Of a DNA stretch of 64,000 nt, positions 1-64,000 are shown in pieces; the first letter of the stretch is position 1; the number at the start of each line of letters is the position of its first letter. Location of the stretch: the NCBI GenBank assembly GCA_051744805.1, contig JBNJDK010000001.1, positions 32,572 to 96,571 of the forward strand, read 5' to 3'. Source of the stretch: Bacillota bacterium (lineage in GTDB: Bacteria; Bacillota; Halanaerobiia; Halanaerobiales; DATFIM01). The notes under the pieces are model-generated. The model was not told where the DNA came from. It saw only the letters and a list, made by a program, of their open reading frames with translations, and made no database searches. The translations under genes were made by a program, and so were the position numbers.

Positions 1-744
1 ACTTGTACTACAGTTAATCTCAGCTTCATCCACACCATAAATATCAAGTAAATCTCTTTGTAATTCCTCATTTAATCCTAATTTACCTATTTCATTTATA
101 AGTTGTTCTTTACTTCCTTTTTTACCTAAATAACCATTAACACGGGCAACTGCTGTAGAGTCTATAAATTCACTTATAGAATAACGCTCTAAATAATAAT
201 TTTTAAATTTTTTATGCTGTTGCAAATAATATTTTTGATGATAAGTTTCCGCAAGAAAAAATTCTTTATATTGATTGATTTCTGTTTTTATTTCTTTTCC
301 TGAATCATTTTCCAGTTCTCTTTTTACCTCAAGTATAGTATTAAATTGTTCTTCATTATGATAAAGAATCATTGAATAATACTGTCTTGAATAAGATTGT
401 CTGTAAGGATTATGATTTTCAAAAAAATACTCTAAAAGTTCTTTATATGATATTAAATTAGGATTATAATCAACTTCTACTACTTCAGTATGATCTCCTA
501 TATTTTGATAAGTTGGACTTTCGCTTACGCCACCGGCGTAACCTACTCGGGTTCTTACTACCCCTTTTAATGCACCAAAGGCAGCATCCGAGCCCCAAAA
601 TCATCCAAGTCCAAAGGTAGCTGTTTCAATTTCATCAACATTTTTCATTTCTTTATCTAATTCTGTTTGATACTCAGCATTTACTGAATCTAAAGGTATC
701 AAAATGAGTAGACTTAAAATTGTAAATACTATTATATAATTCAC
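1..744 (-). CDS. msrA: Peptide-methionine (S)-S-oxide reductase MsrA, predicted selenoprotein (in-frame UGA at the catalytic position); the 3' end runs off the window
   Basis: Hand translation of the minus strand. GTG at 744..742 follows an AGAGGAGGG RBS. The product reads MNYIIVFTILSLLILIPLDSVNAEYQ...ETATFGLG-[TGA 603..601]-FWGSDAAFGALKGVVRTRVGYAGG...GDHTEVVEVDYNP...AETYHQKYYLQ. This is the MsrA GCFWG signature with TGA in place of the Cys codon. The frame stays open to position 1. The gene is missing from the ORF track because the TGA splits it. Confidence 0.8.
570..587 (-). promoter_or_regulatory. Candidate SECIS-like hairpin 13 nt downstream of the msrA UGA
   Basis: The mRNA AUGCUGCCUUUGGUGCAU can pair AUGC/GCAU and GCC/GGU with one bulged U, placing GGU near the apex. 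The spacing from the UGA fits bacterial SECIS expectations. It was found by eye only, and the stem is short. Confidence 0.3.
601..603 (-). other. In-frame UGA, candidate selenocysteine codon of msrA
   Basis: TGA (plus-strand tca) sits between the GLG and FWGSDA codons, exactly where MsrA enzymes carry the catalytic Cys. Neighbouring genes use TGA as an ordinary stop (e.g. 848..850), so this is not a recoded genome. Confidence 0.6.
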
Positions 745-847
745 TTGCAATCCCTCCTCTGTTTCTTATTTGTTTTACTATCTATATACTACTAATAATA
801 GTTATTAATTGCAAGTAAATTGTTAACAAATTTATATAATTATTTAA

Positions 848-1339
848 TCACTCACTACCTTCTCCATGGGCATAGCGGCTAGCTGCTGCTGAAGCAATTC
901 CGGCAACTAAATCATCTAAAAAAGTATTAACTTCTCCATCTTTTTTTGTATCAAGCTCTTTTATTATTCCCATTTTTTCTTTATCTAAATAGCCATAACT
1001 GGTCAATCCAATTGTTCCATACAAATTTACAATTGATAGTGGAATAATCTCATCAATACCATATAAAGCTTCATCTGTATCAATTATACTTTGTAATGGT
1101 TCAGGAAGCTGTTCTTTTTCAGCTAATTCATCCAATGCCACTCCAGTTAAAATTGCATGAGCAACTTCTCTCTTTTTTAAAACTGCATCCACATGCTCAT
1201 AACAAATTTCAAAACTTATATCAGGATCATAAGGTTCCTGTAGTTTCATAACTAAGCTGGCAATATCTTCTATCTTCACTCCTCTTTCATTTAATATTTC
1301 AATAGATTTTTCATATAATTTTTTCATTGAATCTTTCAC
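848..1339 (-). CDS. Phosphatidylglycerophosphatase A-like protein (PgpA/YutG family)
   Basis: 163 aa. It resembles B. subtilis YutG along its length (KREVAHAILTGVALDELAEKEQLPEPLQSIIDTDEALYGIDEI). Confidence 0.7.
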   Translation of the reverse strand: MKDSMKKLYEKSIEILNERGVKIEDIASLVMKLQEPYDPDISFEICYEHVDAVLKKREVAHAILTGVALDELAEKEQLPEPLQSIIDTDEALYGIDEIIPLSIVNLYGTIGLTSYGYLDKEKMGIIKELDTKKDGEVNTFLDDLVAGIASAAASRYAHGEGSE

Positions 1340-1368
1340 GAGATATCACCTCTGTTTTAATTTTATAT

Positions 1369-1605
1369 TTATACTTTCCGCATGAATTTTTTTACCTGTC
1401 TATCCCATTCCCGAGTTGCCAATTCTACCTTTAATTCATCTTCATCTTTAATACATTGAATAAATACATGTCCTCCACCACCCTGAAACAAAGCACAACA
1501 ATCTTCTTTACTGGAGACTTCTAAGCCCCATTCACCATTGAAAAAATCTTTAGCTTTTTCCATTACCTTTTCACAATTATGAGAAGTCTTTGTTTCATAT
1601 AACAT
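1369..1605 (-). CDS. Small Cys-rich hypothetical protein
   Basis: 78-aa ORF with an RBS-like GGGAGGGG upstream. It has no family I recognise and contains HNCE, DCCALFQGGGGH and IQC. Confidence 0.5.
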   Translation of the reverse strand: MLYETKTSHNCEKVMEKAKDFFNGEWGLEVSSKEDCCALFQGGGGHVFIQCIKDEDELKVELATREWDRQVKKFMRKV

Positions 1606-1733
1606 ATATTACCCCTCCCTGCTTTATCTTTTCTTAATATAATAGTACTAATATTTTATATTATTTTCAAGTAAAGTTATTACAAAAATTAATCTGTATT
1701 ACTTTTATTTACTAAACTTTTCCTCTTTTAAAT

Positions 1734-2681
1734 TTATTTAAACATATTCTCCAATTCTTCTAAATTACCTTTAGTATTAAATGAACCCTCTTCAGCCAGT
1801 ACTTTTAAATAATAGATAATTTCATCTGCATAATCCAGACCTGATTTAAAATCAAAAGTAACTCTATTTATAAATTTTTCTACATTTTCAATACTCTGAT
1901 CCATAATATCAAAACTTTCTTCAGCAGATTTTTTAGGATTATTTTTTATTTCTTTAATTGCTTTTTCTATTTCTTCCATAAATAAATCTACAATTTCTGG
2001 ATGCTTATCTGCAAATTCTCCATTAAAGACCAAACCAGCATTTGGTAATTTACCTGCTTCAGGATGAATCTCACTCCATACATCTTTATATGCTATAGAA
2101 ACTACTGCATCTTCAACTTCTTTTAGTGCAAAACTTGCTTCTGGTTCTCTTAGTAGAACAGTATCAATTTCACCTTTAATAAATTTATCCTTTAAATCTT
2201 CCGGTCTTCCAAAAGGTTTAGCAAATACAAAATCAAAGTCTTCAGGATCATATCCTGATTTTTTCATTAAATATTTTGTAACTCCAAATGGAGGCGTACC
2301 CTTTGCTAATGGAACATTTATTTTATGACCTTTTAAATCTCCAAAATCATCTGTTTTATAACCTCTAGTTAGAAGATAAAAATTATCCCAAACATTTATG
2401 GATTTCATTCTTAAATCTATACCATTTAAATATAATTTAGCTGCAGCAACAACTGCTGAGAAAGTTATATCTGCTTTTCCATTCATCAACCAGCTAATAT
2501 GATTTTCAGCTTTATCCCACATTTTTAATTCTTTTATTTCAATTTTATTCATTAATTTTTTTGATTTTAAAAGTTTCATTATTATTGGATAAACTACTGG
2601 AGTAGCAGATTGAATTACTACAGGAACCTTATCTTCATCTTTAATTTCTTCTTCTATTAATGATTCAGCTTTTTTAAGCAT
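1734..2681 (-). CDS. NMT1/THI5-like (NitT/TauT-type) substrate-binding-fold protein without a signal peptide
   Basis: 315 aa with a periplasmic-binding-protein-like pattern (GKADITFSAVVAAAKLYLNG, GHKINVPLAKGTPP). The N-terminus is acidic rather than hydrophobic. ATG at 2681 follows a GGAAGGGG RBS. Confidence 0.55.
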   Translation of the reverse strand: MLKKAESLIEEEIKDEDKVPVVIQSATPVVYPIIMKLLKSKKLMNKIEIKELKMWDKAENHISWLMNGKADITFSAVVAAAKLYLNGIDLRMKSINVWDNFYLLTRGYKTDDFGDLKGHKINVPLAKGTPPFGVTKYLMKKSGYDPEDFDFVFAKPFGRPEDLKDKFIKGEIDTVLLREPEASFALKEVEDAVVSIAYKDVWSEIHPEAGKLPNAGLVFNGEFADKHPEIVDLFMEEIEKAIKEIKNNPKKSAEESFDIMDQSIENVEKFINRVTFDFKSGLDYADEIIYYLKVLAEEGSFNTKGNLEELENMFK

Positions 2682-2702
2682 AAATATTTACCCCTTCCTA
2701 AT

Positions 2703-2717
2703 TGATAATCATTTTCA
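2703..2717. promoter_or_regulatory. Fur-type 7-1-7 box
   Basis: TGATAATCATTTTCA matches TGATAAT-N-ATTATCA at 14 of 15 positions. It lies immediately upstream of the RBS of the 1734..2681 gene. Confidence 0.5.
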
Positions 2718-2732
2718 TTGTTTGTTATTAAC

Positions 2733-2756
2733 TTAGGCCAGCAAATTCTGGCCTAA
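2733..2756. terminator. Stem-loop between the exporter cluster and the SBP-like gene
   Basis: TTAGGCCAG-caaatt-CTGGCCTAA forms a perfect 9-bp stem. The T-run follows on the plus strand only, so its role as a minus-strand terminator is uncertain. Confidence 0.4.
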
Positions 2757-2850
2757 AATTTTTTCCTAATAAATTTTATTTATTTTAATCTTGAGTTAGT
2801 TGCTATGGTTTAATAGTAACACAAAATATACTTTTTTACTGTGAAGTTCA

Positions 2851-3057
2851 TCACACTTTTAAAAGCCCAACATTAAGACCAAATATGTTTATGCCATAAT
2901 TCTTCTTCAAAAAAGAAAGAATTAAGACTCCAACTCCAAATATTATTATCCAGGATTGTAAAGCTTGATTTCTAAATAATATAATATATATAACCAGTGC
3001 TATTATTTCGGTTATAATTCTTAATTTATCTTTATTAATTTTTTTTAAGTTAAACAT
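2851..3057 (-). CDS. Small hydrophobic membrane protein
   Basis: 68 aa with two predicted TM stretches (IITEIIALVIYIILF, WIIIFGVGVLILSFL). No homolog recognised. Confidence 0.4.
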   Translation of the reverse strand: MFNLKKINKDKLRIITEIIALVIYIILFRNQALQSWIIIFGVGVLILSFLKKNYGINIFGLNVGLLKV

Positions 3058-3089
3058 TTACTTCACCTCTCTCTTCTCTAATAAGTTAA

Positions 3090-3117
3090 GAGTAGAAAGC
3101 ACAAAGGCTTCCTACTC
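3090..3117 (-). terminator. Imperfect hairpin after the DUF1302-like gene
   Basis: GAGTAG-A-AAGC ... GCTT-C-CTACTC has one mismatch and a weak U tract. Confidence 0.3.
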
Positions 3118-3128
3118 ATTAAATTTAT

Positions 3129-4373
3129 TTAAAATAAATATTCAGTCTGAAAATAAATTACATCTGACTTAGGACTTTCTCCATCTAAATTTAAATTTGC
3201 TCCACTTTTAAAATTAATACCATCTGAATAATCATAACTAATTGCAGGTTTAGCCATAAGTACTTCATCACTTAGATTATAATGAAAATTAATTTCAGTA
3301 TTTAGTTTTGTTCTTAAAAAATCTTTTTGCACTAAAAATGTCATTTGATTACTATATTCATCTTTTTTGATTTTTTTATTATAATCTAATATAACTTCCT
3401 GCATAAATTGGCTGCTAAAAAGGTATCCTTCATAATTATAATCTACACCAGCCATCCATTTAATTTCATCTTTTTCAACTACTCCTTCAGGATATTCTAT
3501 ATTTGGGTAATTCATCATTTCACTCTGAGCTATTTTAACATTAAAATACTTTCCTGAATTATAAACACCTTCTCCTCTAAATACAAATGGCCCCTGCATT
3601 GTACTTAGGCTACCTCCAACTGATGAAAGACGATGATGTTCGGGCTTTATTTCTTTATTTTGAAAATCTTTGTGAAGGGTTGGAATATCGTCCCAATGAT
3701 AAGCAGCCATAATTTCATAGTCAATATTTTGACCTAAAGACGAATATTTTAAAAATAACTCACTATTTTCAAAGTTGCTTTCTACATCTTTATTACTATT
3801 ATTTTTGGTAAAACCTTCAGGTAAATTATCTGCCAGCAATTTTGGATCCATTTTTGCAGATTTAAATTCAGGAACAAAAATTATCTCTAAGTTATCATTT
3901 TGTGGATAAAAATTTGTTTTTATAGAATTAACACTTTGCATTTGATCTGAAAATTCAACTACTGGATGAACTGTATAATCTCTTGGATTAACTATATTGG
4001 TTACAATTAATCCATCACTTTTCCCCCAGGTTAATTTTTGTTTACCTAACCGCAAATCAAATTCTGAAAAATATATTTCTAAATAACCTTCTTTTATTTC
4101 CATACTTTCTTTTTCCCTATCAAGGTCATATTTAAATGTAGGATTAATGTAGAATTTACCGAAAATATTTTCATAATTTATTTTTTTCTCATATCCAACA
4201 TCATATATCAAAGGAGCTTTAAAAGTATCTTCTTGGTCTAAATCATATACATATCTACTAATCAATGAATTTGAAACATAGGCCGCTTTTGAATTTACAG
4301 CAAAAATAGCTGTAACTAAAATTAAGCTTAAACTTATTGTTATAACTAATGATTTTTTATTTAAAATTTTCAT
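3129..4373 (-). CDS. DUF1302-like outer-membrane beta-barrel protein
   Basis: It has a signal peptide (MKILNKKSLVITISLSLILVTAIFAVNSKA), an LGKQKLTWGKSDG..NIVNPRDY motif and a C-terminal ...TEYLF. The start was moved to ATG 4373 (AGGTGA RBS); the track starts at GTG 4382. Confidence 0.65.
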   Translation of the reverse strand: MKILNKKSLVITISLSLILVTAIFAVNSKAAYVSNSLISRYVYDLDQEDTFKAPLIYDVGYEKKINYENIFGKFYINPTFKYDLDREKESMEIKEGYLEIYFSEFDLRLGKQKLTWGKSDGLIVTNIVNPRDYTVHPVVEFSDQMQSVNSIKTNFYPQNDNLEIIFVPEFKSAKMDPKLLADNLPEGFTKNNSNKDVESNFENSELFLKYSSLGQNIDYEIMAAYHWDDIPTLHKDFQNKEIKPEHHRLSSVGGSLSTMQGPFVFRGEGVYNSGKYFNVKIAQSEMMNYPNIEYPEGVVEKDEIKWMAGVDYNYEGYLFSSQFMQEVILDYNKKIKKDEYSNQMTFLVQKDFLRTKLNTEINFHYNLSDEVLMAKPAISYDYSDGINFKSGANLNLDGESPKSDVIYFQTEYLF

Positions 4374-4399
4374 AAATATCACCTTTCTTCAGTCAATAT

Positions 4400-5188
4400 T
4401 TAAATTCCCATTTTCATCTTTCTCTCGGTAAATACATCTTCTGAGATATCTGTATTATATTTTACTTCATCAAGTTCAAGAACAGTCCTGTGTTCCTTTT
4501 GAATATTATGCATCTCACTTTCTGTAATAGTCATAATTCCATCAATTTCTTTATGATCATTTACTCTTAAAGTTTTTAAATGTTCACCATCTAGATCATA
4601 AAATTCTTTTTTCAAGCCAATCCAATTATCTTTACTGACCCAGATAATAGTCTTAGAATACATATAGTCATCATTTTTAGGAATATTTTCTACAACATAA
4701 CATTCTTCCCCTTCAAAATTTTCAGTTCTTAACAATGTATGAGTATCCTCTTCTAGCTGCCTTTCTCCTAAATCATCATAGGTAAAATCAGATCCCATGA
4801 AATAATCACTTTTATTCTCTGAGGAAATTCTCTTAATTTTTCTTAACGCTGGTAAATATATCCATTGACTGTCTTCTCTTTCATCCTCATAAGTCCAGTT
4901 CATAAAAGATGTTCCTCTAATATCCTGAGGAGCTGTAAAAAACATTATCTTTTTTTCTACTTCCCCAAAATCTCTATTAAATTGTTTTAGTTCTCTCACT
5001 CGTTTATCACCAAATTTATTTATTAAAATCATTTTCATTTCTGCTTCTCTATCTTCTCCCTGTTCTCTTTCATATACTCTTTCCATTATTTCTTTTCCAT
5101 TAAGGTCTTCAGCCAGAGCATTAACCGTCAAACCTGTAACTGCTACCATAATAGTCAAAACAGTAATTAAAATCATATTTCTTTTCAT
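4400..5188 (-). CDS. LolA-like 'outer membrane lipoprotein-sorting' family protein
   Basis: It has a signal peptide (MKRNMILITVLTIMVAVTGLTVNALA) and the motif FMNWTY...WIYLPALRKIKRIS...FMGSDFTYDD. The start was moved to ATG 5188, which follows AGGAGG. This removes the overlap with the RND gene. Confidence 0.7.
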   Translation of the reverse strand: MKRNMILITVLTIMVAVTGLTVNALAEDLNGKEIMERVYEREQGEDREAEMKMILINKFGDKRVRELKQFNRDFGEVEKKIMFFTAPQDIRGTSFMNWTYEDEREDSQWIYLPALRKIKRISSENKSDYFMGSDFTYDDLGERQLEEDTHTLLRTENFEGEECYVVENIPKNDDYMYSKTIIWVSKDNWIGLKKEFYDLDGEHLKTLRVNDHKEIDGIMTITESEMHNIQKEHRTVLELDEVKYNTDISEDVFTERKMKMGI

Positions 5189-5228
5189 TTTAAAAACCTC
5201 CTGTAATTTTAATTTTATACTACTAATT

Positions 5229-7541
5229 TTATTTCTTTGAACTTTTTTCACCAAATATAAACTTCGGTTTATATCTATCAATTAAAGCAACAACTAAAGT
5301 AAGAGTTAAAACAAAACTACTAAATAGTGATAATGATACTAAATAACCTAATTCTCTATTTGGAGGAAAACTGGAGAAAATTAAAACCATAAATCCTGTA
5401 ATCACAACTATTGCATTAAATGCTATAGCTTTGCCAGAATATTTCATAGTCATCCTGGCTGCTTTAGCAGGACTAAGCCCCTGCTTTCCATACTTTTGGT
5501 ATTTTGATAAAAGGTGAATCGAATAGTCTATTCCCATACCTACAGCAATACTTGAAATCAAAGCTGTTGTCGTATTTAAAGCTATATTCAAATAACCCAT
5601 TATACCAAAATTTACAACAGCTGTTATAATAATCGGCAGACTACCTAACACCCCGGCAGAAACACTTTTATATAAAAACCCTAATAGTACTATTACTATT
5701 CCTATAGATAATAAAAGACTTTTGATCTGGCCTTCTAAAATAAGATTGGCAAATACTCTGTTCGTATAGGCAGAACCTGCATAATCAATTTCTAACTCAA
5801 AAAGAGAAGAATTCTTTTGATAATTTTCAATTTTATCCATAACTTTATTTATTAATCTTGCGTCATCATCTTTTAAATTAACCTGTAAGTTTGCCCTCCT
5901 ATAATCATAATCAATTACACTATTTAAATCATCAGGATCTCCTGACATTGAATATAATAAGAGATATTGAGCAGATAATTTTCTAGTCTTAGGAATCCTA
6001 TTATATTTTTCCTGGTCTTCATTCATAACTTTATTTATTCTACGAAGAAAGTTAGTTAAAGCTAAACTGTCACCAACTCCATCCATTTCTTCAAGTTCAT
6101 TTTGTAATTCCCAGATATCATTTAAATACTCTGGATTTTTCATTGCATCATTATTTTCTGATTTAATAACCACATTTAAATTAGTTGTACCACCAAAATG
6201 TTCATTTATAAAGTTATTAGCAACAATAATTTCTTCATCTTTCTGGAATTTACTTAAAAAACTGGAATTAATCCAGAGGCTTTGAGCACCTATTATACCT
6301 AAAACAAACAATAATATAGAAGCAATTATTATTTTCTTTTTATGAAATAATACCCAATCAGCAAATTTATAAAATTTATTACTATTTTCTTCTTTTTCAA
6401 TTTGTCTTTTGTCTTTTTTTCTTAGTTTAGGCAGCCCAATTAGTTTTAGACCGGCTGGTATAAATATTAATGAAAAAATCATTGCAGCTATTACCCCAAA
6501 AGCTGTAAATAAACCAAAATATTTTACTGCATAAACTTCAGAAGTTAATAAAGATATAAAACCAACAGCAGTTGTAATTGAAGTCATAACTACTGGTTTC
6601 CACATGTTTTTAATCATATCATTAATAACCTCAATAATATCAGCTTCTGGATCATCTTTCATTTTTTCTTTAAGATGTGTTAAAAGATGTATTCCATCAG
6701 CCACTCCAAGTGCAATTAACATAACCGGGATCATTGTAGATACAGCATAAATTGGAATTCCCAATGCTGACATCAAACCAAATGCCCAGATAGTACTAAA
6801 TAAAACAACTCCCAGGGTGAGTATAGTACTTTTAAGACTTTTGAATGTAAGGAGCAATACAATTGAAATAATCAAAATAACAAGAGGGATCATTGTTTTC
6901 ATGTCTTCAGGCATTAAGTTAGCCAGAGTACCTTCAACAACTGGTTGACCGGCAATATATAATTTTCCTGGCCCTTCTACTTTATCTAAAGCTTCTTCAA
7001 GCTGTTTATATAGCTCTACTCTATCAGCTCCCCCTTCTACTAATTCAGCCTGAATTAATGTAACTTTGTTATTTTCCGCCACCAATCTACCTGAAACCAT
7101 CTCATTTTCGCTTACCTTTTCTTTTAATTCATTAAGTTCCTTTTCACTGTCAGGAATATCTGTATAAAAAGGATTTACTTCCAGTCCCATATCAGAACCT
7201 TTAATATTATCAGCTGTTGCCAAACTTTTAATTTCATTCCCATTTATTTCATCTAAATTGGCTAATTCTTTCTGTATGTTTTCAATTTGTTTTAAAGTTT
7301 CTTTATTATATATACCATTTCTATTTTCAACTGCTACTACTACTGCATCACTAATACCAAAAAGTTCTTCATAATGATCACTTTTTTCAAAAGCCGGATG
7401 ATTTTCAGGCATATATTCATCTAAATTTGTTTCAATCCGAGCTTTATCATAAATTTGAAAAGTAAAATAACCTGTAATTGCAAGTAAAATCAATAATGTA
7501 ATAATTGGTTTTTTAAGTACAAAATCATTTATTTTTCTCAT
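5229..7541 (-). CDS. RND/MMPL-superfamily exporter (COG1033/HpnN-like)
   Basis: About 770 aa with two blocks of TM helices separated by large soluble domains. Start at ATG 7541 after GGAGGAGG. Confidence 0.85.
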   Translation of the reverse strand: MRKINDFVLKKPIITLLILLAITGYFTFQIYDKARIETNLDEYMPENHPAFEKSDHYEELFGISDAVVVAVENRNGIYNKETLKQIENIQKELANLDEINGNEIKSLATADNIKGSDMGLEVNPFYTDIPDSEKELNELKEKVSENEMVSGRLVAENNKVTLIQAELVEGGADRVELYKQLEEALDKVEGPGKLYIAGQPVVEGTLANLMPEDMKTMIPLVILIISIVLLLTFKSLKSTILTLGVVLFSTIWAFGLMSALGIPIYAVSTMIPVMLIALGVADGIHLLTHLKEKMKDDPEADIIEVINDMIKNMWKPVVMTSITTAVGFISLLTSEVYAVKYFGLFTAFGVIAAMIFSLIFIPAGLKLIGLPKLRKKDKRQIEKEENSNKFYKFADWVLFHKKKIIIASILLFVLGIIGAQSLWINSSFLSKFQKDEEIIVANNFINEHFGGTTNLNVVIKSENNDAMKNPEYLNDIWELQNELEEMDGVGDSLALTNFLRRINKVMNEDQEKYNRIPKTRKLSAQYLLLYSMSGDPDDLNSVIDYDYRRANLQVNLKDDDARLINKVMDKIENYQKNSSLFELEIDYAGSAYTNRVFANLILEGQIKSLLLSIGIVIVLLGFLYKSVSAGVLGSLPIIITAVVNFGIMGYLNIALNTTTALISSIAVGMGIDYSIHLLSKYQKYGKQGLSPAKAARMTMKYSGKAIAFNAIVVITGFMVLIFSSFPPNRELGYLVSLSLFSSFVLTLTLVVALIDRYKPKFIFGEKSSKK

Positions 7542-7560
7542 ACTATCCTCCTCCAAATAT

Positions 7561-7580
7561 ATGAATGAATAATCATTCAT
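7561..7580. promoter_or_regulatory. Palindromic operator copy 1 (ATGAATGA-N4-TCATTCAT)
   Basis: A perfect 8-4-8 inverted repeat between the tetR stop and the RND start. It shares its core with the site at 8187..8204. Confidence 0.6.
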
Positions 7581-7600
7581 TATTGGCCAAAAATTTTTTA

Positions 7601-8170
7601 TTACTTTAATCCATTTCTTAACAATTTAATTAATTCTTCTGGAGCTTTAATAAGCATAGATTTATCTTCTTTTTTAATCGCTTTTTCAACTATTCCCTGT
7701 ATTGACCCAAAGATAATATTTGCACTAATTTCTGGGTCATAATCTTCATTTATCTCTCCTCTTTTTATAGCAGCTTTTATTTCATTTTTCATAATTTCAG
7801 GAATCATAGTTAAATATTCATTTATATAATCAGAACCTTCTTTTTTAGGAAAATCTTTTTCTCTTACTAAAATTTCTCCAACTGCAATATTTTCTTTAAT
7901 TTCATTGAAGTGAAAATCTAAAAATATTTTCAGTTTTTCCCAAAAATCTAAGTCCTGTTGTTTTATTTTGCTTAAATTTTTCATTCTTTTTTCTAACTCA
8001 TACCTGAATATATAATCCAGAATATCTTCTTTGTTTTTAAAATAATTATAAATAGTACCAACAGCTACATTGGCTTCTTCTGCAATTTCCGCTGTTTTAG
8101 TATTATAAAATCCCTTTTTAGACATAACTTTAATAGCAGCTTCTCTTATTAATTCTTTTTTATCTTTCAT
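7601..8170 (-). CDS. TetR/AcrR-family transcriptional regulator
   Basis: 189 aa with an N-terminal TetR HTH (FYNTKTAEIAEEANVAVGTIYNYFKNKEDIL). Confidence 0.9.
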   Translation of the reverse strand: MKDKKELIREAAIKVMSKKGFYNTKTAEIAEEANVAVGTIYNYFKNKEDILDYIFRYELEKRMKNLSKIKQQDLDFWEKLKIFLDFHFNEIKENIAVGEILVREKDFPKKEGSDYINEYLTMIPEIMKNEIKAAIKRGEINEDYDPEISANIIFGSIQGIVEKAIKKEDKSMLIKAPEELIKLLRNGLK

Positions 8171-8186
8171 TATTATTCCTCCCTTC

Positions 8187-8204
8187 TGAATGATTGTTCA
8201 TTCA
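8187..8204. promoter_or_regulatory. Palindromic operator copy 2 (TGAATGA-N4-TCATTCA)
   Basis: A perfect 7-4-7 inverted repeat between the predicted -10 and the RBS of tetR. Confidence 0.6.
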
Positions 8205-8205
8205 T

Positions 8206-8234
8206 AATATAACATAAATAAAGTCTTATGTCAA
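8206..8234 (-). promoter_or_regulatory. Sigma-70-type promoter of tetR
   Basis: On the minus strand: TTGACA, 17 nt, TATATT. It is directly followed by the operator palindrome. Confidence 0.55.
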
Positions 8235-8259
8235 AAAAGGTGGGTTATACCCACCTTTT
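8233..8259. terminator. Rho-independent terminator, bidirectional in form
   Basis: AAGGTGGGT-tat-ACCCACCTT flanked by A6 and T4. On the minus strand it ends the glgA-pullulanase-wHTH-Zn-ribbon unit. Confidence 0.8.
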
Positions 8260-8266
8260 AAAATTA

Positions 8267-8515
8267 TTATTTATTTATTTTTTTACCTGTAAAAGTAAAT
8301 TCATCACTATTCATCTTGTAATATTTTCCTCTATTATTTTCTTCTAACTCACCAATAATATTACCACATTGAGAACAGACTAACTTATTATCTACTTCTT
8401 TAGCATCATACACTCTAGTAATTCTATTTTTCCAGCATCTTAAAACTTTCCCCTGTCCAATTTTTTTGTATTTAAAAAGTTTTGATTTACACTTAGCACA
8501 TTTAATAGTTAAAAT
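8267..8515 (-). CDS. Small zinc-ribbon protein (CxxC...CxxC) with no canonical start codon; putative ATT start
   Basis: Hand translation gives (I/M)LTIKCAKCKSKLFKYKKIGQGKVLRCWKNRITRVYDAKEVDNKLVCSQCGNIIGELEENNRGKYYKMNSDEFTFTGKKINK*. GAGGTG lies 5 nt upstream of the ATT, and an in-frame TGA lies 4 codons upstream. There is no ATG/GTG/TTG near the 5' end. The ORF is not in the track. Confidence 0.45.
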   Translation of the reverse strand: MLTIKCAKCKSKLFKYKKIGQGKVLRCWKNRITRVYDAKEVDNKLVCSQCGNIIGELEENNRGKYYKMNSDEFTFTGKKINK

Positions 8516-8533
8516 GTTATCACCTCAAAATTA

Positions 8534-9088
8534 CTAATCCATTTCCGGGAAAAAGAAATTATACAGATAATATTTATGGTATTCAGAATTATTTTTTCTT
8601 TCCTTATCATCTTTATCACTTAAAAAATCATCAATAATTTCATTTAATTTTTCAGCTTCTTCATCAGTAAGATAAATTCCTGAATAACTAATTTTTATAT
8701 TTTTATAAAATTTTTCATTTTTTTCTTCTTTACTTAAATCATTTTTTTCATATAATTTATCTAAATTACTTATCAAACTATTCTCCATATGATTAATAAA
8801 TCCTCTAATCCAATCAGCATTATCTTTGTTAGTACTACTTATCAATTCTTCACCTTCAAAACTATCAGCAGCAGTTCTTACTCCATTTTCTGTCTTTTCT
8901 AATATCCCTGCTTTAACCATTTCTTTAACATAACTATTTATTAAAGATTTTTTTTCATTTAATTTTTTAACAATATAATCTAAAGAAACTGTTTCATCTT
9001 CTACAACTCCAATTATATCCATGGATATCGGATCACCAAGAAGTTCCATAATTTCACGATCAGTGATTTTCATTTTCTTTTTTTTCAT
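8534..9088 (-). CDS. Winged-helix (ArsR-like) putative transcriptional regulator
   Basis: The N-terminal REIMELLGDPISMDIIG...SLINSYVKEMVKAGILEK resembles a wHTH. The start was moved to ATG 9088 (AGGAGG RBS). The track's longer ORF would overlap the pullulanase gene. Confidence 0.55.
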   Translation of the reverse strand: MKKKKMKITDREIMELLGDPISMDIIGVVEDETVSLDYIVKKLNEKKSLINSYVKEMVKAGILEKTENGVRTAADSFEGEELISSTNKDNADWIRGFINHMENSLISNLDKLYEKNDLSKEEKNEKFYKNIKISYSGIYLTDEEAEKLNEIIDDFLSDKDDKERKNNSEYHKYYLYNFFFPEMD

Positions 9089-9119
9089 AAAAAATCCTCC
9101 TTTGAAGTTATTTTTTATT

Positions 9120-11027
9120 CTACTTAGAAACAAGAACCATAACAGAAATAGGAGGGACTTTAATATAATCATCTTCAAAAATATTAAAAACTTCATTTCC
9201 AGCCTGTTTATCATCTACAATAATTCCCCATCTTCCTTCTCCTATTTCAAAATCCCTCCATTCACGATTGGGATTATAAAGTATTACTAATTCTTCTTTC
9301 TTCTTATCAGTTTTAGAAGATTTTAGTTTATAGGCAATTGTATTAGGTGAAGATTCTAAAAACTCAAGATTCTTTCTTATTTTCTCTGCATTTTCCATTC
9401 TAAAAACTTCAAAACTATTTCTCAATTCTATTAATCCACTATAATATTTGAATGTATCATGAAATCTAGTTTTTCTTTCCCATTTTAACATATTAATATA
9501 ATCTCCGGCATTATAACTATTTGAGTTTCCAAATTTAGTACGCAAAAATTCTTCTCCTCCATATAAAAAAGGAACCCCTAAAGAAGTAAAAATTATTGCC
9601 TGGGCCATTTTATCCATCTTAATCCTAATATACCTTGGATCTTCTCCATTAGTTTTTTTAAGTTTATCCCAGAGTGTAAGATTATCATGAGCACTAACAT
9701 AATTGATAGTCTCACTGGGACTTACTGTAAAATCATGAATTTCTTCATTATAATAAATTCCACCAACTATTCCCTTTTTAACTCCTTCACTGAAACCTTC
9801 TTTTCCATTAACAAAGCCTTTACTATTGCCATCAGTATCACCTTTAATAGCATCACGAAAATGATCATTAAAAGCAGAAATATTCATTTTCTTTTGAGCT
9901 CCTTTTAACATTTGTTCATCATGATGGAGTTGAGGTGGTAAAGCAGACCAGGGTTCACCATATAAAAGAATTGATGAATCCATTTCATGTAATTCATCTT
10001 CAGCTTTATCCATAGTTTCTTTATCAATTATTCTCATTAAATCAAATCTAAACCCATCAATATGATATTCTTCTGCCCAATAACATAGTGAGTCTATAAT
10101 AAATTTTCTAGCCATTGGTTTTTCAGTAGCAAATTCATTACCTACTCCAGAGCCATTGGCTAAATTATGTTCATCTTCATGTTTTCTATAAAAATAACCT
10201 GGTGCTGTTTTTTCAAAATTAGATTCTTCAGTATAATAGGTATGATTATATACTACATCCATAATTACACCTATTCCTTCATCATGAAGAGCCTTAACCA
10301 TCTTTTTAAATTCAATAATTCTTGTTTCATCAGAGGGATCACTGGCATAAGAACCTTCAGGTACATTATAATAATAAGGATCATAACCCCAGTTATAGTC
10401 GTCCGGCCAGGTATCATCTACTGTAGCAAAATCAAAGACTGGTAAAAGGTGAACATGGGTAATTCCTAAATTTTTCAAATGATCAATTCCTGTATTAAAC
10501 CCATATCGATTTTTGGTACCTTTTTCAGTAAAAGCTAAATAATCACCTTTTAATTCAATTCCTGATTCTGAAGAACTGGAAAAATCTTTGACATGGACTT
10601 CATATATTACAGCATCTGTTGGCTTTTCTAATTTTACCCTCTTATCATTTTCCCAGCCTTCAGGATTAGTTTTAGAAAGATCAACTATATACCCTAACTT
10701 ACTATTAGTACCAACTGCTCTTGCGTAAGGATCAATCACTTCATAACTAAATTCACCATAATCAATTATAAATAAATAATAATTACCAGAAAGATTTTCA
10801 GAAACAAAAGTAGTCCAACATCCATTTTCATCTTTTTTTAAATTAAATTTATCTTTTATTGATTTATTATTCTCATCTTCAAAAATTAAAACTTCAACTT
10901 TATTAGCAGCCGGGGCCCAGATTTTAAAAGAAGTAGAGCTATCCTCTGCAATAACACCTAAATCGTCTTCATCACAATAAAAATTATCATAGTTAAAATC
11001 CAAATCCATTTTTTTATCTAAACTCAT
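9120..11027 (-). CDS. Type I pullulanase / debranching enzyme (GH13), no signal peptide
   Basis: 635 aa with YNWGYDP, GVIMDVVYNH, GFRFDLM and YVSAHDN motifs. Confidence 0.9.
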   Translation of the reverse strand: MSLDKKMDLDFNYDNFYCDEDDLGVIAEDSSTSFKIWAPAANKVEVLIFEDENNKSIKDKFNLKKDENGCWTTFVSENLSGNYYLFIIDYGEFSYEVIDPYARAVGTNSKLGYIVDLSKTNPEGWENDKRVKLEKPTDAVIYEVHVKDFSSSSESGIELKGDYLAFTEKGTKNRYGFNTGIDHLKNLGITHVHLLPVFDFATVDDTWPDDYNWGYDPYYYNVPEGSYASDPSDETRIIEFKKMVKALHDEGIGVIMDVVYNHTYYTEESNFEKTAPGYFYRKHEDEHNLANGSGVGNEFATEKPMARKFIIDSLCYWAEEYHIDGFRFDLMRIIDKETMDKAEDELHEMDSSILLYGEPWSALPPQLHHDEQMLKGAQKKMNISAFNDHFRDAIKGDTDGNSKGFVNGKEGFSEGVKKGIVGGIYYNEEIHDFTVSPSETINYVSAHDNLTLWDKLKKTNGEDPRYIRIKMDKMAQAIIFTSLGVPFLYGGEEFLRTKFGNSNSYNAGDYINMLKWERKTRFHDTFKYYSGLIELRNSFEVFRMENAEKIRKNLEFLESSPNTIAYKLKSSKTDKKKEELVILYNPNREWRDFEIGEGRWGIIVDDKQAGNEVFNIFEDDYIKVPPISVMVLVSK

Positions 11028-11074
11028 AATAGAGAATTATCCTTCCTTTAGTCTAATTTTATAATATATTGTTT

Positions 11075-12514
11075 TTATAGACTTTTATATAATTTTATAT
11101 ATTCCTGTGCTGAATGTTTCCAACTAAAATCTTTTTCCATAGCTTTTTTCATTAATTTTTTCCAAATATCATTTTTTCTATAAAAAGATATGGCTCTTCT
11201 AATCGTATACATTAAATCATGAGCATTAAAGTTTGCAAAAGAAAAACCAAATCCACTATCTTCAAATTCATTATAAGGTTCAACCGTATCTTTTAATCCC
11301 CCAGTTTCTTTTACAATTGGAATAGTACCATAACGCATACTAATTATTTGACTTAAACCACATGGTTCAAATCTGGAAGGCATCAAAAACATATCAAGAC
11401 CTGCATACATTTTTTGTGCCAATTTAGCATCATATTCTATTTTCACCCCTACTTTATCTGGATATTTCTGAGCCAGATTTCTAAAATATTCTTCATATCT
11501 TTGCTGACCGGTACCTAATAAAACAAACTGCAATTTTTCCTTATTAAGAGTTTCTTCAATGATTTCTGTGACTAGATCAATACCTTTTTGTTCTACAAGT
11601 CTGCTTACAATTCCTATCAAAGGAATTTCTTCATTAACAGCTAACCCAAATTCTTTTTGCAGTTCTTTTTTATTTTTATATTTATTTTCTAAATTATTTT
11701 TATCATAATTATAATAAATATCAGAATCAGTTTTAGGATCAAATTTATCATAACTTATACCATTAACAATTCCTTTTAAATCTCTACTTCTCATTCTTAA
11801 AGCATAATCAAGACCTTCGCCAAAATATGATGTTTTTATTTCTTCAGCATAAGTTTCACTTACAGTATTAATTTTATCAGCATAGAAAATACCTGCTTTC
11901 ATAAAATTCACAAGCCCATCATGACGGATATTTCCTGAATTCCAGTGCCAGTAATTCACTCCAAGTACATCTCCAATGATTTTAGGATCAAATTGTCCCT
12001 GGTAGCGCAAATTATGAATAGTATAAAGAGTTTTTATATCTTTATAAAAATCATATTTGCGATAATTATCATCTAATAATAGTGCTAAAATACCTGTCTG
12101 CCAATCATTAAAATGAATTATATCTGGTTTAAAACCAATTTCAGGCAACATTTCTAAAACTGCTCTATTAAAAAATGTAAATTGTACCTCTTTATCACCA
12201 TTTTCATATAATGTAGGTCTATTAAAATAAAACTTATTATCTATAAAATAAGTAGGAACTCCCTGATTTGAAAGTTTATTTACTCCTACGTATTCATTTC
12301 TCCAAACTACATTAGTTTTAAAATCAGTAATATGTTCTAACTCTTTTTTATATTTATCATCCATTTTGAGATATTCAGGTAGTACCACTCGAACATCATG
12401 ACCCTGTTTGCGCAATGCTTGGGGTAATGAACCTGAAACATCTGCCAGACCACCTGTTTTAACAAATGGATCTGCTTCAGAAGTAACAAATAAAATTTTT
12501 AACTTTTCAGACAT
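11075..12514 (-). CDS. glgA: Glycogen synthase (ADP-glucose type)
   Basis: 479 aa with an N-terminal KILFVTSEADPFVKTGGLADV and a C-terminal GT5 pattern (PSRFEPCGLSQI). Confidence 0.95.
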   Translation of the reverse strand: MSEKLKILFVTSEADPFVKTGGLADVSGSLPQALRKQGHDVRVVLPEYLKMDDKYKKELEHITDFKTNVVWRNEYVGVNKLSNQGVPTYFIDNKFYFNRPTLYENGDKEVQFTFFNRAVLEMLPEIGFKPDIIHFNDWQTGILALLLDDNYRKYDFYKDIKTLYTIHNLRYQGQFDPKIIGDVLGVNYWHWNSGNIRHDGLVNFMKAGIFYADKINTVSETYAEEIKTSYFGEGLDYALRMRSRDLKGIVNGISYDKFDPKTDSDIYYNYDKNNLENKYKNKKELQKEFGLAVNEEIPLIGIVSRLVEQKGIDLVTEIIEETLNKEKLQFVLLGTGQQRYEEYFRNLAQKYPDKVGVKIEYDAKLAQKMYAGLDMFLMPSRFEPCGLSQIISMRYGTIPIVKETGGLKDTVEPYNEFEDSGFGFSFANFNAHDLMYTIRRAISFYRKNDIWKKLMKKAMEKDFSWKHSAQEYIKLYKSL

Positions 12515-12637
12515 CTTTAAACCCTCCCATCTAAGAAAATTAAAAAAGGTTCTTTTTAATTATATCATTACTTTTAAAAAAAATCCAACTTTGTACTAAG
12601 ATTACTGGGCTAAGTAATAAATAAATATTCATAAATC

Positions 12638-12666
12638 TAGAAATAAATACAAGCATATGTTATAAT
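12638..12666 (+). promoter_or_regulatory. Extended -10 promoter for glgBCD-glgP
   Basis: TAGAAA, 17 nt (ending TGT), TATAAT. It lies about 65 nt upstream of the glgB ATG. Confidence 0.45.
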
Positions 12667-12729
12667 TATATAAACAAATACTGTATTTCTTTAATGGGTT
12701 AAATAACTTTAGTCTTCTGGAGGTAAATT

Positions 12730-14637
12730 ATGAGTGAAAATTATCCAAATGAGTATAATCGCTATTTATTTCATAAAGGGGAAAATTATCATAGTTATAA
12801 ATTTCTTGGTAATCATATTTCTAATAAAAATGATAAAAAAGGAATCAGATTCTCAGTCTGGGCACCAAACGCTAGTAAAGTTAGTGTGATTGGAGATTTT
12901 AACAACTGGCAAAGTGATGTACATCAAATGAAAAAATTAGAAAAATCAGGAATATGGACTAAATTCATCAATGAAGCTAAAACTGGTGACCTTTATAAAT
13001 ATAAAATAATTGGTCCAAATGGTGAAGTTCGAATAAAAGCTGATCCCTATGCTAATTATGCTGAAAAAAAGCCAGAAACTGCTTCACGAATTTTTAATAA
13101 CAATAAATATGAATGGAATGACCACAAATGGCAAAAGAAAAAAGAATCCTTTGACCCCCATAAAGAACCAATTTTAATTTATGAGTTACACCTTGGCTCC
13201 TGGAAAAGAGATGAAAATAATGATTATCTCAATTATCGTGAAATAGCTGATAAACTTATAGATTATATTCTTAAAATGGGTTATACTCATATTGAACTAC
13301 TACCAATTACAGAACATCCTTTTGATGGTTCCTGGGGATATCAGACAACTGGTTATTATGCCGTTACCAGTCGTTATGGAGATCCTGATGATTTTAAATA
13401 TTTAATAGATAAATGTCATCAAAATGATATAGGTGTCATTATAGATTGGGTTCCAGGTCATTTTTGTAAAGATGATCATGGATTACGTATTTTTGATGGA
13501 ACTCCCCTTTATGAAAGCGAAGATCCTAGAAAAGCCGAAAATATACAATGGGATACTCTTAATTTTGATTTTGCCCAACCAGAAGTCTGGAGTTTCCTTA
13601 TTTCTAATGCTATTTATTGGCTAAAAGAATTTCATATTGATGGTATTAGAGCTGATGCAGTAAGTAATATGATATATTTAGATTATCAAAAAAAAGATGG
13701 TCAATGGGCTGCAAATAAATATGGCGGAAATGAAAATTTAGAAGCAATAAATTTTTTGCAGAAATTAAATGAAGTTGTTTTCAAAAATTATCCTGGATCA
13801 TTAATGATAGCAGAAGAATCAAGTGCCTGGCCTGGTGTTACTTCACCAACTTATAGTGAGGGACTGGGATTTAATTTCAAATGGAATATGGGTTGGATGA
13901 ATGACACCTTAGAATATATGGAAAAAGACCCACTATTCCGCAAAGGAATTCATGATAAATTAACCTTTTCTATCATGTATACCTATTCAGAAAATTACAT
14001 ACTCCCTCTCTCCCACGATGAAGTAGTTCATGGTAAAAAATCCTTACTAAATAAAATGCCAGGAGATTATTGGGAAAAATTTTCTAATTTACGTCTTCTA
14101 TTCGGTTATATGTTATCTCATCCTGGCAAAAATTTATTATTTATGGGAGGAGAATTCGGTCAATTCATAGAATGGAATTATGAACAGGAATTAGATTGGT
14201 CTTTATTAGAATATGATAAACATAAAAAAATGAATGATTATGTTAAAGAATTAAATGAATTTTATCTAAATGAAAATGCTCTCTGGCTACTTGATCATAA
14301 ATCAGAGGGGTTTGAATGGGTGGAGGCAAATGATAACAAACGTAGTATTATAAGTTTTCTAAGATTTCCATATGATCAGGAAAATCATTTGCTTATTATT
14401 TGCAATTTTACTCCTGTTTTCAGAGAAAATTATCAAGTTGGTATTCCAAGTTATAATGAATATGAAGTAGTTTTTAATAGTGATTTAGAAAAATATGGAG
14501 GTAAAGGTGTTTCTATTCAAAATACTTATTCACCTTCTAAAATATCCTGTAATTCTAAACCATATTCATTAAAAATTGATCTTCCTCCACTCTCTACTTT
14601 ATATTTAAAAGTCAACAAAAAAATTAAGGAGGGTTAA
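12730..14637 (+). CDS. glgB: 1,4-alpha-glucan branching enzyme
   Basis: 635 aa with a GH13 branching-enzyme pattern ([32 protein letters not shown]). Confidence 0.95.
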
Positions 14638-14638
14638 A

Positions 14639-15814
14639 ATGGCAAAAAAAGAAATGGTAGCAATGCTTCTTGCAGGTGGTAAAGGTACACGCCTTGGAGT
14701 TTTAACAAATAATCTAGCTAAACCTGCTGTACCTTTTGGTGCAGAATTTAGATTAATTGATTTTCCTTTAAGTAATTGTTCCAATTCAGGTATAAATACT
14801 GTAGGTATTCTTACTCAATATGAACCACTTATTCTTAATTCGTATATAGGTAATGGTAGTTCCTGGGAACTCGATAGAAATGATGGAGGGGTAACAGTTC
14901 TTCCACCTTATTTACATGATGGGGGTGGAGGTTGGTATAAAGGAACAGCAGATGCTGTGTATCATAATATCAACTATATAGACCGCTATGATCCTGAATA
15001 TGTTCTAGTTTTATCTGGAGATCACATTTACAAAATGGATTATTCAAAAATGCTCGATTTTCACAAAGAAAAAGATGCAGCAGCCTCTTTAGCTGTAATA
15101 GAAGTTCCCTGGGAAGAAACTCATCGTTTTGGAATTATGAATACAAATGAAAAAAAACAAATAATTGAATTCCAGGAAAAACCTGAAAAAGCCAAAAATA
15201 ATTTAGCTTCTATGGGAATATATATATTTGATTGGCCAACTTTAAAAGAATATTTAATTGAGGATAGTAGAAATCCAGAATCCTCAGGTGATTTTGGGAA
15301 AAATATAATACCAGCTATGATCAATGATAAACATAGTGTTTATGCATATGAATTTGAAGGTTACTGGATGGATGTAGGTACAATCGAAAGTTATTGGAAA
15401 GCTCATATGGATTTAATCCATAAAGATGCCGGTCTTGACCTTTATGACCGTGATTGGATTATATCCAGCTTAAATCCAAATCAACCTCCTCTTTACATTT
15501 CTGAAGATGCAGAGGTTAACCATTCTTTAATTAACAAAGGAAGTGAAATTGAAGGTACTGTTAAGAATTCAGTAATATTCTTTGGCTCTTCAGTAGGCAA
15601 AAATTCTATTGTTGAAGATTCAGTAATTTTACCTAATACTAGAATTGGGGAAGGATGCTATATAAATCGATCAATTATCTGTCATAATGTAAATATTGAA
15701 GATAATTGTAATGTTGGAGCTGATAATTTAATTAATCCTGATATAACTGTAATTGCAGATAATATGACTATTTCTAGAGGAGCAAATATAGAGAATGGTT
15801 CGGTTGTCGAATAA
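14639..15814 (+). CDS. glgC: Glucose-1-phosphate adenylyltransferase
   Basis: 391 aa with [23 protein letters not shown] and a left-handed beta-helix C-terminus. Confidence 0.95.
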
Positions 15815-15855
15815 TCATACTGCTATTTTTAGAAAATGGAAGGAGGAAATTATAA

Positions 15856-16968
15856 ATGAAAAATGTAATGGGTATAGTAAATGATATTCAGGAAGAAGAA
15901 GTTCTAAAAGATTTAACCAAACATCGTTCACTCGCTTCACTACCTTTTGGGTGTAGATATCGTCTTATTGACTTTCCTTTATCCAATATGGTGAATTCAG
16001 GAATAATAAATGTTGGTATATTTCTCGAAGATAAATTTAGATCTCTACTTGATCATATAGGTCCTGGAAAGGCCTGGGATCTGGACCGTAAAAGAGATGG
16101 ACTCTTTTTATTACCTGCCAGTCAACGTAATAACAAAAATAGAATTTATAAAGGTGATATAGAAAGCTTAGAAGCAAATTTAGATTATTTACACCGAAGC
16201 AGTCAGGATTATGTAGTAATTACAAGTTCAAAAGTAATCTGTAATATGGATTACAATGATGCTTTTGATTTTCATCTTGACTCAGACGCTGATATAACTG
16301 CTATCTATAAACAGGTTTCTTCTCCAAAACAGAGTAAAAATCAAACTGTTTTAGAAACTGACAGTGATGATAGAGTTATAGAAATGAAAGTAAGTCCAGA
16401 AAGGCAGGGTTACAACAAAATTTCTCTTGAAAAATTTATTATGAAAAAAGATTTATTAATAGATATAATAGATGATTGTTATTCTACCGGTAGATGGGAT
16501 TTTATAAAAGATGGGATTATTAAAAACATTGATAAATATAAAATTAAAGCCTATCCCTATAAAGGTTATATAGCTAATATTAATTCTGTAAATAGTTATT
16601 TTCATAAAAGTCTTGAACTTTTAAAACCTGATAATCGAAAAGATATGTTCCACAAACATCAAGTTTTTACCAAACCAAAAGATGAAGCTCCTACAAAATT
16701 TAGTGATCGTGGACAGGCTAAAAATATAATTGCTGCAAATGGATGTATAGTTGAAGGAGATGTAGAAAATAGTATACTCTTTAGAGGAGTAACTATTAAA
16801 AGAGGTGCTCATGTTAGAAATAGTATTATAATGCAAAAAACAACCATTGGCAGAAATGCCCAGCTTGAAAATGTAATTACAGACAAAAATGCAAGAATCA
16901 AAGAAGGAACTGAACTTAAAGGAAGTAGAAATTTTCCAGTCATAATTGAAAAAAATGCGAAAGTTTAA
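15856..16968 (+). CDS. glgD: Glucose-1-phosphate adenylyltransferase subunit GlgD
   Basis: 370 aa. It is a GlgC paralog lacking the GGxGxR loop ([20 protein letters not shown]) and sits directly after glgC, as in Firmicutes. Confidence 0.9.
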   Translation: MKNVMGIVNDIQEEEVLKDLTKHRSLASLPFGCRYRLIDFPLSNMVNSGIINVGIFLEDKFRSLLDHIGPGKAWDLDRKRDGLFLLPASQRNNKNRIYKGDIESLEANLDYLHRSSQDYVVITSSKVICNMDYNDAFDFHLDSDADITAIYKQVSSPKQSKNQTVLETDSDDRVIEMKVSPERQGYNKISLEKFIMKKDLLIDIIDDCYSTGRWDFIKDGIIKNIDKYKIKAYPYKGYIANINSVNSYFHKSLELLKPDNRKDMFHKHQVFTKPKDEAPTKFSDRGQAKNIIAANGCIVEGDVENSILFRGVTIKRGAHVRNSIIMQKTTIGRNAQLENVITDKNARIKEGTELKGSRNFPVIIEKNAKV

Positions 16969-16983
16969 GGAGAGTGCGTTTAT

Positions 16984-18600
16984 ATGAAAAACATGAAAAA
17001 CAAAAATCCAAATGTAGCTTATTTTTGTATGGAATTTGGGCTTGCCAAAAATCTTAGGATTTATGCAGGTGGTTTAGGAATCTTAGCTGGGGATATACTA
17101 AAAACAGCTAATGAATGTTATTATCCTTTGATCGGTATTGGTCTTCTCTGGAAAAAAGGTTATACTAAACAATTAATTGGGGATAATAATTACCCTTATG
17201 ATTCTTATCCTACCTATGAAGAAATATATGATGAATTAGAAGATACTGGTGTTGTGGTAGAAGTACCCATTAAAGAACAAACTATATTTACTAAAGTCTG
17301 GAAATTAGAAGGTTATGGAAACACACCTCTTTATTTACTTGATACAAATTTACCTCAAAATGATGAGCAACAAATTATTACTGATAAACTTTATATTGGT
17401 TCTGAAGAAAAAAGAGTAGCTCAAGAGATGATTTTAGGTATTGGTGGTATGAAAGCTATTAGAGAACTTGATTTAAATATAGATGTTTTTCACTTTAATG
17501 AAGGTCATGCTGTACTTGCAGGAACAGAATTAATAAAAGAAAAAATGAAAAAAAATATTGATTTTGATAAAGCCTGGGAAAAAACTAAAAATGAAATTGT
17601 TTTTACAACTCATACTCCTGTAAAAGAAGGCAATGAATCACATAGCCTTGAGTTACTCGGAGAATTAGGTGCTTTTAATGGTCTTAACTTTAATCAAATG
17701 GAAAAATTAGGTGGTAATCCCTTTAATATGACAGTAGCCGGTTTGCGCCTTTCAAGAACTGCTAATGCAGTCTCTCAACTCCATGGTGAAACTGCCAATG
17801 AAATGTGGGGAGATGTCAAAAATAAAGCTCCTATTAAAGCTATAACTAATGGTGTAAATCGTAGAACATGGGTTGATCATAGTATAATAACAAATTATGA
17901 TGACAATAAAAAATTATGGGAAATACATCAAAAACACAAACAGGAATTGATTGATTATATTAAAAGAAAAAATGCTGTTAGTTTAAGAAATGATAGATTA
18001 ACTATAGGATTTGCCCGTCGAGCAGCTAATTATAAAAGACCTGACCTTATTTTCCGTAAACCTGAAATCATTGGAGAATATTTAGATAATAATAAAATTC
18101 AAATTATATTCTCTGGAAAGGCTCACCCTGAAGATGATAATGGTAAGGAAATGGTTGCAAACTTAGTTCGGATGTCTCAAAAATATCCTGAATCTGTCAC
18201 ATTTATTGAAGATTATGATATCGAAGTAGGAAAATTGTTAACTAAAGGTGTAGATGTCTGGCTTAATAATCCAAGAAAACCACAGGAAGCAAGTGGTACT
18301 TCTGGTATGAAAGCAGCTATGAATGGAGTTTTGAATTTAAGTATTCTTGATGGTTGGTGGCCAGAAATATGTGAACATGGAATAAATGGCTGGCAGTTTG
18401 GAGATGGCTATGTGGGTGAAAATCAGGATCAACATGATCTTGATTCTCTCTATAACGTTCTTTTAGAAGAAGTTGTTCCTACTTATTATGAAAATAAAGA
18501 AAAATGGATAGAAATGATGCAGGCAAGTATCGACTCAACTTATGATCGTTTTTCAGCCAAAAATATGCTGGAAAAATATTATGAAAAACTTTATAGTTAA
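16984..18600 (+). CDS. glgP: Alpha-glucan (glycogen/maltodextrin) phosphorylase, short GT35 type
   Basis: 538 aa with FCMEFGL, GGLGILAGD and the PLP-site EASGTSGMKAAMNG. Confidence 0.9.
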   Translation: MKNMKNKNPNVAYFCMEFGLAKNLRIYAGGLGILAGDILKTANECYYPLIGIGLLWKKGYTKQLIGDNNYPYDSYPTYEEIYDELEDTGVVVEVPIKEQTIFTKVWKLEGYGNTPLYLLDTNLPQNDEQQIITDKLYIGSEEKRVAQEMILGIGGMKAIRELDLNIDVFHFNEGHAVLAGTELIKEKMKKNIDFDKAWEKTKNEIVFTTHTPVKEGNESHSLELLGELGAFNGLNFNQMEKLGGNPFNMTVAGLRLSRTANAVSQLHGETANEMWGDVKNKAPIKAITNGVNRRTWVDHSIITNYDDNKKLWEIHQKHKQELIDYIKRKNAVSLRNDRLTIGFARRAANYKRPDLIFRKPEIIGEYLDNNKIQIIFSGKAHPEDDNGKEMVANLVRMSQKYPESVTFIEDYDIEVGKLLTKGVDVWLNNPRKPQEASGTSGMKAAMNGVLNLSILDGWWPEICEHGINGWQFGDGYVGENQDQHDLDSLYNVLLEEVVPTYYENKEKWIEMMQASIDSTYDRFSAKNMLEKYYEKLYS

Positions 18601-18623
18601 ATAAAATTTATTAAATAATTCTT

Positions 18624-18648
18624 AGGAGAGGCACTTGCCTCTCCTTTT
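18624..18648 (+). terminator. Rho-independent terminator after glgP
   Basis: AGGAGAGGC-actt-GCCTCTCCT followed by TTT. Confidence 0.75.
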
Positions 18649-18652
18649 ATAT

Positions 18653-20476
18653 TTAAAATTTGATATTAAAATCTAAAGATATTTCTGGTTCTTTATTTTT
18701 AAAATCATTAGATAAATTAATTCCAAAATGTATGGGTTTAACTCCCATAACTCTTATTTTAGTTTCTAAACCTGATCCATATCTGAAATTTTCAAAATGT
18801 TCACTATCAATAAAACCATATGCTCTATAGCCCAACATCTGAAAAGCAACCAATACTTCTTTACTATATTTAAAATATTTATTATAACCTAATTCAGAAG
18901 ATACTAAAATAGTAGATATTTTTTCTTTTCTTAAAGTTCCTCTATATATTTCAGGTTTAAAATAATAATTAAAATTTTGAATAGAAAATTTATTTGTGAA
19001 ATCCCAATTTTCTTTAACTGGAATTTCTACTTCTCCTTCAATTAAATATTTGCTTTTATTATTGTCAAATGAAAAATAATTATCAGTTTTTACTCTTAAG
19101 AATACATTATAAAAATTATTAAAACTTTTATTATATTCATTCAAAATATTTAAAAAAACATCATTATTAAATTTGGCAACTCCAATTCCAGTATTTAAAT
19201 TTAAACTATAATTTTTAACATAAATTTTTAAATTTTCTTTACTATCATTTTCATTATAAATAGTAATTAAATCTAATGCATCATTAATTTTTTTATACTT
19301 GATTTTAAACTGATTATCAAAAGAATTATACTCCTGTATCCAATTTAAATCCAAATTTTTATAACTCAATTCAAAACCAAACTCAATGTCAGTACTATTA
19401 TTATTAAATAAACTATTTATCATATAATCTTCTTTTTTACCATATGAAAAATAAGGTTTATATATTGCCTGATTATATATTATCCTTTCATTTTTTGCAT
19501 CTTCAATAATATTTTTAATATAATTGTTATTTTTATGATCATAAGAATAGATTTTTCTTCTATTTATTAAAGCTTTTATTTCATCAATTTTTAATAACGT
19601 TTCTTTACGACCTAATTCAATAAAATCATCTGCAAGCTGGAAATCCATAAATGAGTAATCTCCCACAAAATGTTCTATTATTATATCTGAATATTTTCTG
19701 GTTATCAAATTGGAATTTTCACTTTTTATAATATTTATTGTTCGCATCCATCCTCTATGAGGAAGATTAAATATATCATAAGGCATTTCATCATTGGCCA
19801 TTGTTGATATAATAAAGTCAGCGCCCATTATCTTTGCTGCTAAAGCCGGTGTTAATTCCTTAATACCAGGATCTACAAAATATTCATCATTATAGAACTT
19901 TATCGGAAAAATAAATGGTATTGCATATGAACACTGAATAACATCACTTATTTTACCTGTAGTATGGATATATTTTTGTTCTCTACTTAAATTCATGCTT
20001 AATATGGCAGTAGGTAATCTGAAATCTTCTAAATTTTTTTCAGGTGCAGCCAATTCAATAAAATTATTTAACTTTTTAGATTCAAGAAGTGAGTACGTAA
20101 AAAGAAAATTAAAATCAAAAAGAGAAGAGAAAATATTAGAGCTAACTATATCCTCCATTTCGTCTGGAGAAATTCCACTTCCATACATAGCAGCTATTAC
20201 AGCTCCCATACTCGTTCCTACTACCATATCTATAGGAATATTGTTTTTATGAAGAATATCAATTACACCAATATTAACTAAAGCCCGGGCACCGCCTCCT
20301 CCCAAAGCTAAAGCAATGGTTGGCTTTTTTTCAAATGAAAAATTATCAGACTTTTCAATTATATAAGTGTTTTCAATATCATAAAATACTTTATTTGTAT
20401 AAGTATTTTCTGCTAAAACCGGAAGGCTATATAAAAGCAATATTAATAAAATAAAAATTATTAATTTTTTATACAT
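18653..20476 (-). CDS. Patatin-like phospholipase with a C-terminal beta-barrel-like domain
   Basis: It has a signal peptide (MYKKLIIFILLILLLYSLPVLA) and patatin motifs GGGGARA, GTSMG and DPG. About 300 aa of alternating-pattern sequence follow, ending ...LDFNIKF. Confidence 0.8.
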   Translation of the reverse strand: MYKKLIIFILLILLLYSLPVLAENTYTNKVFYDIENTYIIEKSDNFSFEKKPTIALALGGGGARALVNIGVIDILHKNNIPIDMVVGTSMGAVIAAMYGSGISPDEMEDIVSSNIFSSLFDFNFLFTYSLLESKKLNNFIELAAPEKNLEDFRLPTAILSMNLSREQKYIHTTGKISDVIQCSYAIPFIFPIKFYNDEYFVDPGIKELTPALAAKIMGADFIISTMANDEMPYDIFNLPHRGWMRTINIIKSENSNLITRKYSDIIIEHFVGDYSFMDFQLADDFIELGRKETLLKIDEIKALINRRKIYSYDHKNNNYIKNIIEDAKNERIIYNQAIYKPYFSYGKKEDYMINSLFNNNSTDIEFGFELSYKNLDLNWIQEYNSFDNQFKIKYKKINDALDLITIYNENDSKENLKIYVKNYSLNLNTGIGVAKFNNDVFLNILNEYNKSFNNFYNVFLRVKTDNYFSFDNNKSKYLIEGEVEIPVKENWDFTNKFSIQNFNYYFKPEIYRGTLRKEKISTILVSSELGYNKYFKYSKEVLVAFQMLGYRAYGFIDSEHFENFRYGSGLETKIRVMGVKPIHFGINLSNDFKNKEPEISLDFNIKF

Positions 20477-20640
20477 AAAATCACCTCATTCTTCTATTTA
20501 ATACATCCGCTACTTTATATATTATATAATTCTTCTATTTTAATATATTTCCTCTTTGTTTAACAATTTTTGACTAAATTTGAAATTAAAATATTTCTAA
20601 TAGTCAATAATTAAAATGAGGTAATTATATTAAACGATAA

Positions 20641-21336
20641 TTAATTATTTTCTATTGCATATTCTACTGCTTCTCTGGCGTGTAAATTTGTCGTATCAAA
20701 AACTGGAATTGGACTATCTTCATCTTTAATTAAAAGAGGAATTTCTGTACAGCCTAAAATTACTCCTTCTGCCCCTCTTGAATATAAATTATTTATTATT
20801 TTTTTAAACTTATTTTTTGATTTTTCCAAAATTAATCCATCTATCAGTTCATTATAAATAGTATTGTGTACTATCTCTCTTTCTTCTTCCCAGGGAATAA
20901 TAACTTCAATACCATGTTTTTTTAGTCGATCTTTATAAAAATCTCTTTCCATAGTAAATTTAGTTCCTAATAAGGCAACTTTATCTATATCCTGTTCAAC
21001 TATAGAATGAGCTGCGGCATCAGCAATATGTATCAAAGGAAGGTCTATTTCATTTTCAATAGCATCTGCCATTTTATGCATTGTATTTGTACAAATAACA
21101 ATAAAATCAGCTCCACCTTTTTTTAAGTTTTTAGCATAATTTATCATTTCTTCTTTCAGAAGCTCCCATTCTCCTTTATGCTGCATTTCTTCAATTTCAG
21201 CAAAATCTACTGAATACATAAGACATTCTGCTGAATGTTTTTTTCCTAATTTTTCTTTTGTAAATTCATTAACGAGACGGTAATATTCCAGTGATGATTC
21301 CCAGCTCATTCCTCCAATTAAACCAATAGTTTTCAT
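20641..21336 (-). CDS. Aspartate/glutamate racemase family protein
   Basis: 231 aa with the two catalytic-Cys regions CTNTMH and GCTEIP. Confidence 0.85.
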   Translation of the reverse strand: MKTIGLIGGMSWESSLEYYRLVNEFTKEKLGKKHSAECLMYSVDFAEIEEMQHKGEWELLKEEMINYAKNLKKGGADFIVICTNTMHKMADAIENEIDLPLIHIADAAAHSIVEQDIDKVALLGTKFTMERDFYKDRLKKHGIEVIIPWEEEREIVHNTIYNELIDGLILEKSKNKFKKIINNLYSRGAEGVILGCTEIPLLIKDEDSPIPVFDTTNLHAREAVEYAIENN

Positions 21337-21378
21337 CTTATACCTCCTAATTATTTATAAACTTTATACTTAATAAAT

Positions 21379-23670
21379 TTATTTAATAATTTTAACTGTT
21401 AAATCTTCATTAGTTAGTTTATATTCATTATCATAAATAATAAGAGTAATTTCTTTTCCTTTTTCTTTAGTAATTTTCACTTTATTTTCAAATACCTGAA
21501 CAGTTAATATTCTATTTCTAAAATTAATTTTAAATGAATAGTCATCCCATTCTTCTGGTAAATAAGGGGAAAAATTTAATTTGTTATTTTTAACTCTCAT
21601 ACCTGCAAAACCATGAACAATAGCCATCCAGGTACCAGCCATACTAGTTATATGAAGTCCATCTTCAGTATCATTATTATAGTTTTCTAAATCCAATCTG
21701 GCTGTTCTTAAATAAAGCTCATAGGCCCTTTCTTTATATCCAATTTCAGAAGCAATTATTGAATAAATACAGGGTGATAATGATGACTCATGAACAGTTT
21801 TAGGTTCATAAAAATCAAAATTTCTTTTTTTAGTATCTCTATCATACCTGTCTCCGAGAAAATATAAACCCTGTAAAACATCTGCCTGTTTAACATAACA
21901 GGATCTCAAAATTCTATCCCAGGACCAGTTTTGATTTAAAGGTAAATCATCATTAACTAAATCTGCCCTTGTCTTTAATTCTTTATCCATATAACCATCC
22001 TGTTGTTCAAATACATCAAGTGAATCAACATAAGGATAATACATGTTTTCTATTATATTTTGCCATTCATCAATTTCCTCTTCTTTTAATCCTAATTTTT
22101 CTACTAATTCATCATGACGTATTTTATGATTTTCAGAAATATATTTTTTGACTTCTAATGCATATTCTAAAGTCCAGACCGCCATTCGGTTAGTATACCA
22201 ATTATTATGGACATTATTTTCATATTCATTAGGTCCGGTTACTCCAAGAATCATATACTTATTTTTACGAGGATTATAATTTACTCTATCAGCCCAGAAT
22301 CTAGCTATTTGAGCTATTACTTCAAATCCATAATCTGCTAAATAACTTTTATCTCCAGTATTATTTACATAATTATAGACCGCATAGGCTATAGCTGCAT
22401 TACGATGGATTTCTTCAAAAGTAATTTCCCATTCATTATGACTTTCTTCACCATTCATTGTTACCATAGGATAAAGGGCACCATCTAAATCTAATTTATC
22501 AGCATTTTCTATTGCTTTTTCTAAATGATTATATCTATAAAGTAATAAATTGCGAGCAATACTATCATCAGTAGTATTCAAATAAAATGGAAAACAAAAG
22601 GCCTCAGTATCCCAATAAGTACTTCCCCCATATTTTTCACCAGTAAAACCTTTAGGGCCAATATTTAATCTTGGATCATGGCCAGTATAAGTTTGATTTA
22701 ACTGAAAAATATTAAATCTAATCCCCTGTTGAGCTGCTACATCACCATTGATTTCAATATCACTTTCATCCCAATGTTCCTGCCATCTTTGAATATGTTC
22801 ATTTAAAAGAGAGTCTACCCCTTTATTAAATGCATAATCGACTCTATCTAAAGATTCATCAACTACATTTTCATCTTCATAATCTCTATTAGTAGTTACT
22901 GCAATATATTTATTTAATTTTATTTCTTCATTAGCTTCAACCATTACTTCTACTTTATTTTCTATATATTTTTCTTTTTGAAAAATATTAAGTTTATCAA
23001 CTTTTTTATTTAATTCATATCTCATAGCAGTACTGATCTGAAAATTTGATTTTTTAGTTCTCATATTTAAATAACCTTTATATTCATCTATTTTTTTCTC
23101 TATTTCATCCCAAAAAACTTCATCATAATTGGCATCTTCATTAGTTATCGTTCCATCAAGAAATGGCTCCATTTCAATCGTTGCTTTATGATTGAGAGGT
23201 TTTAAAGAATAAGTGACAACTGCTATTTCTCTATCAACACTACTTAAAAATCTTCTTACTTTTACTTTAGTTTTTCGTCCCTGAAAATCAACTACTACAA
23301 ATTCACGATCTAAATATCCTTTTTTCATATTTAATACTCTTCTGAACTTTTCTACATCAGTTTTAGCCAGATCAAGTTTTTTTCCATTAATCTTGACATT
23401 GATTCCTATAAAATTAGTAGCATTTAAAACTTTTGCATAATATTCTGGATATCCTATTTTCCACCAACCAACTCTTGTTTTGTCAGGATAATAAACTCCA
23501 GCAATATAAGTTCCCTGCAAACTTTTACCACTGTATCCTTCCTCAAAATTACCTCTAACCCCCATATGACCATTGCCTAAACTCATGACACTTTCTACAA
23601 TTTGATTTTTCTCAGGACTAAAACCTTCTTCAATTATTTTCCATTCATCATAATTAAAATAATTATCCAT
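21379..23670 (-). CDS. GH65 glycoside phosphorylase (maltose/kojibiose/trehalose phosphorylase family)
   Basis: About 763 aa with a GH65 pattern (GNGHMGVRGNFEE, GEKYGGSTYWDTE). The start was moved to ATG 23670, 7 nt after GGAGGG. Confidence 0.85.
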   Translation of the reverse strand: MDNYFNYDEWKIIEEGFSPEKNQIVESVMSLGNGHMGVRGNFEEGYSGKSLQGTYIAGVYYPDKTRVGWWKIGYPEYYAKVLNATNFIGINVKINGKKLDLAKTDVEKFRRVLNMKKGYLDREFVVVDFQGRKTKVKVRRFLSSVDREIAVVTYSLKPLNHKATIEMEPFLDGTITNEDANYDEVFWDEIEKKIDEYKGYLNMRTKKSNFQISTAMRYELNKKVDKLNIFQKEKYIENKVEVMVEANEEIKLNKYIAVTTNRDYEDENVVDESLDRVDYAFNKGVDSLLNEHIQRWQEHWDESDIEINGDVAAQQGIRFNIFQLNQTYTGHDPRLNIGPKGFTGEKYGGSTYWDTEAFCFPFYLNTTDDSIARNLLLYRYNHLEKAIENADKLDLDGALYPMVTMNGEESHNEWEITFEEIHRNAAIAYAVYNYVNNTGDKSYLADYGFEVIAQIARFWADRVNYNPRKNKYMILGVTGPNEYENNVHNNWYTNRMAVWTLEYALEVKKYISENHKIRHDELVEKLGLKEEEIDEWQNIIENMYYPYVDSLDVFEQQDGYMDKELKTRADLVNDDLPLNQNWSWDRILRSCYVKQADVLQGLYFLGDRYDRDTKKRNFDFYEPKTVHESSLSPCIYSIIASEIGYKERAYELYLRTARLDLENYNNDTEDGLHITSMAGTWMAIVHGFAGMRVKNNKLNFSPYLPEEWDDYSFKINFRNRILTVQVFENKVKITKEKGKEITLIIYDNEYKLTNEDLTVKIIK

Positions 23671-23684
23671 ATTACCGCCCTCCA

Positions 23685-23698
23685 TGCAAACGTTTTCA
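23685..23698 (-). promoter_or_regulatory. cre / LacI-family operator
   Basis: The minus strand reads TGAAAACGTTTGCA, close to the cre consensus TGWAANCGNTNWCA with 1 mismatch. It lies between the -10 and the RBS of the GH65 gene. Confidence 0.55.
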
Positions 23699-23705
23699 TA
23701 GATGA

Positions 23706-23734
23706 ATTATATCATATTTTTCTTTATCTAACAA
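23706..23734 (-). promoter_or_regulatory. Sigma-70-type promoter of the GH65 gene
   Basis: TTGTTA, 17 nt, TATAAT on the minus strand. Confidence 0.5.
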
Positions 23735-24520
23735 CTAAGATTCCCATAGATCATAAACTTTTTTCTGAATAAAATCATTATCTTTCTCTTCTGGCCACAA
23801 ATCAATTACACTATCTTCTCGAACAGCAGCAGCTAAATTATATAAAATTTGTTTTCTATCATCAAAACTATTAATAAATTCTTTCATTTCTCTTCTTTTT
23901 GTAGAAGATGAGTAAGGGCATTTATTTGATATCGGTTTATAATTTAAATTATTCATAAATTCATTTATTTCATCCTCACGTAAATTAATTAATGGCCTAA
24001 TTACATTAGCTTTTGCCTCATTTAAAGGATTTTTAGGTAAAAAAGTTTTTATCTGTCCAGAATAAATTATACTCATCAAAAAAGTTTCAACTACATCATC
24101 AAGGTGATGACCATAGGCAATTTTATCAAATTTATAATTTTTTTCTTTAATAAATTCTGTAATTGCTCCTTTCCTAAAATAGGAACAATTAGAGCAGGGA
24201 TTGCTATCATCTTTTTCTTTTATAATATCAGCAATTTTAGTATCTTTAATATAATATTCTATATTTAATTCTTTACAAAACTTTTTAGCTAAAGAATAAT
24301 CTATTTGATCAAATCCTATATCAATTGTTAAGGCAGTTATTTTAAAATCAATTGACATACTTTTACCCAAAATTTTGAGAGAATAAAGTAAAAAACTGCT
24401 ATCAATCCCTCCACTAAAAGCAACCAGAATCCGATCACCATCGTCAATAAGTTCAAATTCAGCTATTGCATTTGCTATTTTCCGATTATATTTTTGTCCT
24501 AATGATAATTCCATATACAT
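23735..24520 (-). CDS. PP-loop ATPase, TtcA-like tRNA 2-thiocytidine biosynthesis family
   Basis: 261 aa with the SGGIDSS PP-loop and CxxC/Cys clusters (PCSNCSYFRKG, NKCPY). Confidence 0.8.
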   Translation of the reverse strand: MYMELSLGQKYNRKIANAIAEFELIDDGDRILVAFSGGIDSSFLLYSLKILGKSMSIDFKITALTIDIGFDQIDYSLAKKFCKELNIEYYIKDTKIADIIKEKDDSNPCSNCSYFRKGAITEFIKEKNYKFDKIAYGHHLDDVVETFLMSIIYSGQIKTFLPKNPLNEAKANVIRPLINLREDEINEFMNNLNYKPISNKCPYSSSTKRREMKEFINSFDDRKQILYNLAAAVREDSVIDLWPEEKDNDFIQKKVYDLWES

Positions 24521-24588
24521 TCCCCTTATTTAAAATATTATTTCTAATTATTTACTATTATAATATATTTGACTTATAATTAAAATAA

Positions 24589-26124
24589 TTAATTTATTTC
24601 TCTTTCCAATCTCCGATATTGAATAGCTTCTGCCAGATGGTCACTTTTAATATCCTTTATTCCATTTAAGTCTGCAATTGTTCTGGCTACCCGCAAAATT
24701 CTGTCATATGCTCTAGCACTTAACCCTAGCTCTTTTATAGCTTCTTTTAATAATAATGTGTCATTTCTATTTAATCTACAATAAAAATTTAACTCTTTTC
24801 CACTTAGCTGAGAATTATTGATAAAATTTTCATTTTTATATCTAAATTGTTGTATTTTACGAGCAGCAATTACTCTACTCCTAATTTTTTTAGATTTTTC
24901 TCCACTTTTATATCCTGTCAACTCATCTACACTTAAAGAAGGTACTTCAAGTTGAATATCAATTCGATCTAAAAGCGGACCGGATATTTTATTTCTATAT
25001 CTTCTCACCTGATTAATAGTACAATGACATTCCCGTCTTGGATCACCGTAATATCCACAGGGACAGGGGTTACTGGAAGCAATCAAAATAAATTCAGCTG
25101 GAAAATCAACTGTCATAGTTGATCGGGAAATTGTAATTCTTTTATCTTCAAGAGGTTGTCTTAATAATTCTAATACATCTCTTCTATATTCAGAAATTTC
25201 ATCTAAAAACAATACCCCCTTATGTGCCAAACTTATTTCACCAGGTACAGGTATTCTACCTCCTCCAACCATACTAGCTGCTGTTATACTATGATGAGGA
25301 GTTCTAAATGGTCTCTGAGTTTGCAAACCATCAGCAAGATTTATTTTTCCCAGTATACTCTGAATTCTACTTACTTCTAGTTGTTCTTCTTTCAACAGGT
25401 GTGGCATTATAGTTGGAATCCTTCTAGCTAACATAGTTTTACCTACACCAGGTGGACCAATCATTATTAAATTATGGCCACCTGCTACTGCAATTTCAAT
25501 AGCTCTTTTTGCTTCATGCTGACCTTTTATTTCAGAAAAATCAATTTTATAATTTCTAATATTTTTATCATCTAATAATTTTGATTTATCAATACGAAAT
25601 ATATTATCTTCTTTATTATTTCTAAAAAATTTTATCAATTCAGAAATATGTGTTATTGGTATTATTTTTATATCTTCTACTAAACTGGCTTCCAGCTTAT
25701 TTTCAGCAGGTAAAATTACTCCTTTTAAATCTTTTTTACTTGCTGTTAAAACCATCGGTAATATTCCTTTGACTTTCTGAACTTTTCCATTTAAAGAAAG
25801 TTCTCCAACTATTAAATAATCATTAATTTTATTAGCATCAATAATATTTTGAGCTGCTAAAATACCACTTGCAATAGCTAAATCAAAATGAGGACCAATT
25901 TTTTTAATATCAGCAGGTGCCAGGTTAATTGTTATTCTTTTAACTGGAAATTCATAACCTGAATTTTTTATTGCAGATTTCACTCTTTCTCTTGATTCCC
26001 GCACCGCAGTATCTGGTAGACCTACAATATCAAAAGCGGGTAAACCACGATTTAGATCAACCTCCACTCTGATAATAAATCCCTTAATACCTAATAAACT
26101 ACAACTCTTAAGTACAGCTAACAT
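24589..26124 (-). CDS. YifB/ComM-family Mg-chelatase-like AAA+ ATPase
   Basis: 511 aa with a Lon-like N-terminal domain, Walker A GPPGVGKT and the CPCGYYGDPRRECHC zinc motif. Confidence 0.9.
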   Translation of the reverse strand: MLAVLKSCSLLGIKGFIIRVEVDLNRGLPAFDIVGLPDTAVRESRERVKSAIKNSGYEFPVKRITINLAPADIKKIGPHFDLAIASGILAAQNIIDANKINDYLIVGELSLNGKVQKVKGILPMVLTASKKDLKGVILPAENKLEASLVEDIKIIPITHISELIKFFRNNKEDNIFRIDKSKLLDDKNIRNYKIDFSEIKGQHEAKRAIEIAVAGGHNLIMIGPPGVGKTMLARRIPTIMPHLLKEEQLEVSRIQSILGKINLADGLQTQRPFRTPHHSITAASMVGGGRIPVPGEISLAHKGVLFLDEISEYRRDVLELLRQPLEDKRITISRSTMTVDFPAEFILIASSNPCPCGYYGDPRRECHCTINQVRRYRNKISGPLLDRIDIQLEVPSLSVDELTGYKSGEKSKKIRSRVIAARKIQQFRYKNENFINNSQLSGKELNFYCRLNRNDTLLLKEAIKELGLSARAYDRILRVARTIADLNGIKDIKSDHLAEAIQYRRLEREIN

Positions 26125-26203
26125 ATTAATCCCCCTTTTGATTTAACTTTTTTCCTTTTTATATATTTTTTTGCTTTTTTTTCCATTTGTAGGTCAAAAA
26201 AAT

Positions 26204-26581
26204 TTAGAATGTGTTTTTATAATGCTCAATATCTATTATATCATTGTCATAAATAATTGCTATAACATCAAATCTTTTTTTATACTTTTTATAATTATTT
26301 TTCAAAAGAAAAATTTTAGCTATAGTTCTTAATTTATTCTGTTTCTCAAAATTAACAGCAGCCTGGGGAGGACCAAAAAAGTTACTCTTTCGAGTTTTCA
26401 CTTCTACAAAAACAAGAACATTTTTCTTTTTAACAATTAAATCAATTTCTCCCTGTTTTACTCTAAAATTTTCACTTATGATTTTATATCCTTTTTTATC
26501 TAGAAAAGATTTAGCTTTTTGCTCTCCCCACCTGCCAAATTCTCTATTATTTTTAAACTTCATTTTAAACATCAACACCAA
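26204..26581 (-). CDS. yraN: YraN-family (UPF0102) endonuclease-like protein
   Basis: About 120 aa with GRWGEQKA...GEIDLIV...VFVEVKTR. The true start may be an internal Met (M4 or M7). Confidence 0.85.
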   Translation of the reverse strand: MVLMFKMKFKNNREFGRWGEQKAKSFLDKKGYKIISENFRVKQGEIDLIVKKKNVLVFVEVKTRKSNFFGPPQAAVNFEKQNKLRTIAKIFLLKNNYKKYKKRFDVIAIIYDNDIIDIEHYKNTF

Positions 26582-26698
26582 TTACTGATCTTATTATAAT
26601 TCCAAAAATCATAATGTTCTTTTTTATCCTCCTTTTCCTTAATCTAATTTAGTCTACCTTATATAATATAATTCTATATAAGGTAAATTTTTCCTTTT

Positions 26699-27148
26699 TT
26701 ATTTTATTTTATTTTTTAAATATTCAACTAAAGGATAACCTACCAAAAATACTACAACTGCTTCACTTGCAGCAATCTCAACTGCTGTTAACCAATAAGG
26801 TAATTCGAAAAGAACATGTAAGTAAGTGCTTATTAGTAAACCATTGAAAATAATAGGACTAAGATAAGCAAAAAAAGTATCACGATAGCGGTAAGTAAAA
26901 TAAGCAGCTGTTAAAGTAGTTAAACTCCCACCAATTATATCCACAAGTCCTAAACCACCAAATATATTTGATAAAAGAACTCCAATAAATAAGGCGGGAA
27001 CAGCTTCCGGATATAAAATAGGTAAAACTGTTAAAGCTTCTGATAATCTAAATTGTAAAGGACCAAAACTAATTGGAGATAGTATGTAAGTAATTATAAC
27101 ATATAAACCTGCAATAACAGCACCTCTAGTTAAATGCCTGGTCTTCAT
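26699..27148 (-). CDS. queT: Queuosine-precursor transporter QueT
   Basis: 149-aa polytopic protein with ISFGPLQFRLSEALTVLP. Confidence 0.8.
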   Translation of the reverse strand: MKTRHLTRGAVIAGLYVIITYILSPISFGPLQFRLSEALTVLPILYPEAVPALFIGVLLSNIFGGLGLVDIIGGSLTTLTAAYFTYRYRDTFFAYLSPIIFNGLLISTYLHVLFELPYWLTAVEIAASEAVVVFLVGYPLVEYLKNKIK

Positions 27149-27173
27149 TTATTTCACCTCACTTAATACAAAT

Positions 27174-27953
27174 TTAGCTATATTTATTGACTAATGAATA
27201 AGAATAACGATGAATAGGTGTAGGTCCATACTCTTTTAAAGCATTAATATGTTCCTGAGTTCCATATCCCTTATTATTTTCAAACCCATATTCAGGATAT
27301 TTTTCACCATATTTTTCAATAATTCTATCCCTACTAACTTTTGCTATTATTGAAGCGGCTGCAATAGAATTTACTTTTCCATCTCCATCAATTACAGTTC
27401 TTTGTTTTATATCAATTTTAGGAATTTTTCTATTTCCATCAACTAAAAGATAATCAGGTTTAAAATTAAGTTCATTAAGGGCTTTTTTCATAGCTTCAAA
27501 ACTTGCCTGTTGTATATTAATTTTATCAATAACATCATTTTTTACTATTCCAATTCCTACAGCTATAGCATTCTTCTTTATTTTTTTAAACAAATCTATT
27601 CTTTTTGATTCAGAAATTTTTTTAGAATCATCTAATCCAATTATTTTTTGAAATGGATCTAATAAAACTGCAGAAGCAACTACTGGACCAGCAAGTGGCC
27701 CCCTACCTGCTTCATCAAGACCACAAATCAATTCATAACCGTCTTCTCTCAAATTTTTTGTTATTTTATTCATAGAAATCCATTTTTCTTTCAGTCTGAT
27801 TTTCTCTTCTTTTTGTCTTCTATATTTTTTAGCAAGTTTTTTGACTCCTTTTCTAGAATCAGTAGCTAATTTTTCTATGATTTTGTTATCAATTTTTATA
27901 TTCTCACAAATTTCTTTAATTTCTTTTATTGTATATTGAGAAAGATCATCCAT
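27174..27953 (-). CDS. rnhB: Ribonuclease HII
   Basis: GLDEAGRGPLAGPVV and DDSKK motifs. The start was moved to ATG 27953 (GAAGGTGG RBS). Confidence 0.9.
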   Translation of the reverse strand: MDDLSQYTIKEIKEICENIKIDNKIIEKLATDSRKGVKKLAKKYRRQKEEKIRLKEKWISMNKITKNLREDGYELICGLDEAGRGPLAGPVVASAVLLDPFQKIIGLDDSKKISESKRIDLFKKIKKNAIAVGIGIVKNDVIDKINIQQASFEAMKKALNELNFKPDYLLVDGNRKIPKIDIKQRTVIDGDGKVNSIAAASIIAKVSRDRIIEKYGEKYPEYGFENNKGYGTQEHINALKEYGPTPIHRYSYSLVNKYS

Positions 27954-28824
27954 TATTATTACCACCTTCAGAAATTTTCTGAAAATCCTCTACTGTCTCC
28001 AATGATAATCTACCAAAATTTCCAGAACGGAAATCATTTAATATTAATTTACTTACTCTTTCTTTATCAATTTTACCACCACTCATTAAACAACCTCTTT
28101 TTTTACCTATTTCTAACATTAAATCATAAGGATGAATATCTTTAGTTTCAATTCTATAATTTTTTTCTAAAATAGTTGGATTTATTTTTAAAATATATTT
28201 TATCAATCTATAAGCAGCAGTTTCATTATCATATCGATCAGAATCTATAGCTGCTGTTATAGCCAATTTATAACTACTATCTTCATCACCTAAATTAGGC
28301 CATAAAATTCCAGGTGTATCTAATAATCGAATATCTTTAGTTACCTTTATCCATTGTTTACCTCTGGTAACACCAGGTTTATCACCAGTTTTTACTCTAC
28401 CTTTACCCCCTAGTGAATTAATAAGAGCTGACTTTCCTACATTAGGTATTCCAATAACCATTATTTTAGCATCTTTATTTTTTCTCCCTCGTTGCTCTGC
28501 CTTTTTTAAAAGTTTATAATGAAGATTATTAATTCTTTCCATTAAAGAAGAAATCCCTATACCTTCTTTTGAATTTAAAGCTACAACTGGATATTCTCTA
28601 GAAAAGTAACTAATCCATTCATTTGTAACTTTTTCTAAAGCAAGATCTTTTTTATTTAAAGCTATAACTCTTTTCTGACTATCCAGAAGTTCATCAAGAT
28701 CAGGATTCCTACTACTCAAAGGAATTCTGGCATCTAAAACTTCGATTACCATGTCAACCATACTAAGATCTTCTTTTAATCTTCTTTTAGCCTTTGCCAT
28801 ATGACCTGGATACCAATTAATCAT
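27946..28824 (-). CDS. rbgA: Ribosome biogenesis GTPase A (YlqF/RbgA)
   Basis: MINWYPGHMAKAKR start, circularly permuted GTPase motifs (NKKDL ... GIPNVGKS ... DTPG). Start at ATG 28824 after GGAGGTG. Confidence 0.9.
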   Translation of the reverse strand: MINWYPGHMAKAKRRLKEDLSMVDMVIEVLDARIPLSSRNPDLDELLDSQKRVIALNKKDLALEKVTNEWISYFSREYPVVALNSKEGIGISSLMERINNLHYKLLKKAEQRGRKNKDAKIMVIGIPNVGKSALINSLGGKGRVKTGDKPGVTRGKQWIKVTKDIRLLDTPGILWPNLGDEDSSYKLAITAAIDSDRYDNETAAYRLIKYILKINPTILEKNYRIETKDIHPYDLMLEIGKKRGCLMSGGKIDKERVSKLILNDFRSGNFGRLSLETVEDFQKISEGGNNNG

Positions 28825-28886
28825 CTTTTCACCTCCTACCCCTATAAAAGAAAGGGTGTAGGTTAACACCCCACCCTTTTGTAAAA

Positions 28887-29231
28887 TTAATCTCTTTTTT
28901 CTTTAATTCTTGAAGCTTTCCCTCTTCTTTTACGGAGATAATATAATCTTGCTCTTCTAACATCACCACGACGTACAACTTCTATATCTTGCACATTAGG
29001 TGAATGAAGGGGAAAAGTTCTTTCGACACCAACTCCATGAGAAATTTTTCTTAGAGTGAAAGTTGCTTTCGCACCTTTTCCTCTTTTCTTGAGAACAGTA
29101 CCTTCAAAGGGTTGAAATCTTTCTTTTCCACCTTCAACTACCTTTACTTTTAATTTCAATGTATCACCAGGACTAAATTCAGGAACTTCTTTCTTCATTT
29201 GTTCCTTTTCTATCTGTTCAATAATATTCAT
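28887..29231 (-). CDS. rplS: 50S ribosomal protein L19
   Basis: 114 aa with [28 protein letters not shown]. Confidence 0.97.
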
Positions 29232-29276
29232 TTTTTACCCTCCTTTCACACAATAAAATCAAAATAAAATTATACT

Positions 29277-29870
29277 TTATTCTTCCCACCAGGGAGAAGA
29301 TAACAATCTATCCAATATAATAGATGCTGCACTTCTTACAGAAAGGTGATTAAAATCACCGCGTCCATAAACTGGATCTAATATATAATCACATCTATCC
29401 AGTGTTTCTTCGGTAAGTCCCCAGCCAGTGCCAAAAATCAATAAATATGGTCTATCTGATTCAAAAATTAAATCTCTCATTTTTGTATAGGATTTTGAGT
29501 TTGGAAATTCTTTGGCATCAGTAGCTACTAAAATTGCTTCTTTTCCTGTTTCATCTTTTATAGCTTTTAATGCATCACCGAGAGTATCCTCAATATTTAA
29601 CACTGAAAATGCTTCCTGACGATTTTCATTATAATCTGATCCAAAACCACTTGTCCAATAGTTCTGCATCCTTTTTACCAAAGCCTGCTGTGATTCAAGG
29701 TGATTTATTACAAAATATTTATTGATATCATATGTTTTTGCAGCTCTAGAAATATCATGCAAGTCAAGATTTGTTATTGTAGTTGTAATTTTTTCACCAT
29801 TCTTATTGTATATTGGATGATGAATTAAACCTAAATATACATTAGCATCAAGTCTGCTCATTATGTTCAC
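29277..29870 (-). CDS. Predicted SPOUT-like SAM-dependent RNA methyltransferase (Methyltrn_RNA_4/DUF2168-like)
   Basis: 197 aa. [38 protein letters not shown] matches my recollection of that family. It overlaps the trmD 3' end. Confidence 0.55.
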
Positions 29871-30606
29871 CCTTTATTTCTTGCTTAACTTCTTCTAATA
29901 ATTTTTTTTCTTTTTCAGAAAGTTTCTTTTTTTCTATAAGATCAGGTCTTCGCAGCAAAGTTCTTTTTAAAGCTTTTTTTAATCGCCATCGTTTTATCCT
30001 GGCATGGTGACCACTTAACAAAACATCTGGGACTTTCATATTTTTAAATTCTCTCGGTCTTGTATAATGAGGATGTTCTAAAAGTCCTTCATAAAAAGAA
30101 TCTTTTTTACTTGAATCTTCATCTCCTAAAACATCATCTACCAGTCGGGAAACTGCATCAACTATTACCATAGCTGGAATTTCTCCACCGGTTAACACAT
30201 AATCTCCAATAGAAATTTCTTCATCAATAATACTTTTTCGTACTCTTTCATCTACTCCTTCATAATGACCACAAATCAATGTGAGATTATTATAGGAACT
30301 TAATTCTTTTACCTTATCTTGATTGAGAGTTTTTCCCTGTGGAGATAATAATATAGTGTGAACTTTTTCCTTTTTTTCTTTATTGACATTTTTCCAGGCT
30401 TTATAAATAGGGTTTATTTTTAGAACCATTCCAGCTCCTCCGCCATAAGGAGGTTCATCAGTTGTATGATGTTTATCTTCAGTATAATCTCGTATATTGG
30501 TAATATTTATATTAATTAAATTTTTTTCTCTAGCCCGAGATAAAATACTTGTTGAAAATGGCCCCTCAAACATCTCCGGGAAAAGAGTAAGAATATCAAA
30601 ATTCAT
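29848..30606 (-). CDS. trmD: tRNA (guanine37-N1)-methyltransferase
   Basis: [20 protein letters not shown] and [10 protein letters not shown] motifs. Confidence 0.97.
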
Positions 30607-30645
30607 TATTTCACTCCTATATTAAAATAAAATTGAAATTACTTA

Positions 30646-31158
30646 TTAAAGATCTAATAGTCCTGGAATAGGATCAACTATCATTAATTTGTTTTCTTCA
30701 TCTATTTCTATAATTATTTCCTTAGTAGCTGGAATCATATATTTTTTCTTTTTACCTTTTATTATGAAAATATCAGTTCCACCAGTATCCTGGACTTTTT
30801 CTAAAACTCCTAGTTCTTTTCCCTTATTGGTTTTAACCTTAAACCCAATAATTTCATCAATATAATATTCATCTTTTTTGAGAGGAACCATTAATTCACG
30901 AGGAATTTTAAGGTAATAATCTTTTAATTCTAAAGCTTTCCCAATATCATTTATATCAGTAAATTTAATTGCAATATATTTACCATTATGGATTCGAACA
31001 GTTTCTATCTCTTTTTCAATAATTTCCTCATCTTTTTCTAAAAATACTTTATCAAGAAATTCAAATCTTTTTGGAAAATCAGTTAAAGGAAAAACCCTAA
31101 CTTCTCCTTTGTTTCCCTGGTTCTTTATTATCTGTCCGATTGTAACTAATTCCTCCAT
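30646..31158 (-). CDS. rimM: 16S rRNA processing protein RimM
   Basis: 170 aa, GQIIKNQGNKGEVRV, PRC-barrel C-terminus, conserved rpsP-rimM-trmD context. Confidence 0.9.
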   Translation of the reverse strand: MEELVTIGQIIKNQGNKGEVRVFPLTDFPKRFEFLDKVFLEKDEEIIEKEIETVRIHNGKYIAIKFTDINDIGKALELKDYYLKIPRELMVPLKKDEYYIDEIIGFKVKTNKGKELGVLEKVQDTGGTDIFIIKGKKKKYMIPATKEIIIEIDEENKLMIVDPIPGLLDL

Positions 31159-31181
31159 AAAATCACCGGCTTTCTCAAAAT

Positions 31182-31412
31182 TTACTGAATATCAACTATA
31201 ACTTTTTTACCTTCTTTAGTTGCAGCTGCTTTAACTACAGTGCGAATAGCACGGGCAATTCTACCCTGTTTTCCAATTACTTTTCCCATATCATCATCTG
31301 CTACACTTAATTCAAGTATTACAGATTTTTCTCCTTCAACTTTATTAACATGAACTTTTTCAGGTTCATCTACAATAGCTTTTGCTATATTAGTTACTAA
31401 TTCTTTCATCAA
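31182..31412 (-). CDS. khpA: KH-domain RNA-binding protein (YlqC/KhpA)
   Basis: 76 aa with the GKVIGKQGRIARAIRTV KH motif. Confidence 0.9.
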   Translation of the reverse strand: MMKELVTNIAKAIVDEPEKVHVNKVEGEKSVILELSVADDDMGKVIGKQGRIARAIRTVVKAAATKEGKKVIVDIQ

Positions 31413-31429
31413 AACTTAACCCCCTTTTT

Positions 31430-31693
31430 TTAGGAAGACTGATCGTGAAATTTAGACATAACACCTGCTTCTTTAAGTAGACTTTTTACAGTACTTGAAG
31501 GTTTTGCACCATTATTTAACCATTTCAATGCTTTTTCCTCATCTATCTCATACTCAGCAGGTTCAGCTGTTGGATTATAATATCCTAACTCTTCAATAAA
31601 TTGTCCTGTAGGCGCATTTCTTGAATCAGATACAATCAAACGATATGAAGCATTTCTTTTACTTCCAAATCTTTTTAATCTAATTTTTACCAT
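31430..31693 (-). CDS. rpsP: 30S ribosomal protein S16
   Basis: [24 protein letters not shown] 31693 follows AGGAGGTG; the track starts at GTG 31702. Confidence 0.95.
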
Positions 31694-31729
31694 TATATTC
31701 ACCTCCTTTTAAAAGATATCAATTATTAT

Positions 31730-33073
31730 TTACCCAAAGAATGGTAAGTTCATTCCTCCCATTCCTCCAGGTTTTTTGCCATTGTTTAGCTGTTTCATCA
31801 TTTTCTTAGTCTGTTTAAATTGTTTTAAGAGTCTATTTACTTCCTGAACTTTTCTTCCACTACCCTGAGCAATTCTTTTTCTTCTACTTCCATTTATAAT
31901 AGAAGGATCTAATTTTTCCTCCTTAGTCATAGAATTAATTATTGCTTCAATATGGTCTAATTCTTTTTCATCAAATTGCATATTTTTTAATTGTTTGGCT
32001 CCACCCATTCCAGGCATCATACCCAGAACTTCATCAAGTGGTCCCATATTTCTTACCTGATCCATTTGATCCAAAAAATCATCTAAGGTAAAACTATTAT
32101 TTCTAATTTTTTCTTCAAGTTCTTCTGCTTTTTTCTCATCTATATTTTTTTCTGCTTTTTCAATTAAACTTAATACATCTCCCATTCCTAAAATACGGGA
32201 AGACATCCTTTCGGGATAAAAAGGCTCCATATCAGCTAATTTTTCACCAGTACCAACAAATTTAATTGGTTTACCTGTAACAGCTTTTATAGAAAGAGCA
32301 GCTCCACCACGAGCATCACCATCTAGTTTTGTTAAGGCTACTCCATCTATCCCTAAAACATCATCAAAATTTTCAGCAACATTAACGGCATCCTGACCGG
32401 TCATTGCATCAACTACTAATAAAATTTCATCAGGATTAATTGCTGACTTAATTTCTTTTAATTCGTCCATCATTTCTTCATCTATATGAAGTCTACCTGC
32501 AGTATCAAATATTACAACATCATTACCTTTTGAATTAGCTGCACTTATTGCACCTTTTGCTATATCACTGGGTTCCTTTTTATCTCCCATGCTAAAAACA
32601 GGAACTTCAAGTCTATCACCTAAGACCTGTAACTGTTTAATAGCAGCCGGTCTATAAATATCACCTGCAGCTAATAAAGGTTGTTTCCCATCATTTTTAA
32701 AATTTCTAGCAAGTTTACCTGCAAAAGTAGTTTTACCTGCTCCCTGTAAACCAACAAGCATTATAGTAGTTGGAGGATTATCTGAAAGATTAATTTCAGT
32801 TCTAGATCCGCCCATTAAATCAGAAAGTTCATCATTTACAATCTTTATAACCTGTTGAGCAGGTGTCAAGCTTTCCATAACTTCACTACCAACTGCTCTT
32901 TCTTCTATTCTTTTTATAAAGTTTTTTACAACTTTATAATTTACATCAGCCTCCAAAAGTGCCATTTTAACTTCTCTAAGAGCACTTTTAACATCTTTTT
33001 CATTTAGTTTACCTTTGCCGCTTAATTTTTTAAAAGTATCCTGGAGTTTTTCAGCTAAACCTTCAAAAATCAT
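31730..33073 (-). CDS. ffh: Signal recognition particle protein Ffh
   Basis: 447 aa with an NG domain (GLQGAGKTT, DTAGR, TKLDG) and a Met-rich M domain. Confidence 0.97.
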   Translation of the reverse strand: MIFEGLAEKLQDTFKKLSGKGKLNEKDVKSALREVKMALLEADVNYKVVKNFIKRIEERAVGSEVMESLTPAQQVIKIVNDELSDLMGGSRTEINLSDNPPTTIMLVGLQGAGKTTFAGKLARNFKNDGKQPLLAAGDIYRPAAIKQLQVLGDRLEVPVFSMGDKKEPSDIAKGAISAANSKGNDVVIFDTAGRLHIDEEMMDELKEIKSAINPDEILLVVDAMTGQDAVNVAENFDDVLGIDGVALTKLDGDARGGAALSIKAVTGKPIKFVGTGEKLADMEPFYPERMSSRILGMGDVLSLIEKAEKNIDEKKAEELEEKIRNNSFTLDDFLDQMDQVRNMGPLDEVLGMMPGMGGAKQLKNMQFDEKELDHIEAIINSMTKEEKLDPSIINGSRRKRIAQGSGRKVQEVNRLLKQFKQTKKMMKQLNNGKKPGGMGGMNLPFFG

Positions 33074-33088
33074 TAATTAACACCCCTT

Positions 33089-33430
33089 TTATAGGAAATT
33101 TTTCAAATTACTAATTCTTTCTTTCAAATTAATTTTTTTTCTTTCTGTTAATTCTAACTCATCTATTTCTGTTATTAAATCATCAATTTCGTCTTTAAAT
33201 TTATTATATCTATTAATAAGCCCAATTTTTTCTTCATAGTCTCGTAAAATATCCTCACCACGGTGCAGATGATCATATACACCCTGACGACTTATATTAA
33301 GTTTGTCCGAAATTTCAGCAAGAGAAAGATCATGATAATAATACAGTTTCATTGCTTCCTGTTGCTTGTCAGTAAGAAGTTCTCCATAATAGTCAAATAA
33401 AAGATTAATCTCAATTGTTTTCTTTAACAA
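33089..33430 (-). CDS. ylxM: YlxM-family putative DNA-binding protein
   Basis: 113 aa with LFDYYGELLTDKQQEAMKLYYYHDLSLAEI. It lies upstream of ffh, as in Firmicutes. Confidence 0.9.
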   Translation of the reverse strand: MLKKTIEINLLFDYYGELLTDKQQEAMKLYYYHDLSLAEISDKLNISRQGVYDHLHRGEDILRDYEEKIGLINRYNKFKDEIDDLITEIDELELTERKKINLKERISNLKNFL

Positions 33431-33474
33431 AAAAAATCACCTGCAGTGTTAAGTATTTTAACTTTACAGATGAT

Positions 33475-33503
33475 AGTATAACTTATTTTAGGCAGTCTGT
33501 CAA
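33475..33503 (-). promoter_or_regulatory. Sigma-70-type promoter for ylxM-ffh
   Basis: TTGACA, 17 nt, TATACT on the minus strand. Confidence 0.55.
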
Positions 33504-33539
33504 GGGTTAATCAAATTTTCATAATATTATAACTTACTA

Positions 33540-34496
33540 CTATTCTGCAAAAAGTGCTTCCACAAATTCTTCAGGATTAAAATTTTGTAAATCTTCAGCT
33601 GCTTCTCCCACTCCAATCAATTTTATAGGAATTCCTAATTCATTTTTTACAGCAACTACAATTCCACCTTTAGCTGTTCCATCAAGTTTAGTTAAAGCTA
33701 TTCCATCTACATCAACAGACTCATTAAATAATTTTGCTTGAGAAATAGCATTTTGTCCATTTGTAGCATCTAAAACTAATAAAACCTCAACCGGTATATT
33801 TTCACCAGCTTCTTTTCCAATAACATTTCTAACTTTCTGTAGTTCTTTCATTAAATTCTTTTGAGTATGCAATCTCCCGGCAGTATCTACAATCAATAGA
33901 TCCATATCTTTAGCTTTAGCTGATTGTACTGCATCATAGGCTACAGCAGCAGAATCAGAACCTTCAGATTGAGCGATAACCTTTACTCCCAATCTATCTC
34001 CCCAAACTTGAAGTTGATCTATTGCTCCAGCACGAAAAGTATCACCTGCAGCTAACATCACATCTTTTCCTTTTTCCTTAAATCTTTTTGCAATTTTAGC
34101 AATAGTGGTTGTTTTACCGGAGCCATTAACTCCTACTACCATTATAATATTTAACCCATCATTCAATTCTAATTTTCCTTCTTCATCCTGTAGCATATCT
34201 GCCAATTCATCTTTAAAAATTTCATATAATTCAGAAGGGGTTTCAAGCTCTTTTTTATCTACAATATATTTAAGATCATCTATCAATTCCATAGTAGTAT
34301 GGATCCCTACATCAGCCTGAATTAATAATTCTTCAAGTTCTTCAAAAAAATCATCATCTAAAGCACCATCTCCTGTAAAAAGACCTGTTACTTTATCAAC
34401 AAAATTACTTCTAGTTTTATCCAGACCTTTTTTTAATCTTGCAAAAAAACCTTGATTTTTTTCTTCTTTTTCTTTTTTATTACTTTTAAATAACAT
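33540..34496 (-). CDS. ftsY: SRP receptor FtsY
   Basis: 318 aa with GVNGSGKTTT, DTAGRL and TKLDGTAKGG. Confidence 0.97.
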   Translation of the reverse strand: MLFKSNKKEKEEKNQGFFARLKKGLDKTRSNFVDKVTGLFTGDGALDDDFFEELEELLIQADVGIHTTMELIDDLKYIVDKKELETPSELYEIFKDELADMLQDEEGKLELNDGLNIIMVVGVNGSGKTTTIAKIAKRFKEKGKDVMLAAGDTFRAGAIDQLQVWGDRLGVKVIAQSEGSDSAAVAYDAVQSAKAKDMDLLIVDTAGRLHTQKNLMKELQKVRNVIGKEAGENIPVEVLLVLDATNGQNAISQAKLFNESVDVDGIALTKLDGTAKGGIVVAVKNELGIPIKLIGVGEAAEDLQNFNPEEFVEALFAE

Positions 34497-34540
34497 ATTC
34501 TACCTCCCAATATAACAAAATTATTTCTTATTTAAACTAA

Positions 34541-35680
34541 TTAATCGAGTTCTACCTGTTTACAAAGGTCTGTAAACTCTTGAGCTATTTTATATCTTCT
34601 CTTTCTTATTTTAAGCTCTTCCTCAGGAGTTTCAGCTTCAAAAAATTTCTGTTCTAAATCTTCATTTTCATCTGCAAGATTACATAATCTATCACAAAGC
34701 TCTATTACAGAAACTCCTCGTATTTTCCCTTTTTTATTATGCCCAATAGCCATAATAGGTCTTCCCCACATCCCCGGGCCAGCCATTGCATCACTCATAT
34801 GCATAACACCTGTACCCCCAGGATGAGTATGAACAATTGTAGTATTTGTAGGAATAATTTCAGTATAAGCTTCTCTTAATGATATATCACTAATATCATA
34901 ATAACTGGAAGCAAGCAATCTCGGTGGAATATAACCCATTCCTCCTACAACTAAGTCACTTGCTTGCACTACATGACCATTTTCTTTTATTTCACCAAAA
35001 GCTGCTACTTCACGTCCCTGTTCAATATTAATAGATTTATCAACAAGTTTTTGGGCAAATTTTTCATCAATACTTTTAACATCAATCCGGGGTATTTCCC
35101 AGCATTTTTCTTTATGAAAAGTTTCCTTATAATTTTCTTTTTCTAGAGAAACAATTGGTAATTCTCCAGATATATGAAGATATTTTAACTTAATTTGTGT
35201 AGAAATCTTTAAGGCCTCTCTTTCAGCTTCCATAGACATAGCTGTTAAAGAATCCAATTGTGCTTTTTCAGATTTAGTAGCCAGATTAAAATTCTTCTTT
35301 TCAGGATATAATATTCCTACTCCAACTGCTGAACCATTTTTTACTCCAACTTTTACAACTGGTAAATTAAAAATATTAATTCCACCAGTATTTACAATAA
35401 TACCTGATTCACCAGGATCAGTAGAAATAATAACTGCATTCTCAGGTAATTGATTTATCATTTCTAATAAGGAACAGTAATTTTTTTGGGATATTTCTGA
35501 AAGTAATAACCTATAAGGCAAACCTGAAAGTCCACCATTAATAATTTTATTATAACTGGAAATATATCCTTTTTCATCGAGATAGGCAATAGTCCCCACT
35601 GAACGACCTTCCCCTAATTCATTACTTCTCTCTACTAGTCTATTAACAATTTCCTCAGCTATTCCTTTTACCTCCTGCAA
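34541..35680 (-). CDS. Uncharacterised protein with an internally duplicated domain; the C-terminal copy carries an HTHP(x9)SD motif
   Basis: 379 aa, TTG start after GGGGTG. The N half (..NGGLSGLPYRLL..AVIISTDPGESG..) aligns to the C half (..VGGMGYIPPRLL..TTIVHTHPGGTG..). I recognise no family. Confidence 0.6.
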   Translation of the reverse strand: MQEVKGIAEEIVNRLVERSNELGEGRSVGTIAYLDEKGYISSYNKIINGGLSGLPYRLLLSEISQKNYCSLLEMINQLPENAVIISTDPGESGIIVNTGGINIFNLPVVKVGVKNGSAVGVGILYPEKKNFNLATKSEKAQLDSLTAMSMEAEREALKISTQIKLKYLHISGELPIVSLEKENYKETFHKEKCWEIPRIDVKSIDEKFAQKLVDKSINIEQGREVAAFGEIKENGHVVQASDLVVGGMGYIPPRLLASSYYDISDISLREAYTEIIPTNTTIVHTHPGGTGVMHMSDAMAGPGMWGRPIMAIGHNKKGKIRGVSVIELCDRLCNLADENEDLEQKFFEAETPEEELKIRKRRYKIAQEFTDLCKQVELD

Positions 35681-35722
35681 ACTATAACACCCCTATCTAA
35701 TTTAATTCATCTCAAATAAAAT

Positions 35723-38700
35723 TTACACTAATATTTCTTCTTCATTTAAACGTAATGATATCAATTTTGAAATACCTGACTCTTCCATTGTTACACCATA
35801 AATGGTATCTACTTCAGTCATCATTTGTTTACTATGAGTTACTAATACAAATTGAGCAATATTAGAATATTCTTGAAGATAATCAGCAAAACGAGCAACG
35901 TTTGCATCATCTAAAGGAGCATCAATTTCATCAAGAATATAAAACGGACTTGGATTCACCTGTAAAAATGCAAATACAAGAGCTATTGCAGTTAATGCTC
36001 TTTCTCCACCTGATAAAAGAGAAAGTTTTTTTAGTTTTTTACCTGGAGGTTGGGCATTAATTTCAACTCCAGTATTTAAAAGGTCATCTTTATTAACTAA
36101 AATTAGTTCTGCAAAACCTCCACCAAATAATTTTTGGAATATATTCTCAAACCTTTCTTTTACTTCCAAAAATGTTTTATGAAAAAGTTCACCCATCGTT
36201 TCTTCTATATCTGTAATAACTTCAACAATAGATTTTTTGGCCTTTCTAAGGTCTTCACTTTGATCTCTTAAATATTCAAGACGGTCCTTCAATTCTTCAT
36301 ATTCTTCAACTGCACCTAAATTGACTGGTTCTAATTTTTTTAATGTTCTTTTTAATTCACTAATTTTTTCTTTGGCATTTTTTAATTTTTTAGAATCTAA
36401 ATTATAATCAAGCTCTTCTTTTACACTTATATCATACTCTTCATTTAATCTTTCTTTTATTCTATCTAATTTATTATTTAATTTAGTAATTTGTAATTCT
36501 AATTTATGTGATTTATCTTTACTTTTGCTAAGTTTTTGCTGGATACTTTCCAGTTTTTCTTCATAATCTTTTAATGCTTTTCTTTCCTTTTTTAATTTAT
36601 CTTCTAAGTTTTTATATTTATTTTTTAGTTTATCTGCTTTTTTAGTAAATTCTATATTATCATTTTCTAAATTATTTTTTTTATTTTTAAGTTCTTCTAA
36701 TTTATTTTTTATCTCTTTTATTCTAGTTTCAGATTCAGATTTTTTATTAATTGTTTTTTCAATTCTTTTAGTAATATCCTCTTTTTCATTAGTAATCGCT
36801 TCTTTATTTTGTTTTATTTCTGCTAAATTAACTTTTTTATCAGTTAATATATTTCTAATATCTTCAAGTTTTTCTTCTTCTATTTTTAATTCTTTTTCTT
36901 CATCTTTTATTAAATCCTGTTTTTTATAATTACCTTCATTAACCAATTTCAATTTATCTTTTATGTCACTTTTTTCAGTTTTTAACTTTTGAGTCATTTT
37001 TTTAGATGATTTAATTTTTTTATTTAAATTTTCTTTTTGATTTTCCAGTCTAACTTGATATTCCTGCGTAGCTGTTATTTCACTTTTTATATCATTTAAT
37101 TTTAATTCTATTTCATGATAATTGTTTTTTTCATCTTGAATCTTTTCTTTTATATTTTTATACTTATCTTTAAGTTTTATTCCTCTTTCAGAAATTTTTT
37201 CAATCTCCTCTTTTAGCTTATTAACTTCTTTTTTTAACTTATCTATCTTCCTACTTCTTCCCAATAAATTATTTTTATTATTAGATGAACTGCCACCACT
37301 CATTGCACCACCAGGAAAAACAATATTTCCTGAAAGCGTTACTATTTTTATTTTGCTATTCATTTCTTTAGAAATTTCTACTGCATTATCCATATTATTT
37401 GCAATTATTACTCTTCCAAGTAAATTTTCCATTACATTTTTGAGATCAGAATCATAAGAAATTAATTCTGAAGCAAGTCCCAAAAATCCAGTCATTTTTC
37501 TGATTTTTTCGTCTAAATAATATTTATTTCCCTTAACCATATTTAAAGGGAGAAAAGTAGCTCTTCCCTTTTTATTTTTCTTTAAAAATTTTATACACTT
37601 TTTAGCAATTTTATCATTACTCACAACTATATTTTGTAGCTTAGCCCCTAAAGAAGTTTCAATTGCCTTTTCATATTTTTTATTTGTATCAATTAAATCA
37701 GCAATTACTCCTCTGATACCTTTAAAATTATTTTTTTCTTTTAATATATTTTTTACACCCTGATAATATCCATTATAATTATTTTCCATATCTTCTAGAA
37801 ATTCTAATTTGGAATTTTTACTACTTATTTCATTTTTCTTATCATTATAGTCTTCAGTTAATTCATCTAATTTTTCACTAATTTCTTCTTTTTCCTTTTT
37901 TCTTTTTTCTATCAATATATTCTTTTTTTCTAATTTATCCAAAATATTATCTTTTTTATTTGATAATTTATTTACTTTATTTTTTAATTTATTTAATTCC
38001 TCAGTCAAACTCCTTTTTTCTTCTTTCATTTCAATTATTTTATTTTCAGTTGATTTTATCTTTTCCTTTAATTTCTCATTTTCTCGATCTAAATTTCTTA
38101 ATTCTCCATTTTCATCAAGAAGGTTATTTCTTAATTTATTTATTTTTTCTTTTTTGTTTTCAACAATATTTTTTCTTTTATTAAATAATTCTTTTTTACT
38201 TTCTACTTCTTTTTCAATTTTATTATAATTTCTCTCTATTTTTTTTATTTTATCTTTTATTTCATATTTTTTATTTTCTAATTCATCAAGTTCATGATTA
38301 AGATTTTCTATCCTTTTTTTCTGGTTATTTTTTTCCCGTTTTAAATTTCTTTTTCTTTCATCTAAAATCTTTAAATTATTATTTATTTCTTCAATCTTAG
38401 CCTTCATTTTATGAAATGTTTCCCTTTTTTCTTCATAATCATTTTGTATATTTTCCACTACTTCTCTTTTGTTTTGAACAGTATTAGAAATCCTATTTTT
38501 TTCTTTTTCTTTTATCTTAATTCTTTTTTCAATATCTGTTCTTTCTTTCTTATTATTACTTAATTTTTCCCTATTTTCATTCCATCTATTCATTAAATAA
38601 GTCGTTTCAATTTCCTTTAATTCATTATAAATTCGCTTATATTTTTCAGCTTTTTCAGCTGAATTTTTCATAGATTTTACCTGCTTTTCTAATTCACTAA

Positions 38701-39283
38701 TTAAATCTTCTACTCTGTTTAAATTTTTATTAGTTTTTTCCAATCTTCTTTCTGCTTCTTCTTTTCGAACTTTATGTTTACTTATACCTGCAGCTTCCTC
38801 AAAAAGTTCTCGTAATTTTTCAGGTCTACTATTAATTATTGAATCAATTTTACCCTGGCCAATTATAGAATATGTATCATTACCTAACCCAGTGTCAAGT
38901 ATTAGATCTTTTATATCTTTTAATCTGCAGACTGATCCATTTAAAAGATAATCACTTTCTCCTTCATTATTAACTTTTCTCCCTATCCTAACTTCATCTT
39001 TATCAATATCTAAAACTCTATCTTTATTATTCAAATATAGAGTAACACTTGCTTTATTTAATGCTTTTTTGTCTTCACTACCGGCAAATATTATATCTGA
39101 CATTCTACTTCCTCTTAAAGTTTTAGCACTTTGTTCTCCAAGTACCCAACGAACTGCATCCACAATATTACTTTTACCACTACCATTAGGTCCAACAATC
39201 GCTGTTAAAGGAGATTCAAAACTTATAGTTGTCTTTTGAGCAAAAGATTTAAAGCCTTTTATTTCTATCTTCTTTAAAAACAT
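35723..39283 (-). CDS. smc: Chromosome partition protein Smc
   Basis: 1186 aa with Walker A GPNGSGKSN, a long K/E-rich coiled coil, a hinge, the LSGGE signature and Walker B ILDEIDAPLD. Confidence 0.97.
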   Translation of the reverse strand: MFLKKIEIKGFKSFAQKTTISFESPLTAIVGPNGSGKSNIVDAVRWVLGEQSAKTLRGSRMSDIIFAGSEDKKALNKASVTLYLNNKDRVLDIDKDEVRIGRKVNNEGESDYLLNGSVCRLKDIKDLILDTGLGNDTYSIIGQGKIDSIINSRPEKLRELFEEAAGISKHKVRKEEAERRLEKTNKNLNRVEDLISELEKQVKSMKNSAEKAEKYKRIYNELKEIETTYLMNRWNENREKLSNNKKERTDIEKRIKIKEKEKNRISNTVQNKREVVENIQNDYEEKRETFHKMKAKIEEINNNLKILDERKRNLKREKNNQKKRIENLNHELDELENKKYEIKDKIKKIERNYNKIEKEVESKKELFNKRKNIVENKKEKINKLRNNLLDENGELRNLDRENEKLKEKIKSTENKIIEMKEEKRSLTEELNKLKNKVNKLSNKKDNILDKLEKKNILIEKRKKEKEEISEKLDELTEDYNDKKNEISSKNSKLEFLEDMENNYNGYYQGVKNILKEKNNFKGIRGVIADLIDTNKKYEKAIETSLGAKLQNIVVSNDKIAKKCIKFLKKNKKGRATFLPLNMVKGNKYYLDEKIRKMTGFLGLASELISYDSDLKNVMENLLGRVIIANNMDNAVEISKEMNSKIKIVTLSGNIVFPGGAMSGGSSSNNKNNLLGRSRKIDKLKKEVNKLKEEIEKISERGIKLKDKYKNIKEKIQDEKNNYHEIELKLNDIKSEITATQEYQVRLENQKENLNKKIKSSKKMTQKLKTEKSDIKDKLKLVNEGNYKKQDLIKDEEKELKIEEEKLEDIRNILTDKKVNLAEIKQNKEAITNEKEDITKRIEKTINKKSESETRIKEIKNKLEELKNKKNNLENDNIEFTKKADKLKNKYKNLEDKLKKERKALKDYEEKLESIQQKLSKSKDKSHKLELQITKLNNKLDRIKERLNEEYDISVKEELDYNLDSKKLKNAKEKISELKRTLKKLEPVNLGAVEEYEELKDRLEYLRDQSEDLRKAKKSIVEVITDIEETMGELFHKTFLEVKERFENIFQKLFGGGFAELILVNKDDLLNTGVEINAQPPGKKLKKLSLLSGGERALTAIALVFAFLQVNPSPFYILDEIDAPLDDANVARFADYLQEYSNIAQFVLVTHSKQMMTEVDTIYGVTMEESGISKLISLRLNEEEILV

Positions 39284-39362
39284 ATATTTCCTCCACCTTA
39301 TTCAACATTAATTACCTCTATCTATAATATTTTATCACATATCAACTAAAAAACAAGAGAAA

Positions 39363-39386
39363 AACCTATCCAGTTAAGGATAGGTT
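39363..39386 (-). terminator. Rho-independent terminator after spoVS
   Basis: AACCTATCC-agttaa-GGATAGGTT, followed on the minus strand by a U-rich tract (TTTCTCTTGTTTTT). Confidence 0.7.
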
Positions 39387-39425
39387 AAAATCATCACTAA
39401 ATTTTAAGTATAATCTTCTGGAATG

Positions 39426-39686
39426 TTATCTTGGTTCTACAACAAATCTTATGGCTGTACGTTCTTCATCTTCAATTTCAATTTCTGTAAAAGCAGGAAT
39501 CATTATAAGGTCCATGCCATTAGGTGCAACATAGCCTCTAGAAATAGCAATCGCTTTAACAGCCTGATTTACTGCTCCAGCTCCAATAGCCTGAATTTCT
39601 GCTTTCTTTTCCTCACGAAGTACTGCAGCTAAAGCTCCTGCAACTGATTTAGGATCTGAATTTGATGAAACCTTTAATACTTCCAT
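39426..39686 (-). CDS. spoVS: SpoVS-family protein
   Basis: 86 aa. MEVLKVSSNSDPKSVAGALAAVLRE...AIGAGAVNQAVKAIAI is highly similar to stage V sporulation protein S. Confidence 0.9.
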   Translation of the reverse strand: MEVLKVSSNSDPKSVAGALAAVLREEKKAEIQAIGAGAVNQAVKAIAISRGYVAPNGMDLIMIPAFTEIEIEDEERTAIRFVVEPR

Positions 39687-39804
39687 TTTTAGTTATTCCT
39701 CCTTTGAAAATTGTTTTGCATGTTAAGTATTATTTAAATTACTTAAATGATAGCCTTTATACTTTTAATATTCTTTATATTTAAAAAAAATCCTGCAAAT
39801 TTAA

Positions 39805-40539
39805 TCAATTCTTCAAGTTCTGTAATTTTTTTAGCTCTTTAGTAGTAAGTTTCCTATAATCTCCAGGCTCCAACCCTTTTAAATTAAGGTTTGCAAATTT
39901 TGTTCTTTCAAGATTTTTTACAGGATTAGATATTTTTTTACACATTCTTCTAACCTGTCTATTCCTACCTTCATGTATAGTTAATGTAAATTTCGTAGTA
40001 AATGAATCTCTATCTTTTAATTCTATTCTGCCAGGTGCAGTCATTCCATCTGATAATTTTATTCCCTTTTCTAATTTTTCCAATTTATTATCATCAACAT
40101 ATCCTTTGGCTTCTACCAAATATGTTTTTTCAATTTCATATGAAGGATGAGTTAAAACATAAGTCAATTCACCATCATTAGTTAATAACAAAAGCCCACT
40201 GGTATTATAATCCAGCCTACCTACTGGATAAATACGTTGCTTAACATCATCAATAAGGTCAAGAACTGTTTTGCGTCCACGTGGATCATCAACTGTAGTT
40301 ACATAACCTAAAGGTTTATAAAGAAGTATATAAACTTTTTTTTCCTTACTAATAATATTACCATCAACTTCTATTTCATCAACCACTGGTTCTACCTTGA
40401 CACCCATTTCAGTTACAATTTCACCATTAACTTTAACTCTTCCCTGTTTAATAATTTCCTCTGATTTCCTTCTTGATGCCACACCGGCATGAGCCATTAC
40501 TTTTTGCAATCTATCTTTTGCCAAATTAGTACCCTCCAT
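39805..40539 (-). CDS. rluB: Pseudouridine synthase, RluB/RsuA family
   Basis: 244 aa with an S4 domain (RLQKVMAHAGVASRRKSE) and the catalytic GRLDYNTSGLLLLTNDG. Confidence 0.9.
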   Translation of the reverse strand: MEGTNLAKDRLQKVMAHAGVASRRKSEEIIKQGRVKVNGEIVTEMGVKVEPVVDEIEVDGNIISKEKKVYILLYKPLGYVTTVDDPRGRKTVLDLIDDVKQRIYPVGRLDYNTSGLLLLTNDGELTYVLTHPSYEIEKTYLVEAKGYVDDNKLEKLEKGIKLSDGMTAPGRIELKDRDSFTTKFTLTIHEGRNRQVRRMCKKISNPVKNLERTKFANLNLKGLEPGDYRKLTTKELKKLQNLKN

Positions 40540-40569
40540 ATTATCAATTAATTATTTCATTTGTCACTT

Positions 40570-41094
40570 TTAGTTATAATTTTTTTTATTATCCTCTAGT
40601 GGAGGTAATTCTGAAAGGTCTGCTATATCAAAGTGTTCCAAAAATTTATCGGTTGTTCCATAAAGAATCGGATTCCCAATACTATCTTTTCTACCAAGCT
40701 CTTTAATTAAATCATATTTACTTAAAGTAAGTAAAGTTTTTTCAGCTTTAACACCTCTTATTTCCTCTATTTCTGATCTGGTTACAGGTTGTTTATATGC
40801 AATAATTGATAGAGTTTCCAGGGCCGCACTACTTAACTTTACTTCTCTTTCCTTTTCATAATATTTACTAATAAATGATGCCATTTGACTCTTAGTTTTA
40901 AATATATATTTATCATCATATTCTTTCAATATTATTCCATGTTCATTTTTACTATATTTTTCTCTTAGTTTTTTTAAGCATTTTCTACATTTCCTTTTGT
41001 TCATATCTACAGCATTTGAAATATCTTTAAGAGGTATAGGCTCTTCAGCAGCAAAAATAAATGCTTCAACTCTGGCTAAATCTTTTTTTTCCAT
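40570..41094 (-). CDS. scpB: Segregation and condensation protein B
   Basis: 174 aa with LSSAALETLSIIAYKQPVTRSEIEEIRGV. Confidence 0.93.
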   Translation of the reverse strand: MEKKDLARVEAFIFAAEEPIPLKDISNAVDMNKRKCRKCLKKLREKYSKNEHGIILKEYDDKYIFKTKSQMASFISKYYEKEREVKLSSAALETLSIIAYKQPVTRSEIEEIRGVKAEKTLLTLSKYDLIKELGRKDSIGNPILYGTTDKFLEHFDIADLSELPPLEDNKKNYN

Positions 41095-41831
41095 TAAACC
41101 ACCTGCTTCCTATCAACTATTTTCATTTCTGAAAATAGTTTTTCTTGAAATATTTCAACTTCCCTTAAACGAACAAGTTCAAGAAGGCTTAATAAAGTAA
41201 CCACTATTTCCAGGATATCATCATTATTATATAAAAGATCTCTAAATTTTACTCCTTCAGGATTTTCTTTAATTATATTTGTAATATCCTCTCTTTTTTC
41301 TTCTACATTTAATCGATCTGAATTTATGTGATCCATTTCAGAATAATGAGGATCTTCTTTTTCTTCCTCTTCCTCCTTATATGCTTCTAAAGCTGTTTTA
41401 TAAAGATTTTTAAATTCATCTAAAGAAATATCAATATTTAATTTACCTTCACCTTTTATTAATTCTCGCTCTGGAGGAAGTCGATAAGTACGAGCTGCTT
41501 TATCTAGATATAATTCAAGTTCTACAGCTATATTTTTAAAAAGTTCATATTCTTCTAAACGCTGAACTAAATTAGATTCATCTTCTTCATCTTCTTCATC
41601 CTGATCTGGGAGAAGAAGTCGAGCTTTTATTTCCAAAAGTTCACTTGCTAAAACCATAAATTCACTAGCCTGGTCTAGATTAAATTTCTCTATTTTTTTT
41701 ATATGATATAGATATTCTTCAGTAATTTTAGCCAGTGAAATTTCACTTATTTCAATTTGATTTTTTTTAACTAATTTATATAACAAATCAAGAGGTCCTT
41801 GAAAATCACCAGCCTGTATTTCATATTCCAT
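41094..41831 (-). CDS. scpA: Segregation and condensation protein A
   Basis: 245 aa with FQGPLDLLYKLVKKNQIEISEISLAKIT. Confidence 0.93.
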   Translation of the reverse strand: MEYEIQAGDFQGPLDLLYKLVKKNQIEISEISLAKITEEYLYHIKKIEKFNLDQASEFMVLASELLEIKARLLLPDQDEEDEEDESNLVQRLEEYELFKNIAVELELYLDKAARTYRLPPERELIKGEGKLNIDISLDEFKNLYKTALEAYKEEEEEKEDPHYSEMDHINSDRLNVEEKREDITNIIKENPEGVKFRDLLYNNDDILEIVVTLLSLLELVRLREVEIFQEKLFSEMKIVDRKQVV

Positions 41832-41845
41832 ATAATTCTCTCCTT

Positions 41846-42478
41846 TTAATAAACAAGTATCTGAAGTAAAAAGTTAATAATAGGACCAATTACTTTCCAA
41901 ATTATTCCTGTGTATAAAAGAATAATTAATACTACCATTCCAGCTGGACCTTCTAATTTATAAAAATACTGGTCAAATTTAGCTGGTAAAAATCCTCTAA
42001 GAATTTTAGACCCATCTAAAGGCGGAATCGGAATCAAATTAAAAAAAGCCAGGCTTAAATTAATCATTATAGCCATTACTAAAAATTGTAATAATAAGTT
42101 AACAAAATTCCCACTATAACCTCTTAATGAATATTGACTAAAATTTAAAATTAATTTGATAGAAGCAGAAAAAACTAGAGCAAGCATAAAATTTGCCCCT
42201 GGACCTGCTATCCCAACAATCATCATTCCTTTCCGAGGATTTTTATAGTAATTAGGATTTATTGGCACAGGTTTGGCCCAGCCAAATCTTCTAGTTAATA
42301 GTAAAACAAGACTACCAATTGGATCTAAATGAGCTAATGGATTCAAAGTTAATCTTCCATTAATTTTGGGAGTTGGATCCCCTAATTTATAAGAAGCATA
42401 ACCATGTAAAAATTCATGAAAAGATAATGAAATTAATAATATTGGTATTAAAAAAATTAATTGTTGTATTATCTGCAA
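41846..42478 (-). CDS. Site-2 protease family (peptidase M50) membrane protein
   Basis: 210 aa with the HEFLHG zinc motif and multiple TM helices. Confidence 0.85.
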   Translation of the reverse strand: MQIIQQLIFLIPILLISLSFHEFLHGYASYKLGDPTPKINGRLTLNPLAHLDPIGSLVLLLTRRFGWAKPVPINPNYYKNPRKGMMIVGIAGPGANFMLALVFSASIKLILNFSQYSLRGYSGNFVNLLLQFLVMAIMINLSLAFFNLIPIPPLDGSKILRGFLPAKFDQYFYKLEGPAGMVVLIILLYTGIIWKVIGPIINFLLQILVY

Positions 42479-42487
42479 TTTATTTTA

Positions 42488-45082
42488 TCACTCCAGTCTT
42501 TTTTTTATTAATTTACGTACAAAATCTCTTTCTTCTTGTTCAGTTTCAAGTTTTTTGTTCAATTTCTTTTTCCACACTTTTTGCAGTATTTCTTTGATCT
42601 CCGGGCCAGGTTCAACACCTAATTCAATTAAATCATGGCCATCAATGTTTATTGTTACATCTCTCAGTTCTTCATAATATAATTCCACATTTTCTTTTAG
42701 TTTTTTATTATCACTAACTGCCAGAACATAAAATAATTCTTCTTTATTTAAATTTCCAATTATTTTAGTTAATTCAACTTTATTTAAATCATTAGTTAAT
42801 TTATTAACTATTTTTTCAACATCAACATTAAAAAGTTTTCTTTCTTTTGCATTTAAATTTAACTCTTTATAATTTTCTTCAGGAATATCATTGAAAAATA
42901 TTGCCATAAATAATAGACTTTTGTTAATATTAAAACCAAGTTTACTAAATTTATTTATATTTTCTTTTAATCTCAAAAACTCTTTTCTATATTTTTCTTT
43001 AAACTCAAAATCAATATAAATTAATTTAAATATAGGAAACTCCTCTATGAGTTTTAAAGTTTTTTCTTCAAATCTTCCATTAAAGAAAATTTTCATTTCC
43101 TTAAAAACTCTAGCATGAGACAATTCACTAAAATCACCTAATTTTAAAGCTTCTTTAATCAATTTTTTAGTTTCTTTTTCAAAATTAAAATCAAGATCAA
43201 GAGCCAGTCTTACTCCTCTAATAATTCTAGTTGGATCATCTAAAAAACTAAAGCGGTGCAGTGCTCTAAGTTGTCTTTTCTTTAAATCTTCCCTTGCATT
43301 GAAAAAATCATATAATTTACCCCAATCATCTGGATTTAAAGAAAGAGCAAGAGCATTTATTGTATAATCTCTTCTAAATAAATCTTCCAAAATATTAGTT
43401 TTTTCAACTCTAGGTAAAGCACCCGATTGCAAATATTCTTCCTTTCGACTTGTAGCAAAATCAATACTGTATTTTGAATTTAAATTAATAGTTGCAGTAC
43501 CAAATTGTTCATTATAATTAATTTTTGCCTCAATTTCATTAGTAAAATGATCTAAAAAATTCTTTAAATTACCCTCAAGTACCAGGTCAAGATCATAATT
43601 TTCTCTATCCAACATTAAATCTCTTATCATACCACCAATCAAAAATAATTTACTATTTTCTTTTTCAGCTATTTGGCCAGCTATTTTTAATAAATTTAAT
43701 ACTTTTTCAGGAAAATAATCTAATTTATCTTTAATCTCAATTACTTTTCTTTCTATACTAACCAAACTACTACCATAACGGTTTTGATATTGGTGAGGAG
43801 TTTCATGATCAAAATAAGATCCTAAAATATCACTTCTAGTTACAATACCTACTAGTTTTTTATCTTTTATAACAGGTAATCTACCTATATTATATTTAAC
43901 CATCAATTCTTGAGCTTTTTCAATTGGCTCATCATGATTAACAGTAATAACATTTTTAGACATATAACCTTTCACAGGAGCATGCATCAAATTATGACCT
44001 TTTACTTTATCTAAGTCTCTTCTGGAAAAAATTCCACCTATTTTATCTCCATCACAAACAACAGCTCCATTATGTCCATACTTTTCCAAGAAATTTTCCG
44101 CTTCTTCTATAGTAGTCTCAGGAGATATTGTTCTGACTGGAGTAGACATAATAGAACTTACTCTTTCAAGTGGTTCAACATTATTATCGATAATATCTTT
44201 TAGTTTATCTTTAACTTCTAAAAGATTTTTTCTTAATTGAGCGGCACCAGCTCCTTTATGACCACCACCACCCATCAATTCACATATTTTTCCAACATTA
44301 ACTGCATCATCATTACTTCTTCCTATCAATTCAACCTTTTTACCCATTTTTACTATCACAAAAACAGATTTCAAATTATAAATATCTTTAAGTTTCTCAG
44401 TAATATTATTTAAACCAGTAACATAATTTGACTGTTCATGAAAAAATATATTAATTTGTATACCATCTATTTCTAATGTTTCTCTATTTTCTAGCAAATT
44501 ATCCAAAATCTTTTGTTGTTCTGCATTTAAAGCTTCTTCTAAAAATTGTCTTATTATTTCCAAATTAGCACCAAATTCTAATAAATAAGAAACAGCTTTA
44601 ACATCTTTAGCCCTGGTCATATCATAAGTTAGTGATCCTGTATCAGAATAAATACCCAGAGCACAAATTGTTGCCTCAAGAGGATTTAATTCTATTTTTT
44701 TTTCTATTATTTTTTCTATCAAAATAGTAACAGAAGCACCAACTTCCTGACTATAATCAAAATTAATCCAGTCTTTTTGTTTATGAGGATGATGATCATA
44801 AACAATAACTTCAATTTCATTTAAATCTAATTTTTTATTTAGTTCACCTAAAGCAGATTGATCTGCAGTATCAACTATTATCAATTTGTTTACATTTTTT
44901 AAATCTATATCACTTAGATAAAAAATCTCTACCTCATCCTTATATAAAGCCATAAAATCTTTGACTGGATCCTGAAGCCTACCTGGAAAAACAGCTTTTG
45001 CTTCTGGATATAATTTTTTGGCAGCTATCATAGCTGCCAGTCCATCAAAATCTGTATGTTGATGTCCAACTATTATTTCCAC
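42488..45082 (-). CDS. DHH/DHHA1 - CBS pair - poly(A) polymerase/CCA-adding nucleotidyltransferase fusion protein
   Basis: 864 aa. It has HQHTDFDG and DHH (YDHHPH), then GGGGHKGAG (DHHA1), two CBS repeats, and finally GGMIRDLML..DLDLV plus the RRDYTINA head domain. Confidence 0.85.
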   Translation of the reverse strand: MEIIVGHQHTDFDGLAAMIAAKKLYPEAKAVFPGRLQDPVKDFMALYKDEVEIFYLSDIDLKNVNKLIIVDTADQSALGELNKKLDLNEIEVIVYDHHPHKQKDWINFDYSQEVGASVTILIEKIIEKKIELNPLEATICALGIYSDTGSLTYDMTRAKDVKAVSYLLEFGANLEIIRQFLEEALNAEQQKILDNLLENRETLEIDGIQINIFFHEQSNYVTGLNNITEKLKDIYNLKSVFVIVKMGKKVELIGRSNDDAVNVGKICELMGGGGHKGAGAAQLRKNLLEVKDKLKDIIDNNVEPLERVSSIMSTPVRTISPETTIEEAENFLEKYGHNGAVVCDGDKIGGIFSRRDLDKVKGHNLMHAPVKGYMSKNVITVNHDEPIEKAQELMVKYNIGRLPVIKDKKLVGIVTRSDILGSYFDHETPHQYQNRYGSSLVSIERKVIEIKDKLDYFPEKVLNLLKIAGQIAEKENSKLFLIGGMIRDLMLDRENYDLDLVLEGNLKNFLDHFTNEIEAKINYNEQFGTATINLNSKYSIDFATSRKEEYLQSGALPRVEKTNILEDLFRRDYTINALALSLNPDDWGKLYDFFNAREDLKKRQLRALHRFSFLDDPTRIIRGVRLALDLDFNFEKETKKLIKEALKLGDFSELSHARVFKEMKIFFNGRFEEKTLKLIEEFPIFKLIYIDFEFKEKYRKEFLRLKENINKFSKLGFNINKSLLFMAIFFNDIPEENYKELNLNAKERKLFNVDVEKIVNKLTNDLNKVELTKIIGNLNKEELFYVLAVSDNKKLKENVELYYEELRDVTINIDGHDLIELGVEPGPEIKEILQKVWKKKLNKKLETEQEERDFVRKLIKKRLE

Positions 45083-46026
45083 TTTTCTACCTCCATATTA
45101 TTTTCCTTTATATCTTCAGCAATTTTTTTTATTCTTCTTAATCTATGATTAACTCCAGACTTTGAAATACCAATCATCTCTCCCAGTTCTTTTAAACTTG
45201 CATAAGGATTTTCTCTTCTTAAATCAGCAATTTCCTGTAGACTTCTGCTTATCTTACTTAAACCTATTGTCCTATTTATAAATTCAATGTTTTCTAGTTG
45301 TTTTTGAGCAGCTATTGCTGTTCTGCTTAAATTAGCTGTTTCAAGATTAACTTTACGATTCACTTCATTTTTCACTTCTTTTAAAATTCTAGTATTTTCA
45401 ATTTTTAATTGTGTGCTTTTAGCACCAATTAAATTCAAAATTTTTATTATATCCCCAGCCTTTTTTACATAAAGAGAGTAATTATCATTTCTTTTTCTTA
45501 TTTTAATATTAATATCTATTTTATCAAATAATTTTTTTAGTTCATCTGCATAATCTTCATATTTAACAAAAAATTCTAAATGATATTCACTATTAGGGTC
45601 TGCCAACATTCCAGTGGCTAAAAAAAGACCTTTAAGATAAGCTTTTCGGCAACTTTGTTTTTCTAAAAATTCTCTCTTAATATTATGAGTAAAACTGAAA
45701 TTTTCATTTATAAGACCTATTTCTATAAGTAAATCTTTAATACCTTTCTGAGGAGGAATATTTATTATATAATAATTACCTTTATCAAAACTGCTTTTTT
45801 TACCAACCCTTATCTCAGTTTCAAAATTATATTTTTCTTTAAGTAATTTATATAATTCACGAGCAACAACTGCTTTTTGGCTTACCATCTTTAAACCAGT
45901 TTTATTGTTTGCAATTTGCAAACTTCCTTCTACTTTTATAATAGCAGCTAATTCAGCTAAATGACAATTATCTTCAGAACCATTTTCTCTTGTAATTTCA
46001 TTTCTTACTTGATCTGAAAAAGACAT
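45073..46026 (-). CDS. whiA: DNA-binding protein WhiA
   Basis: 317 aa with MSFSDQVRNEI, LAGLIDADG-like repeats and a C-terminal HTH (SKSGVNHRLRRI). Confidence 0.93.
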   Translation of the reverse strand: MSFSDQVRNEITRENGSEDNCHLAELAAIIKVEGSLQIANNKTGLKMVSQKAVVARELYKLLKEKYNFETEIRVGKKSSFDKGNYYIINIPPQKGIKDLLIEIGLINENFSFTHNIKREFLEKQSCRKAYLKGLFLATGMLADPNSEYHLEFFVKYEDYADELKKLFDKIDINIKIRKRNDNYSLYVKKAGDIIKILNLIGAKSTQLKIENTRILKEVKNEVNRKVNLETANLSRTAIAAQKQLENIEFINRTIGLSKISRSLQEIADLRRENPYASLKELGEMIGISKSGVNHRLRRIKKIAEDIKENNMEVEKWK

Positions 46027-46097
46027 ATATAACCCTTTCTATTTTAAATTTATTCCTGTTTAAATTTTAACACAATAATGGGTTATAATCAAAAAAT

Positions 46098-46132
46098 AAA
46101 ACAGTCTCAATGAAATATTACTGGACTGTTTT
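46098..46132 (-). terminator. Hairpin plus U-tract after the NAPRT-like gene
   Basis: AAAACAGTC...GACTGTTTT is a 9-bp stem with a long 17-nt loop, followed on the minus strand by ATTTTTT. Confidence 0.5.
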
Positions 46133-46168
46133 ATAAGCTAATATATAAAAAATTTTTTTACTTATTCT

Positions 46169-47482
46169 TTAAGTTACTTTAACTAACTTGTCATTATCAC
46201 AGGACTTTCTTCCAACTTTACTCATATCTATCCACTTACCATCTTTTTTCACTCTAACTACATCAGCAGTAAAATCTGTATTAGTTCCTTCCTCTGAACT
46301 ATTAGACAATAACCAGCTTCCTATACCATATATATCTACAGGAACTTGAGACTTTTCAAATTTTTTTATTTTTTCTGGATTAAAACCACCAGTCGCAATA
46401 ATTTTGACATCTTCACAATAATTTTTAGCTCTTTTCCTTATTTCTCCTCTCAAATTCCACTCCTTATAAGCATTATCAATAGCTTTACGTAATTTGAAAA
46501 TCAATCGAGCATTTACTCCATTATCCAATGACTTATCACCTAATGGTTCTACACTAACATCTCTTAAACTGGAAGAAGTATCTGGTCTAACCCCAAAAAG
46601 TTTATATTTTTTTGCCTTATCTTTATTTCCTTTTTCAAGATAATTATTATATTTTTCAAACATTAATTTCAATACTTTTTTACTTGTTCCAATACAGTCA
46701 TTATCAAAATCTACTAAAGCAATTCTATTAACATCAAGAGGCATTAATCTTGAAAACTGTAACATTCCTTCTGCAGTATCTCCATGAAAGGTAGCTATAT
46801 AAGAATGGCTAATAGTTCCCCCACCTTTACCACCCCACCAGGCACCCTGTCCATCAGTTGAAACAAGTCTAAGACTATTTTTACCATAATCTTTATTATA
46901 TGCCTTTACCCCAAGAGAATAAGCATATCCATGAAGAGCCTGAAGTTTATAGTGAGCAAATCTTGCAGGAAAAAACAAAATATCCTTTCCCCGAGCAGCT
47001 TCCAAAACTTTATAAACATTAGTAGCTATTCTTGAAGCTTCAGTCAGGGATCCAACCATAGGCGTTTCTAAAATTGAAAAATCTCTATATCTTCCTCTGA
47101 TTTTAATTATAGGATCCACATTTTTAGGATTGCCATTATAATAACCTTTTACTCCATCATGACAAGCCTCAACCTCAAGATCAGAAAAAGTATTTATAAA
47201 TTTTCCCTCTTCATTCCAATACCCAGTAGCAGTTTTTAATAAAGCCAGAGATTCATCTATTCCCCCCACTATAGAAAAAGGGGTACGCCGTGGAAAAATT
47301 TGCATCTCAACTTCTATATTTCCAATATCCTCATCATTATAAGTATAACCTTCATTAGATAATTGATTTAAAATTTTACTTATGTTTCTGAAATATACAT
47401 CTGAATACCAACCATTTACCATTCTTTCTTTATCTATCTGGAAGGTATCTATTGATAATCTTTCTTTATTGAATACTGACAT
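46169..47482 (-). CDS. Nicotinate phosphoribosyltransferase-family protein
   Basis: 437 aa with the general type II PRTase/NAPRT family pattern (YSDVYF..., SHSYIA, GVRPDTSS). The subfamily is not resolved. Confidence 0.65.
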   Translation of the reverse strand: MSVFNKERLSIDTFQIDKERMVNGWYSDVYFRNISKILNQLSNEGYTYNDEDIGNIEVEMQIFPRRTPFSIVGGIDESLALLKTATGYWNEEGKFINTFSDLEVEACHDGVKGYYNGNPKNVDPIIKIRGRYRDFSILETPMVGSLTEASRIATNVYKVLEAARGKDILFFPARFAHYKLQALHGYAYSLGVKAYNKDYGKNSLRLVSTDGQGAWWGGKGGGTISHSYIATFHGDTAEGMLQFSRLMPLDVNRIALVDFDNDCIGTSKKVLKLMFEKYNNYLEKGNKDKAKKYKLFGVRPDTSSSLRDVSVEPLGDKSLDNGVNARLIFKLRKAIDNAYKEWNLRGEIRKRAKNYCEDVKIIATGGFNPEKIKKFEKSQVPVDIYGIGSWLLSNSSEEGTNTDFTADVVRVKKDGKWIDMSKVGRKSCDNDKLVKVT

Positions 47483-47503
47483 TATTTCACCCCTAATATT
47501 AAT

Positions 47504-47537
47504 CCCCTTCCAAATAATTCTTAAACCTTGGAAGGGG
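47504..47537 (-). terminator. Hairpin after pdp
   Basis: CCCCTTCCAA-14 nt-TTGGAAGGGG is a perfect 10-bp stem with a weak U tract. Confidence 0.5.
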
Positions 47538-47545
47538 TAAAACTA

Positions 47546-48850
47546 TTATCGAATTATATTATAGATTAACTTTCTTTTTTTAGGTTTATTTTCGGAAATA
47601 TTAAATGAGTTTAAAATTTTAGTAATTGCCTTATCTTTTTGTTTTGAATTTTCTAAATGTAAATAAGCTAAAGTCTCATCTTTTTTAACATATTCACCAT
47701 ATTTTTTGTTCAATACAACTCCAACAGCATGATTAATTTTATCTTCTTTTGTTTCTCGTCCAGCTCCAATTTCCATTGCAGTAATTCCTATTTCTAAAGC
47801 ATTTATTTCATTTATATATCCTTCTATAGGGCTTTTTACTTCAATGACTTCATTAGCTTGAGGTAATAAATCATAATTGTCTACAACTTCAGAGTTGCCT
47901 CCCTGGCCTGAAACAAATTCTCTAAACTTATCTAAAGCTTTTCCTGAATCAAGTAAATCTTCTAATAAATAATAGCCTTCATCATAATTTTCAACTTTAT
48001 TAGCATTTAAAAGCATATTAGCTCCAAGTGTTAAACATAATTTTCTCAAATCAGAAGGTCCATCACCTTTTAAAGTTTCAATAGCTTCCTTAACTTCGAG
48101 GCTATTTCCAATTGCTTTACCTAATGGTTGATTCATATCAGTTATAACTGCAGTAGTAACTCTACCTACTTCTTTACCAATGTCAACCATACTTTTAGCC
48201 AGTTTTTCTGACTGTTTATAATCTTTCATAAAAGCCCCATTTCCAGTTTTAACATCAAGCACAATTCCATCTGCTCCTCCTGCTATTTTTTTACTCATAA
48301 TACTACTTGCTATAAGAGGTATTGAATCTACAGTTGCAGTAACATCACGCAAAGAATACAATTTTTTATCAGCAGGAGTTAAATTACCAGTCTGCCCAAC
48401 TACAGCAACACCTTTTTCATTAACTTCTTTAATAAACTCTTCTCTAGATAAATTAACATTAAAACCGGGTATAGATTCTAATTTATCGATAGTACCACCA
48501 GTATGTCCTAAACCTCTACCTGACATTTTAGCAACCGGAAGACCGGCAGCAGCTACTAATGGAGCCAAAACTAAAGTTGTAGTATCACCAACTCCACCAG
48601 TACTATGTTTATCAACCTTAAAACCTTTAATTTTACTTAAATCAATCATATCACCTGATTCAGCCATAGCAGTAGTTAAATGGGCTGTTTCTACAGCTGT
48701 CATCCCCTGAAAAAAAACAGCCATGGCCCAGGCAGATAGTTGGTAATCAGGTATTTCTCCTTTAGTATAACCTTCTATTAAATAATCTATCTCTTCTCTT
48801 GTATGTTCTTTACCCTCTCTTTTATTTAAAATAATATCATAAGGTCTCAT
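47546..48850 (-). CDS. pdp: Pyrimidine-nucleoside phosphorylase
   Basis: 434 aa with [27 protein letters not shown] and SIMSKK. Confidence 0.95.
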
Positions 48851-48893
48851 AACTGATACCCCTCTTTAAAAATTTTGTTTTTATAATTAATAA

Positions 48894-49709
48894 CTAATTA
48901 AATTTTTTCAAAATTGTTCGAACTAACTTTTTGAATTCTGGTTTTACCTTTTCAGTTATCTCTATTACTTCTTCATGATTTAATGGTTGTGGAAGAATAC
49001 CTGCCGCCATATTTGTTATACAGGATATTCCTAAAACATCAATATTCATATGATTTGCAACTATCACTTCAGGAACAGTAGACATACCAACAGCATCTGC
49101 ACCATCTTTTCTAAGTTTTCTAATTTCAGTTGGAGTTTCAAAACTAGGGCCAGACATACCAGCATAAACTCCATTTCTAACAACTAATGATTCTTCTCTA
49201 GCAGTTTTTTCAGCAACTTTTCTTAAATTTTTATCATAGGCTTCAGACATATCCGGAAAACGAGGTCCAAATTCTTTATAATTTTCTCCAATTAACGGAT
49301 TATCTCCCATTAAATTTATATGATCAGTGATTATCATAAAATCTCCAGGATTAAAATTACGATTAATTCCGCCAGCAGCATTAGTAACAATCATTTTATC
49401 TATTCCTAACAATTTCATCACTCTAACAGGCATAGTTATTTCTTGCATACTATATCCTTCATAATAATGAAATCTACCCTGCATAGCAACTACATTCTTA
49501 CCTTCCAATTTACCTAAAACAAGTTTTCCGGCATGACCCTCTACAGTTGAAACAGGAAATTCAGGTATATCTTCATAATCAATTTCAACTTTATTCTTTA
49601 TATCTTCAGCTAAAACTCCGAGTCCTGAGCCAAGTATTAATCCCATCTCAGGTTTTATATCTGTTTTATCACCAATATAATTTGCAGCTTTTTTAATTTT
49701 ATTCAACAT
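48894..49709 (-). CDS. punA: Purine nucleoside phosphorylase (PunA type)
   Basis: 271 aa with LGSGLG, GRFHYYEG, VTNAAGG and GMSTVPE. Confidence 0.93.
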   Translation of the reverse strand: MLNKIKKAANYIGDKTDIKPEMGLILGSGLGVLAEDIKNKVEIDYEDIPEFPVSTVEGHAGKLVLGKLEGKNVVAMQGRFHYYEGYSMQEITMPVRVMKLLGIDKMIVTNAAGGINRNFNPGDFMIITDHINLMGDNPLIGENYKEFGPRFPDMSEAYDKNLRKVAEKTAREESLVVRNGVYAGMSGPSFETPTEIRKLRKDGADAVGMSTVPEVIVANHMNIDVLGISCITNMAAGILPQPLNHEEVIEITEKVKPEFKKLVRTILKKFN

Positions 49710-50897
49710 CTAGAAATCCTCCTTTAAAATTAAGTTTTTAAAGTCTACTCCATCCTTTGTTTTTTCTACAGAAAGCATTTCAGCAATGGTTGCAGCCAAA
49801 TCTGCAAAACTGTTTCTTGTCTTAATATTATTATCCTCTTTTATGTTATTTCCATATACCAATAAAGGAACGTACTCTCTAGTATGATCTGTACCTTCAT
49901 AAGTTGGGTCACAACCATGATCTGCTGTTATGAATAAAACATCATCATCATTTAATTTCTTTTTTATTTCTGGTAATCTTTTATCGAAATCTTCTAAAGC
50001 CTGAGCATATCCTTCAACATCTCTTCTATGCCCATAAATCATATCATATTCAACTAAATTAGCAAAAATTAATCCTTCCTTATTTTCTTCCATAAAGTTA
50101 AGGACTGCATTAACACTGTCCATATTATCTATGGTATGATTGGATGCAGTTATACCTCTATTGGCAAAAATATCATCTATTTTCCCAACTGCCATTACTT
50201 CTTTACCAGCAGCCTTTATATTATCTAAAAGTGTATTTTGGGGAGGTTTTAATGAAAAATCTTTACGCCTTTCAGTTCTCTCAAGTTTTCCAGGTTCTCC
50301 AACAAAAGGACGAGCTATGACCCTTCCTACCCCATGTTCCCCGGTTAAAATTTTTCTTGCTTTCCGACACATTTCATATAAATCTTCCACAGGGATTACA
50401 TCTTCGTGAGCAGCTATTTGAAAAACGCTATCTGCAGAAGTATAAACTATAGGATTTCCAGTTTCCAGATGTTTATCAATTAATTCTTCAATAATTACAG
50501 TTCCTGAAGCAGGTTTGTTACCTAAAACTTCACTCCCAATCTTTTTTTCAAACTCATCAATAATTTCATCAGGAAAGCCGTTTGGATAAGTAGGAAAAGG
50601 ATTTTTAGAAATTAAACCAGCTAATTCCCAGTGACCAGTTGTAGTATCTTTTCCTGCTGAGGCTTCAGCCATTTTACCATATGATCCATCAGCTTTAATA
50701 TTAGAATCTAACCCAACAATATCTTTTATTTTACCTAAACCCATTTTTTCTAAATTGGGTAAATCCAAGCCATTTAATTCTTTTGCCATATTCCCTAAAG
50801 TATCGGCTCCCAAATCACCATATTCGCCAGCATCAGGAAGTTCACCAATACCAACACTATCAAGAACAACTATTATAGCTCTATTTATATTTTTCAA
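49710..50897 (-). CDS. deoB: Phosphopentomutase
   Basis: 395 aa with [16 protein letters not shown] and [12 protein letters not shown] start after GGAGGG. Confidence 0.95.
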
Positions 50898-50931
50898 AGT
50901 ATTCCCTCCTCTTAAATTTATATATATATTT

Positions 50932-50940
50932 ATTATAACA
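50932..50940 (-). promoter_or_regulatory. Extended -10 element (TGTTATAAT) upstream of deoB
   Basis: The minus strand reads TGTTATAAT about 35 nt upstream of the TTG start. No convincing -35 is present. Confidence 0.35.
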
Positions 50941-51074
50941 AAAAATTGGTCAAATTAAATGTTAGACATCTTACAACTTCTTCTTCAATTACAATATTCA
51001 ATAAATAAAAACTAAATCCTTCAGTTAATTTGTTATCATTATATCATAAATCAAAATTCCTATAAACTAAAGTA

Positions 51075-51100
51075 AAGCAGCCAGTATAACTTGGCTGCTT
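51075..51100 (-). terminator. Hairpin after the LiaX/YvlB-like gene
   Basis: AAGCAGCCA-8 nt-TGGCTGCTT with T-rich flanks on both strands. Confidence 0.6.
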
Positions 51101-51135
51101 TTAGAATTAAAATTTATTTTTTATAAAAATTATTT

Positions 51136-52233
51136 TCAATCTATATTAATACTACCATTAGTAGAACGGGATATTAAATTTATCCCATTTTCATTCCAAC
51201 CACTTGATTTTAAAATATAATGTTTATTTGTAAGACCTTCTTTTTCTTTGATAAAATTCATATCATCTAGATTAAGAGAAATAGATCCAATTTTAATTTT
51301 GGTATCTATAAAATATTCTGCTTTATTTGCTAAACTAATATTTTGAGTTCCATTGGTAGTTTTAATTTTTATATTTGAATTATCATTTTTATTTAATATA
51401 GCTGTAATCATTCCATTAACTGCAGATAAATTTAATTTATTAGCATTACCATCAAAAAATATTTTCCCATTTGTACTTTCTACTTTTCCTTCTTTAATAT
51501 CAATATCAACTAAATCAATCTTTCCATTTTTAGTTTTCAACCGAAAACTATTAAAATTTAAATCTTCAATTCTAATTTTACCATTTATACTTTCAACATT
51601 ACCCTGATAAAAATAATCAGTTGGTAAAGTTAAAAATATATCTGTACTTATTCGATGATCTTTAATATTATCAATAGAAATTTGTAAATTATCATCTGAA
51701 TTTTTTATATTATATATTTTGTTCTTTATTACTTCAGCCTTTTCTCTATTTTCAGCCAAAATATTAAACTTAATATTTAAACTATATTCATTTTTATTCC
51801 AACTTCTTAATTTTATTTTTCCATTTGTATTATCTATATCAATTATTGGGTTTTTTGAATTAAAATTTGATTTAAAATTTTCAATAAATTCATAACCTGA
51901 ACCAAAAAAACTACCAAACATATTTTTTATTTCATCTACAATATTGCTACTCCCATCAAGTGAGTCTTCAATCCCTTTTTTTATATTTCTGCTTATTTTC
52001 TCACCATCAATATTTTTTTTTATATTTTCAGTGATATTTTCTGCAATACTTTTACTTTTCTTTTGTGTTTTATTATCTTTAAATTCATTTTTTTCATAAT
52101 TATTTTTCTCAAATTTATTATCTTTTTGATCTATACCATAAGATTCTTTAAGAGCAGAAATTAACTCATCAGCTTCTTCTTTTGTTATTTTTCCTTCTTT
52201 TAACATTTTTTTAACCATTTCCATTTCTTCCAA
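51136..52233 (-). CDS. LiaX/YvlB-like protein: SHOCT-like N-terminal helix plus DUF4097 beta-helical 'putative adhesin' domain
   Basis: 365 aa with an N-terminal VKKMLKEGKITKEEADELISALKE. The C-terminus has repeated TNGKI/VNGxI units typical of DUF4097. Confidence 0.7.
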   Translation of the reverse strand: MEEMEMVKKMLKEGKITKEEADELISALKESYGIDQKDNKFEKNNYEKNEFKDNKTQKKSKSIAENITENIKKNIDGEKISRNIKKGIEDSLDGSSNIVDEIKNMFGSFFGSGYEFIENFKSNFNSKNPIIDIDNTNGKIKLRSWNKNEYSLNIKFNILAENREKAEVIKNKIYNIKNSDDNLQISIDNIKDHRISTDIFLTLPTDYFYQGNVESINGKIRIEDLNFNSFRLKTKNGKIDLVDIDIKEGKVESTNGKIFFDGNANKLNLSAVNGMITAILNKNDNSNIKIKTTNGTQNISLANKAEYFIDTKIKIGSISLNLDDMNFIKEKEGLTNKHYILKSSGWNENGINLISRSTNGSINID

Positions 52234-52310
52234 TTATATCACCCCATAATAAGAATATTCTAACTTTTGAACATATGAGACTATTAATTAATAGTCTCAC
52301 AATATATAAT

Positions 52311-52673
52311 TTACTCAACTTTTATAATAACATGATCTGTTCCATCTTTTATATCTACTAAAGTTCCACCTTCCACTTCTGAATCAACCGAATTAAAAAT
52401 TTCATCAAGATCTAGATCTTGTTTATTAAGACTATTTTTAGCATTTTCAGGCAAGAACTTCATAAAAGATTTAGCTAAAATCATTGGAATCGAGATATTT
52501 ACTTTTTCCTTACCATTTTCCTCTACCAGTATTTTTATAGATTTAGGACTTCCAGTTTTTTTCTTTTTAAGAGTTTTGTCTCCTTCTAAAGTTTCCAATA
52601 AATTATTGGCCTCATCTACATCAATTTTACCTTCTTCTACCATTTTTAAAATCCTCATTCGCTCATCGTTCAT
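52311..52673 (-). CDS. SHOCT-like domain protein
   Basis: MNDERMRILKMVEEGKIDVDEANNLLETLEG. The start was moved to ATG 52673 (AAGGGGGA RBS), which removes the overlap with the upstream gene. Confidence 0.6.
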   Translation of the reverse strand: MNDERMRILKMVEEGKIDVDEANNLLETLEGDKTLKKKKTGSPKSIKILVEENGKEKVNISIPMILAKSFMKFLPENAKNSLNKQDLDLDEIFNSVDSEVEGGTLVDIKDGTDHVIIKVE

Positions 52674-52689
52674 ATCTATAAATCCCCCT

Positions 52690-53067
52690 TTAAATTTTTT
52701 GCAGTAATTCAACTGCTTCTTTAGAATCTATTTCACCTTTTTCTAGTGAATCAAGTATTTCTTTTCTTTTTTCAGCAGTCACATCATCCGGACTTTCTTC
52801 TGCATTATAACCTAAAGCTCCTATAACATCATCAAGTTTATTTCTTACAGTAGGATATGAAATACCCATTTCTCTTTCAACTTCTTTTATATTACCTCTA
52901 GATTTAATGAAAACTTCGACAAATTCCAATTGTTCTTTATCTAAACGCAAAAATTTATCTAACTGAAAATTACCACTTATTTCTGTTCTGCAGTGAGGAC
53001 ACTTTAATTTAGTTATTCTTAAATTTTCATTACATACTGGACATTTACCTATAAGATCATGAGCCAT
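52690..53067 (-). CDS. DUF2089-family zinc-ribbon plus HTH protein
   Basis: CPVCNENL...CPHC zinc ribbon followed by IKEVEREMGISYPTVRNKLDDVI. ATG 53067 follows AGAGGTGA. Confidence 0.75.
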   Translation of the reverse strand: MAHDLIGKCPVCNENLRITKLKCPHCRTEISGNFQLDKFLRLDKEQLEFVEVFIKSRGNIKEVEREMGISYPTVRNKLDDVIGALGYNAEESPDDVTAEKRKEILDSLEKGEIDSKEAVELLQKI

Positions 53068-53085
53068 AATTTTCACCTCTTTCTA

Positions 53086-53103
53086 TTTTATCTGTTGATA
53101 AAA
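53086..53103. promoter_or_regulatory. Inverted repeat TTTTATC-N4-GATAAAA overlapping the -10/+1 of the DUF2089 promoter
   Basis: A perfect 7-4-7 palindrome between the -10 and the RBS. It is a candidate autoregulatory operator, but it is AT-rich, so chance occurrence is not negligible. Confidence 0.35.
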
Positions 53104-53131
53104 TTATATAATACTAACTTAATTTTGTCAA
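53103..53131 (-). promoter_or_regulatory. Consensus sigma-70-type promoter of the DUF2089 operon
   Basis: TTGACA, 17 nt, TATAAT on the minus strand; both hexamers match the consensus exactly. Confidence 0.65.
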
Positions 53132-53268
53132 GTAATATATTAATTTATTTAAAAAACTAATTAATATATTTAATTTAAAGGGGTTGTTCTAATTGTTTTT
53201 GTAACAGAATATTAATTAATTTAGACAATTTATTTATTCTTTTGAACTAAGAGTTAAATATATCAATA

Positions 53269-54456
53269 CTATCCAGAAATTTTACCATAATTCCCTCCAC
53301 CACCAGATTGAATAGATAAATTTCCTTTTCTAGATTTAATAATAAGATTTGCCAGTTTTTTACCAATGACCGATTTTATATCCTCATATTTACTATTATG
53401 AATAATTTCCATTTCCGTACCAAACTCTTCAAGTAATTTTTCTAAGCTTTTATTTCCTATTCCAGGTAAATTTAATAATGGAACCTGATATTTATATTTT
53501 CCTCTAAAAGAAGGGGACTTAGACCTATTTCGAGGACTAATACTTAAAACTCTATCTTTAACTCCTCTAATTAATTTTTCACTTTTACAAATCGGACACT
53601 TAGCAATGGTTTTTTCTTCAGAAAATATTGTATCACAATCTGGGCAGTATGAACGATGATATTTTCCCAGCCGAGGATCCATCCCAAAATTTTTAATTAT
53701 ATTTCTACCTTTGTTTCTATTTAAAGCAAGTTTAAATTCATAAAAATTCAGGTCATTTATTTTGAAAATATTATATTCTCTTGCTATTTTAGGAACTGAG
53801 TGGGCATCAGAATTACTTAAAAAACTTTTATTTCTTAATTCTGGTAAATAATCTGCTAATTTTGTATCAGCACTTAAACCTAATTCAATTGCAGGAATTT
53901 CATCCCACTGTTTTTCACTAAAAACTTCTTTATAAGATGAAAAAGAATTCCCATAAAAACTTTTATGAGGTGTAAATGCATGAGCAGGTATTAAAATACC
54001 TGAACATAGTTTTACAATTTTAAATATCTCAGCTCCTGTTAAACCAGTTGATTGAGAACTCAAATTAATATTGCTAATATATTGACTCATTATTTCACTA
54101 AATTCTTTTAAATTTTGCAAATAAGGAAAATAAGCAAGATAATGAGCCTGCCCCCCATTTTTTTCTCTACTTTCAACTTCAGCACCAGGTATAATTAATA
54201 ATTCATCCTTATATAATAAACCACCAGAAGACAACTCTTTCATTACTTTACTATCCAGTAATGATTCAATGTCTTTAATTACATCAGGAGATGCAGAATC
54301 AATAACTCCAACTATATCTAAACCTTTTCGTTCTAAAGATTCTTTAGCTATATTAGAAAAGTTAAGTTTATCAGAAGCTGTTATCTTTACAGCCTGACCA
54401 GAACTTGCCCGACCAATATGAATATGCAAATCAGCAAAATAATTATTCAATTTCAT
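53269..54456 (-). CDS. Endonuclease Q-like PHP-domain protein (TIGR00375 family)
   Basis: N-terminal YFADLHIHIG (PHP), a CPDC...CPICK zinc finger and a C-terminal helix-hairpin-helix (LPGIGNKSLEKLLEEFG). The start is probably M19 (54456) or M16 (54465). Confidence 0.7.
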   Translation of the reverse strand: MKLNNYFADLHIHIGRASSGQAVKITASDKLNFSNIAKESLERKGLDIVGVIDSASPDVIKDIESLLDSKVMKELSSGGLLYKDELLIIPGAEVESREKNGGQAHYLAYFPYLQNLKEFSEIMSQYISNINLSSQSTGLTGAEIFKIVKLCSGILIPAHAFTPHKSFYGNSFSSYKEVFSEKQWDEIPAIELGLSADTKLADYLPELRNKSFLSNSDAHSVPKIAREYNIFKINDLNFYEFKLALNRNKGRNIIKNFGMDPRLGKYHRSYCPDCDTIFSEEKTIAKCPICKSEKLIRGVKDRVLSISPRNRSKSPSFRGKYKYQVPLLNLPGIGNKSLEKLLEEFGTEMEIIHNSKYEDIKSVIGKKLANLIIKSRKGNLSIQSGGGGNYGKISG

Positions 54457-55000
54457 TAAAATCATCCTGATTTTGTAGATAATATAGTAAGCCAACAATA
54501 GTTTTACCATCTACTATTTTTTCATTTTTTATTTTTTCCATTATTTCAGCTGGGTCTAAAAGTGCATGTTTGATAAACTCTCCAGGATCAAGCCCATCTC
54601 CAGGTTCAAATTGCAAGTCTTTGGCTAAATATAAATGCAATTTTTCATTTGAATAACCTGGACTGGTATAAAAGGAAAATAATTTTTTAACTTCTTTAGG
54701 TCTATATCCTGTTTCTTCCCATAACTCACGAGCAGCACATTCAGCAGGCATTTCACCATCATCAAGTTTACCAGCTGGTAGTTCTAACAACATTTTTTCT
54801 ACTGCTTTTCTATATTGCTTAACCATTAAAATTTTATTATCTTCATTTTGAGCAATAATTGTTACCCCTCCACTATGTTCTATTACTTCTCTGTAAGACT
54901 CATTTTCATCCGGTAAAAGAACTCTATCTTTCCTTAATTTCAAAACAGATCCATCATAAATATCTTTGCTTTTGATGGTTTTTTCTTCATAATCTGACAT
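54443..55000 (-). CDS. nudF: NUDIX hydrolase, ADP-ribose pyrophosphatase type
   Basis: 185 aa with the Nudix box GKLDDGEMPAECAARELWEETG. Confidence 0.85.
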   Translation of the reverse strand: MSDYEEKTIKSKDIYDGSVLKLRKDRVLLPDENESYREVIEHSGGVTIIAQNEDNKILMVKQYRKAVEKMLLELPAGKLDDGEMPAECAARELWEETGYRPKEVKKLFSFYTSPGYSNEKLHLYLAKDLQFEPGDGLDPGEFIKHALLDPAEIMEKIKNEKIVDGKTIVGLLYYLQNQDDFNEIE

Positions 55001-55017
55001 GCTATCACTCCTCTATT

Positions 55018-56136
55018 CTAAAATGATCTAATTATATTTATTAAATACTCAATTAATTTTAAGAGATTAGAAATTTTCACTCTTTCTTCAGTAGAATGTA
55101 CATTTTCCATGGCTGAACCTAAATTTACAGTGGAAAGACCTTTAATATTAAAAATATTAGCATCACTACCCCCACCACTACTTGTAAGTTCAAAAGGAAT
55201 ATTTGTTTTTTTAGCAGCTTTTTTCATTATTTTAATGATTTTTTCATTTTCATTAATTTCAAAACTCTTATATAATTGCTCAATATCAAATTCAATATTT
55301 CCATTTAATTTATCAGTATAATTACTAAGTATTTTTTTCATTTTTTTAGTTTGATCTAATAATTTTTTTTCATTATGACTTCTTACTTCACCTTCAAGTT
55401 CAACTAAATCAGGAACAATATTACTTGCTGATCCACCTTTAATTACTCCTATATTAGCAGTAGTTTCTTTATCAATTCTTCCTACTGGCATTTCTGAAAT
55501 AGCATGACTGACTATTTTAATAGCATTAACACCCTTTTCCGGCTCCATTCCAGCATGAGCTGCTTTGCCATTTATAACAGCATTGAATTTTTTTTGGCCT
55601 GGAGCTTTATTTATCACATTTCCTATACTACCATCTGCATCAACTACTATACCATAATCAGCTTTTTTAATATATGAAGAATCAAGATTTTTAGTGCCAA
55701 GTAAACCTATTTCCTCTGCAACAGAAAAAACTACAATTATATTGGGATATGTATATTTTTCCTTCTGTAATTTTTTTACTGCTTCAATTATACTGAGGAC
55801 TCCTATCATATCATCTCCACCTAAAACAGTTTCACCTTTACTATATATATATCCATCTTTTATTGTTGTTTCAACTCCTTTACCGGGAGTTACTCGATCC
55901 ATATGAGCAGATAATAAAATAGTTGGTAAAGAGTTATCTCCTTCTAATTCAGCAATAATATTACCCGAATTACCTTCAATCTTTTCTCCAGCACTATCTT
56001 CTTTCACTTGAAATCCAAGCTCATTGAGTTCCATTTTCAATTTATCAGCCATTTTTCTCTCACTTTTTGATATACTATCAACTTCAACTAATTCTATAAA
56101 TTTTTCAACAATTTTTTCTTTTTCTAAATTATACAT
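55018..56136 (-). CDS. M20-family metallopeptidase (peptidase T/tripeptidase-like)
   Basis: 372 aa with LSAHMDRV, GGDDMIG and AEEIGLLG motifs. Confidence 0.8.
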   Translation of the reverse strand: MYNLEKEKIVEKFIELVEVDSISKSERKMADKLKMELNELGFQVKEDSAGEKIEGNSGNIIAELEGDNSLPTILLSAHMDRVTPGKGVETTIKDGYIYSKGETVLGGDDMIGVLSIIEAVKKLQKEKYTYPNIIVVFSVAEEIGLLGTKNLDSSYIKKADYGIVVDADGSIGNVINKAPGQKKFNAVINGKAAHAGMEPEKGVNAIKIVSHAISEMPVGRIDKETTANIGVIKGGSASNIVPDLVELEGEVRSHNEKKLLDQTKKMKKILSNYTDKLNGNIEFDIEQLYKSFEINENEKIIKIMKKAAKKTNIPFELTSSGGGSDANIFNIKGLSTVNLGSAMENVHSTEERVKISNLLKLIEYLINIIRSF

Positions 56137-56187
56137 TTAATTACCTCCTCGTAAATTTAAAAGTAACCTCACTATTATATTAACACA

Positions 56188-56221
56188 AAAATCCTTCCCT
56201 GAAAAATTCAGAGAAGGATTT
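56188..56221 (-). terminator. Rho-independent terminator after the oxidoreductase gamma gene
   Basis: AAATCCTTC..CTGAA-aaa-TTCAG..GAAGGATTT, followed on the minus strand by TTTTGTGTT. Confidence 0.7.
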
Positions 56222-56257
56222 ATTTAAATTAATTAATCTAATGTTAAATATAATAAT

Positions 56258-56794
56258 TTATTTAACAAGCTCATTCCCTTTTTCTAATGCTTTTTCATTA
56301 ATAGGGATCAAGCCATGTCTTCGCTCTGGTAAAACATTTTTAAGAGATTCTTTAACAATATCAAGGTCAAGAATTCCAGTTTGTCCAATATAAGCACCAA
56401 GCATAGCCATATTAGCAGCTTTACTATTTCCCAAATCATTAGCAATCTCATTAGCTGGGACTTTTATAACTTCCACATCATCTCTTTCAACTTCTTTTTC
56501 AATAAGAGATGAATTAACAAAAATAGTTCCTCCAGATCTTACTTTTGGAGCAAATTTATCTAAAGAAGGCAAATTCATTACAATTATTGAATTCGGATTA
56601 GAAGAAAGTGGAGATGGAATCTTATCATCAGAAACGATAACTGTACAATTAGCTGTTCCACCTCTCATTTCTGGTCCATAAGAAGGCATCCATGAAACTT
56701 CTTTCCCTCTCTTCATACCAGCATATGAAAGCAATTTACCTATTGACATTACTCCCTGACCACCAAATCCGGCCATAATTATTTCTTCTTTCAT
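56258..56794 (-). CDS. 2-oxoacid:ferredoxin oxidoreductase, gamma subunit
   Basis: MKEEIIMAGFGGQGV... Start at ATG 56794 after GGAGGG. Confidence 0.9.
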   Translation of the reverse strand: MKEEIIMAGFGGQGVMSIGKLLSYAGMKRGKEVSWMPSYGPEMRGGTANCTVIVSDDKIPSPLSSNPNSIIVMNLPSLDKFAPKVRSGGTIFVNSSLIEKEVERDDVEVIKVPANEIANDLGNSKAANMAMLGAYIGQTGILDLDIVKESLKNVLPERRHGLIPINEKALEKGNELVK

Positions 56795-56795
56795 A

Positions 56796-57542
56796 TTATT
56801 CACCCTCCTCTGGAGACTTAATTTCACCTAGAGGATAAACAGGGATCATATTTTCATCAAGCCATTCTGTAGCATCTATAGGACTCATTCCCCAATTTGT
56901 TGGACAGGTAGAAAGAACTTCAACTAATGAATAACCCTTACCCTCTAATTGAGTTTCAAAAGCTTTTTTAATTGCCTTTTTAGCTTCTCTAATATATTTG
57001 GGTTTATGAACAGATACTCTAGAAACATAAGCAGCTCCATCAGCAACGCTTAGCATTTCAGTAATTTTAATTGGCCCTCCTGCTTCTTTAACATCTCTAC
57101 CATAAGGAGAAGTAGTTGTTTTTTGACCTTCTAAAGATGTTGGAGCCATCTGTCCACCAGTCATACCATAAATGGCATTATTAACAAATATTGTAGTAAT
57201 ATTTTCTCCACGGTTTGCTGCATGTACACTTTCAGCAGTACCTATAGATGCAAAATCACCATCACCTTGATAGGTAAATACTACTTTATCAGGATGAACT
57301 CTTTTTATACCTGTTGCAACTGCAGGAGCTCTACCGTGAGATGCTTCATGCATATCACAATCAAAATACTCATAAGCCAGTACTGAACAACCTACTGGTG
57401 CAACTCCAATTGTTTCATCTTTTATATCTAATTCATCCATAACTTCAGCTATCAAACGGTGGATAATGCCATGAGTACAACCAGGACAGTAGTGAAATTC
57501 TTTATCAGTGAGTGAATCTGGATATCCGGCTACTTCTTTCAT
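56796..57542 (-). CDS. 2-oxoacid:ferredoxin oxidoreductase, beta (TPP-binding) subunit
   Basis: 248 aa with CPGCTHG and GDGD..SIG..E..HAANRGENIT..VNNAIYGMTGGQ. Confidence 0.92.
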   Translation of the reverse strand: MKEVAGYPDSLTDKEFHYCPGCTHGIIHRLIAEVMDELDIKDETIGVAPVGCSVLAYEYFDCDMHEASHGRAPAVATGIKRVHPDKVVFTYQGDGDFASIGTAESVHAANRGENITTIFVNNAIYGMTGGQMAPTSLEGQKTTTSPYGRDVKEAGGPIKITEMLSVADGAAYVSRVSVHKPKYIREAKKAIKKAFETQLEGKGYSLVEVLSTCPTNWGMSPIDATEWLDENMIPVYPLGEIKSPEEGE

Positions 57543-58606
57543 TATCTGTCACCTCCCATATGTTCTTTAACTTTATCATATATTTCTTCAGGTGAAGGTA
57601 TCATACCACCAGGTCTACCATGGAAATAAACCGGTTTTTTACCTTCAACAGCAAGTCTTACATCTTCTATCATTTGTCCAGTACTCATTTCAACTGCTAA
57701 GAAAGAGTCAACATTTTCAGCAGCATCACGAATTACTTCAGTTGGAAATGGGAAAAGAGTAATCGGTCTAATAAGGCCAACTTTTATTCCTTCTTCTCTG
57801 GCCATTTCCATCGCATTAATTGCAATTCTAGCAGTTGTACCATAAGCAACTATAGCCAAATCTGCATCTTCCATATTATAAGTTTCATATCTAACTTCAT
57901 TTTCTTTCATCTTGTCATATTTTTCTTTTAACTTCCAGTTATGATCTTCAAGATCCTGAGGATCTAAAGCTAAAGAGTTTATGACATTTTTTTCTCTTCC
58001 TTTAGCTCCATCAGTTGCCCATTCTTTTTTTGGTAATTCATCTGGATCAACTTCATTCTTGAATTCAACAGGCTCCATCATTTGGCCAATCATTCCATCT
58101 CCCACAATCATAACAGGATTACGATACCTATCAGCTATTTCAAAAGCTTCCATAGTTAGATCTACTAACTCTTGCACGGATGATGGAGCTAAAACACACA
58201 ATCTAAAATCTCCATGAGCCATTCCTTTTGTGGCCTGGAAATAATCTGATTGAGAAGGTTGAATACCACCCAATCCTGGTCCACCTCTCATCATATTAAC
58301 AATAACTGCAGGTAATTCTGCTCCTGCTATATATGAAATACCCTCTGCTTTAAGACTAATTCCTGGACTGGATGAAGAAGTCATTACTCTTGCACCAGAA
58401 CCAGCTGCACCATAAACCATATTACTTGCCGCAACTTCACTTTCAGCCTGAAGAAATGTACCTCCTACTTCCGGTAATCTTCGAGCCATATAAGCTGGAA
58501 CATCATTTTGAGGTGTTATTGGATAACCGAAAAAATAACGACAACCTGCTTTAATAGCTGCTTCAGCTACAGCTTCATTTCCTTTCATCAAAGTTTTTTC
58601 TCCCAT
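57542..58606 (-). CDS. vorB: 2-oxoacid:ferredoxin oxidoreductase, alpha subunit (VorB-like)
   Basis: 354 aa with LMKGNEAVAEAAIKAGCRYFFGYPITPQ. Confidence 0.9.
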   Translation of the reverse strand: MGEKTLMKGNEAVAEAAIKAGCRYFFGYPITPQNDVPAYMARRLPEVGGTFLQAESEVAASNMVYGAAGSGARVMTSSSSPGISLKAEGISYIAGAELPAVIVNMMRGGPGLGGIQPSQSDYFQATKGMAHGDFRLCVLAPSSVQELVDLTMEAFEIADRYRNPVMIVGDGMIGQMMEPVEFKNEVDPDELPKKEWATDGAKGREKNVINSLALDPQDLEDHNWKLKEKYDKMKENEVRYETYNMEDADLAIVAYGTTARIAINAMEMAREEGIKVGLIRPITLFPFPTEVIRDAAENVDSFLAVEMSTGQMIEDVRLAVEGKKPVYFHGRPGGMIPSPEEIYDKVKEHMGGDR

Positions 58607-58634
58607 CTTAAAACCTCCCTTTTATTGGTATAAT

Positions 58635-58853
58635 CTATTCTTCTTTATATACAGTAATTACTACATCTGGACACATTTGAGCACACAATCCACAGCTTAT
58701 ACATTCATCCTGGTCTGTAACTTCAGCAGGGTGATAACCATGGCTATTTATTCTATCTGCCATTTTTATAATATCTTTAGGGCAGACAGTTGTACAAAGT
58801 TCACAGCCTTTACATCTTTCTTCATTAAATACTACTTTTTTTACTTTTTCCAT
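58635..58853 (-). CDS. 4Fe-4S ferredoxin-type delta subunit
   Basis: 72 aa with two CxxCxxCxxxCP motifs (CKGCELCTTVCP, CISCGLCAQMCP). Confidence 0.9.
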   Translation of the reverse strand: MEKVKKVVFNEERCKGCELCTTVCPKDIIKMADRINSHGYHPAEVTDQDECISCGLCAQMCPDVVITVYKEE

Positions 58854-58947
58854 CTAATTAACCCCCTTTATCTTTCTTGAAGTTTCTACCAACAGTAATT
58901 GTATCATATTCTTTAGACCAAAACCAGTTTTTAAAAAATCACAGGAA

Positions 58948-58974
58948 CATACCCGGGTTTAGGACCCGGGTATG
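58948..58974 (-). terminator. GC-rich hairpin between buk and the oxidoreductase genes (possible partial terminator or processing site)
   Basis: CATACCCGGGT-ttagg-ACCCGGGTATG is a perfect 11-bp stem. The U-run (GATTTTTT) begins about 9 nt after the stem on the minus strand. Confidence 0.45.
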
Positions 58975-58979
58975 TAAAT

Positions 58980-60050
58980 TTAATTATATACTTTGGCCTC
59001 TTCTTCACCATTTAATACTCGTTTTGCTCCTGCAGCAAGTGCTTTTAATTCTTCTTCTCCAGGATAAATAACTAAAGGAGCAATAAACTCAACAGAACTT
59101 TTTATTTCTTTTACAAAATAATCTGAGTAAGCAATTCCTCCTGTCAAAATAATAGCATCTATTTCTCCATTAGTCACTGGAGCTAGAGAGGCTATTTCTT
59201 TTGAAGTTTGATAGGCCATTGCTTTGAAAACTAATTCAGCCTTTTTATCTCCATTATCAATCTTATTTTCAACTTCTATCATATCATTTGTTCCAAGATA
59301 TGCTACTACTCCACCTTTTCCTACTAATTTCTTTTTAATTTCTTCATAGGAATATTTTTCATCATAACACATCTCAAAAAGGTCAAAACTTGGAAGTCCT
59401 CCACTTCTATTTGGAGAAAATGGACCTTCCCCACTTAAAGCATCATTAACATCAATAACTTTCCCTTTTTTATGAATTCCTACAGAAATTCCTCCACCTA
59501 AGTGGGCAACAATTAAATTTAAATTTTCGTATTCTTTGTTATTATTTTTGGCATATTTTCTTGCTACTGCTTTTTGGTTAAGAGCATGAAATATGCTGAC
59601 TCTTTCAATTTCAGGTAATCCTGATAAACGAGCTACATCCTGCAACTCATCAACAACAACTGGATCTACTATATAGGATGGAATATCAACTTTATCAGCA
59701 ATTGATTTTGCTAATATACCACCTAAATTACTGGCATGTTCACCCTGTACACCTTTATTTAAGTCTTCAATCATTTTCTCATTTACTTTATAAGTGCCAC
59801 CTGGTATAGGTTTTAATAATCCACCTCTACCTACCACAGCTGAAAGATGATCCAGTTCAACTTCCTTTTTATCTAAAAAATCTAAAATATATGAAAGTCT
59901 AAGGTCCTGTTGATCTGTTATATTTTTAAAGTCTTTTAATTCATCTGCATTGTGAGAAATATTTTCTACAAAAACTTCTTCTAACCCTTTATATAAACCA
60001 AGTTTAGTAGAAGTTGAACCTGGGTTGAGCACTAAAATCATCTTTTCCAT
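58980..60050 (-). CDS. buk: Butyrate (branched-chain acyl) kinase
   Basis: 356 aa with ILVLNPGSTSTKL and the ASKHA fold pattern. Confidence 0.93.
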   Translation of the reverse strand: MEKMILVLNPGSTSTKLGLYKGLEEVFVENISHNADELKDFKNITDQQDLRLSYILDFLDKKEVELDHLSAVVGRGGLLKPIPGGTYKVNEKMIEDLNKGVQGEHASNLGGILAKSIADKVDIPSYIVDPVVVDELQDVARLSGLPEIERVSIFHALNQKAVARKYAKNNNKEYENLNLIVAHLGGGISVGIHKKGKVIDVNDALSGEGPFSPNRSGGLPSFDLFEMCYDEKYSYEEIKKKLVGKGGVVAYLGTNDMIEVENKIDNGDKKAELVFKAMAYQTSKEIASLAPVTNGEIDAIILTGGIAYSDYFVKEIKSSVEFIAPLVIYPGEEELKALAAGAKRVLNGEEEAKVYN

Positions 60051-60064
60051 AAAATAAGATCCTC

Positions 60065-61132
60065 CTATCTAGGTATATAGTTTCTTCGTACTTTAGTAAC
60101 TTTTTCAATTCTTTCTTCAGCCATAATATCTGCAGCTTTATAAGTAGGAATATTGTCTCTTTTACTAATTTCTATTACCTTTTTCATATTATCATAAATT
60201 TTACTGGCTCTACTAATAGCTCTATCACGATTATATCCCTGAAGTTCATCATAGACATTGATCAATCCACCAGCATTAGCTACATAATCAGGGCCATATA
60301 AAATATCCATTTCATCTAATTTATTACCATGTTTTTCTTCATCTTCAAGAACATTATTAGCAGCACCACAAATAATATCACATTTCAATTGAGGTATAGT
60401 ATCATCATTTATTACTGCACCTAAAGCACTTGGAGCAAAAATATCACAGTCAACACCAAAAATTTCATCAGGTTCAACAACTTCTGCACCAAAATCTTCT
60501 ACAACTTTATCAATGTTTTCCTGCTTAATATCTGTAATGATTAAATTTCCACCTTCTTCATTAATATGTTTTGCTAAATGATAACCAACATGTCCTACAC
60601 CCTGAATTGCAACAGTTTTACCTTCAAGATCCGGGCTTCCATATACTTCATCTGCTGTTGCCTTCATAGCTTTCCAGACACCAAAAGCGGTCACAGGTGA
60701 AGGATCTCCACTAGTTCCAGGAAGACCTGTTACATAATCAGTTTCTTCAGCAACATAAGCCATATCTTCAACTGTTGTATTAACATCTTCTGCAGTTATA
60801 TAGCGACCATTTAAACTTTGAACAAAACGTCCAAAAGCTCTCCATAATTCTTCACTTTTGATATTATCAGCATCTCCAATAATTACTGCTTTTCCACCAC
60901 CTAAGTTCAATCCAGCAGCCGCAGCTTTATAAGTCATTCCTCTAGATAATCTCATAACATCAATTAATGCTTCTTCTTCATTATCATAATTCCAGAGTCT
61001 TGTTCCTCCAAGTGCTGGTCCAAGACTGGTATCATGAATAGCAATTATAGCCTTTAATCCTGTTTCTTCATCATAATTTACAACTATTTGTTCATGATCA
61101 AATTCTTCCATTTTCTCAAATACCTTTTTCAT
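60065..61132 (-). CDS. ldh: Leucine dehydrogenase-type amino-acid dehydrogenase (Glu/Leu/Phe/Val DH family), copy 2
   Basis: 355 aa with [22 protein letters not shown] and GVGHVG (Rossmann). Confidence 0.88.
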
Positions 61133-61158
61133 TATTAAATCCCCCTTGAATTTTATAA

Positions 61159-62079
61159 TTAATTATTTTTATAACCCATAGTAACTAATTTACCAAGAGC
61201 AATAGAATTAAACTTAGTTGTCGCACTATCAGCTCTTGAAGTTAAAACCATTGGAACTTTAGCTCCTAAAACAAGACTAGCAGAAGGTAAACCTGCATAA
61301 AAGACTAAAGCTTTATATAATATATTCCCAGCTTCAATATCTGGTACTAATAAAATATCTGCCTGACCTGCCACAGGACTCTCAATTCCTTTATGTTCTG
61401 CAGCTTCTAAACTTACAGCATTATCAAAAGCAAGCGGACCATCGATCTCTACATTTCCAATTTGACCTCTATCGCCCATTTTTGATAAAGTAGCTGCGTC
61501 TAATGTACAGGGCATAGCTGAATTGACTTTTTCAACAGCAGCTAATGGAGCGACTTTTGGCTTTTTAACTCCAACTGCCTGAGCCATTTCTGCTGCATTT
61601 GTAATAATTTCTTTTTTATCATTAAGGTCAGGAGCAATATTCATCCCACCATCAGTCATAAATACAATTTTATCTTCATTTTCAAGATACATCATTGTTA
61701 CCAAACTCAAAAGTCTATCCTGTCTTAAATCATATTTTTTATCAAGTAAAGCCTGTAAAATAACTTTTGTACTCAAAAGTCCTTTCATCGGAAAATCTGC
61801 TTTTCCTTCAGCTATTAACTCTATAGACTTATTTGCTGCTTCTTTATCATTATCAGCATGTACTATTTCACCATTAAAATCATAATCTAACTTTTGTAAA
61901 TTATTTTTTATTTTTTTCTGATCCCCAACTAAAACAGCATCAATTATTCCTGCTTCATCAGCTTTTTTAACACTTTCTAAAACAACTTTATCTCCAGCAG
62001 CAGCAACTGCCAGTTTTAAAGAAGGTTTACTCTTTGCCGCTTCAATCAATTCATCAATATTTTCAAACAAATATATCAC
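61159..62079 (-). CDS. ptb: Phosphate butyryltransferase (phosphotransacylase)
   Basis: About 303 aa with the Ptb/Pta pattern ([31 protein letters not shown]). The listed start is GTG 62079; TTG 62070 after AAGAGGTGA is equally plausible. Confidence 0.9.
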
Positions 62080-62092
62080 CTCTTTTTATCAG

Positions 62093-63160
62093 TTATGAAC
62101 GTATAGATTTTAAATGAGATATTGTTTCCAGTCTTTCTTCAACCATATGATTAGCAGCTTCAAAAGTTGGTATATCTTTTTCGCGAGAAATTTTAAATAC
62201 TTTTAAAAGTGTGTCATAAATTTTTTCGCATTTAGACATCACTCTATCCTCATTATAACCACTAGGATCCATTTCATCAGTTACCTGGATTAATCCTCCT
62301 GCATTTACAACATAATCAGGAGCATATAATATTCCCTTTTCATAAAGCATTTTTCCATGACGAGGTTCTGCTAATACATTATTTGCTGCTCCACAAATTA
62401 TGTCACAGTTCAAACGGTCAATAGTATCATCATTAATGACTGCTCCTAATGCATTTGGAGAGAAAATATCACAGTCGACATCAAAAATTTCTTCCGGCTC
62501 TACAATATTAACACCCAGTTCACGTGCAGCTTCAATAGATTCTTCATCAACATCAGTTGCATAAACTTCTGCTCCTTCATCTACAAGATGTTTAACAAGC
62601 TTTCCACCTACTTTACCTAAACCTTGAACTGCAACTGTTTTTCCTTCAAGTGAATCTGTGCCATACTTTTCTTTGCAGGAAGCTTTAAGGCCCATATAAG
62701 TACCATAAGCTGTTGGAATTGAAGAATCTCCCCCACCACCATATTCTTTAGGAAGAGCACCAACATAAGGAGTCTCTTTTCTCATAGTTACAAAATCATA
62801 ATAAGTTGTTCCTACATCAGTACCGGTGTAATAACGACCATTAAACCCATCAATAAATTTACCTAAAGCTCTAAATAATCCTTCAGATTTATCCTTGTCT
62901 GGATCTCCCCAGATTACAGTTTTACCTCCACCATAATCATCACCAGCAGCAGCAGATTTATAAGTCATACCTCTAGATAATCTAAGAACATCAGTTAACA
63001 TTTCTTCTTCATTATCATAAGGATACATTCTGCATCCTCCAACTGCCGGTCCAAGTTTAGTACTATGAATAGCAATAGCAGATTTCAATTTTGTTTTTTG
63101 ATCTTGCATAAAAATTACCTGTTCATGCCCCATTTCGGCCATTTTTTCAAACAGTTTCAT
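62093..63160 (-). CDS. Leu/Phe/Val dehydrogenase-family amino-acid dehydrogenase, copy 1 (divergent paralog)
   Basis: 355 aa with LGPAVGGCRMY, GDDYGGGKTVI and GLGKVG. It is collinear with copy 2 but clearly diverged. Confidence 0.85.
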   Translation of the reverse strand: MKLFEKMAEMGHEQVIFMQDQKTKLKSAIAIHSTKLGPAVGGCRMYPYDNEEEMLTDVLRLSRGMTYKSAAAGDDYGGGKTVIWGDPDKDKSEGLFRALGKFIDGFNGRYYTGTDVGTTYYDFVTMRKETPYVGALPKEYGGGGDSSIPTAYGTYMGLKASCKEKYGTDSLEGKTVAVQGLGKVGGKLVKHLVDEGAEVYATDVDEESIEAARELGVNIVEPEEIFDVDCDIFSPNALGAVINDDTIDRLNCDIICGAANNVLAEPRHGKMLYEKGILYAPDYVVNAGGLIQVTDEMDPSGYNEDRVMSKCEKIYDTLLKVFKISREKDIPTFEAANHMVEERLETISHLKSIRS

Positions 63161-63219
63161 ATAATATATACCCCCTATGTTTTTAAAAAATTATTAATTT
63201 TTACCTGTTTTATATAACT

Positions 63220-63235
63220 TGCAATTACTATACCA
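63220..63235 (-). promoter_or_regulatory. Sigma-54 (-24/-12) promoter
   Basis: The minus strand reads TGGTAT-AGTAA-TTGCA, against the consensus TGGCAC-N5-TTGCW. GG/GC spacing is correct. It lies about 60 nt upstream of the first ldh ATG. Confidence 0.7.
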
Positions 63236-63311
63236 ATATTTGCATTTTCATTAAAAAAAATATGTTCTTTTTTTAACAATTGTTTATAACCCTATCAAAT
63301 CAATATTTTAT

Positions 63312-63334
63312 CATTCTATATAAATTATAGAATG
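63312..63334. promoter_or_regulatory. Inverted repeat CATTCTATA-N5-TATAGAATG, candidate enhancer (UAS) for the sigma-54 activator
   Basis: A perfect 9-5-9 palindrome about 80-100 bp upstream of the -24 element. Confidence 0.4.
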
Positions 63335-63367
63335 TTTTAATACTTAAAATATAAATTTAAACCCATT

Positions 63368-63394
63368 AAAAAAAGCCTGCAAACTAATGCAGGC
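63368..63394 (-). terminator. Rho-independent terminator after the sigma-54 activator gene
   Basis: GCCTGCA-6 nt-TGCAGGC, followed on the minus strand by T7. Confidence 0.8.
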
Positions 63395-63420
63395 CTGAAT
63401 GTTTTTGCAGGAAATTTATT

Positions 63421-64000
63421 TCAATTAATATTATATTTTTTTATCTTATAATAGAGACTCCTTACGGCAATGTTAAGCATCTCTGCAGCCTCTTTGCGAT
63501 TTCCATTTGTTTTATTCAGAGTTTTAATAATAATCTTTTTTTCAGTTTCACTCATTATTTCTTTAAGTGTATTGTTCTCTATGGATTTTTCAGCAGAAGA
63601 TAAATTATCATTGTTTTTTGTTTCCTTATTATCTTTACCTAAAGGAGGTAAATGTTTCTCTTTTATTATCTCTTCATCTAAATTCATATGAATCATCGCT
63701 CGACCTATAATATTTTCTAATTCTCTCACATTACCAGGCCATCTATAATTAGCCAATTTATTATAAGCTTCTTCAGTTATATCTTTTACTGACCTACCAT
63801 ATTCCTGGTTAAACTTTCTAATTATATGATGAATAAGAGGTTCTAAGTCTCCCTTTCTTTCTCTGAGTGGGGGAATAAAAAGAGGAAAGACATTAAATCT
63901 ATAATAAAGATCTTCTCGAAATTCTCCATTTTCTATAGCAGTTTCTAAATTTGTATTTGTGGCTACTATTACTCTCACATCTATTTCTATTGGTTGGGTA
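63421..64000 (-). CDS. Sigma-54-dependent transcriptional activator (enhancer-binding protein), C-terminal part; the 5' end is outside the window
   Basis: The frame is open to the window edge (..TQPIEIDVRVIVATN..). It shows the AAA+ sigma-54 interaction domain end (FREDLYYRFNVFPLFIPPLRERKGDL, WPGNVRELEN) and a Fis-type HTH (NRKEAAEMLNIAVRSLYYKIKKY). Confidence 0.9.
   Translation of the reverse strand, partial: TQPIEIDVRVIVATNTNLETAIENGEFREDLYYRFNVFPLFIPPLRERKGDLEPLIHHIIRKFNQEYGRSVKDITEEAYNKLANYRWPGNVRELENIIGRAMIHMNLDEEIIKEKHLPPLGKDNKETKNNDNLSSAEKSIENNTLKEIMSETEKKIIIKTLNKTNGNRKEAAEMLNIAVRSLYYKIKKYNIN

Follow-up and report, generated by a model that had tools for sequence, protein, structure and literature searches.

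The closest described relative of the protein discussed here is CoMsrA, the methionine sulfoxide reductase A (MsrA) of Clostridium (Alkaliphilus) oremlandii OhILAs (PDB entries 4LWJ, 4LWK, 4LWL, 4LWM and 4U66), a 1-Cys type enzyme that natively contains selenocysteine (Sec) and whose Sec form is reported to have 20 times the activity of the Cys version; it depends on a helical domain, and it is recycled by glutaredoxin and not by thioredoxin (PMC4333827). A 2026 review lists MsrA with the active site G-U-F-W-G (U being Sec) among the prokaryotic selenoprotein families, with an experimental reference (PMC13188914). The same review gives a consensus for the bacterial SECIS element (the bSECIS model) with an apical loop of 3–9 nt, an upper stem of 4–16 bp, a G in the first two loop positions, a spacing of 16–37 nt and a minimum free energy (MFE) of ≤−7.5, and it states that some SECIS elements lie outside this model (PMC13188914). 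Fusions of MsrA and MsrB that are extracytoplasmic, such as Neisseria PilB, are cited in the reference list of PMC6316033.

The window analysed here is a 64,000-nucleotide (64-kb) stretch of Bacillota DNA, the first 744 positions of which carry an msrA-type gene on the minus strand. Translation of that strand from the GTG at 744..742 to base 1 gives a frame of 248 codons whose single stop is a TGA at 603..601, in the context ...DEIETATFGLG-TGA-FWGSDAAFGALKGVVRTRVGYAGG; 47 open codons lie upstream of this TGA and 200 lie downstream of it, up to the window edge. A Shine-Dalgarno-like AGGAGGG occupies 752..758 on the same strand, with its GGAGG core (757..753) 8 nt from the GTG start codon (742..744), and both the motif and the GTG are identical in the two closest orthologues, L001 and L002 (below). 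The sequence-only reading that preceded this analysis had described an in-frame TGA on the catalytic Cys codon of the MsrA motif G-C-F-W-G, flanked by 47 codons that begin at GTG 744 behind an AGGAGGG ribosome binding site and by 200 codons on the other side, and on rereading all of these coordinates are correct. When Cys is put at the TGA, the Pfam family PF01625 (PMSR) matches residues 41–181 with E = 2.6e-41, which delimits the MsrA catalytic domain (202..624, minus strand), and the NCBIfam model TIGR00401 (msrA) scores 122.4 bits against a cut-off of 108.1. Because both matches span the TGA, the MsrA similarity runs in one frame on either side of it, as had been claimed, and the translation and these matches together bear out its position on the catalytic residue. 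The TGA (601..603, minus strand) is residue 48 and is the predicted Sec codon at the catalytic position of G-U-F-W-G. We put the probability at about 0.9 that this UGA specifies Sec as the MsrA nucleophile of an MsrA–MsrB fusion protein, and that it is decoded by way of a hairpin at +11..+59 (counted from the U of the UGA). The predicted Sec-containing MsrA is supported by conservation of the TGA, by purifying selection on both sides of it, by a hairpin that is specific to the TGA forms, by the placement of the protein in the Sec-MsrA subfamily, and by the use of TGA as a normal stop elsewhere; each of these is taken up below.

The gene had been read simply as msrA, and although its MsrA domain is confirmed, it is apparently not a stand-alone msrA gene: comparison with L001 and L002, whose frames are 405 codons long, indicates an apparent signal peptide followed by MsrA and a fused MsrB. 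Positions 1..744 (minus strand) are the 5′ part of this predicted msrA-msrB fusion gene, 248 of about 405 codons, and the gene runs beyond the window start. The two orthologues have 157 codons more than the window part, and these include a SelR domain, GWPSF and RYCINS. The bifunctional MsrB/A model NF004042 gives only a partial match to the window part (132 bits, where the cut-off is 330), since the window sequence ends at codon 248, before the MsrB (SelR, PF01641) domain. Residues 1–23 (676..744, minus strand) form a predicted N-terminal signal peptide, recognized by eye, in which a 15-residue hydrophobic core (IIVFTILSLLILIPL) is followed by V-N-A and then E; its n-region has no basic residue, and an equivalent hydrophobic N-terminus is present in all homologues of the fusion family. 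Export of the fusion protein would be in keeping with such a leader. Behind the catalytic domain, residues from about 182 to 235 (40..201, minus strand) align with the C-terminal helical domain of the C. oremlandii-type selenoprotein MsrA in 4LWJ and 4U66, the domain described in PMC4333827; these two CoMsrA structures are the best PDB matches (E about 4e-50), and they cover query residues 38–235, with the chain end at 203–204. The Cys-containing linker between MsrA and MsrB starts at 1..12 (minus strand) with C245, the first residue of a C-S-T-S-C motif that is complete in L001 and L002; the second linker Cys and the MsrB domain fall outside the window, and relatives have from one to three Cys at this site. 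Aside from the Sec position the MsrA part has no Cys, and the only other Cys residues of the full orthologue are those of the linker C-S-T-S-C and of RYCINS in MsrB, which points to the linker thiols as probable participants in recycling of the enzyme.

How does this protein compare with the known ones? Like CoMsrA, it belongs to the same MsrA subfamily, has its (predicted) Sec at G-U-F-W-G in an MsrA part without other Cys (1-Cys type), carries the extra C-terminal helical domain, and is encoded by a gene in which the UGA is followed by a hairpin in the coding region. Unlike it, CoMsrA, 209 residues long, stands alone and relies on glutaredoxin for its recycling (PMC4333827), and the alignment shows no N-terminal leader in it, whereas on the window side there are a signal-peptide-like leader, a Cys-containing linker and, as seen in the orthologues, a fused MsrB. 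Two loci from Alkaliphilus metagenome-assembled genomes (L043 and L073) lie outside the set with the window-type hairpin. The Cys-type MsrA/MsrB proteins of Halanaerobium (among them those of H. hydrogeniformans, H. saccharolyticum and H. congolense) have the same architecture, with about 400 aa and 50–57% identity (many Halanaerobium relatives returned by the protein search lie at 50–59%), and share with the window clade a hydrophobic N-terminus, the helical domain, the Cys linker and an MsrB with RYCINS; they differ at the catalytic codon, which is TGT, and no conserved hairpin follows it. Neisseria PilB is a fused MsrA and MsrB with an export signal, presumably for the repair of envelope proteins; its catalysts are Cys, and a thioredoxin-like domain at its N-terminus serves in recycling. 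In common with PilB, the window protein has the predicted MsrA/MsrB fusion and the apparent export signal, but it lacks the thioredoxin domain and has a predicted Sec in its MsrA. Our literature search found no publication that joins MsrAB, selenocysteine and a signal peptide.

A change of TGT or TGC to TGA requires just one third-position substitution, and the window comes from a metagenome-assembled genome, so is the TGA simply a nonsense mutation in a pseudogene or a miscalled base in the assembly? A protein search returned two 405-aa proteins, P0001 (94% identity) and P0002 (90%), both with PMSR and SelR (MsrB) domains, and their contigs, L001 and L002, derive from two different ENA metagenome samples. 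In a DNA alignment of these two with the window, TGA is present at the identical codon in both, while the Gly codon that precedes it is GGA, GGC or GGT across the three, and the 405 codons of L001 and L002 contain no other disruption. Upstream of the TGA, the window and L001 differ synonymously at 9 codons and non-synonymously at 5, and beyond the hairpin the corresponding figures are 23 and 8; because synonymous change dominates on each side, both halves of the gene are translated and under coding constraint. Nine more distant members of the fusion clade also have the TGA (L005 and L007, which came from a genome scan, and L163–L169), which makes a fusion-clade set of 12 TGA loci, the window, L001 and L002 included, and the hairpin that is specific to the TGA forms accompanies the codon (below). 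A pseudogene or an assembly error is thus highly improbable, and the judgement that a frameshift or random nonsense mutation was unlikely is strengthened by the recurrence of the TGA in L001 and L002, which were assembled independently, and in nine other relatives. Nor did the close relatives with the TGA prove to carry the additional disruptions by which a pseudogene would have been recognized, since the L001 and L002 frames are intact throughout.

In the seven contigs L163–L169, the gene calls consist of a 46–54-aa ORF that ends in the TGA and then an N-terminally truncated ORF (the truncated matches are 342–356 aa long and begin MPGVVRTRV...), a split typical of the way in which selenoprotein genes are mis-called; together with the W that P0001 and P0002 carry at the TGA position (below), these split calls agree with the statement that ORF callers miss Sec-MsrA genes. 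More broadly, of 154 related MsrA loci retrieved from public genome and metagenome data, 128 have TGA at this codon (60 of 75 genome loci and 68 of 79 metagenome loci), and the named genome loci, the only ones with organism names, include Thermodesulfobacteriota, Nitrospirota, Chloroflexota, Syntrophomonadaceae, Alkaliphilus, Clostridium, Tindallia and others. Sec-for-Cys forms of MsrA had been called rare in bacteria, but that is not so for this subfamily, in which, judging from these codons, predicted Sec is the rule and not a rarity. Alignment with Cys-type relatives puts the TGA on the catalytic Cys column, as had been expected, with G-TGA-FWG in the window against G-C-FWG in the Halanaerobium and haloarchaeal homologues. 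The best MsrA match among species-representative genomes is 59% identical, and a scan of JGI metagenomes gave no relative closer than 57%.

The TGA could also be read as an ordinary sense codon in this organism, for Trp under translation table 4 or for Gly under table 25; P0001 and P0002 do have a W at the TGA position, and the genome is AT-rich (window GC of 29.2%). However, TGA ends 8 of the 51 long stop-to-stop frames in the 64 kb (TAA ends 34 and TAG 9). Two TGAs passed our read-through filter, the msrA codon and one at 63423..63421 that has just 27 codons after it, and the msrA TGA is the only one in the 64 kb with long open frames on both sides. The Pfam match of the PgpA-like gene upstream of msrA reaches profile position 140 of 141 and stops together with the gene, at a TGA (850..848), and read-through there adds 21 AT-rich codons; the PgpA-like protein is 184 aa in L001 and 163 aa in the window because the table-4 call runs these 21 codons past the TGA. 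Under table 11 the window is tiled by 55 ORFs of 100 aa or more with ordinary Pfam matches, and in none of these 55 was TGA seen to fall on a conserved Trp or Gly column of a housekeeping protein. In addition, an MsrA with Trp or Gly in place of its catalytic Cys would be inactive. Genetic code 4 was rejected on the TGA stop statistics and the end of the PgpA-like gene, and the W in P0001 and P0002 is spurious, a product of calling genes with table 4 on short AT-rich contigs (the table-4 calls are located at L001:465-1019 and 1057-2274 and at L002:249-1466). A reassigned TGA is therefore the least probable of the alternatives considered here, extremely so, and the pseudogene, sequencing-error and alternative-code readings are all effectively excluded. 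Because TGA ordinarily stops frames and table-11 ORFs tile the window, the msrA codon is better explained by site-specific recoding than by a changed code. The sequence-only reading had argued the same from the stop of the neighbouring gene (848..850), and the frame counts, the PgpA Pfam end and the solitary position of the msrA TGA between long open frames all uphold it.

The remainder of the window holds genes of several kinds. On the minus strand, 3129..7580 contains DUF1302-like, LolA-like/DUF1329-like and MMPL/RND-type genes which, with a TetR regulator at 7601..8170 (NCBI accession MGM0436666.1), resemble an outer-membrane-associated export system; the presence of the LolA-like, DUF1302/DUF1329-like and MMPL genes near msrAB fits a diderm cell envelope of the Halanaerobiales type. 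A 226-aa ORF at 8534..9214 (minus strand) has no Pfam match and overlaps the 3′ end of a pullulanase-type gene (9120..11027) by ~95 nt, and it could be spurious or an unannotated small gene. A glycogen metabolism cluster occupies both strands of 9120..18600 and is made up of the pullulanase-type debranching enzyme, a starch/glycogen synthase, a branching enzyme, two glucose-1-phosphate adenylyltransferase-like genes and a phosphorylase. Three ORFs of 379–437 aa that stand among housekeeping genes (34541..35680, 46169..47482 and 53269..54510, minus strand) have no Pfam match at E ≤ 1e-5. The region 56258..63160 (minus strand) encodes three 2-oxoacid:ferredoxin oxidoreductase subunits, an acetate/butyrate-kinase-like protein, two tandem Glu/Leu/Phe/Val dehydrogenase paralogues and a phosphate acetyl/butyryl transferase, and is likely an amino-acid fermentation cluster; a sigma-54 activator fragment lies upstream of it at the window end.

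If the UGA is decoded as Sec, a signal for its recoding would be expected in the mRNA, and a SECIS-like hairpin was found at +11..+59 (545..593, minus strand) by RNAfold (MFE of −18.7 kcal/mol) and comparative pairing. It has a basal stem of 6 bp (593..588 with 550..545), an upper stem of 10 bp (586..577 with 565..556) and an 11-nt apical loop, GGUGCAUUAAA (576..566). Taken alone, the window hairpin is not exceptional (z = −1.45 for 64 nt and −2.12 for 91 nt). Across the 12 TGA loci of the fusion clade, 92.8% of the cells are paired, a share that reaches no more than 52.6% when the partners are slid; compensatory U-A to C-G changes are present at pairs 13-57 and 18-48, and there is a further compensatory change at 30-36. 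On the shared structure these 12 loci average −14.1 kcal/mol and the nine TGT loci of the same fusion family +5.0 kcal/mol, and of the 15 core pairs 13–15 are formed in the TGA loci as against 8–13 in the TGT loci, which encode a near-identical peptide (FWGPDASFGALEGVVRT) without the hairpin. Among the window, L001 and L002, 2 of the 20 codons over the hairpin vary compared with 86 of 228 elsewhere (p = 0.014), and both of the variable hairpin codons fall in the apical loop; the depletion of purely synonymous variation over the hairpin, with three sequences only, is not significant (p = 0.16). By these comparisons the stem-loop directly 3′ of the UGA is evidently conserved and specific to the TGA forms.

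Like the E. coli fdhF-type SECIS and the bSECIS model, the window element is a coding-region hairpin directly 3′ of the UGA, with 24 nt to the apical loop and GG at the start of the loop. Its spacing (24 nt), upper stem (10 bp), GG loop start and MFE (−10.8 for the upper stem or −18.7) are within the bSECIS model, but its 11-nt apical loop is larger than the 3–9 nt of that model; in sister sequences it is reduced to 3 nt and frequently lacks a G. At gathering thresholds Rfam gave no match in the 64-kb window, which means that no curated family reached its threshold. Most other Sec-MsrA loci have a compact hairpin, with a 5-bp stem at +18..+32 and a (G/A)GUU(C/U) loop at +23..+27, and this was found in 114 of the 126 TGA loci outside the window clade (among L008–L162), 93 of them with all five pairs and 21 with four. 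The compact hairpin loops are GGUUC, AGUUU or AGUUC, and the stem covaries (CUCCC/GGGAG, UGCCC/GGGCA and AUCCC/GGGAU). A compact fdhF-like hairpin was ruled out in the window clade, where 0–3 of the five pairs form. Unlike the bSECIS model and most Sec-MsrA genes, the window element is thus 49 nt long with a loop of 11 nt and is not compact, and the pairing patterns indicate that the Sec-MsrA family carries two SECIS designs. The compact one would make a good covariance model with which to find Sec-MsrA genes.

The window contains no tRNA at all, and the tRNA scan and Pfam searches found no selA, selB, selD or tRNA-Sec in its 64 kb. A phmmer search for selD beside msrA in the fetched loci, with an approximate E. 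coli SelD query, gave no matches, a result that bears on these loci and not on whole genomes. An AIRS-domain gene downstream of msrAB in one clade locus (L167:2589-3401) was considered as selD and rejected, as it has neither a SelD-like N-terminal motif nor an upstream in-frame TGA. Exact matches place the window proteins in a metagenome-assembled Bacillota genome (proteins MGM04366xx) whose closest named relatives are metagenome-assembled genomes of Halanaerobiales bacteria. Halanaerobium praevalens is reported to have a tRNA-Sec and 5 predicted selenoprotein genes (PMC5330540), and we infer that the present genome also has Sec machinery. It might be argued instead that the lineage once used Sec and that this organism has since lost the machinery, so that the UGA terminates translation, or is read through at a low level by a near-cognate Trp or Cys tRNA, and the gene is a recent relic. 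Such a loss would agree with the lack of Sec machinery genes and of tRNA-Sec within the 64-kb window, and the replacement of Sec by Cys in the Halanaerobium branch suggests that Sec use is labile in this group. However, the window, L001 and L002, diverged as they are (90–94% identity), have kept both the hairpin and the TGA in a frame that is still intact and has changed mostly at synonymous positions, and the hairpin itself hardly varies among the three. In a relic one would expect frameshifts, further stops or reversions of TGA to TGY to build up. Loss of Sec decoding in this organism is accordingly a small possibility, at odds of roughly the one-in-twenty kind, and Sec is presumably inserted at residue 48.

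With UGA decoded as Sec, the enzyme would work as follows: the hairpin, which begins 7 nt past the UGA (+11..+59, 593..545), would bind SelB-GTP-Sec-tRNA(Sec), and Sec would be inserted in place of termination to give the active site G-U-F-W-G. The selenol would then attack methionine-S-sulfoxide and be converted to a selenenic acid, and this would be resolved by a thiol, either that of a linker cysteine or that of an external reductant. The absence of other Cys from the MsrA part would favour a role for the linker thiols (above).

In a neighbour-joining tree of 161 MsrA domains (made without bootstrap) the fusion family forms one clade, and within it the Cys-type Halanaerobium sequences (loci L003, L004, L006, L083–L087 and L093) nest between two Sec-type groups, both of which have the long hairpin. 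This is suggestive of an ancestral Sec form, with later replacement of Sec by Cys and loss of the hairpin in Halanaerobium. The pieces may be joined into a fuller account, in which a diderm, Halanaerobiales-like member of the Bacillota exports a Sec-containing MsrA–MsrB to its periplasm, a lineage-specific long SECIS has replaced the compact one, a reductant acting through the linker Cys residues recycles the enzyme outside the cytoplasm, and the Cys forms of Halanaerobium are secondary reversions; we offer this combination tentatively, as its odds of being right in every part fall somewhat below even.

The gene belongs to a family of Sec-containing MsrAs that is already known, and what is known of Sec decoding and of MsrA chemistry is unchanged by it; its particularities, the MsrB fusion, the apparent export signal and the clade-specific SECIS hairpin, are noteworthy but modest. 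For annotation it should be treated as a functional selenoprotein gene, neither a pseudogene nor a split gene, and public pipelines mishandle this clade, giving either a 46–54-aa ORF plus a truncated ORF or an active-site Trp through the use of table 4. The Sec-MsrA family gains a fused form with an apparent signal peptide, and the occurrence of two apparent SECIS designs in one enzyme family would be useful for training SECIS predictors and for studies of the co-evolution of SelB and SECIS.

Follow-up and report, generated by a model that had tools for sequence, protein, structure and literature searches.

Gene content of the cluster

At one end of the window, by which we mean the whole 64,000-nucleotide stretch of DNA that was analysed, the minus strand carries the 3' third of an activator gene, then the eight genes ldh-ptb-ldh-buk-vorDABC and finally a strong terminator (Table 1). 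Gene calls, domain searches and motif and repeat scans recovered every feature that a preliminary description of this DNA had listed, each in its place. The first four genes comprise the bkd-type set of ptb, LeuDH (bcd) and buk, with the dehydrogenase present twice. The product of ldh2 is a canonical leucine dehydrogenase and is 56% identical to that of ldh1, which has leucine dehydrogenases as its top PDB matches (E 3e-124) and an altered substrate pocket (V40, G113 and T114 in 1LEH numbering). Ptb scores 365 and 347 bits against the NCBIfam phosphate butyryltransferase models, slightly under their cut-offs.

The four-subunit composition of the VOR-type oxidoreductase is complete, with delta, alpha, beta and gamma all identified by their domains. 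VorA, which is 97% identical to a protein from a Halanaerobiales MAG and 82% identical to that of Halothermothrix orenii, passes the curated VorB subfamily model, and the KorA, PorA and IOR models remain far under their cut-offs; no NCBIfam equivalog model was passed by the delta, beta or gamma subunit. For vorC the ATG at 56794, overlapping the vorB stop, probably represents the true start; the NCBIfam alignments of the called protein start at residue 12, and the H. orenii orthologue is 177 amino acids long.

Table 1 Features of the activator-ldh-ptb-ldh-buk-vorDABC region, in window coordinates.
Feature	Position	Strand	Basis or remarks
Sigma-54 enhancer-binding protein, C-terminal 192 residues, BkdR-like	63424..64000	-	Pfam Sigma54_activat (domain end), AAA_lid_14, HTH_8
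Candidate enhancer (UAS) site 1, TGCAAAAACATTCA	63396..63409	.	One mismatch to TGCA-N6-TGCA; L081 version is TGCAAAAATATTCA
Candidate enhancer (UAS) site 2, TGCATTAGTTTGCA	63378..63391	.	Exact TGCA-N6-TGCA; ~150 bp upstream of the -24 GG
Terminator-like hairpin of activator gene, AGGCCTGCATTAGTTTGCAGGCTT plus T7	63366..63396	-	Terminator scan; fold -16.3 kcal/mol
AT-rich 9-5-9 palindrome, CATTCTATA-N5-TATAGAATG	63312..63334	.	Perfect repeat; contains TATAAT hexamer; lineage-specific
Sigma-54 type -24/-12 promoter, TGGTATAGTAATTGCA	63220..63235	-	Unique in window; identical in L081
ldh1, LeuDH-family amino-acid dehydrogenase	62093..63160	-	Pfam ELFV_dehydrog_N and ELFV_dehydrog
ptb, phosphate butyryl/branched-acyl transferase	61159..62079	-	PF01515, E 1e-46
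ldh2, canonical leucine dehydrogenase	60065..61132	-	L40, A113, E114 (1LEH numbering); domain search
buk, butyrate/branched-chain acyl kinase	58980..60050	-	TIGR02707, 556 bits vs cut-off 289
GC-rich strong hairpin in 126-bp buk-vorD spacer	58947..58975	-	-22.6 kcal/mol, z -5.8; conserved in L081
vorD, delta subunit, 2x[4Fe-4S] ferredoxin-like	58635..58853	-	Fer4 families
vorA, alpha subunit ('VorB' in NCBI naming)	57542..58606	-	POR_N and PFOR_II; NF005507, 585 bits vs cut-off 399
vorB, beta subunit, TPP and [4Fe-4S] binding	56796..57542	-	TPP_enzyme_C; CxxC, GDG motif and TCP in translation
vorC, gamma subunit	56258..56827	-	PF01558 (POR gamma)
Intrinsic terminator closing the unit	56189..56221	-	15-bp stem and T-run; -19.2 kcal/mol, z -5.3

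A BkdR-like activator and a conserved sigma-54 type promoter

The activator gene runs off the window end at 64000, with only about one third of it inside, and we estimate its full length at ~582 amino acids. Compared with residues 391-582 of the full-length protein of a related locus (L081), the fragment shows 82% identity. The L081 protein has a PAS-PAS-AAA+-HTH architecture; this architecture and an intact GAFTGA motif are seen in the full-length relatives from both L081 and H. orenii. Related Halanaerobiales activators are 54-57% identical to the activator heading the ldh-lpdV-E1-E2 operon of Brevibacillus (L055), and the C-terminal fragment in the window is itself 50% identical to this BCKDH-operon activator. 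By comparison with the Brevibacillus protein, the activator is BkdR-like in both architecture and sequence. BkdR of B. thuringiensis likewise has two PAS/PAC domains (PMC4428206).

The -24/-12 element proposed in the preliminary description is present at 63235..63220, where TGGTAT and TTGCA are separated by AGTAA, with the GC of the -12 part at 63221-63222 and the end of the element 60 nt before the ldh1 ATG. It is the single match to TGGYAY-N5-TTGCW on both strands of the window, with 0.16 expected, and of 20 related operons, 19 are preceded by an equivalent element, where ~0.004 would be expected per 350-bp upstream region. Together with the BkdR-like activator, this conservation backs the proposed control by sigma-54 and an enhancer-binding protein. 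In B. thuringiensis, a -24/-12 promoter in the same orientation before ptb depends on BkdR and sigma-54, as demonstrated by experiment (PMC4428206). Against this control, neither the window nor any of the 84 loci examined contains an rpoN gene; sigma-54 is presumably available to the organism, and an amino acid would presumably serve as inducer.

Transcription units

It is plausible that a single promoter serves the eight genes, and the terminator earlier placed at the end of the unit is indeed found there. The spacer between buk and vorD complicates this picture, since it contains a strong hairpin that may act as a partial terminator or else in stabilising or processing the mRNA, followed by a T-run 9 nt downstream and then by TGATACAAT, an extended -10-like sequence that is conserved in L081 as well. 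Because of the hairpin and the -10-like sequence, vorDABC is possibly partly uncoupled from the upstream genes. At the extreme, there could be two units, with sigma-54 and the activator driving only ldh-ptb-ldh-buk, and vorDABC relying chiefly on a separate sigma-70 promoter that lies past a terminator or attenuator. We regard two such units as unlikely, given that the T-run is set apart from the stem, which is non-canonical for a terminator, and that no -35 element was found at proper spacing to TGATACAAT. Moreover, the buk-vorD gap of 126 bp shrinks to just 16-40 bp in L001, L002, L049 and L060, which suggests that co-transcription is the ancestral state. We infer that vorDABC is transcribed together with the first four genes.

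Relation to the bkd operon and to other gene clusters

The obvious reference for this cluster is the SigL/BkdR-controlled bkd operon of B. subtilis and B. thuringiensis, in which bkdR is followed by ptb-bcd-buk-lpdV-bkdAA-bkdAB-bkdB. Both have an upstream activator in the same orientation with two PAS domains, AAA+ and HTH, a -24/-12 promoter at a distance of 40-90 nt from the first gene, and ptb, LeuDH and buk. In contrast to the bkd operon, the cluster has two LeuDH paralogues, an activator that is ~120 residues shorter at the N-terminus (582 vs. 693-709 amino acids) and a strictly anaerobic host, and vorDABC takes the place of the E3, E1-alpha, E1-beta and E2 genes. Gene calls and domain searches show the interval 56188-63160 to be free of BCKDH complex genes, and the L055 BCKDH subunits gave no tblastn match in the Halanaerobiales loci. 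The cluster would work like a bkd operon, yet it is not a BCKDH operon. The replacement of BCKDH by a ferredoxin-dependent enzyme, as originally suggested, is borne out by the loci of this activator family: Brevibacillus L055 and Alicyclobacillus L032 carry BCKDH, others, among them the window and H. orenii, carry VOR, and L014 has the two next to each other.

Parts of this arrangement are known from elsewhere. The ptb-buk-bkdDABC cluster of Enterococcus faecalis also joins ptb and buk to an enzyme oxidising branched-chain 2-oxoacids for ATP gain, but this enzyme is an NAD-linked BCKDH and LeuDH is missing; no dependence of this cluster on sigma-54 is known. The VOR of Clostridium sporogenes (porA locus, CLOSPO_00146-00149) and the VOR-like OFOR loci of gut Firmicutes resemble the present cluster in that a four-subunit ferredoxin enzyme feeds Ptb and Buk, and the published accounts place them in the oxidative branch of amino-acid fermentation with substrate-level phosphorylation (PMC12873857; PMC6384274). 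There, amino acids are described as entering via aminotransferases rather than via NAD-linked LeuDH, and the relevant passages make no mention of control by sigma-54 and an activator. A ZypR/sigma-54 regulon, tyrB-iorAB-butK, has been predicted in Clostridioides, Clostridium and Romboutsia (Nie et al. 2019, PMC6615313). Like the cluster described here, it places butyrate kinase, a ferredoxin-dependent 2-oxoacid oxidoreductase and an enzyme for amino-acid entry under a sigma-54 activator; unlike it, the activator belongs to another family, the oxidoreductase is of the indolepyruvate-type with two subunits, an aminotransferase stands in for the dehydrogenase and ptb is lacking.

Genomic context, direction of flux and substrate range

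The order activator-ldh-ptb-ldh-buk-vorDABC, followed by an M20 peptidase, recurs in the complete genome of H. orenii H168 and in five other Halanaerobiales loci, and variants of the layout occur across anaerobic Bacillota. With a PepT-like peptidase nearby, and the arginine deiminase pathway in relatives, the neighbourhood is one of peptide and amino-acid catabolism. The catabolic direction and the earlier label of a Stickland-type branch are inferred; no electron-accepting branch lies within the window.

All steps of the pathway are reversible, a property of all four enzyme classes that would permit net flux in the anabolic direction. The same genes under the same regulation could then serve salvage, with exogenous isobutyrate, isovalerate and 2-methylbutyrate activated by Buk and Ptb, carboxylated reductively by VOR at the expense of reduced ferredoxin and aminated by LeuDH to valine, leucine and isoleucine; alternatively, the pathway could stop at the acyl-CoAs and prime branched membrane lipids. 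For VOR, reversibility is attributed to Heider et al. 1996 in PMC6384274, and the Bacillus bkd operon also provides lipid primers (PMC6461809). Even so, a predominantly anabolic or lipid-priming role seems improbable: the activator has a relative at the head of a classical BCKDH operon, the bkd operons of Bacillus are presented as serving isoleucine and valine degradation (PMC4428206), and peptidase and arginine-catabolic genes surround the cluster. In addition, the same VOR-ptb-buk module is paired with aminotransferases in Kosmotoga and gut Firmicutes, contexts that are read as oxidative.

Activity of the oxidoreductase on branched-chain 2-oxoacids is predicted from its linkage to LeuDH, ptb and buk, which is kept in more than 15 loci across Bacillota and in Kosmotoga. 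PMC12873857 reports that VOR-like enzymes encoded beside ptb and buk oxidise branched-chain 2-oxoacids, and that some favour aromatic 2-oxoacids despite their sequence class. Several orthologues are labelled by JGI as 2-oxoglutarate ferredoxin oxidoreductase alpha subunit and the nearest solved structures belong to generic 2-oxoacid or 2-oxoglutarate enzymes, but with the KorA and PorA models missed by far and the linkage so widely conserved, an enzyme specific for 2-oxoglutarate or pyruvate in an incidental neighbourhood is very unlikely.

Candidate enhancer sites and an associated NTPase

Upstream of the promoter, the candidate for the enhancer is a conserved pair of TGCA-N6-TGCA motifs, of which site 2 is the sole exact copy within the window. 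In 18 sequences, operon-upstream DNA totalling 6.8 kb contains 19 copies of this motif and the 358 kb elsewhere only 4, a 251-fold enrichment upstream of these operons that includes the classical BCKDH operon of Brevibacillus. The preliminary description had instead pointed to the 9-5-9 palindrome, which is indeed perfect, is well placed in the intergenic region, ~90 bp further upstream than the -24 element, and overlaps a weak sigma-70-like match. It is very unlikely to be the activator's binding site: in L081 (88.7% DNA identity) arm pairing is left at just 5 of 9 positions, it is not a conserved element in L001 or any other locus compared, and the HTH region of the activator is conserved across loci that all share TGCA-N6-TGCA instead. 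Inverted repeats with arms of at least 9 nt number 32 in this 29% GC window, with ~10 per 64 kb arising by chance in Markov simulations.

Site 2 also forms the stem of the terminator-like hairpin at which the activator gene, just upstream of the operon, would end, and the same palindrome-plus-T-run design is present in L002, L019, L049, L060 and L083.

A separate observation concerns a 220-residue SIMIBI-class P-loop NTPase without family assignment that accompanies vorDABC. Its gene immediately precedes vorD in Kosmotoga and many Bacillota, and the activator gene in Halanaerobiales, so that here it is expected just past base 64000. By analogy with CooC, HypB, UreG and Mrp, it could help to assemble the oxidoreductase or to mature its Fe-S clusters; alternatively, it could be a regulatory partner of the activator. 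We tentatively propose, as a possibility well short of even odds, that the NTPase is a dedicated, so far unrecognised VOR accessory protein and that the enhancer has two uses, in RNA as terminator of the activator gene and in DNA as the site to which the activator binds.

Proposed function

We consider it likely that the cluster is a BkdR-type regulon on the chromosome of a Halanaerobiales bacterium, with VOR replacing BCKDH. The activator would bind the tandem TGCA-N6-TGCA sites and, from ~150 bp upstream, would activate sigma-54 RNA polymerase at the -24/-12 promoter. The resulting transcript would encode two NAD-dependent LeuDH-family dehydrogenases, one canonical and one with a widened pocket, Ptb, Buk and the four-subunit VOR-type 2-oxoacid:ferredoxin oxidoreductase. 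Branched-chain and probably some bulkier amino acids would be converted by the dehydrogenases to 2-oxoacids, NADH and NH4+, and the oxidoreductase would yield acyl-CoA, CO2 and reduced ferredoxin. Via Ptb and Buk, acyl-CoA would then give acyl-phosphate and finally a branched short-chain fatty acid and ATP, with the acyl-CoAs possibly also used as primers of iso- and anteiso-lipid synthesis. Where Bacillus has an NAD-linked dehydrogenase complex, the present cluster has an oxygen-sensitive ferredoxin enzyme. It is a sensible and unsurprising variant of the already known bkd system, in a layout typical of the salt-loving anaerobes of the Halanaerobiales, and its predicted role is probably to make short branched fatty acids and ATP from leucine-type amino acids.

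Gene content and conservation of gene order

All features that the preliminary description listed for the minus strand of 56188-64000 are confirmed, including genes, promoter, palindrome and terminator (see the table). Buk passes the butyrate kinase equivalog model (556 bits vs. 289), and the alpha subunit of the 2-oxoacid:ferredoxin oxidoreductase (VOR) encoded by vorDABC scores 585 bits on NCBIfam NF005507 ("VorB"; cut-off 399), with KorA, PorA and IOR scores far under their cut-offs. Solved leucine dehydrogenases are the best matches of both dehydrogenases, with E values of 3e-124 (Ldh1) and 3e-148 (Ldh2). No record of the exact Ldh1 protein was found, and P0001, which is 93% identical, stood in for it. 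The 29% GC content, the relatives of Ldh1 (93% and 86% identity to uncultured Bacillota proteins, 70% to Halothermothrix orenii) and VorA (97% to a Halanaerobiales MAG protein, 86% to Halanaerobium praevalens), and the housekeeping character of ten downstream neighbours in Pfam scans (nucleoside phosphorylases, WhiA, SMC and NUDIX only) identify the window as chromosomal Halanaerobiales DNA. Neither an Rnf complex nor a hydrogenase was found among those ten neighbours. Two long ORFs downstream of the operon have no Pfam match at E ≤1e-6.

Features of the operon and of related loci (L numbers designate loci fetched for comparison; NTPase, P-loop NTPase)
Feature	Position	Strand	Remarks
Activator gene, 3' end		minus	last 192 codons; end of Sigma54_activat, AAA_lid_14, HTH_8; cut by window end
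Activator-ldh1 intergenic region			263 bp
Terminator-like hairpin and TGCA-N6-TGCA sites	63366-63409		hairpin ends activator gene
TGCA-N6-TGCA, one mismatch	63396-63409		candidate enhancer
TGCA-N6-TGCA, exact	63378-63391		candidate enhancer
9-5-9 palindrome	63312-63334		perfect repeat
AT-rich inverted repeat	63251-63276		TTAAAAAAA-N8-TTTTTTTAA
-24/-12 element	63235-63220		TGGTAT-AGTAA-TTGCA
ldh1	62093-63160	minus
ptb		minus
ldh2	60065-61132	minus
buk		minus
buk-vorD spacer	58853-58980		126 bp; L081:14180-14304
Spacer hairpin	58947-58975		GC-rich
vorD, vorA, vorB, vorC		minus	in this order
Terminator	56189-56221	minus	15-bp stem, after vorC
Amino-acid catabolic neighbours	55018-56136		L081:3586-7105; L083:2420-7684
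Downstream ORF	53269-54510		413 aa
Downstream ORF	46169-47482		437 aa
NTPase copies in relatives	L081:7268-7936; L083:10001-10681; L014:12177-12944; L082:7001-7663; L084:7001-7675
Cluster with VOR and BCKDH	L014:6730-20816		Bacillales bacterium UBA6259 (MAG)

The layout was surveyed by a scan of one genome per species, after which the proteins of the window served as tblastn queries. The order activator-ldh-ptb-ldh-buk-vorDABC recurs in five Halanaerobiales loci (L001, L002, L003, L049 and L060), in the 88.7% identical metagenome contig L081, and in H. orenii H168 (complete genome CP001098.1, ~728-738 kb), where an M20 peptidase again comes after it. Variants are widespread in anaerobic Bacillota: activator-ldh-buk-ptb-ldh-buk-x-vorDABC in L004 and L006 (x being a P-loop NTPase gene), activator-buk-ptb-buk-x-vorDABC in Wukongibacter, activator-ldh-vorDABC in L061 and ldh-ptb-x-vorDABC in Desulforamulus. 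In Kosmotoga the arrangement is aminotransferase-buk-ptb-buk-x-vorDABC, without the activator. In many relatives (L004, L006, L011, L082 and L084) two butyrate kinase paralogues flank ptb, whereas the Halanaerobiales duplicate the dehydrogenase instead. Amino-acid catabolic neighbours are also kept between relatives: genes of the arginine deiminase pathway (ADI, OTCase and carbamate kinase) lie upstream of the cluster, and one for a PepT-like M20 peptidase lies downstream.

A putative sigma-54/BkdR-like control system

The -24/-12 element proposed upstream of ldh1 holds up well: it is the sole match to TGGYAY-N5-TTGCW on both strands of the 64 kb (0.16 expected), and 19 of 20 related loci have an equivalent, matching TGG[ACT]A[CT]-N5-[AT]TGC[ATG] in the 350 bp that precede the first gene. 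Elsewhere in the same sequences this pattern occurs 9 times in 787 kb strand-bases, or 0.004 times per 350 bp. A TGGCAT-N4-TTGCT sequence upstream of the Kosmotoga locus was rejected as a sigma-54 promoter on account of its spacing. The full-length activator of L081 has a PAS-PAS-AAA+-HTH architecture with an intact GAFTGA motif, and its residues 391-582 share 82% identity with the fragment in the window. Activators of related loci show 54-57% identity to the activator of the classical ldh-lpdV-E1alpha-E1beta-E2 operon in Brevibacillus laterosporus (L055); for the window's own C-terminal fragment the figure is 50%. BkdR of B. thuringiensis likewise has two PAS/PAC domains, and the ptb promoter of that species (TTGGCACGGTATTTGCT, in the same orientation) is experimentally BkdR- and sigma-54-dependent (PMC4428206). 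Given the conserved promoter, the kinship of the activators and this precedent, we accept control by a putative sigma-54 system with a BkdR-like activator. A search by RpoN-box motif found no rpoN in the window or in the fetched loci.

The preliminary description also proposed the 9-5-9 palindrome as the activator-binding site. This palindrome is not conserved; a TGCA-N6-TGCA motif is conserved instead. The L081 counterpart of the palindrome reads TTTTAAATA-AATTA-TTTTAAATT, in which pairing survives at just 5 of the 9 arm positions, and L001 and the other loci have nothing resembling it. Moreover, perfect repeats with arms of at least 9 are common in this AT-rich DNA (32 in the window vs. ~10 simulated per 64 kb). 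Judged by eye against the consensus sequences, the palindrome does not fit a CodY, cre, Rex or ARG-box site.

TGCA-N6-TGCA is repeated two to four times, in tandem or with overlaps, beginning directly after the activator stop codon; the centres of the copies precede the -24 element by 60-190 bp. Exact copies number 19 in 6.8 kb of upstream DNA (18 sequences) vs. 4 in the remaining 358 kb of the same sequences, a 251-fold enrichment, and the motif is also found in H. orenii, in Wukongibacter and upstream of the Brevibacillus operon encoding the NAD-linked complex (BCKDH). The exact copy in the window is the only one in 64 kb, and both it and the one-mismatch copy are kept in L081. The terminator-like hairpin at the end of the activator gene has the exact copy as its stem, and L002, L019, L049, L060 and H. 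orenii show the same palindrome-plus-T-run design; one sequence therefore appears to double as RNA terminator and candidate DNA enhancer. The most likely activator site thus moves from the palindrome to TGCA-N6-TGCA, which matters for the design of EMSA or reporter experiments. A second AT-rich perfect inverted repeat precedes the -24 element by ~15 bp; it may be due to chance, or may be a stretch of intrinsically bent DNA that separates enhancer and promoter.

Coupling of buk and vor

The spacer between buk and vorD has the same length in the window and in L081. It contains a hairpin (-22.6 kcal/mol, z -5.8); a T-run lies 9 nt downstream of the hairpin, and after it comes an extended -10-like sequence (TGATACAAT). 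In other relatives the gap is only 16-40 bp, making the 126-bp spacer lineage-specific. Co-transcription of buk and vor is likely ancestral, but in the window/L081 lineage vor may have become partly independent of buk.

Predicted pathway and substrate range

In the proposed route, leucine dehydrogenase (LeuDH) would deaminate the amino acid with formation of NADH, VOR would convert the product to acyl-CoA, CO2 and reduced ferredoxin, and Ptb and Buk would release the free acid with a yield of one ATP. All steps are reversible; the relationship to BkdR and the peptidase and arginine deiminase neighbours suggest a catabolic flux. A route of this type is the established oxidative branch of amino-acid fermentation (PMC6384274). 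For VOR-like loci adjoining ptb and buk, oxidation of branched-chain 2-oxoacids has been demonstrated, together with a side activity on those derived from Phe and Met (PMC12873857).

Ldh1 and Ldh2 are 56% identical and differ in the substrate pocket: the canonical residues L40, A113 and E114 (1LEH numbering) are present in Ldh2, while Ldh1 has V40, G113 and T114, the latter two invariant within the Ldh1 clade. These differences suggest different substrate ranges for the paralogues. Gly at position 113 is the state found in phenylalanine dehydrogenases, and the A113G change makes the pocket of LeuDH larger; Ldh1 may therefore take bulkier substrates.

A P-loop NTPase travelling with the VOR module

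The x gene encodes a protein of 220-255 aa with a Walker A motif (GxFGSGKTE), for which no Pfam or NCBIfam model scores above cut-off and whose 914 homologues are all named hypothetical or ATP-binding. The nearest solved folds to its AlphaFold model (mean pLDDT 84) are the NG domains of SRP54/FtsY (TM ~0.55), which on modelling grounds places it in the SIMIBI class. The gene lies directly before vorD in L004, L006, L007, L008, L009, L012, L014, L019, Kosmotoga and Wukongibacter. In the Halanaerobiales (L002, L049, L060, L081 and H. orenii) it immediately precedes the activator gene instead; the window's copy would be expected just past base 64000. A role in VOR assembly or maturation is speculation.

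Proposed exchange of BCKDH and VOR

Loci under this activator family, with promoter and enhancer, come in three arrangements: BCKDH only (Brevibacillus L055 and Alicyclobacillus L032), VOR only (many loci, the window among them) and both. No -24/-12 match was found in Alicyclobacillus L032, and its TGCA-N6-TGCA sites are one-mismatch only. Both enzymes are encoded in the Bacillales MAG locus L014, where activator-ptb-ldh-buk-x-vorDABC is followed on the same strand, after a 375-bp gap, by lpdV-E1alpha-E1beta-E2; these BCKDH genes may be their own transcription unit, and the hybrid cluster may represent an intermediate stage of the exchange. That one activator family heads all three arrangements supports the proposed replacement of BCKDH by VOR as a modular exchange, and the side-by-side occurrence in one MAG suggests addition followed by loss. 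The closest regulatory relative is the bkd operon of Bacillus. The window's operon works like it but lacks the BCKDH genes that define a bkd operon, and hence is not one.

Parts of this picture are already known: the layout is public in the H. orenii genome, and NCBI annotation names the VOR subunits. A specialist would find nothing surprising in the biology: it is established both that VOR feeds Ptb and Buk and that operons for amino-acid fermentation can be under sigma-54 control. A sigma-54/ZypR regulon (tyrB-iorAB-butK) has been predicted in Clostridia by Nie et al. 2019, whose regulon list differs in lacking any ldh-ptb-buk-vor unit (PMC6615313). Our literature search found no paper tying BkdR to a ferredoxin oxidoreductase, and nothing relevant on sigma-54 with ketoisovalerate and butyrate kinase or on Halanaerobium branched fatty acids.

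The putative BkdR-like/sigma-54 regulatory cassette thus appears to be retained while the oxidising enzyme changes with lifestyle, BCKDH in aerobes and VOR in strict anaerobes. For the Halanaerobiales, abundant inhabitants of brines and fractured shale, this provides a candidate operator sequence and a concrete, testable locus for the predicted formation of branched fatty acids and ammonia from peptides.
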